Positions 1 through 64,000 of a stretch of DNA of 64,000 nucleotides are shown in pieces (position 1 is the first letter of the stretch; each line of letters opens with the position of its first letter). The position numbers were made by a program, and so were the translations under genes. Source of the DNA: Acidimicrobiales bacterium (GTDB lineage: Bacteria > Actinomycetota > Acidimicrobiia > Acidimicrobiales > Aldehydirespiratoraceae). Under the pieces are notes generated by a model. The model was not told the DNA's origin, did not search any database, and was given only the letters and a program-made list of their open reading frames with translations. The DNA is taken from positions 82,890-146,889 of the forward strand of contig JAQWLJ010000011.1 of assembly GCA_029247365.1 (NCBI GenBank), read 5' to 3'.

Positions 1-1103
1 GCACCCGCCTCAAGCGCCGCGACCGCGGCGGCGATGGGCGCACGCTCGATATCGAGCATCTCATCGACGAGCCCAGGGTCGTCCCACTCTGGGTCGACTG
101 GGACGGCTGCAAGCGCTGCGAGGTCGAGCGCCTCCACCTCGGCGACAGTCTTGCGCATGTACGGAAGCGTGTCCTCGCGGGTCCCCCACGTGGTCGCGAG
201 CGCCAGTTCGTGAAGGATCAGGTCGGCCTTGTCCCAGCCGACGAGGTCGAGTAGTTCGAACGCCTTCTGGGTGTAGATGATCCCGTGGCCGTAGCTGAGG
301 TGGTGCATCGAGGCGGCCTCAATGAAGAGCTCGCGCACCTCGGCCGGATCGGCCTCGGCCGCGAGATAACGGGCGATCCCCATCGCTGCGTTGTGATCCT
401 CGCGCTCGACGGCAGCGATGAGATCGCCGATCTGGGGATCGCGACGCAGCCGAGCAGGTCGGCCCCGCGTGAGCTCGGCAAGCCCGGCGAGGCCCTGCAC
501 CAGGGGCAGCACTCGCTCGTCGCCATCGCGCTCGACGGCCCAGGCGAGACAGTCGACGGCCGTGGCCATGGCATGCCCCGGGCCCCACTCCTCGCGAGGT
601 AGGGCGTGCTCGAAACCAACCCACGCGATGGCTTCGGGCGTGGCGTCACTGGCCATGAGACGGATCGAATCTCGGGCGACCTGACCGACATAGTTGCCCT
701 CGACGCCCCGCTGGAGGCTCGGCCAGAGACGCTCACGCTCCTCGTCGGGGGTCGGCTCGATGACGGTCACCCACACCTCGCCGTTCTCGACCTTCACCGC
801 ATGGCACGGAACGCCCTCTTCGCCCATCACGCACTCGCCGGTGTCAACCCGGAACTTCCAGTTGTGCCACTGGCACGTGACAAGCTCTCCATCGAGCGCG
901 CCTGTCACCAGCCCATAACCCTGGTGTGGGCACGCGTTGTCGATCGCGTGAATGCCGGATGCGGTTCGGATCACGGCAACGCGACGCTCACCGACCTTCG
1001 CCATCTTCATCTCGCCCTCGGCGAAGTCGTCGACCGCCCCGACCACGACAGTGGTACTGCGCGCGCCTGGGTCCGGGCAGTTGGTCTCCGGCGCGACGGT
1101 CAT
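1..1103 (-). CDS. Rieske [2Fe-2S] domain protein, 3' end cut by window edge
   Basis: Absent from the ORF track because it is open at the window edge. My own minus-strand translation from ATG (1103..1101) runs stop-free to base 1: MTVAPETNCPDPGARSTTVVVGAVDDFAEGEMKMAKVGERRVAVIRTASGIHAIDNACPHQGYGLVTGALDGELVTCQWHNWKF... This carries the Rieske ligand motifs CPH and CQWH. GC3 is high. The listed ORFs 218..736(-) and 606..1169(+) are off-frame shadows. Confidence 0.75.
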   Translation of the reverse strand, partial: MTVAPETNCPDPGARSTTVVVGAVDDFAEGEMKMAKVGERRVAVIRTASGIHAIDNACPHQGYGLVTGALDGELVTCQWHNWKFRVDTGECVMGEEGVPCHAVKVENGEVWVTVIEPTPDEERERLWPSLQRGVEGNYVGQVARDSIRLMASDATPEAIAWVGFEHALPREEWGPGHAMATAVDCLAWAVERDGDERVLPLVQGLAGLAELTRGRPARLRRDPQIGDLIAAVEREDHNAAMGIARYLAAEADPAEVRELFIEAASMHHLSYGHGIIYTQKAFELLDLVGWDKADLILHELALATTWGTREDTLPYMRKTVAEVEALDLAALAAVPVDPEWDDPGLVDEMLDIERAPIAAAVAALEAG

Positions 1104-1262
1104 GCCCGGATCGTAGAACTTCGAGTGCGCCTCCGCTCAAGGCAGACCCCTGGCAACGTCCAACGGTGACGGCCTCCTGACCGTCGGGGAGGTGGCCGAG
1201 GGTTGTGGTCTCACCCCATCCGCCGTGCGCTAACCCAACGACGCAACCGCTACCGTCACGCC

Positions 1263-1763
1263 ATGAACGAACTCGTCCTCCAACCTGCCGAGTGGATCGA
1301 CAAGGCCCCGATCAAGATCCGTGCATCACGCGAGATCATCGCATCGCCAGACGAGGTCTGGGCCGTGCTCGTGGCTCATGAACGCTGGCCCGAGTGGTTC
1401 GACACGATCGAGCGGGCTGAACGCACCGGGGGCGACGGATTCGGCTCGACCCGGTCCGTCTGGGTCAAGAAGTGGCGAATCGATGAGGAGTTCATTGTGT
1501 GGGACCAACCCACAGCGTTCGGGTTCATCATCCTTGCCGCCGACGGCCCGCTAGGCCGATTGTCGCAGACCGTCCTCGAGCGGATCGATATCCAGGTGCT
1601 GTCCACCGACCGCGTTCGTGTCACCTACATGCAGGGATTTGAGGCGCGTTCGAAGGTGGCCGCCCGGATACTGCGACTCGCGTCGAAGGGTCTGATGAAG
1701 GCAGTGGACGCCGCTCTCGTTGAGCTCGCAACCCACATCGAACGCGAACGCACCGCCGATTAG
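1263..1763 (+). CDS. SRPBCC (START/Bet v1-like, polyketide cyclase/dehydrase) family protein
   Basis: ORF 1203..1763. The pattern IKIRASREIIASPDEVWAVL...WPEWF is typical of SRPBCC proteins. The internal ATG at 1263 (MNELVL) is the preferred start. Confidence 0.6.
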   Translation: MNELVLQPAEWIDKAPIKIRASREIIASPDEVWAVLVAHERWPEWFDTIERAERTGGDGFGSTRSVWVKKWRIDEEFIVWDQPTAFGFIILAADGPLGRLSQTVLERIDIQVLSTDRVRVTYMQGFEARSKVAARILRLASKGLMKAVDAALVELATHIERERTAD

Positions 1764-1809
1764 CCGATCGGTCTCGGAAGCTCATCGGCTGTGCTGCGAA
1801 CAGCGCGCG

Positions 1810-2850
1810 TCAACTTAGCCAGGTCTTGACCTTTTCAATATCGGCAAGCTGGTTCGGGCCGGTGGGCGAAATCTGAAGCTGGGTCACACCAGCGGCGCGG
1901 AACGCTTCAACCCGCTCCCGAACGTAGCCCTCGTCGCCGACGAGGGCGGTCGCGTCGAGGTACTCCTGCGGCACGAGCGCCATTGCCTCTTCCTTCTTGC
2001 CATCGAGGTAGAGATCTTGGATCTGCTCCGCCTCGTCTTCGTAGCCGTACTTGCGGAAGATGTTGTTGTAGAAGTTCGTTCCCTTGGCTCCCATGCCGCC
2101 CACGTAGAGCGCCGCCATGAAGCGACCGGCATCGCGGAGCTTGCCGGCCATCTCATCGTCGTCGGTGATGCACAGTGCGCCTCCGGCGGAGATCTCGAGC
2201 GGACCGAGTGATGCATCGCGCTTTGCCGCGCCGGCAGCGAGATCATCAGCCCACACCGAATCGGACTTGTCGGGGTGGAAGAACGCGGGAAGCCAGCCAT
2301 CTGCGACCTCGGCGGTCAGTTCGACGTTCTTTGGGCCAAGCGACGCGAGGTAAATCGGGATGTCTTCACGCACCGGATGGTTGATCAGCTTCAACGGCTT
2401 CCCGAGCCCGGTGCCCTCATCCTCGGGCAGTGGCAGCGTGTAGCTGGCGCCATCATGGACGACCCGCTCTCGGCGCCACACCTTGCGGCAGATCTCCATG
2501 ATCTCGCGCTGACGGCCGAGTGGACGGTCGTACTTGACCCCGTGGAAACCCTCGATCACCTGGGGACCAGAGGCCCCGAGGCCCAAAATGAATCGGCCAC
2601 TCGACACTGCGTCGAGACCAGCGGCGGTCATCGCAATTGTCGATGGGGTTCGGCCGTAGATGTTGAAGATGCCCGAGCCCAACAGCATCGTGTCGGTCTT
2701 TGCCGCGAGGTAGCCGAGGATCGAGACGGCATCGAAGCCGTAGAGCTCCGGCACCCACCCAATGTCGATACCGGCGCGTTCGAGTTCGCCAGCTTCGGCC
2801 GCGGCCAGCCGCGGATCGCCAGAGTACGTGAGCATCATCGACAGCTTCAT
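1810..2850 (-). CDS. LLM-class (luciferase-like) F420-dependent oxidoreductase
   Basis: 346-aa ORF with GWVPELYGFDAVSILGYLAAKT...RFILGLGASGPQVIEGFHG, typical of luciferase-like monooxygenase-family F420 enzymes. Confidence 0.8.
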   Translation of the reverse strand: MKLSMMLTYSGDPRLAAAEAGELERAGIDIGWVPELYGFDAVSILGYLAAKTDTMLLGSGIFNIYGRTPSTIAMTAAGLDAVSSGRFILGLGASGPQVIEGFHGVKYDRPLGRQREIMEICRKVWRRERVVHDGASYTLPLPEDEGTGLGKPLKLINHPVREDIPIYLASLGPKNVELTAEVADGWLPAFFHPDKSDSVWADDLAAGAAKRDASLGPLEISAGGALCITDDDEMAGKLRDAGRFMAALYVGGMGAKGTNFYNNIFRKYGYEDEAEQIQDLYLDGKKEEAMALVPQEYLDATALVGDEGYVRERVEAFRAAGVTQLQISPTGPNQLADIEKVKTWLS

Positions 2851-2860
2851 GGCGGCGAAG

Positions 2861-3691
2861 CTACTCGGCGGGATCGAAGGGGACGAGCTCGGTCAGTTGC
2901 TCCATCGAGTCGACCCATTCCTCGACCGTCGACCGCCACGGCGCCGACACAACGTGATGGACACCGGCTTCGGCGTACGCTGCGGCTTCCTCGCGGATCT
3001 GCTCGGGATCCATGCCGTTGGGATCCCAGCCGGTCCGGTAGGAGATGACGAAGTCGTCGCGTGCGCCTTCATCCTTGAGTCGTTGGATGAGCTTGGCCAT
3101 CTCGTCCGGCTCAGTGGAGATGCCCTGGTACCCGTCGTGGCGTGCGGCGCGCCTGATGGCCGCATCGGCCCCACCCCCGACCCAGATGGGGATTCGCGCT
3201 TCGGGTTTGGGCTGGAGCTTCATACCCTCAAAGTCATAGAAGCCACCGTCGTGACTCACCGGGTCGGTCTCCCACGCCGCGCGGTAGATGTCGAGCGCCT
3301 CGTCCATGCGCTTACCGCGCGTTGCAAAGTCCTGGTCGAGAGCAGCGAACTCGGCTGCCGACCATCCAACCCCGACGCCAAGCGTCAGGCGGCCACCGCT
3401 GAGCTTGTCGAGGCTGGCAAGGCTGTTCGCCATGCCGAGTGGGTGGTGGTGCGGTACCACGAGCACGCTCGTACCCAGCCGGACCCGACTGGTTGCTGCG
3501 GCAGCCCATGCCATCGTCAGCAGTGGCTCATAGAGGTAGGGCGACGGATACCCCTGTTCGGCAGGAACGACGACATGATCGGACACCCACACGTCCTGAA
3601 AACCGAGTTCCTCGGCCCGACGCGCAACGGTCGTGATCGCGTCAGCCGACGCCGCTCGTCCGTACTGGGGCAGGTGGATTCCGAGACGCAT
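2861..3691 (-). CDS. LLM-class F420-dependent oxidoreductase (second paralogue)
   Basis: 276-aa ORF with MRLGIHLPQYGR...GFQDVWVSDHVV...GGRLTLGVGVGWSAAEF. It lies 10 bp upstream of the previous LLM gene on the same strand. Confidence 0.75.
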   Translation of the reverse strand: MRLGIHLPQYGRAASADAITTVARRAEELGFQDVWVSDHVVVPAEQGYPSPYLYEPLLTMAWAAAATSRVRLGTSVLVVPHHHPLGMANSLASLDKLSGGRLTLGVGVGWSAAEFAALDQDFATRGKRMDEALDIYRAAWETDPVSHDGGFYDFEGMKLQPKPEARIPIWVGGGADAAIRRAARHDGYQGISTEPDEMAKLIQRLKDEGARDDFVISYRTGWDPNGMDPEQIREEAAAYAEAGVHHVVSAPWRSTVEEWVDSMEQLTELVPFDPAE

Positions 3692-3738
3692 GGCGCCGAG
3701 TGTTGCAGGCGGCGCGGCGCGTGGGCCAACGTTGGGCC

Positions 3739-4926
3739 ATGAGCATGAACGACATCGGACCTGACATCGCCGCAGCCGCCGCCGGAATCGACGCAGAGAC
3801 CGTCGAACTCCGCCGCGCGATCCACGCCGACCCTGAGCTCGGGCTCGACCTCCCGCGCACCCAGGAAAAGATCACCGAGGCACTCACCGGCCTCGGACTC
3901 GACATCACGCTCGGCCGGTCGACCACGTCGGTCGTCGCCGACCTCGACACCGGCAAGCCCGGCCCTACCGTGCTGCTGCGTGGCGACATGGATGCGCTGC
4001 CGCTCCAGGAGGACTACCCGTCTGACTTCACGTCGCAGCACGACGGCCGGATGCACGCCTGTGGACACGACACCCATGTGTCGATGCTGGTCGGCGCGGC
4101 CAAACTCCTTGCCGACAGTAAGGACACCCTTACCGGCAAGGTCAGGTTCATGTTCCAACCCGGCGAAGAAGGCTTCCACGGCGCCAAATACATGATCGAC
4201 GAGGGCGTCCTCGATGGTGTCGACCGCGCCTTCGCTATCCACGTCACCACAAACCAGAAACCCGGCATGGTCGCCACCAAGGCGGGCGCACTGCTTGCGT
4301 CTGCTGACAAGTTCAGCATCACGATTCATGGTGAGGGTGGCCACGCCTCGGCCCCGCATCACTGCGCCGACCCGATCCCAGCCATGGCCCAGACCATCAC
4401 CGGTATCCACACCATGGTCGGCCGTTCGGTCGAGGCCACCCGCGCCGGGCTCGTCACGGTCGCTCACGTCCGGGCCGGCACCACCAACAACATCATCCCA
4501 CCCCACGCCTGGATGGAAGGAACGATTCGCAGCCACGACGAAGAAACCCGCGCCACGCTCAAGGCCAATCTCGCTCGCGTCGCAGAAGGCACCTCTGCTG
4601 CTCACGGCTGCAGCTGCAAGACCGAGATCGACCCCGGCTACCCCGTCACGGTCAACCATGACGATCAGGCCGAACTCGTCGGCGACGTCACCCACAGGAT
4701 CCTCGGCGAGGAGAACTTCACGATCATGCCGCGGGCGATCATGGGAGCCGAAGACTTCAGCTATGTCCTCCAGCACGTTCCGGGCGCGATGGCGTTCCTT
4801 GGCGTGTGTCCCAAAGATGAATCACCGTCGACCGCGGCACCCAACCACTCCAACCTCATGCGGGTCAACGAAGACGCCATGAAGAACGGTGTGGCGCTCT
4901 ATACCGCGATGGCCCTCGTCGGCTGA
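3739..4926 (+). CDS. M20 family amidohydrolase (N-acyl-L-amino acid amidohydrolase / hippurate hydrolase-like)
   Basis: ORF 3700..4926 with HADPELG...LLRGDMDALP...MHACGHDTH...FQPGEEG motifs. ATG 3739 is the preferred start. It is divergent from the LLM gene. Confidence 0.8.
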   Translation: MSMNDIGPDIAAAAAGIDAETVELRRAIHADPELGLDLPRTQEKITEALTGLGLDITLGRSTTSVVADLDTGKPGPTVLLRGDMDALPLQEDYPSDFTSQHDGRMHACGHDTHVSMLVGAAKLLADSKDTLTGKVRFMFQPGEEGFHGAKYMIDEGVLDGVDRAFAIHVTTNQKPGMVATKAGALLASADKFSITIHGEGGHASAPHHCADPIPAMAQTITGIHTMVGRSVEATRAGLVTVAHVRAGTTNNIIPPHAWMEGTIRSHDEETRATLKANLARVAEGTSAAHGCSCKTEIDPGYPVTVNHDDQAELVGDVTHRILGEENFTIMPRAIMGAEDFSYVLQHVPGAMAFLGVCPKDESPSTAAPNHSNLMRVNEDAMKNGVALYTAMALVG

Positions 4927-4968
4927 GGCGAACCAGCTCCGGTGCGGCTGCATCGCCAGCCGCGCTAA

Positions 4969-5754
4969 CTACATCGTGAACCGCAGGTTGCGAGCCGCCT
5001 TCTCGCCCCACTCGGCGTCGCCCGTCCACGAGATTCGGCCGGCGTCGATGCGTTCCTGCGGATCGACGCGGCCACAGGCAAGCATCACGAACGTTTCGGT
5101 GTCAGCGTTGAGCGTGAACGTTGGGTCATCGACCGAGTCGACGAGACCGGCCCGGCCGTCGACTGCGACGTGGATCGTGCGCGGCGCACCACCAGTGACG
5201 TTCACCGTCATCGACATACCGTCCTCGAGACCAATCTTCTTGCCGGCGATGTAGCCCATCGACCGGTGGACCTCGTTGAGCGCCTGCTCGGCGGTTGCGC
5301 CACCATCGGGTAACTCGATGCCGAGCGGCAGTGCGCAATCGCGCGCATGCACCCACATGTCGAAGACGCGGATCTGCAGGAAGTTGCCGTAGGCCTGCGG
5401 CCCAACCGGGGTCATCGACGGTTGATCGACGGTTGTTGGATCGAGCGATTCGAGGTGCGCGAGACGCGCATCGCCGATGTCGCGGATCGCCGTCCGGAAC
5501 GCGTCGGCGTCCATTGCTGCTGCTTCCTCCATGAACGACATGACGACGCCGAAGTCAAACAGCTGCTCGGGATCGGGCTCCCAACCGGTGAGCGCCTTCT
5601 CGATGCTGACAGCGTGGGCAATGCAAGCTTTCACATCCCAGTCGGGGCACAGGGACTGCGCGGCGAGTTGCTCGTCAGTCAATTCGGCGATCAGGTCGTC
5701 GATTTCCGTAAGCGCGGTGCGATGGGCGTCGATGAATTCAGCGAGAGACTTCAT
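4969..5754 (-). CDS. DinB/MDMPI-type (mycothiol-dependent maleylpyruvate isomerase-like N-domain) protein with SCP2-like C-terminus
   Basis: ORF 4969..5805. The N-terminus LTEIDDLIAELTDEQLAAQSLCPDWDVKACIAH fits the TIGR03083-like actinobacterial DinB fold. The C-terminal TFVMLACGRVDP...ISWTGD resembles a sterol-carrier-like domain. Start MKSLAEF at 5754. Confidence 0.6.
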   Translation of the reverse strand: MKSLAEFIDAHRTALTEIDDLIAELTDEQLAAQSLCPDWDVKACIAHAVSIEKALTGWEPDPEQLFDFGVVMSFMEEAAAMDADAFRTAIRDIGDARLAHLESLDPTTVDQPSMTPVGPQAYGNFLQIRVFDMWVHARDCALPLGIELPDGGATAEQALNEVHRSMGYIAGKKIGLEDGMSMTVNVTGGAPRTIHVAVDGRAGLVDSVDDPTFTLNADTETFVMLACGRVDPQERIDAGRISWTGDAEWGEKAARNLRFTM

Positions 5755-5903
5755 GGGTCGAGAACGTAGTTGCCGGCACGCCGCAGCACCGAACGGCCAT
5801 TTCATTCAACCGGCGCTCGCCGACGAACCCGAACCGGACCACGACCTCAAGGACGAAGGCACGGGTTAGCGACCGTTAACTTGAGCGCTATAGAGTGCCG
5901 CTT

Positions 5904-7112
5904 ATGAGCGACACTGAACTGCAGAAGGTCGATGCCGCCATCGACACCCTCCTCGAGGCCCACGATCCGAAGGCCCAGGGGTACGAAGAGTTCCGAGGCC
6001 ATCAGTTCGACCACGGTCTGGCGTGGGTCATGTACCCCGAAGGACGAGGCGGTCTCGGGGTGCGTCCACAGCTGCAGAAGCACGTCAACCAGCGCCTCCA
6101 CGCCGTTGGTGCGCCCCCGATGGAAGCGTCGATGTTCTTCATTGCGCTGGCCGGTCCGACGATCGTCACCCACGGCTCCGAGGAAGTGAAGGAGCGCTTC
6201 CTTCGCCCAATGTTTACCGGTGAGGAGAAGTGGTGCCAGCTGTTCTCCGAGCCCGGTGCCGGCTCCGACTTCGCGGGCCTCGGTACCAAGGCCGTCCGTG
6301 ACGGTGACGAGTGGCTCATCAACGGCCAGAAGGTCTGGAACACGCTCGCCCACGTCGCCGACTTCGGCATGCTCGTCACCCGCACCGACCCCAACGTCCC
6401 CAAGCATCGGGGCATGACGTACTTCGCGCTCGACATGAAGGCACCCGGGGTCGAGGTTCGGCCGCTTCGCCAGATCACCGGTGAGGCCGAGTTCAACGAG
6501 GTCTACATGACCGATGTGCGCGTCCACGACGACAACCGCATCGGCGCCGAGGGCGAGGGTTGGCGCGCCGCGCTCACCACCCTGATGAATGAGCGCACCG
6601 CTATCGGTGGCGGTGGTGGCGGCGGTGGCGGCCCCAAGCGAGGCAGTGGCGCCATTGGCCAGCTCGTGCGTGTCTGGGAAAACGCAGTCGACGACCAGAA
6701 AACACCTGCCAACCTCGACGATGTCATGAAGCTCTGGGTGCGCGCTGAGACGCTGCGCCTCACCAACATGCGCGCTGGCCAGCTCGCCAAGGCCGGCAAT
6801 CCCGGCCCCGAGGGGTCGGTCGGCAAGTCGATGATGGCCAATCTCAATCAGGACATCTATGAGAAGTCGATCGACCTGCAGGGCATGGCTGGCCAGATCG
6901 ATTTTGACTACACCTTCCGTCGACCTGGCGAAGTCGACCTGTCCGGTACCGGCGGCGGTGAGGGGTATGCGTTCTTGCGAGCTCGGGCCAACACGATCGA
7001 GGGTGGCACCACCGAGGTGATGAAGAACATCCTCGGCGAGCAGGTACTCGGTCTGCCCGGTGAGCCGCGAGTCGATAAGGAGATCCCCTGGGTCGACGTC
7101 CCGCGTGGCTGA
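5904..7112 (+). CDS. acyl-CoA dehydrogenase
   Basis: ORF 5895..7112 with WCQLFSEPGAGSDFAGLGTKAVRDGDEWLINGQKVWNT...EGEGW, typical of the ACAD middle and C-terminal domains. The start is GTG 5895 or ATG 5904. It contains a 9-Gly run. Confidence 0.85.
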   Translation: MSDTELQKVDAAIDTLLEAHDPKAQGYEEFRGHQFDHGLAWVMYPEGRGGLGVRPQLQKHVNQRLHAVGAPPMEASMFFIALAGPTIVTHGSEEVKERFLRPMFTGEEKWCQLFSEPGAGSDFAGLGTKAVRDGDEWLINGQKVWNTLAHVADFGMLVTRTDPNVPKHRGMTYFALDMKAPGVEVRPLRQITGEAEFNEVYMTDVRVHDDNRIGAEGEGWRAALTTLMNERTAIGGGGGGGGGPKRGSGAIGQLVRVWENAVDDQKTPANLDDVMKLWVRAETLRLTNMRAGQLAKAGNPGPEGSVGKSMMANLNQDIYEKSIDLQGMAGQIDFDYTFRRPGEVDLSGTGGGEGYAFLRARANTIEGGTTEVMKNILGEQVLGLPGEPRVDKEIPWVDVPRG

Positions 7113-8262
7113 CATCCCGGAGATCCACGGGACCGTCGAGCCCGGTTGGGAGGGAGTGCGCGACGCCTTCGCGAACAACTTCGCGCACGGTCTCGAGGTC
7201 GGCGCTTGCGCGTTCGTGACCCGGCACGGCAGACCCGTGGTCGACATCTGGGCTGGTGATCGAGGGCCCGACGGCACGCCGTGGGCCGAGGACACAATCG
7301 TCAACGTCTATTCGACGACCAAGACGATGTGCGGCATCTCGCTCATGATGCTCGTCGACCGCGGTTTGGTCGACCCTCACGCGCCGGTCGCAACCTACTG
7401 GCCCGAGTTCGCCGCCAACGGCAAAGACATGATCACCGTTGCGCAGGTCATGGCGCACACATCTGGGCTGGCTGGGTTCGAGCCTGCTATCTCCGCCGAG
7501 ACGCTCTATGACTGGGACCGGTGCTGCGAGATTCTCGCCGCCATGACGCCATGGTGGGAACCCGGCACCATCGCCGGCTACCACGCCATCACGCACGGCT
7601 ATCTGCAAGGCGAGATCGTCCGGCGCGTCGACGGCCGGTCACTCGGCACGTTCTTTCGCGAGGAAGTCGCTGAACCGCTTGGGGCCGACTTCCACATCGG
7701 CTTCGGTCCTGAACTCGATCCCCGCTGTGGCGAGCTGATCCCACACGACAGCAACGCTCTCACTGATCCCGACATCGATCTCGAATCCATCGCCGGCCGA
7801 ACCGCCAGTAGCTGCCATCTCGATGCGACCGAGCCGCAACGCCGCGAATGGCGCGCGGCTGAGATACCCGCCGCCGGGGGGTTCGGCAATGCCCGCTCGG
7901 TTGGTCGGATCCACTCGGCGCTTGCCTGCGGTGGCACGGTCGACGGCGTGACCCTGATGCGGCCCGAAACAGTGGGTCGCATCGCCGAGGAACAGTACGC
8001 CGGACCCGACGTCATCCTCGCCGGCGACGCCGACCTTCGCTACGGCCTCGGCTTTGGCCTGCCGAGCGATCGTGTACCACTCCCGAGCCCCAATTCGTTC
8101 TTCTGGGGCGGTTGGGGTGGCTCGCTTGCGGTGATCGACCCTGACACACAGATGTCGGTCACGTACGTGATGAATCGCATGGCCCCGACGCTGCAGGGAG
8201 AAACCCGGGGTGGATCGGTGTTGCTGTCGGCCTACGGCGCGCTCATGACGGGCGCCACCTGA
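7105..8262 (+). CDS. serine hydrolase, beta-lactamase/esterase (class C-like) family
   Basis: ORF 7060..8262 with the S-x-x-K motif YSTTKTMCG. GTG 7105 overlaps the ACAD stop (7110..7112) by 8 nt, which suggests translational coupling. Confidence 0.8.
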   Translation: MADIPEIHGTVEPGWEGVRDAFANNFAHGLEVGACAFVTRHGRPVVDIWAGDRGPDGTPWAEDTIVNVYSTTKTMCGISLMMLVDRGLVDPHAPVATYWPEFAANGKDMITVAQVMAHTSGLAGFEPAISAETLYDWDRCCEILAAMTPWWEPGTIAGYHAITHGYLQGEIVRRVDGRSLGTFFREEVAEPLGADFHIGFGPELDPRCGELIPHDSNALTDPDIDLESIAGRTASSCHLDATEPQRREWRAAEIPAAGGFGNARSVGRIHSALACGGTVDGVTLMRPETVGRIAEEQYAGPDVILAGDADLRYGLGFGLPSDRVPLPSPNSFFWGGWGGSLAVIDPDTQMSVTYVMNRMAPTLQGETRGGSVLLSAYGALMTGAT

Positions 8263-8263
8263 T

Positions 8264-8929
8264 TCAGCGGCCGGCGATCTCGGCGATCTCCGGATAGAGC
8301 TGCGTCTTGATCAGCGCGAGGTTGTCGCCTGCAGTGGACGCAACCGCAGCGACGCGTTCGACGACTGCGCCGGTCAGTGTCTCGAGAGCACAGGCACCGT
8401 CAACAATCCCGGCATCGGCGGCCTCGAGCCCTGCGTAGCGGTGACCGACGACCACTGCCCTCTGCTTCTCGGCGTTGGACAGCCGAGCATCAACCACCGA
8501 CATCAGCGGTCGCGGGAAGTTCATCGACAGGTGGACCTCGGGGAGATTCCAGTACCCCCGGTCTTCACGCATCAACGCCTGGTCGTGAGCGAGCACCAGG
8601 AAAGCGCCAAGCCCGAAGGCATGGCCGGTGACCGCAGCGCCAGTAGGCGCGCTCAGCAGCATGATCCGGTGGACCAGCGAGAAGCAGGTCTCAACGTAGG
8701 CCCCCACTTCCACAGCAGTGCATTCGGCCATATACGGCGTATCGAGGCCGTTCGAATAGTGCTTCGGTGCCGACGAGGTGGTGACCAGACCTTTCGGCCC
8801 GTCAGCAGCATCGATCTCGTCGAGCAATTCGTTCATGGCCGAAATCCAGGCCACAGAGGTCATGTTGAGATCGTCACCGATGTCGATGACGAAGACGTCA
8901 CCGGTGCGGATCATGGTCGGATTTCCCAT
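8264..8929 (-). CDS. enoyl-CoA hydratase/isomerase (crotonase) family protein
   Basis: ORF 8264..8995 with crotonase-like GAAVTGHAFGLGAFLVLAHD and NLPEVHL segments. Start is uncertain (ATG 8929 or 8914). The sequence upstream of 8929 is AT-rich and looks non-coding. Confidence 0.6.
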   Translation of the reverse strand: MGNPTMIRTGDVFVIDIGDDLNMTSVAWISAMNELLDEIDAADGPKGLVTTSSAPKHYSNGLDTPYMAECTAVEVGAYVETCFSLVHRIMLLSAPTGAAVTGHAFGLGAFLVLAHDQALMREDRGYWNLPEVHLSMNFPRPLMSVVDARLSNAEKQRAVVVGHRYAGLEAADAGIVDGACALETLTGAVVERVAAVASTAGDNLALIKTQLYPEIAEIAGR

Positions 8930-9055
8930 GGCAGGAAACCCTAGTTTTCCTCTGATTTCATGGACAAACTCAATCAAACCTGAATGCACATGCACTGTTG
9001 CGGACCTGGAGCGGGGGCCGAATCCGAGACCGTGCGGGGGCGTTGGAGGGCCGAA

Positions 9056-11242
9056 TCAGACGAGCGCAGGCTCCGATGCCAGCGAGGCGTCATCGACGAG
9101 GGCCACCTCGAACTCCGGCGCCGGAAGAGCAGAGTCACCCTCGATGTCGATCTCGGGGATCAGCCGATCGAGCCACGCCGGGATCCACCAGTTGAAGTCG
9201 CCCATCAGCTTCATCGTCGCAGGGACGAGGATGATACGAACGATCGTGGCGTCCACGAAGATCGCTGTGGCCAATCCCAGACCGACCATCTTGATCGCAG
9301 GGTCGGGGCCGAGCACGAAACCACCGAAGACCGAGATCATGATCAGCGCTGCGGAGGTGATCACGCGGGCGGTCGAAGCGATGCCATGGATGACCGACTG
9401 GTCGTTGTTACCCGACTGGACGTACTCCTCGCGCACCCGGCTGAGCAAGAACACCTCGTAGTCCATCGAAAGTCCGAACAAGATCGCGAACATGAACATC
9501 GGAATAAACGAGACGATCGGCACCGTCTCTTGCAGGCCGAGGAGCTCTATGCCCCAACCCCACTGGAACACCATGACGAGCACGCCGTAGGCAGCGCCGA
9601 TCGACAAGAGATTGAGAATCGCTGCCTTCAGGGCGACGATCGGCGAGCGGAACACGCCGGTCAGGAGGAAGAACGACAAGAAAACGACGGCGGAGATGAA
9701 CCACGGCAACCGCTGTTCGATCTGGTTGCCAACGTCACCAAAACTCGCAGTCTGGCCGCCGATGTGGGCGCGCTGATCGGCACCGACGACTGTGGGAAAC
9801 ACATCGGCCCGGAGCCGCTGGACGGTCTCGTAAGTCTCGGCGTCCTGCGGGGACGTATACGGATACGCCAACAGGGTGACGACGTTGCTGCCCGCAGCCG
9901 GAGCAGAGGCCTGCACGGCAGCAATGTTGTCATCGGCCTCGACTGCAGCTGCAAGCTGGATAATCAGCTCGGCATCGCCGCCAGTGTCGACCGCGATGAG
10001 CAACGGACCTGAAAAGCCGACACCGAACGCCTCGGTCGTGAGGTCGAATGCCTGCCGTTCAGTGCGATCCTCGGGCAGGTTGCCGTCGTCCGGAAAGCCG
10101 AGTTCCAGCGCGAGGACTGGAGCCGAAAGCATCAGGAGCCCTGCGGTGACACCGACCGCGTACTTCCAGGCGTGGCGCGAGACGTGCGCGCCCCATGCTT
10201 CCCAACGAGGGGAGATGCCTGGGTTGATGACTCGACGGCGACTTGCGCGGATGCCGTTGATTTTGTGGCCAGCAACCCCAAGGAAGGCCGGCAGCAAGGT
10301 GACCGCGGCAACCACCATGATCAGAACCACGAGCGATGTAGCAACGCCGGCTGCGGTCATGAACGGGATACCGGCCACGGCGAGTCCGAGGATCGCGATG
10401 ACGACGGTGCCGCCCGCAAAGATCACCGCCTGACCTGCGGTCGCGACCGCTCGACCCACGGATTCCTCGACAGTCATACCCTGGCTCAGATACTCACGAT
10501 GGCGGGTGACAAGGAAAAGGGCGTAGTCGATGCCGACGCCGATACCGACCATGGCCGCCATTTGTGGAGCCCACGACGGAATGTCGAGCAGGTAGTTGAT
10601 GAGGCCCATGGCGCTGACCCCAAGGGCAAGACCGAACAAGGCCGTGCCGATCGGCAGGCCCATGGCGATGACCGAGCTGAAGGCGACGAGGAGGATGACG
10701 ATGGCGGCAACGATGCCGATCATCTCGCCAGTGCCCGTCTCGGGCTCTTCGAAGGTGAAGAACAGTTCGCCGCTCGCCTCGATCTGAAGGTCGTTGGATC
10801 CGTCGAGTTCAGCCTGGAGCTCTTTGAGATCCTCCAGGGTCTCGACCGAAAGCTGTGCGGTGGCGGGATACCGCACACGCAGTAGTGCGACCGTGCCGTC
10901 GGGCGAGAACTGGGCCGGCGTCACACCAATGACGTCATCGAGCGACGCGAAGTCAGCTCGAACGGCTTCGACCTGCGATGGCTGCTCAACGATCGTGCTG
11001 TCGGCATCGGTCGATGCGACGATGATTTGAGCGCTTACTCCCGCCTCGTCAGACTGGGCCTCCTCGAGGAGGACGAGGGCCTCATCACTGTCAAGGCCGG
11101 GAACGGTGAAGGTGTCTTCGAACTCCTTGCCACCGGTCGCCGACGAAACGATCACGATGGCGGCGATGACAAACCAGATGCCGAGCACGGTCCAAGGCCG
11201 ACGGGCAGCAAACCGACCGAGCCGATACAACGCAGTGGACAT
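9056..11242 (-). CDS. MMPL family (RND superfamily) membrane transporter
   Basis: 728-aa ORF. The N-terminus is MSTALYRLGRFAARRPWTVLGIWFV. There are two hydrophobic 6-TM-like blocks separated by soluble domains, which is the typical MMPL architecture. Confidence 0.85.
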   Translation of the reverse strand: MSTALYRLGRFAARRPWTVLGIWFVIAAIVIVSSATGGKEFEDTFTVPGLDSDEALVLLEEAQSDEAGVSAQIIVASTDADSTIVEQPSQVEAVRADFASLDDVIGVTPAQFSPDGTVALLRVRYPATAQLSVETLEDLKELQAELDGSNDLQIEASGELFFTFEEPETGTGEMIGIVAAIVILLVAFSSVIAMGLPIGTALFGLALGVSAMGLINYLLDIPSWAPQMAAMVGIGVGIDYALFLVTRHREYLSQGMTVEESVGRAVATAGQAVIFAGGTVVIAILGLAVAGIPFMTAAGVATSLVVLIMVVAAVTLLPAFLGVAGHKINGIRASRRRVINPGISPRWEAWGAHVSRHAWKYAVGVTAGLLMLSAPVLALELGFPDDGNLPEDRTERQAFDLTTEAFGVGFSGPLLIAVDTGGDAELIIQLAAAVEADDNIAAVQASAPAAGSNVVTLLAYPYTSPQDAETYETVQRLRADVFPTVVGADQRAHIGGQTASFGDVGNQIEQRLPWFISAVVFLSFFLLTGVFRSPIVALKAAILNLLSIGAAYGVLVMVFQWGWGIELLGLQETVPIVSFIPMFMFAILFGLSMDYEVFLLSRVREEYVQSGNNDQSVIHGIASTARVITSAALIMISVFGGFVLGPDPAIKMVGLGLATAIFVDATIVRIILVPATMKLMGDFNWWIPAWLDRLIPEIDIEGDSALPAPEFEVALVDDASLASEPALV

Positions 11243-11292
11243 GGGGGCTCCTTGGGGGAATGGGAGGACTCAGTCGGCGAGCCGAGGGGGAT

Positions 11293-11312
11293 TCGCTACA
11301 CCGTCGTAGCGA
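11293..11312. promoter_or_regulatory. candidate TetR operator: inverted repeat TCGCTAC-N6-GTAGCGA
   Basis: Perfect 7-bp inverted arms at 11293..11299 and 11306..11312 in the MMPL/TetR divergent intergenic region. A third TCGCTAC half-site lies at 11334..11340. Confidence 0.35.
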
Positions 11313-11373
11313 TCTATCGGAGATGTGCTAGTTTCGCTACGCTCTCGGATCGAAACGTTTGAACGGAGAACAG

Positions 11374-11964
11374 ATGGCCCGACCCCGCAGCGACGCAGCC
11401 CGGGACAAGATGCTAGGAGCAACGGCCGAGATCGTGTTGGCCGACGGCGTGAATGCGGTCACATTCGAAGAAGTCGCCCGACGGTCCGGGGTTGCCAAGA
11501 CAACGATCTACCGACACTTCGAGACAAAGAACCAGCTCCTTCTAGAAGCGCTCGACGGTCAGACGATGGTCCCTCCCGTCCCCGATACCGGGAATCTGCG
11601 GGCTGACCTGCTCGACTTCTTCACCACCATTCAACCGCTCTTCGCGAACGAGCAGCTCCGCGCCGCAACCCTCGACCTCATGGCCGCTGCGGCACGAGAC
11701 AACGAACTCGGGATCCTTCACCGCCACACTGTCCGCGACCGCACGAAAGCAATGCAGACGATCTTCACTCGGGCCCAGGCGCGCGGCGAGCTCCCCGCCG
11801 ACCTCGACTACCTCGACGCGTTCGACTTCCTCGAGGGCCCGTTCTTTGTCCGTACGCTGCTGTACCCCGAGAAGGTGGTCGAGCTCAACCTCGAGCGCAC
11901 GGTCGACCGGATCATCGCCGCACTCACCGCCGAAACACGACAAGGGTTGCCAGCCACGAGATAA
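11374..11964 (+). CDS. TetR/AcrR family transcriptional regulator
   Basis: ORF 11359..11964 with the HTH VTFEEVARRSGVAKTTIYRHFETKNQLL. GGAG lies 5 nt upstream of ATG 11374. It is divergent from the MMPL gene. Confidence 0.85.
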   Translation: MARPRSDAARDKMLGATAEIVLADGVNAVTFEEVARRSGVAKTTIYRHFETKNQLLLEALDGQTMVPPVPDTGNLRADLLDFFTTIQPLFANEQLRAATLDLMAAAARDNELGILHRHTVRDRTKAMQTIFTRAQARGELPADLDYLDAFDFLEGPFFVRTLLYPEKVVELNLERTVDRIIAALTAETRQGLPATR

Positions 11965-11969
11965 CTGGT

Positions 11970-11983
11970 TAGCTATCTAGCTA
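11970..11983. promoter_or_regulatory. TAGCTA-TC-TAGCTA repeat overlapping the ArsR start codon (candidate operator)
   Basis: Two copies of the self-complementary hexamer TAGCTA (11970..11975 and 11978..11983) sit in the 18-bp gap between the TetR stop and the ArsR ATG (11983). Confidence 0.3.
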
Positions 11984-12309
11984 TGGCACTCGCCGAACCG
12001 ACCACCATCGTCGACCTTGAGGCTGCGCTGAAAGCGTTGGCCAGTGAGCGGCGGCTCCAGATCCTCGAGTGGCTGAAGGACGTGCCGGCAAACTTCCCGC
12101 CTCAGGAATACGGAGACCACCTCACCGACGGTGCCTGCAACCAGTTCATCGTCGAGAAACTAGGCGTGAGCCAACCCGCTGGATCGCGCCACCTCAAGGT
12201 GCTCGTTGACGTCGGCATGATCGTTCCCACCCGCCGCAAAGGCTGGACGTACTACCGCCGCGACGACGCCACCATCGCTGCAGTCGCAGCACGGATGACG
12301 GAGGTCTGA
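11983..12309 (+). CDS. ArsR/SmtB family transcriptional regulator
   Basis: 108 aa with ALASERRLQILEWL...VSQPAGSRHLKVLVDVGMI, a winged-HTH of ArsR type. Confidence 0.8.
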   Translation: MALAEPTTIVDLEAALKALASERRLQILEWLKDVPANFPPQEYGDHLTDGACNQFIVEKLGVSQPAGSRHLKVLVDVGMIVPTRRKGWTYYRRDDATIAAVAARMTEV

Positions 12310-12311
12310 CC

Positions 12312-14402
12312 ATGGGTCTGCGCATCGGGGCCGACGTCGGCGGCACCTTCACCGACATCGTGATCGAGTTGGCCAACGGCGACTACTCGTCGATCAAGGT
12401 CCTCACCACCCAAACCGCACCCGAGGTAGGCATCCTCGACGGTCTTGGCCGCATTGCCGACCAGGAAGGCGTGTCACTCGCCGACGTCGAGCAGATCATC
12501 CACGGCACCACGCTCGCCACCAATGCGCTGATCGAGCGCCGAGGTGCAAAGACGGCGCTCGTCACCACCGATGGCTTCCGCGACGTCATCGAGACCCGGA
12601 CGGAGAGCCGGTTCGAACAGTACGACCTCAACATTGTGCTGCCGGCGCCGCTCATCCAGCGTGCCGACCGCCATGTCGTGTGCGAACGACTCAACGCCCG
12701 CGGCGAAGAGCTCGTTCCGTTTGATGAGATCGGTGCCCGGGCACTTATCGAACGCATCGGCGAGGAGAACTACGCGTCGGTGGCCGTCGGTTTCATCCAT
12801 TCCTACGTCAACCCGGTCAACGAGCAGCGGTTCCGCGACCTGTTGTTAGCTGAGATTCCTGGCATCGCCTGCTCCATCTCGAGCGAGGTGTCACCGCAGA
12901 TGCGCGAGTTCGAACGGTTCAACACGGTCTGCGCCAATGCCTACGTTCAACCACTGATGGCGTCGTATCTAGTGCGGTTGCGCGACGAACTCGCCGCCCG
13001 GGGCGCTACGTGTCCGCTGTATCTGATCCACTCGGGCGGCGGCCTGATGTCGGTCGAATCGGCCGCAGCGTGCCCGGTTCGACTCGTCGAGTCCGGGCCG
13101 GCCGGCGGCGCGATCTTCGCCGCCGACCTCGCCAAGCGGTACGGGCGCGACCGCGTGCTGTCCTACGACATGGGCGGGACCACCGCAAAGATCGCGCTCA
13201 TCGAGGACTACACACCGGCCACCGCAAAGACCTTCGAGATCGACCGCACGGCCCGGTTCAAGAAGGGCTCAGGCATGCCCATCTCGATCCCGGTTATCGA
13301 GATGATCGAGATCGGCGCAGGGGGTGGTTCGATCGCATCGGTCGACTCGCTTGGCCAGATCCGTATCGGACCCCACTCCGCAGGATCCGAACCCGGGCCC
13401 GCCGCCTACGGGCTCGGCGGACAGGACGCCACTGTCACCGACGCCAACGTCGAGCTCGGACGACTCCACCCCGATACTTTCGGAGCGAAGGACATTGACC
13501 TCTCCCCCGCCCTCGCGGCCGAGGCACTGGTGCGCTCCGTCGGCGACCGGCTTGGTCTGTCAGCTGGCGACGCCGCCCGGGGTGTCGCCGAAGTGGTCGA
13601 CGAGAACATGACCAATGCAGCCCGGGTCCATGCGGTCGAGAACGGCAAGGACCTGAGCGGCTACTCGATGATCGCCTTTGGTGGTGGCGGCCCGCTGCAC
13701 GCAAGCCGCCTGCTCGACAAGCTCGGACTCGACGAACTGATCGTGCCACCCGATGCCGGCGTGGGGTCGGCCGTCGGATTCTTGCGGGCACCGTTCGCGT
13801 ACGAGGCTGTCCGCAGCTTCTACACGACCACCACCGACTTCGACGTCGACGGTGCCAACCGGGTGCTCGCCGAACTCACCGACGAAGCCGTCGCGTTTGT
13901 TCGAGAGGGCACCGATGCCGAGGTCGTCGTGGAGCGCCAAGTGGCGATGCGTTACAAGGGTCAGGGCTGGGAGATCCCGGTTCGGCTCGGTGACGCTGGA
14001 TCGAACGGCCATGTCTTCGACGAGATGGCGGCCGAACTCCTCGCAGCCGAGTTCACCAAGGCCTACGAGGAGTTCTTCGGCCGAGCGATCGACCATCTCG
14101 CGATCGAGGCGGTCAGCTGGTCGGTCAAGGTCGCATCGGTGGTCGCCCCACCCCCGGCGGTGGAGCTCGTTGCGGCCGGTGAACCCGTTGCTACGACAAT
14201 CGACTCGCTCCCGATGTTCGATCCGGTGACGCGCGGCAACGCCGACGCCGTTCGCGTCGAGCGGACCACGATGGCCCCCGGCTCACAGATCGACGGGCCC
14301 GCAGTGATCGTCGAGTCGCAGACCACCACGATCCTCGCCTCGCACCACCGAGCGGTGATGCAGACCGACGGAACCCTGCTCGTCCGAAGGGAGAACGCAT
14401 GA
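12312..14402 (+). CDS. hydantoinase/oxoprolinase family, A (HyuA-like) subunit
   Basis: 696 aa. The N-terminus MGLRIGADVGGTFTDIV and the later DMGGTTAKI motif are typical of the hydantoinase_A ATPase fold. It starts 2 nt after the ArsR stop. Confidence 0.85.
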   Translation: MGLRIGADVGGTFTDIVIELANGDYSSIKVLTTQTAPEVGILDGLGRIADQEGVSLADVEQIIHGTTLATNALIERRGAKTALVTTDGFRDVIETRTESRFEQYDLNIVLPAPLIQRADRHVVCERLNARGEELVPFDEIGARALIERIGEENYASVAVGFIHSYVNPVNEQRFRDLLLAEIPGIACSISSEVSPQMREFERFNTVCANAYVQPLMASYLVRLRDELAARGATCPLYLIHSGGGLMSVESAAACPVRLVESGPAGGAIFAADLAKRYGRDRVLSYDMGGTTAKIALIEDYTPATAKTFEIDRTARFKKGSGMPISIPVIEMIEIGAGGGSIASVDSLGQIRIGPHSAGSEPGPAAYGLGGQDATVTDANVELGRLHPDTFGAKDIDLSPALAAEALVRSVGDRLGLSAGDAARGVAEVVDENMTNAARVHAVENGKDLSGYSMIAFGGGGPLHASRLLDKLGLDELIVPPDAGVGSAVGFLRAPFAYEAVRSFYTTTTDFDVDGANRVLAELTDEAVAFVREGTDAEVVVERQVAMRYKGQGWEIPVRLGDAGSNGHVFDEMAAELLAAEFTKAYEEFFGRAIDHLAIEAVSWSVKVASVVAPPPAVELVAAGEPVATTIDSLPMFDPVTRGNADAVRVERTTMAPGSQIDGPAVIVESQTTTILASHHRAVMQTDGTLLVRRENA

Positions 14403-16024
14403 GCGCGGCCCAGGAACTGCACAACCAGGTGATGTGGAACCGGCTGGTCTCCGTCGTTGAGGAGCAGGCAATCACCCTCGTCCGTACCGCGTTCTCGACG
14501 TCAGTGCGAGAGGCGGGCGACCTCTCGGCCGGCGTGTTTGACCGCAAGGGACGGATGGTCGCCCAGGCGGTGACGGGCACACCTGGTCACGTGAACACGA
14601 TGGCGGCGGCCGTTGGTCACTTCATCGACGACATCGGACCGGAACGCATCTACCCCGGCGATGTCTACATCACCAACGACCCGTGGAAGGGCACCGGCCA
14701 CCTCCACGACATCACGGTCACCACACCCGTCTTCCGCGACCCCGCCGATGACGGTTCCCTGATCGGCTTCTTCTCATCCACGGCCCACGTCGTCGACGTC
14801 GGCGGGCGGGGTTACGGCCCCGAAGCCCGCGAGGTCTACGAGGAGGGCATCCGTATCCCGATCCTGAAATGGGTCGAACGTGGCGACCTCAACGACGATC
14901 TCGCCACGATGGTTCGTTGGAACGTCCGGGAGGCCGATCAGGTGATCGGTGACATCCACGGCTTGGCCGCCTGCAACGAGACGGGGCGTCGGCGGCTGCT
15001 GTCGATGCTCGACGAGTTCGACATTCCCGATCTCGACGATCTCGCCACGTTCGTCTTCGAGCGCACTACCGCAGCAACGATGGCTGCGCTGGCCAGCGTC
15101 CCCACGGGCACGTACTCGAACACGATGACGGTCGACGGCTATGGCGACCCTGTCCAGCTGGCGTGCGAGATCACCGTCACCGATAAAGGGATGCACGCCG
15201 ACTTCACCGGTACCTCTCCACTCAGTCGCCAGGGCATCAACGTTCCGCTCGGCTACGCAGAGGCGTACTTCACGTACGCAATGCTCGTTGCCCTCGCACC
15301 CGAGCTACCGAATAACTTCGCATCGCTCGCACCATTCACCGTGAGCGCACCGCCCGGCGTGATCCTCAACGCCCAGCATCCCGACCCGGTCGCGGTGCGC
15401 CACGTGATCGGCCACTTCGTCACCGACCTGGCGCTGGGCGCAATCGCCGAGGCGCTGCCCGACGTCGTCCCCGCCGAAGGGGCGGGTGCACTCTGGAACT
15501 TCCAGGCGAGTGCTCGTCAGGCGTCGGCCAGCAACCCGAGGCCGCCGGTCGAGCTCCTGATGTTTAACAGCGGCGGTTCGGGGGCCCGTCCAGCGCTGGA
15601 CGGGCTGACCGCCACCGCATTTCCGTCCGGTGTTCGCACCATGTCGGCCGAGGCAACCGAACAGATCGGACCAATCATCATCTGGCGCAAGGAGATCCGC
15701 GCAAACTCCGGCGGCGCCGGTCGCCAGCGCGGCGGCATGGGACAAATCCTCGAAGTCAGCCCCACCGGCGGGTACCAGTTCGAGTTCTCGGCCATGTTCG
15801 ACCGGGTCGCCAACCCAGCCCGGGGCCGCTACGGCGGCGAAGACGGCGCAACGGGCAGGGTGTACCTCGACGACGGCACACCCTTCCCAACCAAGGGGGT
15901 CGCCACGGTGCCTGCCGGTCGACGTCTCGTGATGGAGCTTCCCGGCGGTGGTGGCTTCGGCGATCCGTCCAAACGCGACCCAGCAGCAACCGAGAACGAT
16001 CGCAGACAGGGCTACACCAGTTGA
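14399..16024 (+). CDS. hydantoinase B/oxoprolinase (HyuB-like) subunit
   Basis: 541 aa. The features VMWNRLVSVVEEQA...FSTSVREAGDLSAGVFD...ITNDPWKGTGHLHD are typical of HyuB. It has an ATGA overlap with the A subunit. Confidence 0.85.
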   Translation: MSAAQELHNQVMWNRLVSVVEEQAITLVRTAFSTSVREAGDLSAGVFDRKGRMVAQAVTGTPGHVNTMAAAVGHFIDDIGPERIYPGDVYITNDPWKGTGHLHDITVTTPVFRDPADDGSLIGFFSSTAHVVDVGGRGYGPEAREVYEEGIRIPILKWVERGDLNDDLATMVRWNVREADQVIGDIHGLAACNETGRRRLLSMLDEFDIPDLDDLATFVFERTTAATMAALASVPTGTYSNTMTVDGYGDPVQLACEITVTDKGMHADFTGTSPLSRQGINVPLGYAEAYFTYAMLVALAPELPNNFASLAPFTVSAPPGVILNAQHPDPVAVRHVIGHFVTDLALGAIAEALPDVVPAEGAGALWNFQASARQASASNPRPPVELLMFNSGGSGARPALDGLTATAFPSGVRTMSAEATEQIGPIIIWRKEIRANSGGAGRQRGGMGQILEVSPTGGYQFEFSAMFDRVANPARGRYGGEDGATGRVYLDDGTPFPTKGVATVPAGRRLVMELPGGGGFGDPSKRDPAATENDRRQGYTS

Positions 16025-16026
16025 CC

Positions 16027-17235
16027 ATGGCACAAACGACGCTGCGTTCAGCTGGCAGACCCGCCTACGACGTGGTGATCGTCGGCGGCGCGATGATGGG
16101 CTCGGCGGTGGCCTGGTGGTTGTCGCTCGATCCTGGATTCAGTGGCTCTGTCCTGGTTGTCGAACGTGATCCCTCCTACGAAGGATCATCGACGGCTGCC
16201 TCGAACAGCTGTATTCGGCAGCAGTTCTCTAACGAGCTCAACGTCCAGATCAGCCAGTTCACAGCTGACTTCATCCGAACCTTTCCCGAGCGATTCGAAG
16301 ACGCCGAAATCCCCTCGTTGGCCACCCACTACTTCGGCTACATGTATCTCGCCGATACCGAAGCGTTCGCTTCGACCTTGCGGGCAAACCAGGCGCTCCA
16401 AGCGTCATGGGGGGCAGCGACGCAGATCATGACACCGGCGGAGATCGCCGAGGCCTACCCCTTCTACAACGTCGATGACATCGTGTGCGGCAGTCACAAC
16501 CTCACCGATGAGGGGTACTTCGACGGCGGGACGATCTTCGACACATGGCGCACCCAGGCCCGGCGCAACGGCGTGGAGTACTGCACGAATGAGGTGGTCG
16601 GAATCGAACTCCTCGACAACCGGGTCACCGGCGTTCGACTTGCGACCGGCGAGACAGTCCACTGCGGGACGGTCGTGAACGCAGCCGGTCCTCGGGCCGC
16701 CCTGGTCGCTGCCATGGCCGGCGTCGACCTTCCGGTTGAGCCCCGGAAGCGCTACTGCTTCACCTTCGACGCCGCCGAGTCACTCGACCGAGCCTTACCG
16801 CTCACAATCGACCCGACCGGAGTCCATTGCCGAAGCGACGGTGGCTCATACTTGGCCGGCTGCACCCCCGACGACGATCACGCCGTGAACCCCGACGACC
16901 GGGCAGCCGATCCCGACGTCTGGGAGGACAAGATCTGGCCGGTCCTCGCCCACCGCATCCCTGCGTTCGAACGGGTGAAGGTCCTCAACCGGTGGGTCGG
17001 GCACTACTCGTACAACACGCTCGATCAGAATGCGATCGTCGGCACGCACCCCACCATCGAGAACTTCGTGTTCATCAACGGGTTCTCCGGCCACGGCCTC
17101 CAGCAGTCACCGGCAATGGGCCGTGGCGTAGCCGAGATGATCGCGTACGGCGAGTACCGATCACTCGATCTCACGCCACTCGGGTTCGAACGAATTCTGG
17201 CCGACGAGCCGTTCCTTGAACGAGCCGTGATCTAG
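16027..17235 (+). CDS. FAD-dependent oxidoreductase (DAO / sarcosine-oxidase-beta-like)
   Basis: ORF 16021..17235 with the dinucleotide-binding motif YDVVIVGGAMMGSAVAWWL and C-terminal GFSGHGLQQSPAMG. The start is TTG 16021 (overlapping the HyuB stop) or ATG 16027. Confidence 0.75.
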   Translation: MAQTTLRSAGRPAYDVVIVGGAMMGSAVAWWLSLDPGFSGSVLVVERDPSYEGSSTAASNSCIRQQFSNELNVQISQFTADFIRTFPERFEDAEIPSLATHYFGYMYLADTEAFASTLRANQALQASWGAATQIMTPAEIAEAYPFYNVDDIVCGSHNLTDEGYFDGGTIFDTWRTQARRNGVEYCTNEVVGIELLDNRVTGVRLATGETVHCGTVVNAAGPRAALVAAMAGVDLPVEPRKRYCFTFDAAESLDRALPLTIDPTGVHCRSDGGSYLAGCTPDDDHAVNPDDRAADPDVWEDKIWPVLAHRIPAFERVKVLNRWVGHYSYNTLDQNAIVGTHPTIENFVFINGFSGHGLQQSPAMGRGVAEMIAYGEYRSLDLTPLGFERILADEPFLERAVI

Positions 17236-17307
17236 GCGAGTCGCCTGGTCGTCGACGACCACCCCTGACCCGTCGGTCGTGGCGGCGATCGCTCTAGCCT
17301 CGACATC

Positions 17308-18933
17308 ATGTCGCTCGAGTTGACGCCGTCGTCATCGTTCCCTCACCGGAGACCGGTGCTCGTCGTGATCGCCGACGGCGTGGGTGAGGCACCGGCCGGC
17401 CCGATGAACGCCGTGACCGAGGCGGCTACCCCGACGCTGGACCGTCTTGCCGAGACCCGCCTATATCGAACGCTCAAGGCCCACGGTCCGGCGGTCGGGC
17501 TGCCGTCCGACGACGACATGGGCAACAGTGAAGTCGGCCACAACGCGCTCGGCAGCGGCCGCGTGTTCGCGCAGGGGGCCAAGCTCGTCAATCAAGCGAT
17601 CGCGTCGGGTGACATCTTCGAGTCCACCGTGTGGCAGGCCATCGTTGAGCGGGCTCGACCCGCCACACTTCACCTGCTTGGGCTCCACTCCGACGGCAAC
17701 GTCCACAGTCACAACGAGCACCTCTACGCACTGATGCGGCGAGCCGTCGCCGATGGAATCGAACGAATTCGCATCCACATCCTGCTTGACGGGCGCGACG
17801 TCGATCCACGCTCGGCGCTGACGTACATCGACACCACCGAGGCGGTCGCCGCCGAACTGAACTCGGCCGGCGCCGACGTTGCCATCGCATCCGGTGGTGG
17901 GCGGATGACGATCACGATGGACCGCTACGGCGCCGACTGGCCGATGGTCGAACGGGGCTACTGGTGCCACGCCCACGGCGAAGGACGCCCGTTCCCATCA
18001 GCACGCGCAGCGGTGGAGACGATGTACGCCGAGACCGACGACGGCGATCAGTACCTCGGCCGGTTTATCGTCGCCGATCACGAAGGCGACCCTGTTGGGG
18101 CAATGACCAACGGTGACGCACTCGTCCTCAGCAACTTCCGAGGTGACCGCGCCATCGAGATCAGCCAGGCGTTCGAAGACCTCGACTTCGGTCACTTCGA
18201 CCGTGGCAACCACCCCGACGTTTTGTTCGCCGGGATGCTGCAATACGACGGCGATCTTCTCGTACCGGCCAATCACCTCGTCGCCCCACCGTCGATCGAT
18301 CGGACCATGGGTGAATACCTGTGTGCCTCCGGACTGCACAGCTTCGCCGTGAGCGAAACCCAGAAGTTCGGCCATGTCACCTACTTCTGGAATGGCAACC
18401 GATCAGGCTACTTCGATGAAGCGCTCGAGACCTACGTTGAGATCCCGTCCGACAACGTCGAACCCAACACTGCGCCCGAGATGAAGCTGCGCGAGATCAC
18501 CGAAGCGACGATCTCGCTGCTGCGCTCGGGTCGCTACTCGATGGGTCGGATCAACTTCCCCAATGGCGACATGGTCGGCCACACCGGCGACCTCAAAGCA
18601 ACGATCGATGCAATGCAGGTGCTCGATGACTGCGTCGACCAGCTCGTACAGGCGATCGATGAAGTCGGCGGGGTGCTGATCTTCACCGCCGACCACGGCA
18701 ATGCCGACGTGATGTACACCGAGAAAGCCGATGGCGAGGTCACGCCCAAGACGAGCCACACCCTCTCGCCAGTCCCGTTCGTGATCCACGACGGAACCGG
18801 CGACAGCCCGGGCTACCGGCTGGTCGACATGCCCGACGCCGGGCTTGCCAACGTGGCCGCAACAGTCCTCGACCTCATGGGGTACGAACCCCCCGCCGAC
18901 TACGAGCCGAGCCTGATCGAACCGGCGAGCTGA
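17308..18933 (+). CDS. gpmI: 2,3-bisphosphoglycerate-independent phosphoglycerate mutase
   Basis: 541 aa with DMGNSEVGHNALGSGR, HLLGLHSDGNVHSH and FTADHGNAD motifs, matching the long-form cofactor-independent PGM. Confidence 0.85.
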   Translation: MSLELTPSSSFPHRRPVLVVIADGVGEAPAGPMNAVTEAATPTLDRLAETRLYRTLKAHGPAVGLPSDDDMGNSEVGHNALGSGRVFAQGAKLVNQAIASGDIFESTVWQAIVERARPATLHLLGLHSDGNVHSHNEHLYALMRRAVADGIERIRIHILLDGRDVDPRSALTYIDTTEAVAAELNSAGADVAIASGGGRMTITMDRYGADWPMVERGYWCHAHGEGRPFPSARAAVETMYAETDDGDQYLGRFIVADHEGDPVGAMTNGDALVLSNFRGDRAIEISQAFEDLDFGHFDRGNHPDVLFAGMLQYDGDLLVPANHLVAPPSIDRTMGEYLCASGLHSFAVSETQKFGHVTYFWNGNRSGYFDEALETYVEIPSDNVEPNTAPEMKLREITEATISLLRSGRYSMGRINFPNGDMVGHTGDLKATIDAMQVLDDCVDQLVQAIDEVGGVLIFTADHGNADVMYTEKADGEVTPKTSHTLSPVPFVIHDGTGDSPGYRLVDMPDAGLANVAATVLDLMGYEPPADYEPSLIEPAS

Positions 18934-18940
18934 ACCGCTC

Positions 18941-19855
18941 GTGTCCAAGCTGACAGGCACCGGCAGCCGGGCCTCGTTCGAGCCGCTCGACTGGCTGCTC
19001 GTCATCATCGTTGGCGTCACATGGGGGTCGGCCTACCTGTGGATCGCAATCGGGCTTGAAGCGCTGGCCCCGGGCGTGATCGCGTTCCTGCGGGTTGCCC
19101 TTGGGGCAGCGGCATTGTTCCTCTTCCCTGCTGCGCGGCGTCGGATCGACGCTCGCGACTGGCCCTACGTGGCCATCGTTGCGATTGCTGGCAACGGCGG
19201 CCCGGCGCTGCTGTTCGCGTTGGCGGAAGAGCGCCTCGACTCCGCGGTCGTTGGGATGCTGGTGTCCGTGGCTCCCGTACTCACCCTTGTCCTGGCGTTC
19301 TCGCTCGGAAACCGGAGCGTACGGGCCGTGCATGTCACCGGGATCGGCCTCGGGTTCACCGGCGTCACCGCGATGGCCGGCCCTGAACTGAGCGGGGCCG
19401 ATGCCTCGGCCATCGGGATCGCGCTGACGCTCACGGCGGTCCTCGGGTATGCGTTGACGGGGAACGTCGTGGTGCCACTGCAGCAGCGCTACGGCGGGAT
19501 GGCTGTCGTAGCCAACGCCCAGGCCCTGTCTGCGGTCGTCCTGCTCCCCATCGGCCTTGCCGGTCTGTCCGCTTCAGAGTTCAAGACCGGGCCGGTCCTC
19601 GCCGTGGCGTTTCTCGGGGTGATGGGCACCGGTGTCGCTCGGTCCTTGTCCGCAACGCTGGCCGGACGAGCTGGCCCGCAGCGAAGCGGTGTGCCCGCCT
19701 ATCTCGCTCCCGTCGTGGCGATCATCCTTGGCGTAGCGGTTCGAGACGAGTCCGTCGACACCATCCAGATCGTCGGGCTCGTGGTTGCGTTGGTTGGCGC
19801 GTTCCTGATTGCCCGCCCAAACCCGCAGCTTGCGAAGACTGAGCCGACCGAGTGA
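18941..19855 (+). CDS. EamA/DMT family transporter
   Basis: 304 aa with roughly 10 hydrophobic segments and duplicated EamA-like halves. GTG start. Confidence 0.7.
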   Translation: MSKLTGTGSRASFEPLDWLLVIIVGVTWGSAYLWIAIGLEALAPGVIAFLRVALGAAALFLFPAARRRIDARDWPYVAIVAIAGNGGPALLFALAEERLDSAVVGMLVSVAPVLTLVLAFSLGNRSVRAVHVTGIGLGFTGVTAMAGPELSGADASAIGIALTLTAVLGYALTGNVVVPLQQRYGGMAVVANAQALSAVVLLPIGLAGLSASEFKTGPVLAVAFLGVMGTGVARSLSATLAGRAGPQRSGVPAYLAPVVAIILGVAVRDESVDTIQIVGLVVALVGAFLIARPNPQLAKTEPTE

Positions 19856-19865
19856 GCTAGCAGCC

Positions 19866-20612
19866 ATGAAACCCGACGTGTCCAAGGTCGACTTCCACTT
19901 CGACATCATGTGTCCGTACGCGTACCAGACCGCCAAGTGGATCCGCGACGTCCGCCGGCAGAACGGACTCGAGGTCAACTGGAAATTCTTTTCGCTCGAA
20001 GAGGTCAACCGGATCGAGGGCAAGAAGCACCCGTGGGAGCGCAAGTGGAGTTACGGCTGGTCGATGCTTCGTATCGGCGCACTGCTGCGCCGCAACTCCA
20101 TGGACGACCTCGACAAGTGGTACGAGCGGGCCGGCCGAGCACTGCACGAAGATGGACATCGCCCACATCAGCCTGATGTCGCAAAACACCTGCTCGAAGA
20201 GATCGGTCTCGACCCTTCGCTCGTCGACGAAGCGATGGCCGACCAGACCACACATGACGAAGTGCGCAATGAGCACGACAGAGTCATGAACGTGGGCGGC
20301 TACGGCGTACCGACCCTTTTCTTCGAACGCTACGACGGCAGTGAGCACGCTCTGTTCGGCCCCGTTCTGGTCGACCCCCCGATGGATGATGCGGCGATGC
20401 GATTGTGGGACGCCGTCACTGCGTGGGTTGAGTTCCCGTTCCTTTACGAACTCCAACAGCCGAAGCAGAAGCGCGACGAGCGGGCGATCGCCGAGACCTT
20501 CGCCCCGTACCTCAACGCCCGCGACTGGGTGAGCATCAACCGCGGCGTCGAAGTCAGCTTCTCGAAGGACGGCTTCGAAGCAGTTGGACCGGCCGATCGG
20601 GAGCGCTCATGA
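19866..20612 (+). CDS. DsbA-like thioredoxin-fold protein (monothiol CPYA motif)
   Basis: ORF 19809..20612. ATG 19866 gives MKPDVSKVDFHFDIMCPYAYQTAKW, as in DsbA/2-hydroxychromene-2-carboxylate isomerase-like proteins. Confidence 0.55.
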   Translation: MKPDVSKVDFHFDIMCPYAYQTAKWIRDVRRQNGLEVNWKFFSLEEVNRIEGKKHPWERKWSYGWSMLRIGALLRRNSMDDLDKWYERAGRALHEDGHRPHQPDVAKHLLEEIGLDPSLVDEAMADQTTHDEVRNEHDRVMNVGGYGVPTLFFERYDGSEHALFGPVLVDPPMDDAAMRLWDAVTAWVEFPFLYELQQPKQKRDERAIAETFAPYLNARDWVSINRGVEVSFSKDGFEAVGPADRERS

Positions 20613-21103
20613 AGTACCACCAGCAGCCCGGCACAGGGGTGTCGGTTCATGTCGATGCCGCCCCCGAAGCGGTGTGGGCGATCGTCAGTGACATCAACCT
20701 TCCTGCGCGCTACGACACCGAACTCCAGAAAGCCGAGTGGATCGAGCCAGCCACCGGACCGGCGCCTGGCGCCACATTCGCCGGGTTCAACAAACACGAG
20801 CTGATCGGCGAGTGGCAGGTTGTCTGCCGGGTCGACTGGTGCGAACCCGGCCGCGCATTTGGCTGGCGGGTCACCGGCGACGACGGCGGTCCCGCCCAGT
20901 GGGTGTTCACCATGACACCGGAGGGTGACGGTACGCGTCTGCGGTTTGATGCCCAGATGGGCCCCGGTCAGTCGGGGCTCAACCCGGCGATCGAACGGAT
21001 GCCTGACCGCGAAGACGCCATCGTCGCCAACCGCCTCGCCGAGTGGGCCAAGAACATGACCAAGGTGATCGAAGGGTCCAAGGCGCTGGCTGAAGCGCGC
21101 TGA
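20609..21103 (+). CDS. SRPBCC family protein
   Basis: 164 aa with VHVDAAPEAVWAIVSDINLPARY. It has an ATGA overlap with the upstream gene. Confidence 0.6.
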   Translation: MKYHQQPGTGVSVHVDAAPEAVWAIVSDINLPARYDTELQKAEWIEPATGPAPGATFAGFNKHELIGEWQVVCRVDWCEPGRAFGWRVTGDDGGPAQWVFTMTPEGDGTRLRFDAQMGPGQSGLNPAIERMPDREDAIVANRLAEWAKNMTKVIEGSKALAEAR

Positions 21104-21169
21104 CAACACCGCGCTAGAGCTGGTGCCGTCGATACGCAATCACACGTGCCTGTTGCGCCACCGGTTCGC

Positions 21170-22237
21170 TCAGTCGTAGTCGGGACCGATCGGCACACCG
21201 TCGACGACCTGGTCCAGGTATTCGGTCATCCCCATTCCAGTCTTCAACACGCCGTCGTGCTCGCACTCGAAAGTCGTCATCGCTTCGGTGATGCGGGTGA
21301 ACAGTTCGTTGCCGACCAGATCCTTGCGTCGATTCCGCAATGGGATCAGCGCATTGACCCGGCCAGTGATCTCGTACTCCTTGCCAGTTTCGCTCTTCGC
21401 CCACATCCGCATCGACGTCTGGTGGTGGAGGTCGTCGAAGTCGGTCTCGATTCGACAGTCAACGAGATGGTGATACTCGTCGCCTTCGAGGACCATGCCA
21501 CCGCGCCGAGGCTCCTTGCCGTCGGGGCGGCCGATGATCGACAGCATCAGCGCAAAGCCCTCGTCGAAGATCATCGGGGTCCAGCGGTACCACGACAGTG
21601 CCTGCCAGTAGCGAGGGCCCCACGACTTGTCGCGTAGACCGAGGCCGTCTATCTCCCAGACCTCGCCCCCAGCATCACCGACTCCGTCGAGCTCGATCGT
21701 GCCTGTCACCCGTGTGTGCTGCTCAAAGTGAGCTTTGGCGAACGAGTTCTGCGCGTCCGTCTCGATCTCGGTGCCGTCGGCGTACTGCGGTTTACCGCCG
21801 TACATCGGCGATACGCCGTGCACGTCGAGTCGAACCCGGCACTCAACCGTCGGGTTGTCGCGGAACGCCTCACGCGGGTTCGTCATCTGCTCCGGTTCGT
21901 CAAGCACCACGACCTTGCCGTCGTAGCTGATGGTGAGGTGTTCGAACGGCGCCACGACCGCTATCTCGAGCCCGCCGGCGTTCATCTCATTGTTGGTCTC
22001 GATCCGGGGTCGGCCGAACATAAAACCCACCCGACCATCGGGCAGATAGAGGCAGACCGACATCTCGGCGTAGCCCTCGTTCACCCGGTTGCCGAGCCGG
22101 AACCATGCCCCCAACCCCTGGGTCAGATCGAACCCGTTGAGGTACATCGATTCGTTGTAGTTCGGTACCGGGTCAGGTTCGTGGGTGAACTCGTCCTCCG
22201 GAAACAGAACCGTCACGATCTCGGGTGTGTCACTCAT
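21170..22237 (-). CDS. conserved hypothetical protein (beta-rich, function unknown)
   Basis: ORF 21170..22255 has good GC3 and a coherent composition (MSDTPEIVTVLFPEDEFTHEPDPVPNYNESMYLNGFD...). I recognise no catalytic motif. Confidence 0.5.
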   Translation of the reverse strand: MSDTPEIVTVLFPEDEFTHEPDPVPNYNESMYLNGFDLTQGLGAWFRLGNRVNEGYAEMSVCLYLPDGRVGFMFGRPRIETNNEMNAGGLEIAVVAPFEHLTISYDGKVVVLDEPEQMTNPREAFRDNPTVECRVRLDVHGVSPMYGGKPQYADGTEIETDAQNSFAKAHFEQHTRVTGTIELDGVGDAGGEVWEIDGLGLRDKSWGPRYWQALSWYRWTPMIFDEGFALMLSIIGRPDGKEPRRGGMVLEGDEYHHLVDCRIETDFDDLHHQTSMRMWAKSETGKEYEITGRVNALIPLRNRRKDLVGNELFTRITEAMTTFECEHDGVLKTGMGMTEYLDQVVDGVPIGPDYD

Positions 22238-22303
22238 GCACTCACCCTGCCTCACCGCCGTGGCCTCGCGCTAACCTCCCCTGCCGTACCTCTCGGGGTA
22301 CAC

Positions 22304-22392
22304 GGAGACGTGGCCGAGCCAGGTTGAAGGCGCTTCCCTGCTAAGGAAGTAACGTCGTAAGGCGTTCGTGGGTTCAAATCCCACCGTCTCCG
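22304..22392 (+). tRNA. tRNA-Ser (anticodon GCU)
   Basis: GGAGACG acceptor stem, anticodon stem-loop CTTCC-CTGCTAA-GGAAG, long variable arm, T-arm GTGGG-TTCAAAT-CCCAC and 3' acceptor CGTCTCC-G. No encoded CCA. Confidence 0.9.
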
Positions 22393-22428
22393 CGAAAGTC
22401 GATTCAGTGGTCTTACACTGGTTGATCT

Positions 22429-22502
22429 GCGCCCGTAGCTCAGCTGGATAGAGCATCTGACTACGGATCAGAAGGCCGGGAGTTCGAATCTCTCCGGGCG
22501 CG
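22429..22502 (+). tRNA. tRNA-Arg (anticodon ACG)
   Basis: GCGCCCG acceptor stem, D-arm GCTC-AGCTGGATA-GAGC, anticodon stem-loop TCTGA-CTACGGA-TCAGA, T-arm GGGAG-TTCGAAT-CTCTC and 3' acceptor CGGGCGC-G. Confidence 0.9.
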
Positions 22503-22507
22503 CTGGA

Positions 22508-22543
22508 CACGTCCCCTGCAACCGCAGGGGACGTGCTGGTTTT
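22508..22543. terminator. intrinsic terminator hairpin after tRNA-Arg (convergent with the sbcC 3' end)
   Basis: CACGTCCCCTGC-AACC-GCAGGGGACGTG is a perfect 12-bp stem, followed by CTGGTTTTGG. It lies between the tRNA-Arg gene and the sbcC stop (22594). Confidence 0.6.
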
Positions 22544-22593
22544 GGCGATGCCGGGTTGGTAGCCAGAGCCTGGGGCATCGCTCACATCGCCTC

Positions 22594-25533
22594 TCAGGGG
22601 TTGACGGTGAGTTTCGAACCTCGGCCGTCAGCGTGACGTTCAACGACGATGCCGGGGTGGAGACGTTCCTTCATCGCCTCCACATGCGTAATGACTCCGA
22701 CCATGCGGCCCTGTTCCTGAAGCCCATACAGCGTGTCGATCGCATCATCGAGTGAGCGCTGGTCGAGCGACCCGAATCCTTCATCGATGAAGAGCGCCTC
22801 CGGGGTGTGGCTTCGAGCCGACCCGGCCCGGCTCACGACGTCGGCAAGGCCAAGCGCCAGTGAGAGCGATGCCTGGAACTGTTCGCCACCCGAAAGTGAC
22901 GAGGGCGACCGGTCGCGCCCGGTGTGAGCATCGTCAATCGTCAGGTCGAGACCCTTTGCCCCTCGGCCACCTTCATCATCGTCACGCCGGATTGTGTAGC
23001 GGCCATTGCTCATCTGGCGAAGGTGCACTGACGCAACGGCTGCAACCTGATCGAGTTGCTGACCGAGAACCCAACGCAGGAGGTTGACGTCGTGGCTGCC
23101 GTGGCAGACAGCATGCGCGAGGCGAGCAGCGCTGGCCCGTTTGCGAAGCGCCGCAGAAGCCATCTGGGTCGTGTCGTAGTCCTTGATCGCTTCGGTCGCG
23201 GTCCCTAGTGACTGTTCGACCCTCGTGTGCCGTTCTTCGAGGGCTCTGGCCATGCCATCAGCTTCAGCCGCAGTGTTGGCAAGGGCCTCGGTATCGGGTC
23301 GGGTTTCGGGGACACCTTGCTCCACGAGAGTTTCCAGCGAGGTTCTTGCGTTCGTCGTCTCCTCACGGTGGTTGGCTTCGGCATCAAGGGCTGCTCGCTC
23401 GACGGTGACATCGAGGAGAGCCTGTTGGGCGTCGGCGATTGTCGTGAACATGCTCGAAGCAAGAACACTGGCGAACTCCTTTTCGGCATCTGTTCTGGTC
23501 GTCGTGGACGACACCCTCTTCTCATCCGTTTCCCGATACCGATCGCAGAGTTCGCCGAGTTTGGCGAGCACCGTGTCGTTCGCCTCAAGGATGGTCGCAT
23601 CGATACCTGCTGCCCCATTCGTTGCCACCTTCAGCCGTTCGGTGGTGTCTTCCACACCTTGCTGGAAGCCTCCTTTCGCGCCGGAAAGCCGCGCTGCATC
23701 GGTCATCAGCTGCACTCGTCGCTCGTCGCACTTCGCGCGTATCGACAGCGTTTCGGCGCGTTGTTCGATCGCGTTGACAGCGCCCGTAAATGCCACCTGT
23801 GCAGCCTCGACGCGCGTTTCGACAGCCGCCACGTCGCTTTCGGCATCGGAACCGAGTGAAGTCAGTACCGCAGCGAGGTCGGCGTCGAACGCGCTTCGCG
23901 TTGCCTGGGTCCGCTGCAACTGCTCCTGCGTCTTCAGTACATCGTCGTGGCCGACGACTTGATCCCCATCGGCGTGCTCCGCAGGCCGGGGGTGCTGCGT
24001 CGAACCACAGACGTGGCAGGGCTCTCCAGCCTTGAGTTCGGCAGCCATCCGGGGCGCCTCGCTCTGCAGGTAGGCCCGCATCGTTTCTTTGACAAGGTCC
24101 TCTGCTGAGCGTTCGGCTGTGACCGCACGTCCAAGCTCAGCCTGCAACCCGTCACGACGTTCGATAGTGGCCAGAACCTTCGTCAGATCACGGTGCGCAG
24201 CGTCGAGCGCATCCGTGTCAAGAGACATCTCGGCGAATGCTCGAAGCTTCTCGTCGAGTCCTTCGATCTCGGCTTGGAGGTTTCCCGTCTCAGCCTCATT
24301 CGTCTCGACATTTTGTTTCCACTCGGCAAATTTCTCGGCAGCGCCTTCGGCAGCCCCCATTGCGCTCCTGTAATCGTCGAGCGCCTTTCGCTGAGCCGCG
24401 ACTGCGGACTTCGCTTGTTCGATCGCGGTCGCGACCTTGACCGGTGACGGATCGGCGAAGCTGATCTCGAGCTGCTGTCCGGCTGATCGAAGCTCACCGA
24501 ATACAGCTTCAGACGCAGCGACGGCCAAGGCCTCCGATTCCTTGGCGGCCGCGCATACGCCATCGGCATCGGTCACTGGACGGGCAGTGGCCGACTGTCT
24601 CGCCGCTGCTGCTGCCGTGTTCACGGCCGCCTCACGTTCGCTCAGGTCTTTCAGTTTTTCTTGATAGCCGTTGGCCCGGTCGTATCGGTCGGCAGCGTCG
24701 ACCGCGGTTGTGGCAGTCGCCGAAGCGCTGTTCGCAATCGCTCGGGCAGCAGTCGCCTCGGCCGCAAGGGCCTGGGCCGGTTTGCGAAGGGCATCAAGTT
24801 CTTGACCGAGCTGTTCACGGTCGCGTTGCTCAGCTTCGTCGAGCGGTTCGAGTTCGAATTCTCCTTGCGCCTGCTTGATCATCCCCGCTGCGATACCAAC
24901 GAGTTCTCTGATCCGGTGCTCAACCTCTCCGACCGCAGTTGCGGTTTCGTCGCTCTGTTTTTTCAGTTCTTGGGTGATCGCTTCAAAGACGTCACCGCCA
25001 AAGAGTTGGCGCAGCAAGGTTTCGCGGTCGCTGGACTTGTCGAGGAGAAAACGCTGCACTTCGCCTTGCGGAAGCACCATGACCCGCTGGAATTGATCGG
25101 CATTGAGTCCGATCAGGTTGTTGATGTAGTCCGACACGTCTTGCGTGCCAGATGCCAACGTCGTGGGCTGGTTGCCGTCAATCCTCTTGAGCGACGCCGT
25201 CCGATTTTCCGTCGTCGTCCCACTGCCAACCTTTTTTGGACGGTCGTACTTCGGTGATTGTTCGGCAACATAAACAACCCCGCCGGCCTCGAAGGCGAAC
25301 CGCGCATACGTGTGTATTCCGGGATCGGCATGGTGCGAGCGGATGTCGTCCGCCGGCTTCAGCGGCATTTTGCCGAAGAGGGCAAAACTCATCGCGTCGA
25401 AGACTGTCGTCTTGCCCGTGCCAGTGTCACCCGAGATAACGAACAGGCCACGCGCCGACAGCGCCGAAAAATCGACCTCAACCGCGTCGGGGTACGACCC
25501 GAAGGCAGCGAATTCGATCTTGAGCGGTTTCAC
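22594..25533 (-). CDS. sbcC: SbcC-type SMC-like ATPase (exonuclease SbcCD subunit C)
   Basis: 979 aa with N-terminal Walker A GDTGTGKTTVFDAMSFALFG, a long Ala/Glu-rich coiled coil, the zinc hook CHVCGS, and C-terminal LSGGEQFQASLSLAL, LFIDEGFGSLD and ITHV. GTGA overlap with sbcD. Confidence 0.85.
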   Translation of the reverse strand: MKPLKIEFAAFGSYPDAVEVDFSALSARGLFVISGDTGTGKTTVFDAMSFALFGKMPLKPADDIRSHHADPGIHTYARFAFEAGGVVYVAEQSPKYDRPKKVGSGTTTENRTASLKRIDGNQPTTLASGTQDVSDYINNLIGLNADQFQRVMVLPQGEVQRFLLDKSSDRETLLRQLFGGDVFEAITQELKKQSDETATAVGEVEHRIRELVGIAAGMIKQAQGEFELEPLDEAEQRDREQLGQELDALRKPAQALAAEATAARAIANSASATATTAVDAADRYDRANGYQEKLKDLSEREAAVNTAAAAARQSATARPVTDADGVCAAAKESEALAVAASEAVFGELRSAGQQLEISFADPSPVKVATAIEQAKSAVAAQRKALDDYRSAMGAAEGAAEKFAEWKQNVETNEAETGNLQAEIEGLDEKLRAFAEMSLDTDALDAAHRDLTKVLATIERRDGLQAELGRAVTAERSAEDLVKETMRAYLQSEAPRMAAELKAGEPCHVCGSTQHPRPAEHADGDQVVGHDDVLKTQEQLQRTQATRSAFDADLAAVLTSLGSDAESDVAAVETRVEAAQVAFTGAVNAIEQRAETLSIRAKCDERRVQLMTDAARLSGAKGGFQQGVEDTTERLKVATNGAAGIDATILEANDTVLAKLGELCDRYRETDEKRVSSTTTRTDAEKEFASVLASSMFTTIADAQQALLDVTVERAALDAEANHREETTNARTSLETLVEQGVPETRPDTEALANTAAEADGMARALEERHTRVEQSLGTATEAIKDYDTTQMASAALRKRASAARLAHAVCHGSHDVNLLRWVLGQQLDQVAAVASVHLRQMSNGRYTIRRDDDEGGRGAKGLDLTIDDAHTGRDRSPSSLSGGEQFQASLSLALGLADVVSRAGSARSHTPEALFIDEGFGSLDQRSLDDAIDTLYGLQEQGRMVGVITHVEAMKERLHPGIVVERHADGRGSKLTVNP

Positions 25534-26714
25534 GATGCCTCCTTCGTTGCCGCCGCAACCGCTGCGGTCAACAACTCACGCTCGAGATCATCGGGTTCTG
25601 CACCCTGCCGTTCACTCCAGAACGCGACCACGGTCTCGAGTGGATCGATCCGGTCGGGCGATGCCTGCGGCTCGACAGCCGTCGTCGTGACCACACCCGA
25701 GGGTTGGAGGTGGACCTCGACCGTCAAGGGGTATCGGGCTTCCAGTCTCGACTTGGCATCGAGGATGAGGCCCGGATCGGTGACCGTGGCGCGAACGAAC
25801 CGCCCCTCGGCGTCGCGGTGACTTGTCGAGTCGAGCAGCTCTTCCATCGTGCCTGTCATCGAATAGACCTTGCGGCCGACGGCGAGCTCGACCGTGTCGA
25901 TTTCGACGGCACCGGCGGCGTCCATGTCGACGATGGTGACAGACTTCTGATGGTCCTCAGAGAACGAGTACGGCAGCGGTGTTCCGCAGTAACGGATGTT
26001 TTCACGGCCGACGTTCTGGGGGCGATGCAGGTGCCCCAACGCCGTGTACGAGAAACCGTCGAAAACGGAGGCGTTGACCGCCCCATGCCCGCCGACCTCG
26101 ACCACGCGCTCAGAGTCGGACTCCTGAGGCCGGTCCTCAGGTCGGTCTCCACCGATCACGAAAGCGTGCGCGACCGCCACCGAGCGCGGCGCTCGCAGTT
26201 CCGAGTGGGTCTGCTTGATCGTATCGGCCAAGACCTCGTGGTGGGTTCGCTGAACACTGCGGTCGAGCTTCTCGTCCATGGTTCGGTCGGGGTCGTCGTC
26301 AGGCGCTGCAATCGGATCGAGGAAAGGCAGCAGCACGAGGTCGAGCGGACCGTCGCCAAATTCCAGGGGGATAACCCGACCGATGCCTTCGTACCCGCCT
26401 CGGACGTACACGCCGGACCCATCGAGAAGATCGTCGTAGGGCGACAGTCGGTCGGCGCCGTCGTGGTTCCCAGAGATGACCGCGACCGTCACCTCAAGGT
26501 CCCGGAGCCGCCGTAACGTCATTCGAAACAGTTCGATCGATTCTGTCGGGGCGATCGCTCGGTCGAAGATGTCGCCAGCGATGATCACGAGGTCCACATC
26601 GTGATCGTTCACGATGCCGACAAACACATCGCAAAACGACGCCTGGTCGTCGTGCAGCGACACCGGCCCGAAGCTCCGGCCGAGGTGCCAGTCGCTGGTG
26701 TGGGCGATTCTCAC
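25530..26714 (-). CDS. sbcD: SbcD nuclease (Mre11-like phosphoesterase)
   Basis: The track ORF is 25530..27053. The conserved N-terminus VRIAHTSDWHLGR starts at GTG 26714, preceded by GGAGGA. Also present are IIAGDIFD and ISGNHD. The 113-aa upstream extension is Arg/His-rich and looks like junk. Confidence 0.85.
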   Translation of the reverse strand: MRIAHTSDWHLGRSFGPVSLHDDQASFCDVFVGIVNDHDVDLVIIAGDIFDRAIAPTESIELFRMTLRRLRDLEVTVAVISGNHDGADRLSPYDDLLDGSGVYVRGGYEGIGRVIPLEFGDGPLDLVLLPFLDPIAAPDDDPDRTMDEKLDRSVQRTHHEVLADTIKQTHSELRAPRSVAVAHAFVIGGDRPEDRPQESDSERVVEVGGHGAVNASVFDGFSYTALGHLHRPQNVGRENIRYCGTPLPYSFSEDHQKSVTIVDMDAAGAVEIDTVELAVGRKVYSMTGTMEELLDSTSHRDAEGRFVRATVTDPGLILDAKSRLEARYPLTVEVHLQPSGVVTTTAVEPQASPDRIDPLETVVAFWSERQGAEPDDLERELLTAAVAAATKEAS

Positions 26715-26789
26715 GTTGTTCCTCCGCTTCGCTCTCCGTGGCACGATGGCACTGCTGGCGACAGGCCACCGCACACGAGGGACACATCG

Positions 26790-27686
26790 ATGAAAACCAG
26801 TCGATCCGACAGCCGGTTGGCGGTCGGCATTGCAATGTTCGTGCTCATGCTCGCAGGCTGCGGCGTCGACGACACGCCTCCCGCTGCGCCAACGGGCGAT
26901 CTGATCGTTCAACAGGGGCCGTTGAGTGGTCCTCCCACACTGGTCTCGGTCTCGCTCGACACCGTCGAGTCGTCCATCCTCGTGCCCATGTCGGACGGCG
27001 CCGCTGCGGGCCGGTGGGCTCCCGACGGTGAACGCCTGCTCTGGACCCAGCATTCGGCTGACGGTGCGGCTGCGATCAGGGTCGGCAAGCCTGACGGCGC
27101 CAACTCGGTGGCCGTCACGTCGGTTCGCTCCGGCGACGTGGCGACCTGGGCACCCAACTGTCGCCGGATCGCGTTCTCACTGCGAGAAGAAGCCACCGGC
27201 GCCCATGGGCTCCATCTTCTGGCACTCGACTCCGCCGAGACAACACCGCTTGCCGACGGGGGTGACGGCGCGACACCCGACTGGTCACCGGTTGGCGAAC
27301 AGCTCGCGTTTGCCAGTGATCGGGGTGGAGACACCGACATCGTCGTCCTCGACCTCGTCGACGGCAGTCAACGACAACTCACCGACAACACCGTTGGCGA
27401 CACCGGGCCTCGCTGGTCCCCCGACGGCGACAGCATCGCCTGGGCAAGTCGTGTCAACGAGCGCAAACAGATCTTCGTGATGGGTGCTGATGGCAGCGAA
27501 ACAGCACAACTCACCACCGGCGCAACCGGTGGTGAGCACCCGGTGTGGTCACCAGACGGCGAGTGGATCGCCTACCAGCAGGCCGGGTCCGCCATTGCGA
27601 TCATGCGAGCGGACGGCAGTGACCACCGCCTCCTTGACATCGTCGGGATTCCGACCGACTGGGGGCCACCGACCGGCTCGTGTTGA
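26790..27686 (+). CDS. TolB-like (PD40/WD40-like beta-propeller repeat) lipoprotein
   Basis: ORF 26601..27686. ATG 26790 gives MKTSRSDSRLAVGIAMFVLMLAGCG, which has a lipobox. There are repeated W(A/S)PDG...(I/L)A(F/W/Y) PD40-type blades. GAGGGA lies upstream. Confidence 0.7.
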   Translation: MKTSRSDSRLAVGIAMFVLMLAGCGVDDTPPAAPTGDLIVQQGPLSGPPTLVSVSLDTVESSILVPMSDGAAAGRWAPDGERLLWTQHSADGAAAIRVGKPDGANSVAVTSVRSGDVATWAPNCRRIAFSLREEATGAHGLHLLALDSAETTPLADGGDGATPDWSPVGEQLAFASDRGGDTDIVVLDLVDGSQRQLTDNTVGDTGPRWSPDGDSIAWASRVNERKQIFVMGADGSETAQLTTGATGGEHPVWSPDGEWIAYQQAGSAIAIMRADGSDHRLLDIVGIPTDWGPPTGSC

Positions 27687-27735
27687 GCGACTGCGGTCGC
27701 CGACCCGACCGACTCCGACGTGGCACGATGAGGCA

Positions 27736-28119
27736 ATGCTTCATGAACAGGTCCGGACGTTCGCCGAGGGTGCCAATTTCGCTGCCTTGACCACCCTGAT
27801 GCCCGACGGGCAACCCCAGACCCACATCATGTGGGTCGGCTGCGACGACGGCCACATCCTGATCAACACAGAGGTCCACCGCCGCAAGTTCAAGAACGTG
27901 CAAGCCGACCCCCGGGTGACGGTCGCCATCTGGGATGTGAACAACGCGTACTCATTCGTCGAGGTGCGAGGTCGGGTCGTCGAGACGATCACCGGGCCGG
28001 CCGCCCTCGACAACATCAACGCGCTCTCCCGCAAGTACACCGGCGACGACTACAAGCCAGAGATCCAGTCGGAGCGTGTCATCCTCGTGATCGCACCCGA
28101 CCGTCAGGTCACTCGCTAG
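27736..28119 (+). CDS. PPOX-class (pyridoxamine 5'-phosphate oxidase family) probable F420-dependent enzyme
   Basis: ORF 27484..28119. ATG 27736 gives MLHEQVRTFAEGANFAALTTLMPDGQPQTHIMWV...VTVAIWD, typical of the TIGR03618-like family. Confidence 0.7.
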   Translation: MLHEQVRTFAEGANFAALTTLMPDGQPQTHIMWVGCDDGHILINTEVHRRKFKNVQADPRVTVAIWDVNNAYSFVEVRGRVVETITGPAALDNINALSRKYTGDDYKPEIQSERVILVIAPDRQVTR

Positions 28120-28195
28120 TTAGCAGCGCCACCCTGATTCGAGTCCACCAGGGGGCGTATCGGCGGCTATGCGCTCGCGCCGCTACCGTCGCGCC

Positions 28196-28585
28196 ATGGC
28201 AGGCCTGACCGATCTCGACGAAATGCTGCGGACTCTGACGGTCACGCGTCGAGCCAAGACCTATACGTTTGCGACGCTGCGCTCGGCACCGCCACTTGGC
28301 GACGGCATTGCGGCCGTGATTGAAGAGACCGAGGGTCTGACCGTTGTTGCCACCGTGACACGCGCCCGATCAGAAGGATGGTCGGTCGATTTCGAGGCGG
28401 CCTGGCTGACCCTCAACATTCATTCCGCCCTCGAAGCGGTTGGCCTCACGGCCGCCTTCTCAGCTGCGCTCGCCGAAGCCGCAATCCCGTGCAACACACT
28501 CGCCGGCTTTCATCACGACCACCTCCTCGTGCCGATCGACCAGGCCGACGACGCGATTCGGGTGCTTGAGGCACTACGCGGTTAG
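28196..28585 (+). CDS. ACT-domain-like small protein
   Basis: ORF 28169..28585 (MAGLTDLDEMLRTLTV...AIPCNTLAGFHHDHLLVP) resembles ACT_7-type proteins. The call is from memory only. Confidence 0.45.
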   Translation: MAGLTDLDEMLRTLTVTRRAKTYTFATLRSAPPLGDGIAAVIEETEGLTVVATVTRARSEGWSVDFEAAWLTLNIHSALEAVGLTAAFSAALAEAAIPCNTLAGFHHDHLLVPIDQADDAIRVLEALRG

Positions 28586-29430
28586 CCGACCTCGGCCAGC
28601 GTCGCGCGCCGGGTCGACGCCCGGATCTCCTGCACGATCAACACGACGAAGAACTGCAGCACGGACATCCCCGCCATGGTGGCCCCGCCAGCCGTGTCGT
28701 AGTGGAAGCTGATCGCGAGGCCGAGAACGACCGCAAGCGAACCGAAGCCGATCGCGGTGATCATGATCGTTGGAACCCGCTTCACCAAAAGCATGGCAGT
28801 GGCGGGCGGGCCGACCAGCAGCCCGAACACCAACAGCGTGCCGATGGCCTGAAAGCTGGCGACGATGCTGAGTGCAACCAGCGCGAGCAGAACGGGCTGT
28901 GCCAGCGCGGGGCGCATGCCGAGGGTCTGGGCTTTCGCTCGGTTGAATGTCAGCGCGAGGAAGGGCCGGTACATCACGACGGAAACGACCAGAACCACCA
29001 CCGTGGCCCCCGCCTGCGTGCGGATGTCGGTGGTAGTGACGCCAAGGACATCGCCGAAGAGCAGCGAAGTGACCTCGGTCGTGAACGCACGGGCGCGCGA
29101 CACGATCACGATGCCGAGTGCCAACATGCCGACGAAAAGCAGGCCGATTGCGGTGTCCTCACGGACCGTCGTTCGCGACGACACAGCCGTGACGAGGCCA
29201 CTCATGATGATGGCTGCCACAAACGCACCAATGATCGGACTGAAGCCCCAGAGCACCGCGAGCGCAATCCCTGGGATCACGCCATGAGCCAAGGCGTCAC
29301 CCAGAAAGGACAGCCCCCGCAGGACTACCCAGGTGCCAACAACCGAGGTGGCGACGACAGCGACCAGGCTGCCGAGAAGCGCTCGCTGCATGAACGCCGG
29401 CTCAAACGCCTCCGTGAAGAACTCGATCAC
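28582..29430 (-). CDS. znuB: metal (Zn/Mn) ABC transporter permease, ABC-3 family
   Basis: 282 aa and highly hydrophobic. FMQRALLGSLV...LSFLGDALAHGVIPG is typical of ZnuB/MntB permeases. It lies 4 nt downstream of znuA. Confidence 0.8.
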   Translation of the reverse strand: MIEFFTEAFEPAFMQRALLGSLVAVVATSVVGTWVVLRGLSFLGDALAHGVIPGIALAVLWGFSPIIGAFVAAIIMSGLVTAVSSRTTVREDTAIGLLFVGMLALGIVIVSRARAFTTEVTSLLFGDVLGVTTTDIRTQAGATVVVLVVSVVMYRPFLALTFNRAKAQTLGMRPALAQPVLLALVALSIVASFQAIGTLLVFGLLVGPPATAMLLVKRVPTIMITAIGFGSLAVVLGLAISFHYDTAGGATMAGMSVLQFFVVLIVQEIRASTRRATLAEVG

Positions 29431-29434
29431 ACCA

Positions 29435-30580
29435 TCATGATGCCAAGGCGGCAGCGATTCGCTCCGCGTTAGCGCGAATCATGTCGACGTAGGTTGCACC
29501 ATCCGACCCTGGCTTCCCGAGCGACTCCGAGTAAAGGGTGACGACCTCGATGTCGCCGACCTCAGCAGCCAGGGTCTGCGCAAGTTCGTCGGATGCCGAG
29601 GTGTCGGCGAAGATCACCGTCACACCCTCGGCCTGGAGCGTCTCGGCCAGTTTGGCGAGCGCCCCAGCGCTTGCTCCGTCGGTGGTCGAGCCGCCGGGGA
29701 TGACGGTGTCGATGACGTCAAAGCCGTACCGATCGGCGAAGTAACCGAAGACCTCGTGATTGGTGACCAGGACACGGCTTTCCTCAGGGATCGAGGAAAC
29801 GAGTTCGGCAACCTCAGCGTCGAGCGCCTCGAGCTCCGACTCGTACGCCTCGACTGCGGCCGCCACGGCATCGGCATCGATCCCGTCAACTTCGGCTATC
29901 AGGAAGTCAGCAATGGCATGGGCGGCGACCGCCATTCGGGCGGGGTCGGTGAAGAAATGCGGATCCGCACCGTCGTGGTCGTGATCGTCATGGTCGTCAT
30001 GATCCTCATCGCCGTCATGATCGTCATGATCCTCATGATCCTCATGATCCTCTTCGCCGTCATGATCCTCATGATCCTCATGATCCTCATGATCCTCATG
30101 ATCCTCATGATCCTCATCGCCGTCATGATCGTCATGATCGTCATGATCCTCACCGCCGTCATGATCGTCATGATCGTCATGATCGTCATGATCGTCATGA
30201 TCGTCATCGCCGTACTCAATCGTGGACACGGCGCTCATCGCCTCGAACACCGCCACGCCGTCTGCCTCTGCGCCCTCGATCACGTCGATGAGACCCTCCT
30301 CGAAGCCGCCCCCGTTCACAACCAGCGCATCGGCTGATCGCATGGCGTCGGCCTGACGCGCCGACGCCTGGAAGTCATGGGGATCGGCGCCAACCGGCAT
30401 GATCGTCACAATCTCAACAGCTCCTCCAGCCAGGTTGGCGACGACGTCGCCAAGAATGTTTGTCGTCACGACGACGGTCGGCCGGTCGTCTGAACCCGCG
30501 TCGGTGACGTCGTCACTGCATGCGACTGCGAAGAGGACTACTGCGGCGAGCAAGGCGAGTGTTTTGGGGATTCGGTGCAT
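29435..30580 (-). CDS. znuA: metal ABC transporter substrate-binding lipoprotein (ZnuA/TroA family) with a giant His/Asp/Glu loop
   Basis: ORF 29435..30592. ATG 30580 (GGAG 6 nt upstream) gives MHRIPKTLALLAAVVLFAVACSDD. The TroA-fold segments VVVTTNILGDVV, GADPHDF and DPHFFTDP are present. A 79-aa D/H/E/G insert occupies the position of the ZnuA His-loop. Confidence 0.8.
   Translation of the reverse strand: MHRIPKTLALLAAVVLFAVACSDDVTDAGSDDRPTVVVTTNILGDVVANLAGGAVEIVTIMPVGADPHDFQASARQADAMRSADALVVNGGGFEEGLIDVIEGAEADGVAVFEAMSAVSTIEYGDDDHDDHDDHDDHDDHDGGEDHDDHDDHDGDEDHEDHEDHEDHEDHEDHDGEEDHEDHEDHDDHDGDEDHDDHDDHDHDGADPHFFTDPARMAVAAHAIADFLIAEVDGIDADAVAAAVEAYESELEALDAEVAELVSSIPEESRVLVTNHEVFGYFADRYGFDVIDTVIPGGSTTDGASAGALAKLAETLQAEGVTVIFADTSASDELAQTLAAEVGDIEVVTLYSESLGKPGSDGATYVDMIRANAERIAAALAS
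29972..30208 (-). repeat. in-frame 9-bp tandem repeat arrays encoding (H-E/D-D)n inside znuA
   Basis: On the plus strand: catgatcct x3 (30025..30051), catgatcct x6 (30061..30114), gtcatgatc x2 (30122..30139) and gtcatgatc x5 (30158..30202). Together these encode 79 consecutive residues made only of D, H, E and G (22 His by my count). Confidence 0.9.
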
Positions 30581-30593
30581 TGAGGGCTCCAAA

Positions 30594-30608
30594 TAAGAAT
30601 GACTATCA
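30594..30608. promoter_or_regulatory. weak Zur-box-like site TAAGAATGACTATCA
   Basis: 11/15 match to the actinobacterial Zur consensus TGAAAATGATTTTCA as I recall it. It lies 14 nt upstream of the znuA ATG in the AT-rich znuA/znuC divergent region. Confidence 0.3.
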
Positions 30609-30656
30609 GTGTCAGAATAGGACGCTACCGGCCGCGAGCCGAACTCACAATCGGAA

Positions 30657-30671
30657 TGAGAATTGTTTTCA
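30657..30671. promoter_or_regulatory. Zur-box-like palindrome TGAGAATTGTTTTCA
   Basis: 13/15 match to the 7-1-7 Zur consensus TGAAAAT-n-ATTTTCA. It is immediately upstream of, or overlaps, the znuC start (TTG 30663 / GTG 30690). A zur gene is co-located. Confidence 0.5.
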
Positions 30672-31433
30672 AGTGCTACCCTCGATCCGGTGGGAGCTGC
30701 ACTCGAGATCCAGGGCCTGGAGGTCCGCTACGGCGACACGGTCGCGCTGACCGACGTCAACCTCAACCTCCCGGCCGGAAGCTCGCTGGCGGTCATCGGC
30801 CCCAACGGCTCCGGGAAGTCGACGCTGCTAAATGCGATCGCCGGGATCACCCCGATCGCAGCCGGTTCGATCCACTACGGCGGCTCAGCCCCTGCGCTCG
30901 TCCTGCAGTCCACCGAAGTCGACCGCAGCTTGCCCATCACCGTCCACGACACCGTCGGGCTCGGCCGCTACGCCTCTCGTAGTCTGCTCGGCCGCTTCGG
31001 CAGCGCCGATCGCGCCGAGGTTGCCGACGCCCTTCAACGTCTCGATATCGACGACCTCGCCACCCAGCAGCTCCATGAGCTGTCCGGCGGACAGCGCCAG
31101 CGGGTGCTGGTTGCCCAAGGCCTCGCTCAGCAATCCAACCTCTTGATGCTCGACGAGCCAGTCACCGGCCTCGACGTCACCTCCCGGGGGCTCATCCTTG
31201 ACGTCATCAGCGACGAGCTCGCAGCCGGCCATTCCGTGATCGTGACCACCCATGACCTCGACGACGCCCGAATCTGTGATCAGGTTCTGCTGGTCGACAA
31301 GCACGCCATCGCCGTCGGTACGCCCGACGAGGTACTGACCGAAGATCACCTCATCCACGCCTTCGGCGGCCGCTTCATTCGCGTGGGTGACCGCTTGATC
31401 CTCGACGACCCGCACCACCATCATCAGCACTAG
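30663..31433 (+). CDS. znuC: metal ABC transporter ATP-binding protein
   Basis: 256 aa with Walker A GPNGSGKST, signature LSGGQRQR and Walker B LLMLDEP. An alternative start is GTG 30690 (VGAALEIQGLEV). Confidence 0.8.
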   Translation: MFSSATLDPVGAALEIQGLEVRYGDTVALTDVNLNLPAGSSLAVIGPNGSGKSTLLNAIAGITPIAAGSIHYGGSAPALVLQSTEVDRSLPITVHDTVGLGRYASRSLLGRFGSADRAEVADALQRLDIDDLATQQLHELSGGQRQRVLVAQGLAQQSNLLMLDEPVTGLDVTSRGLILDVISDELAAGHSVIVTTHDLDDARICDQVLLVDKHAIAVGTPDEVLTEDHLIHAFGGRFIRVGDRLILDDPHHHHQH

Positions 31434-31437
31434 ACCG

Positions 31438-31875
31438 ATGGCGACCGACGAACTCGACGACGAAATCAACACCCTCCTACGCCAGGACGACCAGCGCTAC
31501 ACGAAAGGTCGGCGCGCCCTCGTCGCCACACTCCGAGCGGTGGGGCAGCCGGTCACAATCCCCCAAATCCTCGCCGCAAGCGATGGGCTCGCCCAGTCGA
31601 GTGTGTATCGCAACCTCGTCGTACTCGAGGACGCAGGGGTGGTCACCCGCATCATCACCAACGACGATTTTGCTCGATACGAACTCGCCGAGCGGCTGAC
31701 CCACCATCACCACCACCTGATCTGCTCCTCGTGCGGCGACGTCACCGACTTCTCGCTCGACGACCTCGCCGAGGCGAGCCTCGACGACGCCCTCCATGAG
31801 ATCGCCGCGCAGGTGGGCTTCACCGTCGAAGCTCACCGCCTCGACCTCGTCGGCACCTGCGCCAGCTGCGACTGA
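31438..31875 (+). CDS. zur: Fur family metalloregulator, probable Zur
   Basis: 145 aa with a winged HTH, then HHHHHLICSSCG and a C-terminal CASC (two CxxC pairs). It is placed directly after znuC. Confidence 0.7.
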   Translation: MATDELDDEINTLLRQDDQRYTKGRRALVATLRAVGQPVTIPQILAASDGLAQSSVYRNLVVLEDAGVVTRIITNDDFARYELAERLTHHHHHLICSSCGDVTDFSLDDLAEASLDDALHEIAAQVGFTVEAHRLDLVGTCASCD

Positions 31876-31893
31876 CCGGACCTGACCGCGTCG

Positions 31894-33588
31894 TCAGCGG
31901 CGAAAGACCGGGGTGGTGTCGGGCGTCAGCGGTTCGTTGCCGAGGATCAGGTCAGCGGCCTTCTCAGCAATCATCATCGTGGGTGCGTAAATGTTTCCAT
32001 TCGACACGACCGGCATGACTGAGGCATCGACCACCCGAAGGCCTTCGGTGCCGTGGACGCGCATCGTTGCGGGATCCACGACTGCCAGCGGATCCGAAGC
32101 TGGACCCATCTTGCATGTGCACGACGGGTGCAGCGCTGTCTCGGCGTCCTTCGCAACCCAGTCCATGATCTCCTGATCGGTCTCGACCGACGGGCCAGGA
32201 GAAATCTCGCCACCGTTGAAGCGATCAAACGCTGGCTGTTCAAGGATTTTGCGGGCAGTCCGAACCGCCTCAGGCCACTCGCGCCGATCCTGCTCGGTCG
32301 TGAGGTAATTGAACTGCACCGCCGGCTTGTCAGCCGGGTCCGTCGACGTGATCTTCACCGTGCCAAGCGCGTCAGAGTACATCGGGCCGACATGCACCTG
32401 ATAGCCATGGCCGCCCTCAGGGGCGGAGCCGTCATAGCGGATTGCGATCGGCAAGAAATGAAACATGAGGTTCGGGTAGGCCTCGTCATCGTTTGAACGA
32501 ACAAACGCGCCAGCCTCGAAGTGGTTCGATGACGCCGGGCCCGAACGAAACAACCAGGCCAGTCCAATGAAGGGCCGCTTCCAGAACTTGAGGTGCGGTT
32601 GGATCGATACCGGTTCCTTGCATGCGTACTGGATGTACACCTCGAGATGATCCTGCATGTTCTCGCCAACCCCAGACAGCTCGGAGACAACGTTGATACC
32701 GAGTCCCTCGAGGTGCTCACGGTCACCGATGCCCGACAGCTGCAACAGCTGGGGTGAGTTGAACGCGCCGCCGCAGGAGATGATCTCCTTTGCCTTCACC
32801 GTATGCGTCTTGGCTCCACGCATACCCAGACCAGCGCGGCCCTGGCGGTACTGGAGCCCAACCGCCTTGTTGCCCTCAAAGAGGATCCTCTCAGCCAGGG
32901 CGCGGGTCTTGAGCGTGAGGTTCGGCCGCTGCTTGAGAACAGGATGCAAGTAGGCCCGAGCGGCGGAAAGTCGACGGGCTCGGTGGACGTTCTTGTCGAA
33001 GGCGGCGAAGCCCTCCTGGCAATAGCCGTTGACGTCGTCGGTACGGCCATAACCCGCTTGCTCACCGGCGGTCAGCCATGCGTTGAACAGTGGTGTCTCG
33101 GCCGGGCCCCGCTCCATCGTGAGCGGACCATCGTTGCCGCGAAGCTCGGCCCCTTCGTACGCGTCGAGGTCGGGACCTGCGCCGAGGCAGTTCTCCATTC
33201 GCTTGAAATACGGGAGGCAGTGCTCGTAGCCCCACGACTCCAGGCCGGGGATGTCGGCCCACTTGTCGAAGTCCATCGGGTTGCCCCGCTGGAAGATCAT
33301 CCCGTTGATACTCGACGAGCCACCGAGCACCTTGCCGCGGGCGTGATACACCCGACGGCCACTCATGCCCGGCTCCGGCTCAGATTCATATTTCCAGTCG
33401 TACAAGCGGTTTCCGATCGCGAACATCAGCGCCGCTGGCATGTGGATGTAGACGTCCCACTTGTAGTCCGGGCGACCCGCTTCGAGAACGAGCACCTCGT
33501 TGTTCGGGTCGGCGCTCAAGCGGTTGGCGAGCGCGCAGCCAGCGGAGCCACCCCCGACGATCACGTAGTCATATGTCTTTTCAGGCAC
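31894..33588 (-). CDS. betA: GMC family oxidoreductase, choline dehydrogenase-like
   Basis: 564 aa. [37 protein letters not shown]...HMPAAL...[13 protein letters not shown] closely parallels E. coli BetA as I recall it. GTG start. Confidence 0.65.
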
Positions 33589-33600
33589 AACGCCCCCCGA

Positions 33601-33620
33601 AACCGTCTGACTGGACGGTT
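33601..33620. promoter_or_regulatory. inverted repeat AACCGTC-N6-GACGGTT between tetR and betA
   Basis: Perfect 7-bp arms overlap the TetR stop codon, 13 nt upstream of the betA GTG. It could be an operator or an attenuating hairpin. Confidence 0.3.
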
Positions 33621-34185
33621 ACTGTACCCCGTCGTCGAGAAGGCGTGCCACCAGATCGATCACCGCCGCTCGATCGGCCTCTGATGGGCGGGCCAGTCCG
33701 AAGAGATCAATCAGCCACAGGCCATCGCCCACGATTCGAGCCAGCAAACCAAGCGCTGGGTCGAGGCCATCGGTAGTCATCAGGCGTTGCTGCCAAGCCT
33801 CGAACACATCGGCCGCAGGCCCAAGTTCACCGTCGCCGGCTGCTGCGGCCGCAAACACAGCCGTGGCAGCGTCGGCCTGGTGCTCGTCGGGGCGCCGCAC
33901 GTATTCCAGATAGGCGCGAGCAAATGCGCCTGGACCGTCAGCGGTCAGTTCGTCGAGGCCCGCGTCTGCGTCGGCGAGCGTCTGCTCGAGCAGCGCCGTG
34001 ACCAACACCTCCTTGGAGCCGAAGTGGTGGAGCAGGCCACCCTTGCTGACTCCGGCTTCCTCGGCAACGCGAGCGAGCGTCATCGCCTGCACGCCGTCGC
34101 GACGCACCACCGTGGCGGCCGCATCGAGCAGCTTCGCGCGAGTCTTGGCGGCACGGGCCTGCTGTGGAGCGGATCGGTCGGACAT
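33619..34185 (-). CDS. TetR family transcriptional regulator (BetI-like position)
   Basis: 188 aa with the HTH MTLARVAEEAGVSKGGLLHHFGSKEVLV. It is directly upstream of betA on the same strand. Confidence 0.8.
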   Translation of the reverse strand: MSDRSAPQQARAAKTRAKLLDAAATVVRRDGVQAMTLARVAEEAGVSKGGLLHHFGSKEVLVTALLEQTLADADAGLDELTADGPGAFARAYLEYVRRPDEHQADAATAVFAAAAAGDGELGPAADVFEAWQQRLMTTDGLDPALGLLARIVGDGLWLIDLFGLARPSEADRAAVIDLVARLLDDGVQ

Positions 34186-34221
34186 TCGAAGCGGACCCTA
34201 GCCCTGCCCTACGCTCACGAA

Positions 34222-35226
34222 ATGAGCCAGACCCTCGACGCCCACTCCCTCGTTCCCACCGTCGATCTGTCGAACCCGTCAGCGACCGAACTCGCCGCGG
34301 TCGATGCCGCGTGTCGCGACCATGGGTTCTTCTTGTTGGTAGGCCACGGCGCCAACCAACTCATCACGGATATGTGGGAGATCACTGCAGCCTTCTTCGC
34401 CGAAGGTGAAACGGTCAAAGGGCCGATTCGCCGCGACGCCGACAACGCACTCGGGTACTGGGATCGCGAGCTCACCAAGCGCAAGCGCGACAACAAGGAA
34501 GTCTTCGACTACATCGACCCCAAACTCGACGCCCGCATCGCCAAGAACCGGTGGCCTGGTGATGCGTGGGCTCACAGCGCCGAGTTCAACAACACGCTCA
34601 TGACGTTCTTCGATACCTTCTCGAGGCTCGCCACCGACACGCTCGGCATCGTGCGCAGCGCTCTCGGACTGAGCGATACCGAGACGGCTGAGCAGCTCGG
34701 CTTCATCACGGCTCGCACGTCGTCGACGGTTCGGCTCAACCATTACCCCGTTGGTGATGTCGTGCCGACTGAACACCGCGGCGACCTCGCCGAGCTCGGG
34801 CCAACCGCACTCGGCTACCACACCGACCCCGGTGTCCTCACCCTCCTCCTGCAGGACAGGGTTGGCGGTCTTCAGGCCGAGTCGACAACCCACGGCTGGA
34901 TCGACGTGCCACCGCTCGACGGTGCCATCGTGGTCAACCTCGGCGATGCGATGCAGGTCTGGACCAACGATCAGTACAAGGCGGCCGTCCACCGGGTCGT
35001 CCCAGTGACGCGACAGAGCCGTTACTCGATCCCCTACTTCGCGAACCCGCCCCGTGACGCCCAGCTCGCACCGCTGGTGTCCGTACTCGACGCCGCCAGC
35101 GCCACGCCTGCCTACCGCGCGTTCACCTGGGCGGACTACATCAGCGGTCGCGCCCAGGACAACTTCGCCGACTACGGCGTGGAAGACATCCAGATCTCAC
35201 ACTTCAAGGTCGGGACCGATGCCTGA
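34222..35226 (+). CDS. 2OG-Fe(II) oxygenase (isopenicillin N synthase-like family)
   Basis: The track ORF 33787..35226 is over-extended. ATG 34222 gives MSQTLDAHSLVPTVDLSNP...ACRDHGFFLLVGHG. The facial triad is HTDPGVLTLLLQD and AAVHRV. Confidence 0.8.
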   Translation: MSQTLDAHSLVPTVDLSNPSATELAAVDAACRDHGFFLLVGHGANQLITDMWEITAAFFAEGETVKGPIRRDADNALGYWDRELTKRKRDNKEVFDYIDPKLDARIAKNRWPGDAWAHSAEFNNTLMTFFDTFSRLATDTLGIVRSALGLSDTETAEQLGFITARTSSTVRLNHYPVGDVVPTEHRGDLAELGPTALGYHTDPGVLTLLLQDRVGGLQAESTTHGWIDVPPLDGAIVVNLGDAMQVWTNDQYKAAVHRVVPVTRQSRYSIPYFANPPRDAQLAPLVSVLDAASATPAYRAFTWADYISGRAQDNFADYGVEDIQISHFKVGTDA

Positions 35227-36739
35227 GGCCCCACTGGCAACCACCACTGCCGGGCAGATCAGCGGCCGATCCATTACTCGCGGTCCTGACGGCGTCAAGG
35301 ATCAAACGCCGATCGAAGCCTTCCTCGGGGTTCCCTTCGCCGCTGCACCCGTCGGTGATCGCCGCTGGCGACCACCACAACCGACCGCGCCCTGGGACGG
35401 CGTACTCGAATGCAATCGACCAGGCCCTGCGGCAGTGCAGGTACTGCGCAAGCCGGGCGGACCCCTCCCCGCCCAAACGTATGAAATCGGCGAGGACTGT
35501 CTCAACCTCAACGTCTACACACCGGCCTGCGACGACGCGAAGCGGCCCGTCTTCTTCTGGGTCCACGGCGGCAGCTATCAGAACGGCCGGGGTGCCTCCA
35601 ACGACGGTACGCAGCTGTGCCGCAACGGCGACATCGTCGTCGTCACCATCAATTACCGCATGGGCCTCCTCGGTTTCATCGAGTTGGCGTGGCTCGATGA
35701 GAGCCGGGTCGGATCACACAACCTTGGTATCCAAGACCAGATCGCCGGCCTCCAGTGGGTGCGCGACAACATCGCAGCGTTCGGTGGCGATCCCGACCAG
35801 GTCACGATCTGCGGCGAGTCGGCTGGGGCTGGCTCGGTACTCGCGATCCTTGCGTCGCCGTCTGCCGATGGTCTGTTCCATCGGGTCATCAGCCAGAGCG
35901 CACCCGCAGCGTTCGGGCCACCCCACGAAACCGTCGCCCACAACCTTGCTGAACACGTCGGCGCAACCTCGATCGACGACCTCCTCGCGCTGACGGCCGA
36001 CGAACTTCTGGCCGCTCAGGAAACCTTGCTCACAGCCGGCACTCGGGCGATGGAGCACACCGACCCACCCGCGCTCCCCGATAATTCCGGCCGCGGCTTT
36101 CGGCCCGCAATCGACAGCGTCACTATCACGCGAGACGCAGCCCAAGCCGCAGGCGAGCGGGCCGTGCCGATCATGATCGGCACCAACGACGACGAAGGCA
36201 CGATGTTCGCTCTTCATCTCGACCGCTCCATGACCCTCGACGGGCTCCGGGCAATAGCAGCCCAGCGAGTCGGCGATCGCGCCGATGACGTGATCACCGC
36301 GTATCAAGCGGAATACCCGGACTTCACCCCACATCAGATCGCCGTGCAGTGGATGGGCGACCTGCGCTTCTGGACGTGCTCGCTCGATGTCGCTGATGCT
36401 GCGGTCAACGCAGGTACGCCGGTTCACGTCTACCGGTTCAGCTGGAAGGCGCAGGGGCTTGGGGGCACCTTCGGCGCGATGCATGCGCTCGAGATCCCGT
36501 TCGTCTGGAAGACGATGCTCGGCTGGGATCTCGCCTTCGGTACCGAACCTCCACCCGAGCTGAGTGACCAACTCCACCAGGCATGGATCAGCTATGTACG
36601 CACAGGCGACCCAAGCCACGATGGCATCGGCGAATGGCCCGCCTACGACACGGAGCGGCGCCCAACGATGCGATTCGACGAAACCACCCAGGTGGTCGAC
36701 GACCCCGGCGCGGGCACCCATCGAGCCTGGCGGGGTTGA
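35219..36739 (+). CDS. type-B carboxylesterase/lipase (cholinesterase-fold) family
   Basis: ORF 35054..36739. ATG 35219 overlaps the upstream stop (ATGCCTGA). Features are FLGVPFAAAPVGDRRW, EDCLNLNVYTP, FWVHGGS and the nucleophile elbow GESAGAGS. Confidence 0.85.
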   Translation: MPEAPLATTTAGQISGRSITRGPDGVKDQTPIEAFLGVPFAAAPVGDRRWRPPQPTAPWDGVLECNRPGPAAVQVLRKPGGPLPAQTYEIGEDCLNLNVYTPACDDAKRPVFFWVHGGSYQNGRGASNDGTQLCRNGDIVVVTINYRMGLLGFIELAWLDESRVGSHNLGIQDQIAGLQWVRDNIAAFGGDPDQVTICGESAGAGSVLAILASPSADGLFHRVISQSAPAAFGPPHETVAHNLAEHVGATSIDDLLALTADELLAAQETLLTAGTRAMEHTDPPALPDNSGRGFRPAIDSVTITRDAAQAAGERAVPIMIGTNDDEGTMFALHLDRSMTLDGLRAIAAQRVGDRADDVITAYQAEYPDFTPHQIAVQWMGDLRFWTCSLDVADAAVNAGTPVHVYRFSWKAQGLGGTFGAMHALEIPFVWKTMLGWDLAFGTEPPPELSDQLHQAWISYVRTGDPSHDGIGEWPAYDTERRPTMRFDETTQVVDDPGAGTHRAWRG

Positions 36740-36845
36740 TCGCCACACGAGACAAGAAACGCACGCGCAATGTCGAAGAAGGCCCTACCGGTCACAGGAT
36801 CGGCGCGCAGGGGAACGGTGTTCGAGCATGGCGACCTTGCTCGAA

Positions 36846-37718
36846 CTAGCCCGGAAGCGTGACCACCAGCATCTCAGTCGGCATGCGTGCTCCGAGCGCA
36901 AACTCCTCGCCAGCCGGCACCACCACGGCTTCGCCAGCCGCGATGGTGGCACGACCCGACGGCCGGATGTACTCGAGTTCACCGGACCGGACAAAGCCAA
37001 AGAACAGCTCGAGGTCGTGGGTCCGAAGCGGCGGGGCAGCGTCGATCGCTCGAGCGAGCCGGACTGCGGCCACCCCGCCAGAAGCTTCCTCGACACCGAA
37101 GTGTTGAAGCTCCCAGCCGGCGTTGGGTGACTCGATCCACTTGTCGTCGGCGTACTCGTGGCGAACGAAACGCTGACCTCGCCACTCGCGGCCGAGGTCG
37201 CCGACACCGTTGGGAAGCTCGAGGTCGTGCTCGCGGTGAGTGTCATGCTCGGCGGGTGCGCCGATCTCAACCACTTCGAGCCCATCGCCAGACTCGAGCA
37301 CCCGGTGCCGGATACCTGGTGGCTGGATCACACAGTCACCTGGTCGCATCACAAACGGGTCGCCTTGGTCTTCGTAGACAACCGTCACCCAACCGGCATG
37401 ACAGAAGATCATCTGGAAGCCGACGTCGTGATGATGGACGTAGTCGGGGACGGGGCCGCCGGTCGGGATCGAGATATGCGACGCAATGAACGCCCCTCCC
37501 AGCCGGCCAGGGATCAAATCTCGATAGACCATGCCGGCACGGCCCGCAGCGGCTGGCGCATCAGCTGACCGTTCGAGCCGGATCGCTTCAGGGCCATCCA
37601 TGTCGGCACGGCGCGGGTCGTCGGCCGGTGAGATCGTGATGAGGCGGAACCCAGCCGCCTCGTGCTCGTCGATAGCGGCCGACAGGTCCGTCACCGAAAT
37701 CACACGCCGCTCGGTCAT
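36846..37718 (-). CDS. cupin (bicupin-like) domain protein
   Basis: 290 aa with HHHDVGFQMIFCHAGWVTVVYED...GDCVIQPPGIRHRV, the cupin motifs. It starts 3 nt after the glnS stop. Confidence 0.55.
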   Translation of the reverse strand: MTERRVISVTDLSAAIDEHEAAGFRLITISPADDPRRADMDGPEAIRLERSADAPAAAGRAGMVYRDLIPGRLGGAFIASHISIPTGGPVPDYVHHHDVGFQMIFCHAGWVTVVYEDQGDPFVMRPGDCVIQPPGIRHRVLESGDGLEVVEIGAPAEHDTHREHDLELPNGVGDLGREWRGQRFVRHEYADDKWIESPNAGWELQHFGVEEASGGVAAVRLARAIDAAPPLRTHDLELFFGFVRSGELEYIRPSGRATIAAGEAVVVPAGEEFALGARMPTEMLVVTLPG

Positions 37719-37721
37719 CGA

Positions 37722-39401
37722 TCAGCCCCGCTGCTGCCGCTTCTGGATATTGGCCCACTCGTCGCGCAGGCCGACCGTGCGGTGGAACAGGTCACCAACG
37801 TCGAGGTCACGCGCGAAGTAGCCGAGACGTTCGAACTGGATGACCTCCCCCGGCGCAATATCGCCAATGGCCGGCTCGGCCTTCGCTCGCCTCATCTCGC
37901 GTGAGTCCGGATTGAGAGAATCGAGCGGATCGCCGCCGTCAGCGCCAGGATGAGCGTCGGTAAACAGTCGGTTGTAGAGCGCGACGTCGAGATCAATCGC
38001 ATGGTCGGCAGACACCCAGTGGATTGTGGCTTTGACCTTGCGGCCGTCGGGGGCCTGCCCACCGGCTGTCTCGGGATCGTACGTGCAGAGCAGGCGCGTC
38101 ACCTCGCCGTCGGCGCCGATCTCGACGTCGTTGCAGGTGATGAAGTAGCCCGCACGCAAGCGGACTTCACGGCCGGGCGCGAGCCGGAAGAACTTCTTCG
38201 GCGGGTCGAGCATGAAGTCATCTCGCTCGATGTACAGCCGGCCCGAAAACGGCACGTCGCGGGTGCCGGCCGCACCGTCTTCAGGATTATTGATCGCCTG
38301 CCGGGTGTCGTCTTGGCCTTCGGGCCAGTTGGTGATGACGACCTCGACCGGATCGAGCACTGCCATGCGACGCAGCGCGTGCGCGTTGTGGTGGCTGCGA
38401 ACAAACGACTCAAGCAGTTCGATCTCGTGGACACCGTTGACTTTCGCCACGCCGATGTGGCCAGCGAATGCCCGGATCGCCTCTGCCGGATAGCCGCGAC
38501 GGCGAAGGCCTTGCAGCGTCGGCATGCGAGGATCGTCCCACCCGTCGACATGGCCGTCGTCCACGAGCTGCAAGAGTTTGCGCTTACTCAGGACCGTATG
38601 GGCGAGGTTCAGCCGGGCGAACTCCGTCTGGCGAGGCCGGTCAGGACCCTGGTTGAGCTGCTCGAGATACCAGTCGTACAGCGGCCGATGGCTGTCGAAC
38701 TCGAGTGTGCAGATCGAGTGCGTGACACCCTCGATCGCGTCAGACTGGCCATGCGCCCAGTCGTAGGTGGGGTACACCTTCCAGCGGTCGCCGGTGCGGA
38801 AATGGTGCTGGTCGCGGATGCGGTACATCACGGGATCGCGCATCTGCATGTTCTCGTGAGCCATGTCGATCTTGGCCCGCAACACCCGCGAGCCCTCGTC
38901 AAACTCGCCGGCGGTCATGCGAGCGAACAGGTCGAGGTTCTCTTCGACGCTGCGGTCGCGCCACGGCGAATCGATGCCGGGGGTGGTGAACCCGCCGCGG
39001 TTCTGCGAGATCGTCTCGGCGTCTTGATCGTCGACATAGGCAAGGCCGGCTTCGATCAGTTCCACCGCCCACGCGTGGAGTTGATCGAAGTAGTCAGACG
39101 CATAGCGGACCTCTTCGGGTTCAAAGCCGAGCCAGCGGACATCGTCTTGGATGGCGTCGACGAAACGCTCGTCCTCGGTTTCGGGGTTGGTGTCGTCGAA
39201 GCGGAGCATCGTGGTACCGCCAAACTCATCGGCTGCGCCAAAGTTGAGACAGATCGACTTCGCATGCCCAATGTGGAGGTAGCCGTTCGGCTCCGGCGGG
39301 AAGCGCGTCTGGACCCGCCCGCCATAGGGGCCGTTGGAGCTGTCCTGCTTGAGCATCTCTCGGACGAAGTCGGTCCCAGAGTTGCTGGTCGGCGCGTTCA
39401 C
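37722..39401 (-). CDS. glnS: glutamine--tRNA ligase
   Basis: 559 aa. TDFVREMLKQD...RFPPEPNGYLHIGHAKSICLNFG carries the HIGH motif, and VLSKRKL is KMSKS-like. It is collinear with E. coli GlnRS as I recall it. GTG start at 39401, with an in-frame TAA 3 codons upstream. Confidence 0.9.
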   Translation of the reverse strand: MNAPTSNSGTDFVREMLKQDSSNGPYGGRVQTRFPPEPNGYLHIGHAKSICLNFGAADEFGGTTMLRFDDTNPETEDERFVDAIQDDVRWLGFEPEEVRYASDYFDQLHAWAVELIEAGLAYVDDQDAETISQNRGGFTTPGIDSPWRDRSVEENLDLFARMTAGEFDEGSRVLRAKIDMAHENMQMRDPVMYRIRDQHHFRTGDRWKVYPTYDWAHGQSDAIEGVTHSICTLEFDSHRPLYDWYLEQLNQGPDRPRQTEFARLNLAHTVLSKRKLLQLVDDGHVDGWDDPRMPTLQGLRRRGYPAEAIRAFAGHIGVAKVNGVHEIELLESFVRSHHNAHALRRMAVLDPVEVVITNWPEGQDDTRQAINNPEDGAAGTRDVPFSGRLYIERDDFMLDPPKKFFRLAPGREVRLRAGYFITCNDVEIGADGEVTRLLCTYDPETAGGQAPDGRKVKATIHWVSADHAIDLDVALYNRLFTDAHPGADGGDPLDSLNPDSREMRRAKAEPAIGDIAPGEVIQFERLGYFARDLDVGDLFHRTVGLRDEWANIQKRQQRG

Positions 39402-39577
39402 ACCGCCATGTTACGGTCGCTGACTCGGCGCACACCCCGGTGTGCGCCCTCTCCCAACCCGGCCTCACGAGTGCGACCACCAGCAATCCAGCTATCGGCG
39501 CAAGCCTGCTCGAGCCGCGGGCCGAGCGGGTTGGCACTACTGGGTGGGCTGAGCGGCGGCCTGCCAGACTGCGGGCC

Positions 39578-40747
39578 ATGACATCGCAGCTCCCTCTCGA
39601 CGGCATCCGAGTCATCGACTTTTCACGAGTGCTCGCCGGGCCACTCATCGGCCAACTGCTCGCCGACCTCGGCGCCGACGTAATCAAGGTCGAGCGTCCT
39701 GACGGCGGCGACGACACTCGAGCGTGGGGTCCGCCTTGGAAGAACTACGCAGCCGACGGTGAGCCTGAGGATCTCGAGGCGACGTACTTCATGTCACTCA
39801 ACCGCAACAAGCGTTCGGTTGCGCTCGACCTCAAGGACGATGACGACATCGCCTTCGCCCGTCGGCTCGCCCTCACCGGCGACATCGTGCTCGACAACTT
39901 CCGGCCCGGCTTCATGGCGAAGATTGGGCTCGATCAGGAATCCCTCGCGGCTGACAAGGCGTCGATCATCACTGCGTCGGTGACCGCGTTCGGATCGACC
40001 AGCGACGCCGCCCACCTTCCGGGTCTCGATCTTGCGGTGCAAGGTATGGCCGGCATCATGCATCTCACCGGAGAGGACGGTGAGCGGCCCCTGCGGGCCG
40101 GTGTGCCGGTTGTCGACATGCTCACCGGCTACAACACCACGGTCGGCGTGCTCGCGGCGCTGCACGCAGTGAACCAGACCGGGACCGGCTGCCACGTCGA
40201 AGTGTCGCTGATGGACGCCGGTCTCGCCGGACTACTGAACCACCAGACCGGCGTGATGATGGGGGGCCAGAATCCCGGCCGTGGCGGTAACAAGCACTAT
40301 TCGATCGCGCCCTACGAAAGCTACAGCTGCGCCGACGGCGACATGGTCGTCGCAGCAGCCAACGACAGGCTCTACGCCAACCTGTGCCACGCGATCAGCC
40401 GAAGCGACCTGATCGATGATCCTCGATTCGTCACCAACACGCTGCGACGCCAGAACGTCGGCGAACTTAACGAGATCCTCGAGCCGATCTTTCGCACCGA
40501 CACCCGTGCCCGTTGGGTCGAGCGCCTCCAAGGCGCACAGGTCGCGTGTGGACCGGTGAACTCACTGCCAGAGGCACTGGCGTGGGCTGAGCAAATGGGA
40601 ATGGAACCCCAGATCGACGGCCCCGATGGGTACCAGGCCGTTCGCAATCCGATCCGGCTCGATGGCGAGGTGATCAACACCGCCCGCCTTCGGCCCCCGC
40701 GCACCGGCGAACACTCCGCCGAGATCCGAGCCGAGGTCGACGAGTGA
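39578..40747 (+). CDS. CaiB/BaiF family (class III) CoA-transferase
   Basis: ORF 39440..40747. ATG 39578 gives MTSQLPLDGIRVIDFSRVLAGPLIGQLLADLGADVIKVE, the canonical family N-terminus. Confidence 0.85.
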   Translation: MTSQLPLDGIRVIDFSRVLAGPLIGQLLADLGADVIKVERPDGGDDTRAWGPPWKNYAADGEPEDLEATYFMSLNRNKRSVALDLKDDDDIAFARRLALTGDIVLDNFRPGFMAKIGLDQESLAADKASIITASVTAFGSTSDAAHLPGLDLAVQGMAGIMHLTGEDGERPLRAGVPVVDMLTGYNTTVGVLAALHAVNQTGTGCHVEVSLMDAGLAGLLNHQTGVMMGGQNPGRGGNKHYSIAPYESYSCADGDMVVAAANDRLYANLCHAISRSDLIDDPRFVTNTLRRQNVGELNEILEPIFRTDTRARWVERLQGAQVACGPVNSLPEALAWAEQMGMEPQIDGPDGYQAVRNPIRLDGEVINTARLRPPRTGEHSAEIRAEVDE

Positions 40748-41135
40748 GCCATAGGCAAATCGGCCTCTTCACGATCCTCGTGCCCTCGTACGACGACGGC
40801 ATCGATCACTTCGTGAACGATCTCGGGTTCGAGCTTGTCAAAGACACGGCGCAGAAGGGGAAGCGGTGGGTCGTGGTGCAACCGTCATCAGCATCAGAGA
40901 CCGGCCTTGTCCTCGCCGAAGCGTCCACGCCTGCACAACAGGCTGCGCTCGGAACCAACTCGGTGACCGGGTCGGTTTTTTCCTCCACACCGACGACTTC
41001 GCTCGCGATCACACACGTATGCGTGCCGCTGGCGTGCACTTTCGCGAGGAACCGCGCCACGAGCCGTACGGCACCGTCGCCGTCTTCGACGACAAGTACG
41101 GCAACGGCTGGGACCTCCTCCAGCCCGCTGACTAA
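40744..41135 (+). pseudogene. VOC (glyoxalase/bleomycin-resistance) family gene with a -1 nt frameshift
   Basis: The N-terminal half is in the frame of ORF 40744 (MSHRQIGLFTILVPSYDDGIDHFVNDLGFELVKD...AALG). The C-terminal half is in the frame of ORF 40866 (NQLGDRVGFFLHTDDFARDHTRMRAAGVHFREEPRHEPYGTVAVFDDKYGNGWDLLQ). The junction is near 40951..40956. The GTG start overlaps the CoA-transferase stop (GTGA). Confidence 0.6.
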
Positions 41136-42127
41136 CGCGGCTCGATTGCAACGATTGTGCCCGCCGCGTGGTCGGTGGCGAACAGTTGCGATCCATCCAC
41201 AACGAGGTGCTGCGGCCGATCGAGTTTGGCGGTGATCACGAGGGCAGGGGCTGGTGCTGTGGCGCGGATATCGACCTCGACGATCTGAGCATCAACCCAG
41301 AGTGCGACGAGCAACCGAGACGAGTTCCACGGCGAGACCGCAAGGCCGGTGGGTGTAGCGCCCGGTCCGAACACCGCCTGCGACCGGGGCACGCCCCGAC
41401 ACGGATCCGCAACGCCGGCGTCCTCAACCGGGCGGTTGTCACCCACGCAGACGGGCCAACCATGATCGGCTCCTTCCCGCACGGCAACCAACTCATCGGT
41501 TGCCGGGACACCGTCGAAGCTGCCGTCAGACATCTCGGTCGTCCAGAGGGTGCCATCGGCAGTAACGACATGTGCGTACGCGTGCTTGAAGCCCCAGGCC
41601 ACGTTCGTGATCGTCCCATCTGCGTCGACGGCCCACAGCGCACCAGAGATCTCCACCGGTGACCCGTCGGGGCCAGGAGGAAGTCGCGTCGACCCCGACG
41701 TGTCGAACAACAGCCGGTCACCATCGACGGTGAGCGTCCCTTGCGATCGCCCGTTGTAGGCCATGTCATCGACAACCACCGCACGATTCGAACCGTCGAG
41801 GGCACTGCGGGTCAGCCGTCGTTGCTCCATCACCCACAACTGGCCAGCGAAGACCGCAACCCCCGTCGGCTTCTGCAACCCATCGAGCACGACAACGGGC
41901 GCTGCGTCGAGATCCTCAGGGTTGAGGCGAAGCACCTGGCCGGTGGCGGCGCCTTCGGCGCCGTTGAGATGAGCGACGAACCACGCCTCGTCAGTGACCG
42001 CAAGCTGCGTTGGTCCGTCAAGGCCCTGTACCACCACAGTGGCCGAGTACGGACTGACCGGATCATCGGAGCCGCAGCCGACCGTAAGCAAAACCAGCGC
42101 GACGATCACGCTGAGGGGGCGGCTCAC
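41132..42127 (-). CDS. beta-propeller lipoprotein, PQQ-dependent sugar dehydrogenase (GSDH)-like
   Basis: 331 aa. The signal/lipobox is MSRPLSVIVALVLLTVGCGSDD. Propeller-like repeats and a GADHGWP motif are reminiscent of soluble glucose/sorbosone dehydrogenase-like proteins. GTGA overlap with the upstream gene. Confidence 0.5.
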   Translation of the reverse strand: MSRPLSVIVALVLLTVGCGSDDPVSPYSATVVVQGLDGPTQLAVTDEAWFVAHLNGAEGAATGQVLRLNPEDLDAAPVVVLDGLQKPTGVAVFAGQLWVMEQRRLTRSALDGSNRAVVVDDMAYNGRSQGTLTVDGDRLLFDTSGSTRLPPGPDGSPVEISGALWAVDADGTITNVAWGFKHAYAHVVTADGTLWTTEMSDGSFDGVPATDELVAVREGADHGWPVCVGDNRPVEDAGVADPCRGVPRSQAVFGPGATPTGLAVSPWNSSRLLVALWVDAQIVEVDIRATAPAPALVITAKLDRPQHLVVDGSQLFATDHAAGTIVAIEPR

Positions 42128-43095
42128 CGATCGACGATCGCTTCAGCGGCCGCTCGGCCCGACATGAATGCCCCTTCGACTTTCGGCCCGGCGAACGCCT
42201 CGCCCGCAAGCGCAACCACAGGCTCGTTCCCCCACACGACGGTCTGGTCGGGGTGAACGTTGACCGGCCCGGCGTAGCGCCATCGTTGGATCTGGTGGCC
42301 AACAAGGGCGGAGCGGTCCCCAGCAGCGCCGAGGACATCGGCCGCGGCATCCATGGCGACATGCAGAACGTCTCGGTCTGTGGCGTTCCACAGCGCACCG
42401 CTGCGTTCGTTCGACAGATGGATTGTGACCGCCGGAATCGGCGAGATCCCTTTCGCCCGGTTGTCGGTCACAAACGCAAGATTGGGATGATCGATATACT
42501 GCGCGCCGCCATGGGCGGCCATGCCGGTCGGGTCCGTCGCCGGCGCAAGGAGCACCGCAATCGTCGGCTTGTAATGGATCTCGGACAAGCGCTGGGCCAA
42601 CGCCGGCTCCGGCAACAGCCCACCCAACGCCATTGTCGCAAGTGCCTGCGGCACGGGCGCGGTGTGGATGACCGCATTGACCGGGTGGGCAGCCAGTTCA
42701 GCGCTCAGATTGTCGACCCGGTGGCCAAGCACCGGCTCAAGTCCAGCGTCCTTGGCGAGCCACTTGCACAGCGACGTCATCCCATCGGTACCCCGCCACC
42801 GCGGATGGCCATCGGGCTCCGAGCCGAACCCGCGGGTCCACTCCACCACAGCACCAGCATCGACCGCCGCCGCAACGGTTTCGCTGAACGCAGGACCTCG
42901 GCTCGTGAAGAACTGCGCACCGTGATCGAATCGGGCAACACCCGCAGGCGTCTCGATTCGGCGAGACGCCATGCGTCCACCCACCCCGCGACCCTTGTCG
43001 ACGATCCGAAGGTCACCTGGTTCGACGCCAAGCTCAAGCAGACGGCGAGCTGCGGCCAGGCCGGCGATGCCGGTCCCGATGATCAGCGTGCGCAT
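42124..43095 (-). CDS. NAD(P)/FAD-dependent oxidoreductase (renalase/amine-oxidase-like)
   Basis: 323 aa with MRTLIIGTGIAGLAAARRL...VDKGRGVGGRMASRR...FDHGAQFF, as in COG3380-type flavoproteins. Confidence 0.7.
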   Translation of the reverse strand: MRTLIIGTGIAGLAAARRLLELGVEPGDLRIVDKGRGVGGRMASRRIETPAGVARFDHGAQFFTSRGPAFSETVAAAVDAGAVVEWTRGFGSEPDGHPRWRGTDGMTSLCKWLAKDAGLEPVLGHRVDNLSAELAAHPVNAVIHTAPVPQALATMALGGLLPEPALAQRLSEIHYKPTIAVLLAPATDPTGMAAHGGAQYIDHPNLAFVTDNRAKGISPIPAVTIHLSNERSGALWNATDRDVLHVAMDAAADVLGAAGDRSALVGHQIQRWRYAGPVNVHPDQTVVWGNEPVVALAGEAFAGPKVEGAFMSGRAAAEAIVDR

Positions 43096-43099
43096 CAGA

Positions 43100-43960
43100 T
43101 CAGTCCAGCAGCGCGTCGGCGCGTACTGGCGCCACGGCCGCCGCTAGGTGCTCATTGGTGACCTTGCCGTACAGGCTGCGAATCCGTTGGACCGAGCCAA
43201 CCGAGCCCGACGTCTCGCTGAACGACATGATCAAGAGAAGGCGTGTGGTGTCACCTTCGTTGGGTGTCACTCGATGCAGCGAGAACCGGCCGAGGAAGAA
43301 CTGCAGATCACCAGGGCGGAGGTCGATACTGCGAACACCGGCTCGGTCACCATCGAGAACGGCAGTTACGCCAGCCTCGTTCTCATCAGTGGGCGATCGG
43401 ACGTCAGGTACGTACTCGAACAGTCCGCCCTCGTCGGCGCGCTGCAAAAGCATGGTGATCGTGAACTCGTTGGTGTCAAAGTGCCAGTTGAACTCCTGAT
43501 CCTTCCGCTGAACGTTCACGATCATGTTCGACACTGGGTCTTCGTAGATATGCAGCTCGTCCTTGCCGAGGCAGTCCTGCAGGAAGTCCTTGAGCGGGTT
43601 CCAGTCATAGAGACGCTTGGAATGAGTGGAGTCGTCCCATTCATCGGCTCGCACAAAGCCGTTGGTCCGCGCGAAAAACCGGTTGCGGGGGTGATCAGCG
43701 GGCCGCGATGGGTCGGCGTCGCCCAAGTGAACATTGGCCTTGTTCACCGGGTTGTAAAACGCCCGTGGTTCGCGCTCGGCCGCTTCGGCGAGCAGTTCGC
43801 GAACTCCTACCGCGCTCAAAAACCCCGGGAGCACAGCGCAGCCGACGTCGGCCAGCGCGGCCCGCACCGCAGCCACAACTTCATCACGACGGGGGCCGGT
43901 GGTCGCGATGGGGTAACGATCAGTGTCAATCAGAGCCCACGGTTCGAGCGCCGTTCCCAT
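43100..43960 (-). CDS. Fe(II)/2-oxoglutarate-dependent oxygenase-like protein (HxD...H; ArpA/BesD-family-like hydroxylase)
   Basis: ORF 43100..44047; start MGTALEPW (43960) preferred. The segments DRYPI, NWHFDTNEF (H-x-D) and FSLHRVTP (distal His) fit a 2OG oxygenase facial triad. The family assignment is from memory only. Confidence 0.5.
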   Translation of the reverse strand: MGTALEPWALIDTDRYPIATTGPRRDEVVAAVRAALADVGCAVLPGFLSAVGVRELLAEAAEREPRAFYNPVNKANVHLGDADPSRPADHPRNRFFARTNGFVRADEWDDSTHSKRLYDWNPLKDFLQDCLGKDELHIYEDPVSNMIVNVQRKDQEFNWHFDTNEFTITMLLQRADEGGLFEYVPDVRSPTDENEAGVTAVLDGDRAGVRSIDLRPGDLQFFLGRFSLHRVTPNEGDTTRLLLIMSFSETSGSVGSVQRIRSLYGKVTNEHLAAAVAPVRADALLD

Positions 43961-44014
43961 AAGCGCGGAAGCGTAGGCGACCGTTCCGGGGTGAGGGAAA
44001 AACTCTCCGATTAG

Positions 44015-46243
<2,229 letters not shown>

Positions 46244-46314
46244 ACGTCAGGTTGTCGTTCTGACGTATCGCAATGCGTCGTCCAGGCCCACCGTGGCTCG
46301 GACGGCGCATTGCG
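46244..46314. terminator. two hairpins in the convergent katG/amidohydrolase gap (possible bidirectional terminator)
   Basis: ACGTCAG-N9-CTGACGT (46244..46266) and CGCAATGCGTCGTCC-N16-GGACGGCGCATTGCG (46269..46314, 14/15 paired). Neither has a clear U-tract. Confidence 0.4.
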
Positions 46315-46350
46315 GACGCAGACCGGCGGGTTCGATGGTGACCGACGCGT

Positions 46351-47640
46351 TTACTCGGGCCAGGGGACGCCGTAGTCCTCGAACCACCAGCGAGCCTCGC
46401 GGATAGCATTCGGGTCGGTGCGCAGCCCCGGGTCTTGATTGAGCTGCTCGGGGGTGGGGCCGACCTTGTCGGCGATGACGGTCAGGGCGTCCTGGTCGAG
46501 CTCGTAGCACTTCACCGCATTGAGGCCGAGAAGCAGACGTGTCTCCTCGATCGGGATCTGCTGAAAGTCGGTCTCAAGGCGGGTCTTGGTGTTTGGCCAC
46601 GATCCTTCGGGGTGCGGGTAGTCGGTACCCCACATGAGGGCGTCGACGCCATTGACGTAGCGGCGGCGCAACTCAACCTTGCTCATGGTCGACGCGCCGA
46701 TAAAGACGTTCTCGCCGATGTACTCCGACGGCAACCGCTCGATGAGGCCGTGGGTACGGCTGCTCATCTTCTTGACCTTCCAGTTGGTGCCACCGAACAT
46801 CACATCGGTCTTCCACATGAGGTCACCGAGCCACCACGAACCGCACTCGACCGGCGCATATTTGAAGTTCGGGAACTTATCGAATTTGCCGGACAAAAGG
46901 AACTGCCAGAGGGGGCGATGGGTCCAGAACGCGACCTCGAGCATGTACTGGGCCATGTTGTCGTTGTAAGACGCAGCATCGGCCTCGCCCGAGTGGGTGT
47001 GCACAACGAGGCCAGTCTCGTGGCAGGCCTGCCAGACGGGGTCATACATCTCGTGGCCGTACGACGGGGCGTCATGCCACATCGTCGGGATCATGATCCC
47101 CTTGATGCCGGGCTTATCAGCGAGAGCATGAATCTCTTTCACCGACTCCTCTACCCCATGGGTGACGGGGACGAGCGCCACGCCGGCCCGCCGGGGCGGG
47201 TTAGTGGCGCAGAACTCCTCAAGCCATCGGTTGTGGGCTCGAGCGCCCGCCCATGCCAGCTTTGGGTCGGTGATGGCTCCAGCGTGGAGGCCAGCGCCAA
47301 ATGGCGGTGCTTCCATGCCCGTGACCGCGTCACCGTCGGCAAAGATCACTTCGCCCGCGATGCCGTCGGCGTCGAGGGCTTCGTCGCGGATATCGGGGTC
47401 GTAGGCGCCCTTGAGACCGTGCTCGTTCTCGCTCTCCCACTGCTCGACGTACTCGCCGTTCATTTCCTCGACCATGACGCGATGCTCATGGCGACCGGCC
47501 AGCCACTCGTCGAACTGTGGATGGACGGATGACTCTAGGTACTCGCGGTAGTCGTCAACGTACAGACCAGCGTGCGTGTCAGAGCTGATGATGATGTACG
47601 GAGCGTTGGACTGATCAACGCCTTCGAGCGGGTTGGGCAT
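46351..47640 (-). CDS. amidohydrolase-2 family metal-dependent hydrolase/decarboxylase (ACMSD-like)
   Basis: ORF 46351..47676. ATG 47640 is preceded by GAGGGAG and gives MPNPLEGVDQSNAPYIIISSDTHAG. The later HTHSGE and WGTDYPHPEG segments are typical. Confidence 0.7.
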   Translation of the reverse strand: MPNPLEGVDQSNAPYIIISSDTHAGLYVDDYREYLESSVHPQFDEWLAGRHEHRVMVEEMNGEYVEQWESENEHGLKGAYDPDIRDEALDADGIAGEVIFADGDAVTGMEAPPFGAGLHAGAITDPKLAWAGARAHNRWLEEFCATNPPRRAGVALVPVTHGVEESVKEIHALADKPGIKGIMIPTMWHDAPSYGHEMYDPVWQACHETGLVVHTHSGEADAASYNDNMAQYMLEVAFWTHRPLWQFLLSGKFDKFPNFKYAPVECGSWWLGDLMWKTDVMFGGTNWKVKKMSSRTHGLIERLPSEYIGENVFIGASTMSKVELRRRYVNGVDALMWGTDYPHPEGSWPNTKTRLETDFQQIPIEETRLLLGLNAVKCYELDQDALTVIADKVGPTPEQLNQDPGLRTDPNAIREARWWFEDYGVPWPE

Positions 47641-47699
47641 GGCACTCCCTCTGTCCACCGTTGCGGTGACTTGCACGGCGTTCTAGTATTACTTGCACA

Positions 47700-48350
47700 G
47701 TGTCCCAGAATACCGCTCAAGCCGTCAACACCGGCAGACGCGCCGGCCTTGACCAGGCCGACATGGTCGCCGTCGCGCTTCGCCTTGTCGAGAGTGGCGG
47801 CCCCGACGCGCTGACAATGCGCCGCCTCGCCGCCGAACTCGACGTCACCACCAACACCGTCTACTGGCACGTCGGCTCCCGTGACGAGTTGATCGCTGAG
47901 GTTATCCGCACCCGCTCGACGCAAATGGCCACCCGCGAGGTCGTCGGCACAACGGCGCGGGAACGCGTCGTCTCCGCCGCCCGCAACGTATGGGACAGCG
48001 CATTCGCCAACCGTGCGGTCACCTCGCTCGCCCACCAGACCGGCACGACGGCCCTGCTCGAACATCCGCTCGAAGTTGCGCTCGCTCACGAGATCGAAGC
48101 CGCCGGCCTCACCGGCAACGATGCAGCGCATGCACTTCGCTCGATCCTGTCGACCGTCGGCGGCTTCCTCGTCGGGGCACTTCGCGACGAATCGGCCATC
48201 CCTGCGAACCTGCGAGCTCCCGCACTGTGGTCGAAGACCGAAGCGGGCCTCGACGCCGAAACCGTCGACGCGTTGTCGGAGCCAATCGACCACGCCTCGG
48301 TCTTTGCCACAACACTCGACGCTGTGGTCGCCGCTTCCATTTCTGCCTAA
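47700..48350 (+). CDS. TetR family transcriptional regulator
   Basis: 216 aa with the HTH LTMRRLAAELDVTTNTVYWHVGSRDELI. It is divergent from the amidohydrolase. Confidence 0.8.
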   Translation: MSQNTAQAVNTGRRAGLDQADMVAVALRLVESGGPDALTMRRLAAELDVTTNTVYWHVGSRDELIAEVIRTRSTQMATREVVGTTARERVVSAARNVWDSAFANRAVTSLAHQTGTTALLEHPLEVALAHEIEAAGLTGNDAAHALRSILSTVGGFLVGALRDESAIPANLRAPALWSKTEAGLDAETVDALSEPIDHASVFATTLDAVVAASISA

Positions 48351-48389
48351 GGTTCGCCTTCCACAGCAGGCACGTGAGACGCTGTCGGT

Positions 48390-49151
48390 ATGGCTGAAGC
48401 ACCACAGGCCCGTCGCGGTGAAATCGCCGGCTGGCCGAAGCTCGTGATCACGTACCAGACCGGCGATGGAAACATCGCCCCACTGCTCCCGGCCGGTATC
48501 GAGCCGACCGGCGACAACACCGTGCAGGTCGGGATCTATTGCGTCCCGATTCAAGGCGAACCCGAGTACGGCGTGTCGATCAAGGTCCCGGCCCGTTGGC
48601 AGGGCGTCAAGGGTCAGTACAACCTCGGCATGGGCATCGATCAGGAAGCGGCGGTCTTCATCTCCGGCGAACGGAATGGCCAACCGAAGTTCCTGTGTGA
48701 CATCGACTATTACCGCCTCGGTGACTCGGTCGGCGCGCGAGCAACCCATCAGGGCTACACGTTTGTCGAGTATCACGGCACGGTCACCGGCGACGGGACT
48801 CCCGGGCCTGAGTACACCGAACACGAATGGTGGACGAAGTACAGCCGCGAGATTGGCGGCGGGGAGGGCTACGACTTTGCCCCCGTGGTGGTCGACGTGG
48901 CGACCACTATGCAGCCTGTTCACGTCGAACACCTCGACGGCGAAGTCACGCTGCTCGACTCGCCCTGGGATCCGGTCGCCCACTATCTACCGGTAGAAGG
49001 TGGGGTCGAAGCGATGCTTGTCACTCACCAGATGAAAGCCCGCGAGATCTCGAATGCCGGCCCGCTCGACCCCGACGCGTTCGGGGCTCATGCAGACGTG
49101 ATCGGTGGAAGCCGGTGGCCAGGAACGGGTGGTGGGCCCCGGCGGGGCTGA
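48390..49151 (+). CDS. acetoacetate decarboxylase (ADC) family protein
   Basis: 253 aa. SGERNGQPKF matches the ADC Schiff-base lysine motif (G-x-E-x-x-G-x-P-K) as I recall it from Clostridium Adc. Confidence 0.55.
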   Translation: MAEAPQARRGEIAGWPKLVITYQTGDGNIAPLLPAGIEPTGDNTVQVGIYCVPIQGEPEYGVSIKVPARWQGVKGQYNLGMGIDQEAAVFISGERNGQPKFLCDIDYYRLGDSVGARATHQGYTFVEYHGTVTGDGTPGPEYTEHEWWTKYSREIGGGEGYDFAPVVVDVATTMQPVHVEHLDGEVTLLDSPWDPVAHYLPVEGGVEAMLVTHQMKAREISNAGPLDPDAFGAHADVIGGSRWPGTGGGPRRG

Positions 49152-49335
49152 CCTCTGACGGACAACCCGACCACGCTCAACTGATGGCGGGTCGGTGCTG
49201 TCGAAGGTATGCGGTCGGCGTTCCCCACCTCGCAGCCAGACCTGATGGACACGCTGCTCTCCGCTCCCGCGGTCTGACTGAGGGAGACCGGATCCACTTC
49301 TGCCAGTTTGGCTAGCACTTGCTACGGTTCGGCCC

Positions 49336-50409
49336 ATGGCGACCTCCTTCCAAGTCAACCGATCGTCCATCCGTGACACCCAGTTCGTCGGCCGCGATGG
49401 GCGCGACCTCTTGGCCGGCGAGGTGCGCTTCTCGATCGATCACTTCGCACTGACGTCGAACAACGTCACGTACGCGGTCGCTGGTGACATGCTCGACTAC
49501 TGGGGGTTCTTCCCCATCGATGAACCGTGGGGCCACGTGCCGGTGATGGGCTACGGCGAGATCATCGAGTCGGCCAACCCCGACATTGCACAAGGGATGC
49601 GCTGCTTTGGCTTCTTCCCGATGGCCGACGAGCACGTTCTCCTCGCAGAGGCAACCGATGCTGGCCTGCTCGACATCGGCCCCCACCGGGTCAATCACGC
49701 GCCTGTCTACCGCCAGTTCGCAAACGTCGCCAAGGACCCGGCGCACGACCCCAACCGGGAAGCGCACGTGGCACTGCTTCGGGGCCTGTTCATGACCGGC
49801 TGGCTGGCTGAGGACCTCCTGTTCGACAACGACAACTTCGGCGCCGAAGCCACCATCATCACAAGCGCCTCATCGAAAACAAGCATTGCCACGGGCTGGA
49901 CGGTGCAACAGCGAGGCGGCTTGAGCGTCGGCCTGACGTCGGAACGCAACCGCGAGTTCGTTGAGGGGCTCGGTTGCTACTCCGAGGTCATCACCTACGA
50001 AAACATCGCTTCGATCGACAATGCTCGTCGCTCCGTCGTGATCGACATGGCCGGAAACGGTCACCTGCTCGCTGACGTGCACAACCATTTCGGTGGCGAG
50101 TTGGCCTACTCGATGGCGATCGGTGGCAGCCACTGGGAGTCATTCGGCGACCGGCCCGAGATGGCGGGCCCAACACCCACGTTCTTCTTCGCACCGGGCC
50201 AGATCGAGAAGCGCAACACCGACTGGGGTTCGGGCGAACCGATGCGCCGCGTGGCAAAAGCGTTCGCTGCCTACATGCAGTTCACCGACCAATGGCTCGA
50301 CATCGAGACAGCAGACGGCCCGGACGCACTCACCGACGCGTGGACTGGCTTGGTCGACGGCACCATCGCGCCGGCCACCGGCCTCATGCGATCGTTGACG
50401 AGGGGCTGA
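49336..50409 (+). CDS. DUF2855 family protein (MDR-like fold, function unknown)
   Basis: 357 aa. HFALTSNNVTYAVAGDMLDYWGFFP...WGHVPVMGYGEIIES matches my recollection of the DUF2855 signature. Confidence 0.6.
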   Translation: MATSFQVNRSSIRDTQFVGRDGRDLLAGEVRFSIDHFALTSNNVTYAVAGDMLDYWGFFPIDEPWGHVPVMGYGEIIESANPDIAQGMRCFGFFPMADEHVLLAEATDAGLLDIGPHRVNHAPVYRQFANVAKDPAHDPNREAHVALLRGLFMTGWLAEDLLFDNDNFGAEATIITSASSKTSIATGWTVQQRGGLSVGLTSERNREFVEGLGCYSEVITYENIASIDNARRSVVIDMAGNGHLLADVHNHFGGELAYSMAIGGSHWESFGDRPEMAGPTPTFFFAPGQIEKRNTDWGSGEPMRRVAKAFAAYMQFTDQWLDIETADGPDALTDAWTGLVDGTIAPATGLMRSLTRG

Positions 50410-50434
50410 CTGGCCCGGTCTAGGATCCCGGCTC

Positions 50435-51004
50435 ATGGAAACCATGCCGGTTCTGGAGCAGTTGACTGCACGGTGCAAGCAGGCGGTCGCCGGCGACCGG
50501 GCCCGCGAGGACATCAGCGCGGTCATGAACGCGCTGTTCGAAGATCCCGCCACGCTCGCCGCAACGATCCCTCGGTTCCGCGACGATGAGGTCGCGACAA
50601 GTCCCCGAGGATTCCGGCTCGGTGGTGAGCACATCTGCTACCAGTCGTCCGACTTGACTGTGATGGTGCTCGACACGCTGCCCGGCGTGCTCCAGCCGCC
50701 CCACGATCACAACATGGTTGCATTGATTGGCGTGTTCGAAGGCTGCGAGGAGCAACGCTTCTGGGCGCGGGCGGAGGGGGGCATCACGCCCGCGGCTGGC
50801 CGCATGCTCGAGGCGGGCGAAGTGGTCGTCCTCGGCGAGCGAGCGATTCATGCGATCAGTGCACCAGCTCACACCCCTGCCCGTGCGATTCACGTGTACC
50901 TGGGCAACATCGATGGCGTCGACCGGTCGGTCTTTGACCCCGACACGCTCGAGGAGCACCCGATGAGCAGCGAGCGCTACGACGGGTACTGTCGCCCGGC
51001 CTAG
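50435..51004 (+). CDS. cupin, cysteine-dioxygenase-like (COG5553-type metal-dependent DSBH protein)
   Basis: 189 aa with LQPPHDHNMVALIGVFEGCE...AIHAI, the cupin His ligands. Confidence 0.5.
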   Translation: METMPVLEQLTARCKQAVAGDRAREDISAVMNALFEDPATLAATIPRFRDDEVATSPRGFRLGGEHICYQSSDLTVMVLDTLPGVLQPPHDHNMVALIGVFEGCEEQRFWARAEGGITPAAGRMLEAGEVVVLGERAIHAISAPAHTPARAIHVYLGNIDGVDRSVFDPDTLEEHPMSSERYDGYCRPA

Positions 51005-51756
51005 GGCAACCACGAAGGCACTCGGTCCACCGGCTCGATCTGGCCACACAGCGCGCTGATCGCGGCCATGAGTTCATCGGTGACCGCACGCTTGTTGCTG
51101 GCGGTCGGCTGCCCAGTACCGAGGGCGCCGAGATCGATCGGTGCACCGATACGGACCTGTACGGAGGCATGCCGGTAGGGCAGTTTGTGATCGACAGGGA
51201 GGGCCACATCGCTTCCGATGATCCCGACAGGAATGAGTGGAGCACCCGACCGGAGTGCGAGATGGGCGGCGCCAAGATGGCCTTCAAGGAGACGACCGGT
51301 GCGGCTGCGAGTGCCTTCCGGAAAGATCCCAATCACGTGGCCTGCGCCGAGTCGGTCCAACGCGAGGCGAAGGCTTTGCCCGATGCCTCGCCCGCTCCGG
51401 TCTATTGGGATCATGCCGGCGCGAGGAAACACATAACGGGTCACGCGGTTGGTCATGTACTTGGCCTTGCCGAGGAGGGTGACGGGACGGCGAAGGTCGG
51501 TCATCAGTAAGGGCGAGTCGAGGAACGAACGATGGTTCGCAGCAACGATGGCCGGGCCGTCGACCGCTATGTTCTCCGCTCCGTCGATGCCGATGTCGAG
51601 CCATCAGTGTGTGAGCACTGGGGTGATGAGCCGAAGTGGTCGCTGCCAGGCCCCCACGGCTGCCGGGTCGGCCTCGGTGAGGAGTTCAGAGGCGATCGCC
51701 TGACGCTCACCACCGAGGCCTGAACGGGGGGTGTCGAGGTCGGTGGTGAGCGTCAT
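51001..51756 (-). pseudogene. PlsC-type lysophospholipid acyltransferase interrupted by an in-frame TGA
   Basis: My translation from ATG 51756 reads MTLTTDLDTPRSGLGGERQAIASELLTEADPAAVGAWQRPLRLITPVLTH-TGA(51606..51604)-WLDIGIDGAENIAVDGPAIVAANHRSFLDSPLLMTDLRR... This continues in-frame into track ORF 51001..51504. The catalytic NHRSFLD (HX4D) box lies between the stop and the first possible restart codon. The FPEGTRS box lies downstream. Confidence 0.6.
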
Positions 51757-51865
51757 GCGTTGCACGGTACGAATCGCTTACGAACGGCCCGTGTAGCACT
51801 CGTGAACCTCGTGTTACGCGAGGGCGTTTTATCGTCAAATGCCGTTCAGCTGCACATGTGTCGGG

Positions 51866-52561
51866 TCACGAGAGCTGAACGATCGCTTCGTGCTCGACTG
51901 CAACGACAAGTTCATCACTCACCGTCATGCGCATGTCCACGACCGCACGCTCACCCGCTCGCGTGGTGAACCGGTCAATCTCCCACGACTCGATCACCAC
52001 GGTGTCGCCCGGCCTGACCACACCAAGATGCCGAATACGACTGCGGGTGTGAACCCACGGACCGTCAACGAGTTGCCGCGTGAACACTCGGTTACCCAGG
52101 GACGGCCACACGACCGGATGTACGAGGTTCTCGTTGCGGTAGAGACCGAGATCTTCACCGCAGCGGCCGGCGTAGCCAGCCCACGAATCGGTTATCACCT
52201 CGACGAGGGGTTCCAGCCGGTCACCGTCGGGGTCAGGCGGCGCCGCCGAGACCCGCTCTGGCACCAGGACGGCGCAGGCTCGGCCATCGACCGAGGCCGT
52301 CACTTCGTTCTCGTCGCCACCTATGACCACGAGCTCATCGGCCAGAACCGGACCACGAAACCGGACCTCGTGACCGCCACCGGTCACCCAGTCGGTACCC
52401 CATGCCTCAGCGACGGGTCGGGTGGCGTAGGCAAAGATCGTCGTTCCAGCGACGACAGCACCTGCGTAGCCCGCGGCGAGTCCACCCTCGACGGCATGCA
52501 CCGGGTTATCGGAGTGTTCTTCGAGGTTGACGGCATTGATCGACCAGTCCGGAAACAACAT
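51866..52561 (-). CDS. MaoC-like / hotdog-fold dehydratase family protein
   Basis: ORF 51866..52630; start MLFPDW (52561) preferred. It has double hotdog-like halves (NPVHAVEGGLAAGYAGAVVAG... and ...VHTRSRIRHLGVVRPGDTV). Confidence 0.55.
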   Translation of the reverse strand: MLFPDWSINAVNLEEHSDNPVHAVEGGLAAGYAGAVVAGTTIFAYATRPVAEAWGTDWVTGGGHEVRFRGPVLADELVVIGGDENEVTASVDGRACAVLVPERVSAAPPDPDGDRLEPLVEVITDSWAGYAGRCGEDLGLYRNENLVHPVVWPSLGNRVFTRQLVDGPWVHTRSRIRHLGVVRPGDTVVIESWEIDRFTTRAGERAVVDMRMTVSDELVVAVEHEAIVQLS

Positions 52562-52689
52562 CGCAACATCTTGTCCCAGGCGAGCGGGCAAGGACCGAAC
52601 TCCCTTCGACCACGAGCACACCGTCTCCACCGGACCGAGCCGAAGACTTTTTCGCCACGCTCCCCAACAGACGCCGTAGCCTCCGACGG

Positions 52690-53391
52690 GTGAGCGACTT
52701 CTCCTTCGACTGGCGAGCGTTCTCTACCGGGGCACGAGACATCATTGCGCTCGGATTCCCCGGCATTCCGGTGGGCATGGTGATCGGTGTCGTGATCACC
52801 GAGTCGGGCATCGGTGACCTTGCCGGCTGGGTTGGATCGTGGGTCATCCTTGCTGGGGCCGCGAACCTCGCAATGCTCGAGTTGATGGCCGAACAAACCA
52901 GCGCGGCGGTCGTTCTGCTCACCGTGGCATTCATCAACTCTCGCCACGCGATGTACTCCGCTGCACTCCGGCCGAGATTTGCCGGCTTCCCGCGTTGGTT
53001 CCGCTTCGTGGGGCCCTACTTCCTGATCGACCAGGTCTTCGCGCTCGCCGCCTCACAGCCCGTCGACATGCCGGACCGTGAGCGGATGTGGAACTACTTC
53101 GGCTCGGCGATCACCCTCTGGGTGCTGTGGGTCGCGTCGGTCACCGCCGGCCTCTTCCTGGGCGACATCATCGATCCTGACTGGCAGCTGACCTTTGCCG
53201 TTCCCCTGCTCTTCGCCGGGCTGATGCTGCTGAGCATCACCAACCGTCCGGGCATCGTTGCCGCCGCGGTTGGCGGTGGTGTCGCCCTGCTTACCGCCGG
53301 CTTTCCCCAAGGCTCCGGCGTACTCATTGCGATCATTGCTGGGGTGAGTGCCAGCACCCTCGCCGAGACTCGGTTGGGAGCAGCCTCGTGA
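52690..53391 (+). CDS. azlC: AzlC family branched-chain amino acid export permease
   Basis: 233 aa and hydrophobic. GAANLAMLEL...FINSRHAMYSAAL is typical of AzlC. GTG start. Confidence 0.75.
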   Translation: MSDFSFDWRAFSTGARDIIALGFPGIPVGMVIGVVITESGIGDLAGWVGSWVILAGAANLAMLELMAEQTSAAVVLLTVAFINSRHAMYSAALRPRFAGFPRWFRFVGPYFLIDQVFALAASQPVDMPDRERMWNYFGSAITLWVLWVASVTAGLFLGDIIDPDWQLTFAVPLLFAGLMLLSITNRPGIVAAAVGGGVALLTAGFPQGSGVLIAIIAGVSASTLAETRLGAAS

Positions 53392-53702
53392 GCGTCTGGG
53401 CAACCGTCCTCGCCGCCGGCATCATCACGTACCTCAGTCGCGCGTCGTTCATCACCGCCGGCGACCGGATCACGTTGCCGCCAACCGTTGAGCGCTCGCT
53501 CCGCTACGTCGCCCCTGCGTCGTTTGCAGCGATCGCCATACCGGCGACCCTCAACGGTGATCGGTTCGCAAATTTCGGCGATGACTGGCCGCGCGTCATC
53601 GCCGTGGTCGTCGCCTCGGTGGTCATCGTGCGGTGGCGCAACGTTCCCGCCAGCCTGCTGATCGGGATGGCCACCCTCTGGCTGATCCTCGGCGTCAGCT
53701 GA
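53388..53702 (+). CDS. azlD: AzlD family small membrane protein
   Basis: 104 aa. GTGA overlap with azlC. The sequence begins MSVWATVLAAGIITYLSRASF. Confidence 0.7.
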   Translation: MSVWATVLAAGIITYLSRASFITAGDRITLPPTVERSLRYVAPASFAAIAIPATLNGDRFANFGDDWPRVIAVVVASVVIVRWRNVPASLLIGMATLWLILGVS

Positions 53703-54180
53703 ACCCGTTGGTGGAGAGGTTGAGGCCCTCAATCCCAGTCCTTGGGTGCATCTCCTCGTAGGTGCGGGTGTAGCCGGTGTGGCTGAGCTTCCAACCGTCA
53801 TCGGTCTTCACGTAACGATCCTCGTAGAACGCTGCGCCACGGAGGTTCACACCGAAATCGGTGATGATCACCTGATCTTCGAGCTTCCAGATGCCCGTGG
53901 CAGTGCCATCGTCGAACACATCGATCTCGGGATGGTGGCAGGCGTGACTCGACAGGAACTCGGGCCGCCCCATGTTCTTGTGGAGGAAAGCGATGATCCC
54001 GGCGAGGTCATCGAAGCTGTAAGTGCCGTCGGAGTACGCGGCGGTGCAGTTGTCGGTCATTACCGTGTGGAGGTCGTCGAAGCGGTGCTGATCGACCAGC
54101 CGCAGGTAGGCGTACTTGCAGCGCTTGATGAGCTCCATCTCGACGAGGAGTTCGGGCGTGACGGACAGGGGCTCGCTCAT
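53695..54180 (-). CDS. NTF2-like / SnoaL_4 family protein
   Basis: 161 aa. ELIKRCKYAYLRLVDQHRFDDL...YEDRYVKTDDGWKLSH is typical of the nuclear-transport-factor-2 fold. GGGGGA lies upstream of the ATG. Confidence 0.7.
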   Translation of the reverse strand: MSEPLSVTPELLVEMELIKRCKYAYLRLVDQHRFDDLHTVMTDNCTAAYSDGTYSFDDLAGIIAFLHKNMGRPEFLSSHACHHPEIDVFDDGTATGIWKLEDQVIITDFGVNLRGAAFYEDRYVKTDDGWKLSHTGYTRTYEEMHPRTGIEGLNLSTNGFS

Positions 54181-54194
54181 TCCCCCATGCTTGC

Positions 54195-55382
54195 CTACGC
54201 CGTCAATGGAAGCGATTCGTAGCGGCGCACAAAACTTCCCGGGGCAAAGCGCCCGGCCGCTGCGTCGACGACAAAGGAGGGAAATCGCTCGAGTAACCGA
54301 CCGAGCACAACGCGGGCCTGGAGCCGCGCCGCTGACGCCCCCAGACAGTGGTGTGCGCCGTAGCCAAGGCTCAACATCTTGTCGATGGCGCGCCCGACGT
54401 CGAGATCGCCAGCACGGGCACCAAATTCCCGCTCGTCTCGGTTGGCCGAGCCGTACAGCAGCAAAACCTTGTTGCCCTCAGGAACCGTTTGGCCGTGGAG
54501 CTCAACCTCGGTGGTCGTGGTGCGGGCCAGGTTCTGCACCGGTGAGGTGAGTCGCAGAAGCTCTTCGACTGCGTCCTCGATCCGTGTTGGGTCATCGAGC
54601 AGTCGCTGCCGTTCGTCACGGCGTTCGGTCAGTAGCTCAGCCGACCCACCGAGCATGCCGGTCATCGTGTCGTTTCCGCCGGTGACCATCGTGAAAACGA
54701 ATCCGACGATCCAACCAGCGGACACGACGCCCTCGCCCACTGCGATCAGATCGGTCACGAGGTCCTCCCCCGGTTCGATCTTCTTCATTTCCAGAAGCTC
54801 GGTCGCGTAGGTGAAAAGTTCGAGCGCCGCGTCCATCGCTGTCTCAATCCTGCCGGCAGCGTTCGCGGCAACGATGGCGTTGGTCCAACGGTCGAAATTG
54901 TCGCGGTCGGCGGTTGGCACACCGAGATAGTGCGCAACGACGAACGACGGCAACGGCTTGAACAAGGTGCCAACGATGTCGATCGGTTGCCCGCCCGCGT
55001 CGGCGATGTGGTCGAGACGAGCGTCGACAAACTCGCGCACAGCGGCCTCGATGTACCCCACGCGGCGGGGCGTCATCTGCTTGCCTACCAACCGACGCAT
55101 TGCGGTGTGGTCGGGCGGGTCCATCATCACAATCGGCTGCTGGCCCTCCTCGAACATCGCCATGGCATCGGCGTTCGGTGTGAGCCCCTGCGCTGATGAG
55201 AACGTGGCGGTGTCGCGCACTGCGGTGAACACGTCGGCGAACCGCGACAGCACCCAGAAGTCGACGTTGTCACCCTCAGCCGGCACGAAGTGCACAGGCG
55301 AGTCATCACGAAGAGTTCGGTAGTCCTCCCACGGTGACCGCCAGGTCTCGCCACTGCGAAGAAAAAAGCTGCCGCTCGCCAT
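54195..55382 (-). CDS. cytochrome P450
   Basis: 395 aa with the EELLR (ExxR) motif and heme loop LSLGYGAHHCLGASAARLQ. Confidence 0.9.
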   Translation of the reverse strand: MASGSFFLRSGETWRSPWEDYRTLRDDSPVHFVPAEGDNVDFWVLSRFADVFTAVRDTATFSSAQGLTPNADAMAMFEEGQQPIVMMDPPDHTAMRRLVGKQMTPRRVGYIEAAVREFVDARLDHIADAGGQPIDIVGTLFKPLPSFVVAHYLGVPTADRDNFDRWTNAIVAANAAGRIETAMDAALELFTYATELLEMKKIEPGEDLVTDLIAVGEGVVSAGWIVGFVFTMVTGGNDTMTGMLGGSAELLTERRDERQRLLDDPTRIEDAVEELLRLTSPVQNLARTTTTEVELHGQTVPEGNKVLLLYGSANRDEREFGARAGDLDVGRAIDKMLSLGYGAHHCLGASAARLQARVVLGRLLERFPSFVVDAAAGRFAPGSFVRRYESLPLTA

Positions 55383-55448
55383 AGGCGAAGCATTTCATCT
55401 CTGCGAAACCCCTTGGTCAATGCATCGCTGCACCAAAGGCGAGCGACG

Positions 55449-55925
55449 TCAGTCCAAGAGGCCGCTGAGTTGCTCGCTGATCTCCTCAGGCGAGACCGTT
55501 GGGCCGAATCGCTGCACGACCTCGCCGCTGGCGTTCACCAGAAACTTCTCGAAATTCCAGGCCACATCGGACGTCTCCCCGGTGCCGGGCTGCTCGGCCT
55601 TGAGCCACGTGTAGAGATCGGCTGCGCCGTCACCGTTGACATCAATCTTGGCGAACATTGGGAAGTCGACATCGAAATTCTCCGCGACGAAGGCCCGGAT
55701 CTCTCCGGCCGTTCCCGGCTCCTGGCCGCCGAACTGGTTGCACGGGAAAGCCAGAACCTGGACCCCGTTCTCGTCATGATGAAGCGCACGCAGACCTGCG
55801 TACTGAGGCGTGAGGCCTCAAGCGGATGCGACGTTGACGACGAGGCAGGCCGAGTCAGCGAAATCCGAGAACGAGACCTGCTCACCATCAAGCGACGCCA
55901 TTTCGAACTCATGGAAACGGCTCAT
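55449..55925 (-). CDS. glutathione peroxidase, selenocysteine-containing (TGA at 55820..55818 decoded as Sec)
   Basis: My minus-strand translation from ATG 55925 reads MSRFHEFEMASLDGEQVSFSDFADSACLVVNVASA-TGA-GLTPQYAGLRALHHDENGVQVLAFPCNQFGGQEPG... This is in the same frame as track ORF 55449..55658 (...WNFEKFLV...). The TGA sits exactly where Cys-GPx proteins (e.g. E. coli BtuE, VNVASKCGLTPQY) have the catalytic Cys. A SECIS-like hairpin follows. Confidence 0.85.
55786..55803 (-). other. bacterial SECIS-like hairpin GUACGCA-GGUC-UGCGUGC
   Basis: 7-bp stem with a GGUC apical loop, starting 15 nt (5 codons) after the UGA. Its core GCAGGUCUGC is identical to the core of the E. coli fdhF SECIS as I recall it (GGUUGCAGGUCUGCACC). 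Confidence 0.6.
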
Positions 55926-55961
55926 ACGGCAACAGGGTAGCGGCCTGCGCGGACTGCCAGG

Positions 55962-57074
55962 TCAGGCCTTGGTCCGCTTCTCCGACCAGTGCGATAACGC
56001 TCCAGTTACCTGGAAGCGTTCAGGACGCTGCTCCGCAACGAGTGCCTCGGTAGCGAGCCACAGTCGCTTGAGCCACCGCACCCGACCACTGTCGGGGTCG
56101 TCCTCGTAGGTCCGGCGGCCGTGCAACACGTGATAGTTGTTGACGAACTGCATGTCGCCGGACTCGAAACGCATCTGCACCCAATGCTCGGGATCATCGA
56201 CCAGCGTCGAGTACGCCTTCATCGCCGTCTTCTGCATGTCGGTCAGGCGCGGCGTCGTTTCGTGACGCTGTGACGCCAGCACGAACTGCGGGATGTAGCG
56301 GATGAAAAGTCGATCGCCGTGCCGGGTGAACGCGGGAATGTGGTAGCAGGGCTTGCCCCCCTCGGGCTGCTCACCGCGGTAGTCGTAGGGCAGGCCCTCG
56401 TAGAGCGCCGCCGCAAGCTCAGGGTCTGACTCGGCCAGCAGGTTGTGGCAGAGCAACGCGTTGGAGATCAGGCTCTCGCCGCCCGAAATACCGGGGTCGA
56501 GGCACAACAAGCCCACGAGATCGGAGCCGTCGGAATGGAACCCGAGCGCCGCGCCACCCATCTCGTAACCCCGGATGTTCGGATCATCAGGCGCCTTGCC
56601 GCCGTCCTTGACATCACCCAACACGTGGCCGAGCGCGTTTTGAGCCCAAGGGACGCCAAGGTGCATACCGATACCCCAGTAAATCCACGACGCATCGTCG
56701 AACCCGAGGCGGTCGACCGGCAGACCCGAGATGCGGTGAAAGCCACGGCCATTGATCAACTCGTCGGTCATGTCGGCAAGGACCTTGGACAGCGTCGGCA
56801 GTGGGAAGTGCTCCTTGTCCACGTCGAGCACCTCGTTGGTGTGGGCACGGGCAACACCGAGAGCCACCTCAAGTTCAGCGATCTCGGGGTTGGTCAGGTG
56901 GTGGGTCCACACCGAAGGGTCGCTCACATCGGCGGCGCGCCACTCGGCGTGTCGTTCGAGCGGCCCGACTGTTTCAGACAACGCTTTTTCGGCAATATCA
57001 GGTTCCTCCGCTCGTCGGGGCGGCTTGGGGGCCGCGAATGAGCTGACCAGGTAACTCCCCAGTTGCTTCGCCAT
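55962..57074 (-). CDS. TauD/TfdA (clavaminate-synthase-like) Fe(II)/2OG dioxygenase
   Basis: The track ORF is 55962..57185. Features are LINGRGFHRISGLP, GFHSDGSD (H-x-D) and VLHGRR. Start is uncertain: ATG 57074 overlaps the upstream gene by 77 nt, and the alternative is a rare ATT after GGAGGA at about 56995. Confidence 0.7.
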   Translation of the reverse strand: MAKQLGSYLVSSFAAPKPPRRAEEPDIAEKALSETVGPLERHAEWRAADVSDPSVWTHHLTNPEIAELEVALGVARAHTNEVLDVDKEHFPLPTLSKVLADMTDELINGRGFHRISGLPVDRLGFDDASWIYWGIGMHLGVPWAQNALGHVLGDVKDGGKAPDDPNIRGYEMGGAALGFHSDGSDLVGLLCLDPGISGGESLISNALLCHNLLAESDPELAAALYEGLPYDYRGEQPEGGKPCYHIPAFTRHGDRLFIRYIPQFVLASQRHETTPRLTDMQKTAMKAYSTLVDDPEHWVQMRFESGDMQFVNNYHVLHGRRTYEDDPDSGRVRWLKRLWLATEALVAEQRPERFQVTGALSHWSEKRTKA

Positions 57075-58728
57075 CGCGATAGGTCTCCACCCCGGCGACG
57101 AAGGTGTGGCGGTAGCCGTCAGCTCGCTGCACGATTCGACGACCACCGGCCGGCAGGTCGTAGAGCAACTCAGGTTGGTGTACACGGAGGCGGTCGAAGT
57201 CGATCACGTTGAGGTCGGCGCGGTACCCCGGCGCGATCACGCCCCGATCATCGAGGCCCACAACCGCCGCCGTATCGGCGCACTGCCGCTTGATCAGGAA
57301 CTCGAGTTCGATCTTCTCACCCTTGCGATCGCGGCCCCAGTGCTGCAGCAGTGTGGTCGGGAACGAGCCGTCGCAGATCGTGCCAACATGCGCCCCGCCA
57401 TCGGAGAGCGCCGGAACGGTATACGGGTGGGTGAGAAGCTCTCGAGTGCCGTCGAGGTTGCCTTGCCCAAAGTTCGAGAACGGCACCCACAGCATCGCAG
57501 TGCCGTCGTTTTCTAGCATCGCGTCGAGCGCGACCTCAGGGGCCGTTTGGCCGGTGCGCTCGGCGATCGCCAGCACGGAGTCGTTGGGGTCGGGTTCGTA
57601 ATTCGGATCCTCGCCGAGAGGGAACATAATGTCGTACTTCTCGATCAGCCGGCCGCCGACGGCCTGCATGTCCTTGCCACCCGCTGCGTCGAGCAGACGA
57701 GCTCGGAAGTTGGGGTCGCAAAGCATCTCGGTGCGTTCGGCTTGATGAAGACCGGCGACCTCGAGGTACACCGGGTTGACGAGGAACGGGTTGAGCGTGC
57801 ATTCGAAGCCGAGAAGCACCCCGATCGGCCGCACTGCGGTCTGGCCGGTGACGCGGAGCCCATCGTCTCGGGCGTTCTCGATGTGTTCGAGGATGCGCCG
57901 GTGATAGTCGTAGCCGCGGGGTGATTCGACAAGCGTGAAGCTGACGGGGAGCCCCGACGATTCGGTCATTGCCCGCACGAGCGCAAACTCACCGTCGATG
58001 TCGGTGAAGTCGCTCACGAGCTGCAGCACCCCGCGACCCGTGGTACCGATCGCCTCGGCGATCCCCACAAGCTCGTCTCGCGCTGCGGTGAGGGTAGGTG
58101 TCGGCTCGCCGAGTGAGGTCTTGTGATTCTGGGTGCGGCTGGTGGTGAAGCCAAGGAAGCCAGCGTCGATCCCTTCGGCCGCGAGGCGTCCCATCTCAGC
58201 GATGTCGTCTGGTTCGGCTTCCTCACCCTTGGCCCCGCGCTCCCCCATCACGTGCAGGCGCAGAGCGGCATGCGGAACCTGTGCCGCAATGTTGATGTCC
58301 TTGGGCCCGTCAAGGGCATCGAGGTACTCCGCCAGCGTATTCCACTCCCAGGTGAGGCCTTCGTGAAGCGCGGTGCCGGGAATGTCCTCCACTCCCTCCA
58401 TCAACTGCACCAGACGTTCGTGATCGGTGTCGTGACACGGTGCAAAACCAACACCACAGTTACCGAAAACAACCGTTGTGACGCCGTGCCACGATGACGG
58501 CTGCATCGTCGCTTCCCACGTCGCCTGGCCGTCGTAGTGGGTGTGAATGTCGACAAAACCGGGCGCCACGACCATGCCCGATGCGTCGACTTCGCGTTCG
58601 CCGCTGCCTTCGATCACACCGACCGCAGTGACGATGCCGTCGTCGATTGCCACATCTGCAACTCGGCGAGTTGCACCGGTGCCGTCGATGAGCGTTCCGC
58701 CGCGAATGACCAGATCGTGCGATGCCAT
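56998..58728 (-). CDS. N-acyl-D-amino-acid deacylase (D-aminoacylase) family amidohydrolase
   Basis: The track ORF is 56998..58956. ATG 58728 gives MASHDLVIRGGTLIDGTG...APGFVDIHTHYDGQ...VVFGNCGVGFAPC, canonical for the D-aminoacylase family. Confidence 0.8.
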   Translation of the reverse strand: MASHDLVIRGGTLIDGTGATRRVADVAIDDGIVTAVGVIEGSGEREVDASGMVVAPGFVDIHTHYDGQATWEATMQPSSWHGVTTVVFGNCGVGFAPCHDTDHERLVQLMEGVEDIPGTALHEGLTWEWNTLAEYLDALDGPKDINIAAQVPHAALRLHVMGERGAKGEEAEPDDIAEMGRLAAEGIDAGFLGFTTSRTQNHKTSLGEPTPTLTAARDELVGIAEAIGTTGRGVLQLVSDFTDIDGEFALVRAMTESSGLPVSFTLVESPRGYDYHRRILEHIENARDDGLRVTGQTAVRPIGVLLGFECTLNPFLVNPVYLEVAGLHQAERTEMLCDPNFRARLLDAAGGKDMQAVGGRLIEKYDIMFPLGEDPNYEPDPNDSVLAIAERTGQTAPEVALDAMLENDGTAMLWVPFSNFGQGNLDGTRELLTHPYTVPALSDGGAHVGTICDGSFPTTLLQHWGRDRKGEKIELEFLIKRQCADTAAVVGLDDRGVIAPGYRADLNVIDFDRLRVHQPELLYDLPAGGRRIVQRADGYRHTFVAGVETYRDGEATGELPGQLIRGPQAAPTSGGT

Positions 58729-58783
58729 AGCTCCATGATGCCGGTAGTAGGCCATGGCGTCACGTTCGTGGCAGTCTTGGGCT

Positions 58784-59551
58784 ATGTCGCGCCCGTACCC
58801 ACTGCAGGTTGCTGCCGAGATCCGGGCGGTCGGTGAGTTCGGTTCATTTGCGCTTGGCGCCCCCGTTCTGCGGCGATTCCTGCCGACCGGGAGCCGACCC
58901 GTCTTCGTGATGCCGGGGTTTCTTGCCGACGACATCAGCACGAGTCCGCTGCGCAAGGTGCTCGACGCGCTCGGTCACACTACATACGGCTGGGATCTTG
59001 GTCGCAACCTCGGGCCTACCCCCCAAATCCTCGACGGCATCGTCGAACGCCTCGATGAACTCCACCAAAAATACGGCGAGATTGACATCATCGGCTGGAG
59101 CCTCGGTGGAATCTACGCCCGCGAACTGGCGCGCATTGCGCCCCACGCGATCCGCCAAGTCATCACCCTCGGCAGTCCATTCCAGATCGAAACACCCAGC
59201 GACAGCAATGCGTCGGCGGCGTACCGCTCGCTCAGCCACCTTCACGCTCCCGAACTCGAGATGCGCGTCCCCGCATACGTCCGCGAACCGCTCGAGGTGC
59301 CCGCCACGTCGATCTACACACGCAGCGACGGCGTGGTCCGGTGGCAGCACTGCCTCAACCACGACGAGGACCACACCGAGAACGTCGAGGTCTACGGAAG
59401 CCATTGCGGCCTGGGTTTTAACCTTGCCGCGCTGATCGTGGTCGCCGACCGCCTCGCCCAGCCGATCGGAGGCTGGCGGCCATTCCGGGTACGACGGACG
59501 TTACGAACATTGTTTCCAACCGCGCCGACCTACCGCGTTCCGGCCGCCTGA
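58784..59551 (+). CDS. alpha/beta-fold hydrolase (esterase/lipase-like)
   Basis: ORF 58754..59551 with the nucleophile elbow GWSLGG. It is divergent from the D-aminoacylase. Confidence 0.65.
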   Translation: MSRPYPLQVAAEIRAVGEFGSFALGAPVLRRFLPTGSRPVFVMPGFLADDISTSPLRKVLDALGHTTYGWDLGRNLGPTPQILDGIVERLDELHQKYGEIDIIGWSLGGIYARELARIAPHAIRQVITLGSPFQIETPSDSNASAAYRSLSHLHAPELEMRVPAYVREPLEVPATSIYTRSDGVVRWQHCLNHDEDHTENVEVYGSHCGLGFNLAALIVVADRLAQPIGGWRPFRVRRTLRTLFPTAPTYRVPAA

Positions 59552-59573
59552 TTTCGCGTTCCTGATCAGCGGA

Positions 59574-61493
59574 TCAGGTCGCCAGCTCGGGCCGATCCCG
59601 GAAGTGCTCCAAGGCCTCCGGGTTGGCCAACGCCTCCACGTTCTTGATCGCGCGTCCCGTCACGATGTCGCGCACCGCGAGCTCGGTGATCTTCCCGCTT
59701 CGAGTACGAGGGATGTCATCAACCGCCGCGATGACGGCAGGTACGTGGCGCGGGGTGACCTCGGCGCGGATCCGCGAGCGGATCACCGTACTGAGCTCGT
59801 CGCTGAGGTCGTGGCCCGCTGCCATCTTCACAAACAAAACAATCCGCGTGTCGTTCTCCCACGGTTGACCGATGACAACGCTTTCCTCGATCTCGGGCAT
59901 GGTGTCGACCCGACGGTAGATCTCGGCGGTTCCAATGCGCACCCCTCCCGGATTGAGGGTGGCATCGGAGCGGCCGCTGATGACATAGCCACCCCAGAGA
60001 CTGCGCGAGATGAAATCGCCGTGATGCCACATCCCCTCGAATCGGTCGAAGTACGCAGCGTCGTAGCGCTCGTGATTGGGATCGTCCCAGAAGTGAAGCG
60101 GCGTTGAGGGGAACGGGGCTCGGCACACGAGTTCGCCCTCGACGGTGGTGGCCACCGATGCACCGTGCTCGTCGACCACGTCAACGTCGATCGCGAGTGC
60201 CGGGGCCTGAATCTCACCTGCGTGCACTGACGCGAGCGGGTTCCCAATGACCAGACATCCGCAGAGATCAGTGCCACCCGACATCGACACCAGATGGACA
60301 TCGGTCTTGATCGCGTCGTAGACGAACTCGAAGCCTTCAGGGTTCAGGGTCGACCCGGTCGAGGTGAGTGTCCGAACGCTCGACAGGTCGTGGGTGTCGA
60401 TCGGCCGGATCCCAGCATGGGCGCATGCGTCGAGGAACTTGGCCGACGTACCGAGCAGTGTTACGCCCACCTCGTCGGCGAGATCGAACACCCGGTTGTG
60501 ATCAGGCCATGTCGGTGCGCCGTCGTACAACACCAGTGTCGCATCGGCCGCGAGGACCGAAGCGAGCCAGTTCCACATCATCCAGCCGGCCGTCGTGAAA
60601 TAGAAGACCCTGTCGCCGGGCCGGATATCGCAGTGCAGCACCTGCTCGGTGAGGTGCTTGAGAAGTACCCCTCCCGTCCGGTGCACGATGCACTTCGGCT
60701 TCCCGGTCGTGCCCGAGGAAAAGAGGACGTACCAGGGATGATCGAAGGGCAACGACTCGAACGTGATCGGCGCAGCCGCGACCCCATCGAGCCATCCAGG
60801 TTCGATCACGACAACCGAGGCGACGCTCGGCAACGCGCGGCAAACCTCCTGGAGACGGTCGAGGCAATCATGGCGCTTGCCGTTGTAGACATAGTCAGGC
60901 ACGGCGAACAACACGAGCGGTTCGATCTGCCCAAACCGGTCGACCACGCCATCGACGCCGAAATCCGGTGACGTCGACGCAAACGTCGCACCCAGCCCAG
61001 CTGCGGCAAGCATCACTGCGTAGGTTTCGGGCCGGTTCGGCAGCCACGCAGCGACGCGATCGCCAACCCCCACCCCCGCGTCACGGAGCACAACCTGAAT
61101 ACGAGCGACCATGTCGTGGAGTTCGGCCCGTGTGAGGTCAATGGCTTCGCCGTCCTCACCCCGGAATATCATCGCCATCTCGTTTGTCGGTTGGCCGAGC
61201 AGGTTCTCGGCCACGTTGAGCATCGCGTCGGGAAGGAATCGGACGTCACGGAAACGTTCGGCATCTTCGATGAGTCGCTCACCTCGATCGCCGATGACGC
61301 CGAAGGTGTCCCACACAAGCGCCCAGAACTCACCCCGTGAAGCGATGCTCCACTCGTGAAAGCGTTCGTAGGCCGTCACTGGGTCAGCCGGCAGTTCAAG
61401 CCCAACCTCAGCCGCTGCCGCCGTCATGAACCGGTACAGGTTGGTGTTTCGAACCAGCGCAGGATCGGGTGACCAGAGAGGCGCATCGATCAT
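59574..61493 (-). CDS. acetoacetate--CoA ligase (acetoacetyl-CoA synthetase)
   Basis: 639 aa. The N-terminus MIDAPLWSPDP...FHEWSI..RGEFWALVWD and the AMP-binding core YVLFSSGTTGKPK are typical of acetoacetyl-CoA synthetases. Confidence 0.8.
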   Translation of the reverse strand: MIDAPLWSPDPALVRNTNLYRFMTAAAAEVGLELPADPVTAYERFHEWSIASRGEFWALVWDTFGVIGDRGERLIEDAERFRDVRFLPDAMLNVAENLLGQPTNEMAMIFRGEDGEAIDLTRAELHDMVARIQVVLRDAGVGVGDRVAAWLPNRPETYAVMLAAAGLGATFASTSPDFGVDGVVDRFGQIEPLVLFAVPDYVYNGKRHDCLDRLQEVCRALPSVASVVVIEPGWLDGVAAAPITFESLPFDHPWYVLFSSGTTGKPKCIVHRTGGVLLKHLTEQVLHCDIRPGDRVFYFTTAGWMMWNWLASVLAADATLVLYDGAPTWPDHNRVFDLADEVGVTLLGTSAKFLDACAHAGIRPIDTHDLSSVRTLTSTGSTLNPEGFEFVYDAIKTDVHLVSMSGGTDLCGCLVIGNPLASVHAGEIQAPALAIDVDVVDEHGASVATTVEGELVCRAPFPSTPLHFWDDPNHERYDAAYFDRFEGMWHHGDFISRSLWGGYVISGRSDATLNPGGVRIGTAEIYRRVDTMPEIEESVVIGQPWENDTRIVLFVKMAAGHDLSDELSTVIRSRIRAEVTPRHVPAVIAAVDDIPRTRSGKITELAVRDIVTGRAIKNVEALANPEALEHFRDRPELAT

Positions 61494-62559
61494 GCCCCCA
61501 CACTACGGTCTCGGCGTGGCCTCGATACCGAGAGCGGCTGTGCGCCGACCGATCAGCTATGGCATCACCACTGTCGTGGCATTGCTGTTCATGGTGCTCA
61601 CCCCCGCCGTACTCCCACTGTTGTATCTGACCGACTTAGTCACCGGTCATGCCCGCGGCAAACGCAGCCGCGTGTGGTTGCTGTTCGGGGCCACAATCTG
61701 GTTCGAGTACCTCGGTATCTTCGGCGCGACCGCTCTTTGGGTTCGTTTTCTGGGGGGCCGCATCAATCCCGGCGGCTGGGTGGCGGCGAACTACCGGCTG
61801 GAGTTCTGGTGGTGCCGCAGCCACCTGCACAATCTTCGACGGTTCGCTGGGGTGAAGATCAACCTCCTCGACGTCGACCCGCTCCGCGGTGGCCGCTCGA
61901 TCGTGGTCTCGCGACACTCCAGTCACATCGACGCAATCGTGCCACTCACCGTGCTCGAGATAGCCGATCGGACTCCTTGCTACACGCTCAAGCAAGACCT
62001 CCAGTGGGCGCCAGCAATGGACCTCGTCGGGCAACGCACCCACAACGTCTGGATCGACCGTACGCCACAGCCCGGCTCACCGATGATCGCTGAGATCGAG
62101 CAACTTGCCCGCGACATGCCCCCCGATGGCAGCGCCGTGATTTTTCCGGAAGGCACCTTTCGAACGCTTGAGCGACACGACCGAGCGATCGAACGGCTCC
62201 GACGAACCCGTCCTGAGTTGGCCGACCGTGCCGACCGCCTCCGCTACGTGCTCCCGCCCCGACCAGCCGGAACGCTTGCCCTGCTCCACGGGGCACCAGA
62301 CGCCGACATCGTCATCCTCGCCAACGTTGGCACCGAGGGCCGCAGCGAAATCACCGACATCATCGCCACGATCGACGAACCGCACCCGATCACTGTCATG
62401 GCCACTCGCTACGCCCGTGCCGACGTCCCCAACGACGACAACGAGTTCACCGAGTGGCTCGTCGACCGCTGGCTCGACATGGATGATTGGATTCACGCGC
62501 AGTTGACGGCAAATTCGCACCCGGTGGCGGCGACTGACCACACCCCGGTCGAGCCATGA
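61492..62559 (+). CDS. membrane-anchored PlsC-family acyltransferase
   Basis: ORF 61426..62559 with N-terminal TM segments, SRHSSHIDAIV (HX4D) and FPEGTFRT. The start is ATG 61492, or possibly 61426 or 61516. Confidence 0.65.
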   Translation: MPPHYGLGVASIPRAAVRRPISYGITTVVALLFMVLTPAVLPLLYLTDLVTGHARGKRSRVWLLFGATIWFEYLGIFGATALWVRFLGGRINPGGWVAANYRLEFWWCRSHLHNLRRFAGVKINLLDVDPLRGGRSIVVSRHSSHIDAIVPLTVLEIADRTPCYTLKQDLQWAPAMDLVGQRTHNVWIDRTPQPGSPMIAEIEQLARDMPPDGSAVIFPEGTFRTLERHDRAIERLRRTRPELADRADRLRYVLPPRPAGTLALLHGAPDADIVILANVGTEGRSEITDIIATIDEPHPITVMATRYARADVPNDDNEFTEWLVDRWLDMDDWIHAQLTANSHPVAATDHTPVEP

Positions 62560-62738
62560 GCGGCCAACTCGGCGCGCTCGACCGCGTCGACTGGGGCACC
62601 GGCTTCTTCTTCGAGGCGGCGGCCGATCTCCGACCGATGCGTTGTCGGTCCAACCCAACCAACCACGAAGACATGGTTCACGCCGCCCACAGGTCCTCGT
62701 TCGTGCCCCACCGTCCGACCGTGGAGATCAGTACATGA
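62556..62738 (+). CDS. small hypothetical ORF (60 aa) coupled at both ends
   Basis: Its ATG overlaps the acyltransferase stop (ATGA) and its TGA overlaps the hisN-like ATG (ATGA). The first half has coding-like GC3. No recognisable domain. Confidence 0.3.
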   Translation: MSGQLGALDRVDWGTGFFFEAAADLRPMRCRSNPTNHEDMVHAAHRSSFVPHRPTVEIST

Positions 62739-63514
62739 CGGCACCTCCTGCCGACCCCAACGACCTTGCATTCGCAATCGATCTCGCTCGCCGTGCCGGC
62801 GCAACCACCCTCGCACTCTTCCAAAGCCGCTCGCTTCAAGTCGACTACAAGGGCGATGGATCGCCGGTGACCGCCGCCGACCTTGCGGCCGAGACCTTCA
62901 TTCGGAAGCGCCTGGCGGACGTGCACCCAGGCGACGGAATCGTTGGCGAAGAACACGGTGAGCAAGACACGGCCACCGGACGGACCTGGGTCGTTGACCC
63001 GATCGACGGGACCAAGGCGTTCACCAAAGGCGTTCCGCTCTACGCCACGCTGATCGCGATGATCGACGAACACGGTCCCGCTATCGGCGTGATCCATCTG
63101 CCCGGGCTCGGCGAAACCGTCGCAGCGGGCCGAGGCCTGGGCGCTACCTGGAACGGTGAGCCGTGCCGAGTGTCAGACCATGTTGGCGTCGACGGCGCCT
63201 ACGTCATGACGAGTGGCTTCTCCTATTGGCCCGACGACGCACTCGACGCCGTGCTCACGAGCCCTGCGGTCTTGCGCACCTGGGGTGACGCCTACGGCTA
63301 CGCGCTGGTCGCGACCGGCCGAGCCGAGGCGATGATCGACCCGTTGGCCAACCCATGGGACATCGCGCCGATTTCCATAATCATTCCCGAGGCGGGCGGG
63401 ACGTTCTCCGGCTTCGACGGCCACACCGGACCCGACACCTGGCAGCGTGGCTCCGGCATGGCGACGAACGGCTCAGTCCACGCAGAGCTGCTCGGGCTGT
63501 GGGGAGCCGGCTAA
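62735..63514 (+). CDS. hisN: inositol monophosphatase family protein, histidinol-phosphatase (HisN)-like
   Basis: ORF 62642..63514. ATG 62735 is preceded by GGAG. Features are SPVTAADLAAE, GEEHG, VVDPIDGTKAF and WDIAP. The overall pattern matches actinobacterial HisN as I recall it. Confidence 0.6.
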   Translation: MTAPPADPNDLAFAIDLARRAGATTLALFQSRSLQVDYKGDGSPVTAADLAAETFIRKRLADVHPGDGIVGEEHGEQDTATGRTWVVDPIDGTKAFTKGVPLYATLIAMIDEHGPAIGVIHLPGLGETVAAGRGLGATWNGEPCRVSDHVGVDGAYVMTSGFSYWPDDALDAVLTSPAVLRTWGDAYGYALVATGRAEAMIDPLANPWDIAPISIIIPEAGGTFSGFDGHTGPDTWQRGSGMATNGSVHAELLGLWGAG

Positions 63515-63539
63515 CAAGAAGCCGTGGCGCAGCAGCCGA

Positions 63540-64000
63540 TCACGACGCCAGTTGTCCGAAGATCTCCTGGTAGCCGGCATCGGGCTCAGATGGAGGACTA
63601 CCGAGTTGGCTCTCGCATGTGACTCCTGCTTCTGGGGCAGTTTCTGAGACTCGACCCAACTGAACTTCGGCGAATTCGGTGACGACGGAGTCGCTGATGC
63701 GCTCCACCGCAACCTGGCGCTGCCACGCCGACAGCACAATTGGGTTCTTGAGCCCGGGATAGGGGGCGGCAAGGTAGTGGCCGTTCGAAGAGACGAGCGC
63801 AGCGATCGCATCGACCTCGTTGACCGGGAGATCCGGGTCGTATGCGATCCAGATCGCACCGTGCTCCATCGAGTGCACAGCCGTCTCGGCTCGAATCGGC
63901 TCGGTGTAAAAGCCGCATGCCTGCCAAACCGGGAAGTGTGAGCCGCTCGTTGGTGGACTGGTCGAGTACTCGACATCGCACAGAACGTGGTCGGTGCCGT
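63540..64000 (-). CDS. DUF3105 domain protein, 5' end beyond window
   Basis: The track ORF 63540..63878 starts at an internal GTG. The same frame stays open to base 64000: ...GTDHVLCDVEYSTSPPTSGSHFPVWQACGFYTEPIRAETAVHSMEHGAIWIAYDPD, which matches the DUF3105 signature as I recall it. Confidence 0.65.
   Translation of the reverse strand, partial: GTDHVLCDVEYSTSPPTSGSHFPVWQACGFYTEPIRAETAVHSMEHGAIWIAYDPDLPVNEVDAIAALVSSNGHYLAAPYPGLKNPIVLSAWQRQVAVERISDSVVTEFAEVQLGRVSETAPEAGVTCESQLGSPPSEPDAGYQEIFGQLAS

Follow-up and report, generated by a model that had tools for sequence, protein, structure and literature searches.

On the minus strand of the window (the whole 64-kb stretch of DNA that was analysed), the open reading frame track holds a sole entry in the frame of the gene described here, a 69-residue ORF at 55449..55658. 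Translation of 55925..55449 in this frame yields 158 codons with one internal stop, a TGA at 55820..55818 that lies in the context VVNVASA*GLTPQY, at the column of the catalytic Cys or Sec of glutathione peroxidases (GPx); the family signatures LAFPCNQF and WNFEKFL are unbroken. These are the features from which an earlier note on this DNA had read the locus as a selenocysteine (Sec) GPx gene, and all of them reappear in our translation. With the in-frame stop read as Cys, the protein matches the Pfam GSHPx profile (PF00255) over its whole length, positions 1-108 of 108, at E=2.8e-36 with a score of 123.8 bits (cut-off 27), and so belongs by profile to the glutathione peroxidase family. It also matches 38 solved GPx chains at E < 1e-20, with GPx4-type structures reaching E=1.1e-39 (PDB), and this match to solved structures settles the fold predicted for the protein. 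In all 20 full-length distinct orthologues the TGA is preceded, at a distance of 34-35 codons, by an ATG. Public records hold the clade as "glutathione peroxidase" fragments of 101-124 residues, or as versions with Trp at the active site; an exact-protein look-up of the neighbouring P450 returned no record. The features of the gene are collected in Table 1.

Table 1. Coordinates of the GPx gene, its predicted RNA elements and its active-site codons, with the basis for each.
Feature	Position	Strand	Basis
Full-length CDS of a predicted GPx-family selenoprotein, 158 codons plus stop	55449..55925	-	Translation, Pfam, PDB, orthologues
GPx start ATG	55925..55923	-	ATG 34-35 codons before TGA in 20 orthologues
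In-frame TGA, predicted Sec36 codon and predicted peroxidatic residue	55818..55820	-	Cys column in 141/141 Cys-forms
5' mini-hairpin UGAGGC-CUCAC-GCCUCA, UGA included, adjoining the apical hairpin	55804..55820	-	MFE fold
Predicted SelB-binding SECIS apical hairpin GUACGCA-GGUC-UGCGUGC	55786..55803	-	Folding, pairing in relatives, synonymous-site entropy
Gln68 codon, GQEPG motif	55722..55724	-	Spacing match to GPx4 catalytic-tetrad Gln; alignment to GPx4-type structures
Val80 codon, column of the resolving Cys in 2-Cys GPx homologues (Cys absent)	55686..55688	-	Alignment
Trp123-Asn124 codons, WNFEKF motif	55554..55559	-	Matched to catalytic-tetrad Trp and Asn
True stop of the GPx gene, likewise TGA	55449..55451	-	Translation; without a reported SECIS-type hairpin downstream

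The predicted Sec36 opens the UxxT motif (here U-G-L-T), and the protein has all four members of a catalytic tetrad (U36, Q68, W123 and N124), spaced as alignments to GPx4-type proteins lead one to expect. We take these residues to be equivalent to those of GPx4, with Gln68 presumably corresponding, by spacing and GPx4 numbering, to its Gln81. The protein departs from the 2-Cys (thioredoxin-dependent) subgroup of the family, which is defined by a resolving Cys in the helix that follows the GQEPG loop: Cys is found at the residue-80 column in 140 of 141 Cys-form homologues vs none of 20 Sec-forms.

The distribution of the in-frame TGA among relatives is the principal evidence bearing on its nature. 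In 22 distinct relatives a TGA occupies this column and is followed by the same hairpin; their sources are unlabelled metagenome contigs and metagenome-assembled genomes (MAGs) bearing the label Acidimicrobiales or Actinomycetota, apart from one MAG labelled Gammaproteobacteria. These genes share 50-80% identity, and each carries a single in-frame stop at that same place with no frameshift, additional stop or other disruption, so that the comparison with orthologues which the earlier note had proposed came out in favour of its reading. In more distant homologues the codon at this column is TGC or TGT (68 of 80 loci in a genome scan, 69 of 80 in a metagenome scan), and across the 141 Cys-forms assembled the residue is invariably Cys, encoded by one or other of these codons. 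Sequencing error, the other concern raised at the outset, is countered by three independent assemblies from different samples which encode an identical C-terminal protein and carry the same TGA and hairpin. Among the 20 full-length distinct orthologues, the pN/pS ratio is 0.37 downstream of the TGA; over the 35 codons upstream it is 0.52, with no stops and one 3-nt indel. Purifying selection is acting on both flanks of the TGA.

The hairpin begins at the 15th nucleotide after the UGA, where the earlier note had placed it (55803..55786), and is present in both the minimum free energy (MFE) and centroid folds. It comprises a 7-bp stem and a 4-nt loop, GGUC, with 21 nt between UGA and loop, and folds in isolation at -8.5 kcal/mol. 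Published criteria for bacterial SECIS elements specify a loop of 3-9 nt with G in the first two loop positions, an upper stem of 4-16 bp, a distance of 16-37 nt from UGA to loop and an MFE of at most -7.5 kcal/mol (PMC13188914); the GPx hairpin falls within all of these bounds, and the test against a SECIS model suggested earlier was thereby passed. The adjoining 5' mini-hairpin is part of the MFE structure obtained for the window gene and for most orthologues, with 86% of cells paired, and is not specific to Sec since homologous UGCGG/CCGCA pairs form in the Cys-forms as well. A search of a 301-nt region around the hairpin against Rfam, at E-values up to 10, matched no family, as is to be expected because bacterial SECIS elements are sparsely covered by that database.

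Considered within the window alone, the hairpin cannot be said to exceed chance, because the fold of the 71-nt region is unremarkable for its GC content (z-score -0.11) and the frequency of the 10-nt core GCAGGUCUGC is not significant (one copy in the window vs 0.27 expected, with at least one copy in 21 of 100 shuffles). Its significance derives from comparative data, namely the perfect co-occurrence of TGA and hairpin in relatives and the frozen state of synonymous sites. All 23 TGA-forms make six or seven of the seven stem pairs, whereas most of the 141 Cys-forms make three or fewer, and only one of them, L084 (described below), makes at least six. In 19 distinct sequences 99.2% of apical stem cells are paired, and every change observed in the stem preserves pairing (U-A to U-G in six sequences, C-G to U-G in one); four pairs are invariant, and in two others just one partner changes. 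No compensatory (double) change emerged when the stem was analysed for covariation, and support for the hairpin thus comes from conservation and from the contrast with Cys-forms rather than from covariation. Synonymous codon entropy at A43, G44, L45 and R46 is 0-0.3 bits, compared with a mean of 1.30 bits over 30 other conserved codons of at least four-fold degeneracy (Mann-Whitney p=0.001). The hairpin of the Sec-forms is shown by these comparisons to be under nucleotide-level constraint and to be strictly co-inherited with the TGA.

We further surveyed the window and related loci for the machinery of Sec insertion and for other instances of its use. Pfam scans of the approximately 60 ORFs in the 64-kb window detected no selA, selB or selD; ARAGORN, run on the window and on 10 Sec-GPx loci, detected no tRNA-Sec; and none of these four was found in approximately 1.4 Mb of flanking DNA, where tblastn with E. 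coli SelB and a partial SelA gave only weak GTPase-domain matches in unrelated loci. Rfam applied to the whole window at gathering thresholds reported just two tRNAs. TGA terminates 35 of the 50 Pfam-supported genes in the window, and there is therefore no global reassignment of this codon. A stricter scan of 0.68 Mb, requiring a TGA followed at 16-37 nt by a GGTC-looped stem of 5 bp or more and frames open on both sides, picked out the GPx gene at each locus together with six other hits, none of which resembles a real gene when read in the frame concerned, and so disclosed no second selenoprotein. When the window was scanned for such hairpins, the Sec TGA of the GPx gene was reported and its stop TGA was not; a GC3-based scan of the window for further read-through TGAs was noisy and missed even the GPx gene. 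Complete Sec machinery has been described in 84 of 84 Actinomarinales genomes, which were discussed alongside Acidimicrobiia (preprint 10.64898/2026.04.03.716425).

The gene is a new member of a family already known. Bacterial Sec-GPx with a bacterial SECIS has been an established marine family since five Sec sequences were reported from the Sargasso Sea in 2005 (PMC1088965); the Global Ocean Sampling (GOS) metagenome yielded 40 Sec vs 3,287 Cys GPx sequences in 2008 (PMC2398784); and a 2026 review lists bacterial GPx-like selenoproteins as "predicted with high confidence". The description of such proteins as rare in the earlier note is fair, although the family is well catalogued. Like other bacterial GPx-like selenoproteins (PF00255), the window protein has its predicted Sec at the peroxidatic position within a U-x-x-T motif, and it shares with the Sargasso Sea and GOS sequences a marine setting, a stem-loop within the ORF just after the UGA with G in the apical loop, and Cys homologues that far outnumber the Sec forms. 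Those surveys presented marine Sec-GPx without taxa, whereas the clade described here is represented in MAGs labelled Acidimicrobiales and in one labelled Gammaproteobacteria. The published entries AACY01190440 and WP_010957027.1 may belong to this clade.

The resemblance of the hairpin to the fdhF SECIS of E. coli, which the earlier note had pointed out, holds in part. The core that it gave proved exact, as GCAGGUCUGC is identical in the actual fdhF of E. coli K-12; the two elements have this core and its GGUC tetraloop in common, in the same frame (Ala-Gly-Leu), and both reside inside the ORF shortly after the UGA. The likeness fails at two points. A U is bulged out of the 5' arm of the fdhF mini-hairpin, (((.(((....)))))), but no bulge interrupts the GPx hairpin, (((((((....))))))), and the distance from UGA to hairpin, counted on the actual sequences, is 14 nt in the GPx gene vs 11 nt in fdhF, placing the UGA one codon (3 nt) farther away. 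In E. coli the bulged U is required for SelB binding, and the 11-nt spacing matters. The arrangement of the UGA also differs: in fdhF it pairs in a long lower stem as part of one extended hairpin, whereas in the GPx gene it lies in the separate 5' mini-hairpin.

Among eucaryotic relatives, the native enzymes of Schistosoma mansoni (GPx) and human (GPx4) contain Sec. Animal GPx4-type proteins such as these provide the best-matching structures (S. mansoni GPx, 2v1m, E=1.1e-39; human GPx4, for example 2obi, at about 1e-35 to 1e-36), and the window protein resembles them in its short, monomer-type chain and the absence of a resolving Cys, and resembles 2v1m further in an aligned Cys nine residues ahead of the active site. 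The signals for decoding are of different types, in that eucaryotic GPx4 employs a 3'-UTR SECIS with SBP2 and eEFSec and the window gene has a bacterial-type hairpin within its ORF. The 2-Cys GPx-type thioredoxin peroxidases (yeast Gpx3/HYR1, 3cmi; poplar GPx5, 2p5q) have the same fold and the motifs FPCNQF and WNFxKFL, and the 2-Cys homologues are approximately 45-55% identical to the window protein; they differ in having Cys in place of Sec and a resolving Cys at the residue-80 column, which every Sec-form lacks. In 2-Cys enzymes the resolving Cys makes an intramolecular disulfide that is reduced by thioredoxin.

Taken together, these features make it very probable that the gene at 55925..55449 is intact and encodes a peroxidase of GPx4-like, monomeric type in which the peroxidatic residue is selenocysteine. 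The Sec-GPx reading of the earlier note is thereby well supported, and the three checks of it that were run were all favourable. On the model of the established bacterial Sec pathway, we infer that the host genome would carry selA, selB, selC and selD, and that SelB, with GTP and Sec-tRNA(Sec), would bind the hairpin GUACGCA-GGUC-UGCGUGC within the coding sequence; the tethered complex would then supply Sec to a ribosome at UGA36 in competition with release factor 2, and translation would run for 122 further codons to the second TGA, which has no such hairpin and would act as the stop.

Other accounts of the TGA were weighed against this one. That the gene is a pseudogene, or that the TGA is a mutated or miscalled TGC or TGT in a dead or Cys-encoding gene, might be suggested by the closest sister, L084, whose TGT is a single base removed from TGA, and by one relative with CGA; this account is effectively refuted by the TGA at the same column of 22 distinct and otherwise undamaged genes, by its identical occurrence in three independent assemblies, by purifying selection to either side, and by a hairpin specific to TGA-forms. 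It is no more credible that the conserved string is a by-product of QYAGLR conservation and codon bias, with no RNA element. The hairpin does overlap the conserved region of helix alpha-1, the whole family retains QYxGL and compensatory covariation is absent, but Cys-forms with YAGLE or YAGLQ use varied codons and form no stem, whereas in the Sec-forms the four- and six-fold degenerate codons of the stem hardly vary, in contrast to the free variation of codons for equally conserved residues elsewhere. Moreover, a genome with a GC3 of approximately 78% would favour codons richer in GC than GCA and GGT, and the Glu or Gln usual in the family is replaced by Arg (CGU), exactly completing the stem; a by-product is disfavoured on all these grounds.

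Two further possibilities grant that the TGA is authentic. UGA36 could be read without Sec, by a near-cognate tRNA (Trp, Cys or Arg) or through reassignment, the hairpin serving to stimulate read-through or to slow the ribosome. The failure to find Sec machinery in the window or in approximately 1.4 Mb of flanking DNA is in line with this, Cys inserted at UGA would still yield an active 1-Cys peroxidase, and one orthologue, P0004, was given Trp at this codon by the JGI pipeline. We nevertheless judge such decoding highly improbable: termination of 35 of the 50 window genes by TGA speaks against reassignment; the hairpin conforms to a SelB-type model in the sequence of its loop, in its size and in its spacing, with a core identical to the SelB-binding core of fdhF; the DNA of P0004 has TGA at the position concerned, and its Trp is therefore an artefact of the translation table; an enzyme with Trp or Arg as its peroxidatic residue would have no activity; and TGC or TGT, as used by 141 homologues, would be a simpler route to Cys. 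Alternatively, the gene may be functional in relatives and a stranded relic here, in an organism that has lost its Sec machinery and makes only a 35-residue peptide. The lack of sel genes within the 64-kb window would agree with this, as would the TGT of the sister and the CGA of the other relative, which suggest ongoing loss of the Sec trait in some members of the clade; yet decay or conversion to Cys would then be expected, whereas the gene shows no added damage, retains an intact hairpin and has near-identical copies in three other samples, so that we regard a relic as likewise highly improbable.

The same two relatives illustrate the lability of the Sec state in this lineage, evident because CGA (Arg) stands at the Sec column in L085 and TGT in the closest sister. 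L084 is syntenic with the window gene and 87% identical to it in amino acid sequence, grouping as its sister in a neighbour-joining tree, and it retains the hairpin intact together with its TGT codon; it reads as a recent replacement of Sec by Cys in which the hairpin is a fossil SECIS.

With selenocysteine as the predicted peroxidatic residue, the want of a resolving Cys bears on how the enzyme would be regenerated. Because the protein has none, its selenenic acid would probably be reduced directly by an external thiol; in this actinobacterial host, which carries mycothiol-linked genes and is expected to rely on mycothiol, not glutathione, the reductant may be mycothiol or mycoredoxin, or thioredoxin attacking directly. 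We tentatively combine these considerations in a broader scheme, which we think rather unlikely to be right in its entirety. A single origin of the Sec-GPx clade would have been coupled to loss of the resolving Cys, shifting the enzyme from a thioredoxin-dependent, 2-Cys mechanism to a GPx4-like, one-selenol mechanism; in these mycothiol-using actinobacteria the product would act as a mycothiol (or mycoredoxin) peroxidase dependent on selenium, an enzyme that is not known to have been described; and the gene with its in-ORF SECIS would have passed by horizontal transfer into a gammaproteobacterium. Were this scheme correct, the breadth of the Sec-GPx clade would imply a wide occurrence of Sec decoding among marine Acidimicrobiales outside Actinomarina.

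Knowledge of how Sec is decoded is unchanged by the clade. It would add one more lineage to the aerobic marine bacteria that need selenium, complementing the report on Actinomarina. Because public records hold the proteins as fragments or Trp versions, inferences on proteome and metabolism drawn for abundant marine Acidimicrobiales miss a predicted selenium-dependent antioxidant enzyme. The clade also offers a clean natural comparison of Sec with Cys, in which a gene of the Sec form can be set beside a sister that seems to have changed to TGT only recently, with its SECIS kept, and beside a 2-Cys outgroup.

Only a 69-aa ORF (55449..55658, minus strand) is listed in the frame of the glutathione peroxidase (GPx) gene, as the earlier note had observed, and translation bears out its proposal that this fragment belongs to a frame of 158 codons with one internal stop, a TGA in the context VVNVASA*GLTPQY. 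The motifs LAFPCNQF and WNFEKFL are unbroken, as was also claimed. If Cys is placed at the stop, the translated product covers the whole Pfam GSHPx model (E=2.8e-36) and aligns significantly with 38 solved GPx chains, led by GPx4-type enzymes from Schistosoma (2v1m; E=1.1e-39) and human. All four residues of the tetrad (U36, Q68, W123 and N124) are present. We consider it very probable that the gene is decoded with selenocysteine (Sec) at the TGA.

Features of the GPx gene and of genes linked to peroxide or mycothiol metabolism in the window
Feature	Position	Strand	Basis or remark
Full-length GPx CDS	55449..55925	-	translation, Pfam GSHPx
In-frame TGA	55818..55820	-	catalytic column, U36
Apical hairpin	55786..55803	-	MFE and centroid folds
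5' mini-hairpin holding UGA	55804..55820	-	folding
Val80, resolving-Cys column	55686..55688	-	homologue alignment
MDMPI gene	4969-5805	-	mycothiol-linked, Pfam
Rv2466c-like gene, DsbA-fold	19809-20612	+	mycothiol-linked, Pfam
KatG-type catalase-peroxidase gene	44015-46243	+	peroxide defence

Two scans, one of a single genome per species and the other of JGI metagenomes, each returned 80 homologous loci. TGA occupied the catalytic column in 8 loci of the genome scan on first parse, with two more (L005 and L010) recognized by inspection, and in 8 of the metagenome scan; 68 and 69 loci, respectively, carried TGC or TGT. Combined with exact-protein look-ups, and after removal of duplicates, the scans yielded 22 distinct TGA-forms (Sec-forms), while the more distant homologues have TGC/TGT in this column (Cys-forms), upholding the placement of the TGA at the catalytic Cys/Sec position. 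Labelled TGA-forms derive from MAGs named Acidimicrobiales, Acidimicrobiaceae or Actinomycetota, the sole exception being L010 (Gammaproteobacteria). A protein search retrieved many close relatives recorded as 101-124-residue fragments that start just past the TGA column, and three seemingly full-length relatives with C, R or W in it. The DNA of the 'W' protein (P0004) has TGA, so the Trp is a translation-table artefact; the codons of the 'R' protein (P0002, locus L085) and the 'C' protein (P0001, locus L084) are truly CGA and TGT. Members of the clade thus stand in public records in three wrong forms: N-terminally truncated 'glutathione peroxidase' (NCBI MAG annotations, 121 aa), the one JGI record with Trp, and nameless fragments. 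No selenoprotein naming occurs among the source names of the listed protein matches (P0004, P0013, P0019 and others of 101-124 aa).

Other explanations of the TGA fare poorly. TGA is the usual terminator of window genes, ending 35 of the 50 with Pfam support, the GPx gene included (55449..55451), and the genetic code is therefore not reassigned. A sequencing error is ruled out by three independent assemblies from different samples, which share this TGA, the hairpin and the exact C-terminal 69 residues of the protein. The region 5' of the TGA is evidently translated: 20/20 full-length distinct orthologues have an ATG at a distance of 34 or 35 codons ahead of it, contain no further stops and differ in length by a single codon only, and their pN/pS is 0.52 upstream of the TGA and 0.37 downstream.

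Folding recovered the 7-bp hairpin with a GGUC loop described in the earlier note (GUACGCA-GGUC-UGCGUGC, starting at the 15th nucleotide past the UGA). The folding z-score of the region is -0.11, and the 10-mer GCAGGTCTGC occurs once in the window against 0.27 expected, with at least one copy in 21 of 100 shuffles; from the window alone, neither hairpin nor 10-mer is statistically remarkable. Among homologues, 6 or 7 of the 7 pairs are possible at the homologous position in 23/23 TGA-forms, whereas the distribution for Cys-forms (n=141) peaks at 3 and L084 alone reaches at least 6. Codon entropy in Sec-forms is 0-0.3 bits at Ala43, Gly44, Leu45 and Arg46, compared with a mean of 1.30 bits at 30 other equally conserved codons of at least four-fold degeneracy (Mann-Whitney p=0.001). 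Where the family at large has Glu/Gln behind Gly-Leu, Sec-forms have Arg, whose CGU codon completes the stem, and all stem variants keep pairing (U-A to U-G in 6 sequences, C-G to U-G in 1); double compensatory changes are absent from the stem in Sec-forms, and with them strict covariation evidence.

A published model of bacterial SECIS elements specifies a loop of 3-9 nt with G in its first two positions, an upper stem of 4-16 bp, a UGA-to-loop distance of 16-37 nt and an MFE <= -7.5 kcal/mol (PMC13188914). The window hairpin, with its 4-nt GGUC loop, 7-bp stem, 21-nt spacing and -8.5 kcal/mol (hairpin alone), agrees on 4/4 of these criteria; the region has no Rfam match. Past its UGA, E. coli K-12 fdhF reads CAC GGC CCA UCG GUU GCA GGU CUG CAC, and the likeness to fdhF that had been proposed holds for the core: the 10-mer GCAGGUCUGC is identical in both genes and in the same frame (Ala-Gly-Leu). 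It does not extend to the bulge, the spacing or the placement of the UGA, since the fdhF mini-hairpin contains a bulged U that is missing from the GPx stem, the hairpin starts 14 nt past the UGA in GPx versus 11 nt in fdhF, and the GPx UGA lies in a separate 5' mini-hairpin rather than a long lower stem. The predicted GPx SECIS thus resembles, and would work like, the fdhF SECIS core, but is no copy of it. The mini-hairpin comprises 5-6 bp (UGAGGC/GCCUCA) enclosing the recoded UGA, and most Cys-forms also pair the homologous UGCGG/CCGCA. Base 3 of the catalytic codon tracks the wobble position of Pro40 (TGA with CCT, TGC with CCG), which is weak evidence because Sec-forms arose only once.

Locus L084 (3383-3835; ENA ERZ27313181 k141_150515) is an orthologue with 87% aa identity and synteny (GPx-P450-SnoaL-AzlD/C, onward to KatG). 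Neighbour joining of 161 homologues places it as sister to the window gene within an otherwise all-Sec clade; its Sec column reads TGT (Cys), yet its hairpin is complete, and the simplest reading is a recent TGA to TGT change that left a fossil SECIS behind.

Across window positions 44015-55925 the order KatG, Amidohydro_2, TetR, ADC, DUF2855, …, AzlC/AzlD, SnoaL, P450, GPx is conserved with L084 and another locus, L087; upstream of GPx, the window and L085 have TauD and an amidohydrolase, and L084 and L087 a divergent Cupin_8 and an acyltransferase. L085 (1484-1960; ENA ERZ23499074 scaffold_14248), whose CGA (Arg) is one base off TGA and whose hairpin is intact, may represent an inactive allele or a variant within the population, or else a misassembly of its 2.3-kb contig. 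L010 (2778-3269; JANNBJ010000198.1; locus GC 57%) is a Sec-form of the same clade that keeps the clade's GUACGC/GCGUAC stem but has a loop of 6 nt (CGGGUU) and extra sequence inserted past the hairpin; its Gammaproteobacteria label could reflect horizontal transfer or a binning error. In L083 (1-441; ENA ERZ27289224 k119_208939) the C-terminal 69 residues are those of the window protein and the residues ahead of the TGA (…YKGNLALVVNVASA) look like a different subclade (L096), a mixture that could stem from intragenic recombination or an assembly chimera.

The column of window position 80, which we take to be the resolving Cys of thioredoxin-dependent 2-Cys GPx homologues, is Cys in 140/141 Cys-forms and 0/20 Sec-forms, the lone Cys-form without it presumably being L084, placed inside the Sec clade. 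Animal Sec-GPx enzymes also do without a resolving Cys, and the alignment suggests that in this clade, as in GPx4, Sec is coupled with its loss. Conversely, 15/20 Sec-forms versus 5/141 Cys-forms carry a Cys at position 27, which precedes Sec by nine residues, and the GPx4-type 2v1m likewise has Cys there in the alignment. Given the mycothiol-linked genes in the window, mycothiol/mycoredoxin, or thioredoxin attacking directly, are plausible reductants, and with KatG these genes indicate that the host is probably an actinobacterium that uses mycothiol and has more than one defence against peroxides.

The window encodes only tRNA-Ser and tRNA-Arg, Pfam scans found no SelA, SelB or SelD domains in its ~60 ORFs, and flanks of other homologous loci contained no Sec machinery. 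A 2026 preprint (10.64898/2026.04.03.716425) reports selC, selA, selD and a divergent selB from all 84 complete Actinomarinales genomes, which indirectly favours Sec machinery in the host; beyond this we found almost no literature on Sec in Acidimicrobiales.

Bacterial GPx selenoproteins with an in-ORF SECIS are already established: the Sargasso Sea survey described five sequences (PMC1088965), the GOS survey counted 40 Sec forms and 3,287 Cys homologues (PMC2398784), and a 2026 review lists a 'GPX-like protein, PF00255, UxxT' as a high-confidence prediction (PMC13188914), a motif to which U-G-L-T of the window gene conforms. The present finding is correct and useful for annotation and will not surprise a selenoprotein specialist; its modest additions are the placement of a putative Sec-GPx clade in Acidimicrobiales, a predicted SECIS core identical to that of fdhF, the perfect anticorrelation of Sec and resolving Cys, and the apparent Sec-to-Cys revertant sister.

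Elsewhere in the window, an SbcC/SbcD nuclease pair (22594-27053, minus strand) has GC3 of 0.67-0.75, below its neighbours, and adjoins a tRNA-Ser(GCU)/tRNA-Arg(ACG) pair at 22304-22503 (plus strand).
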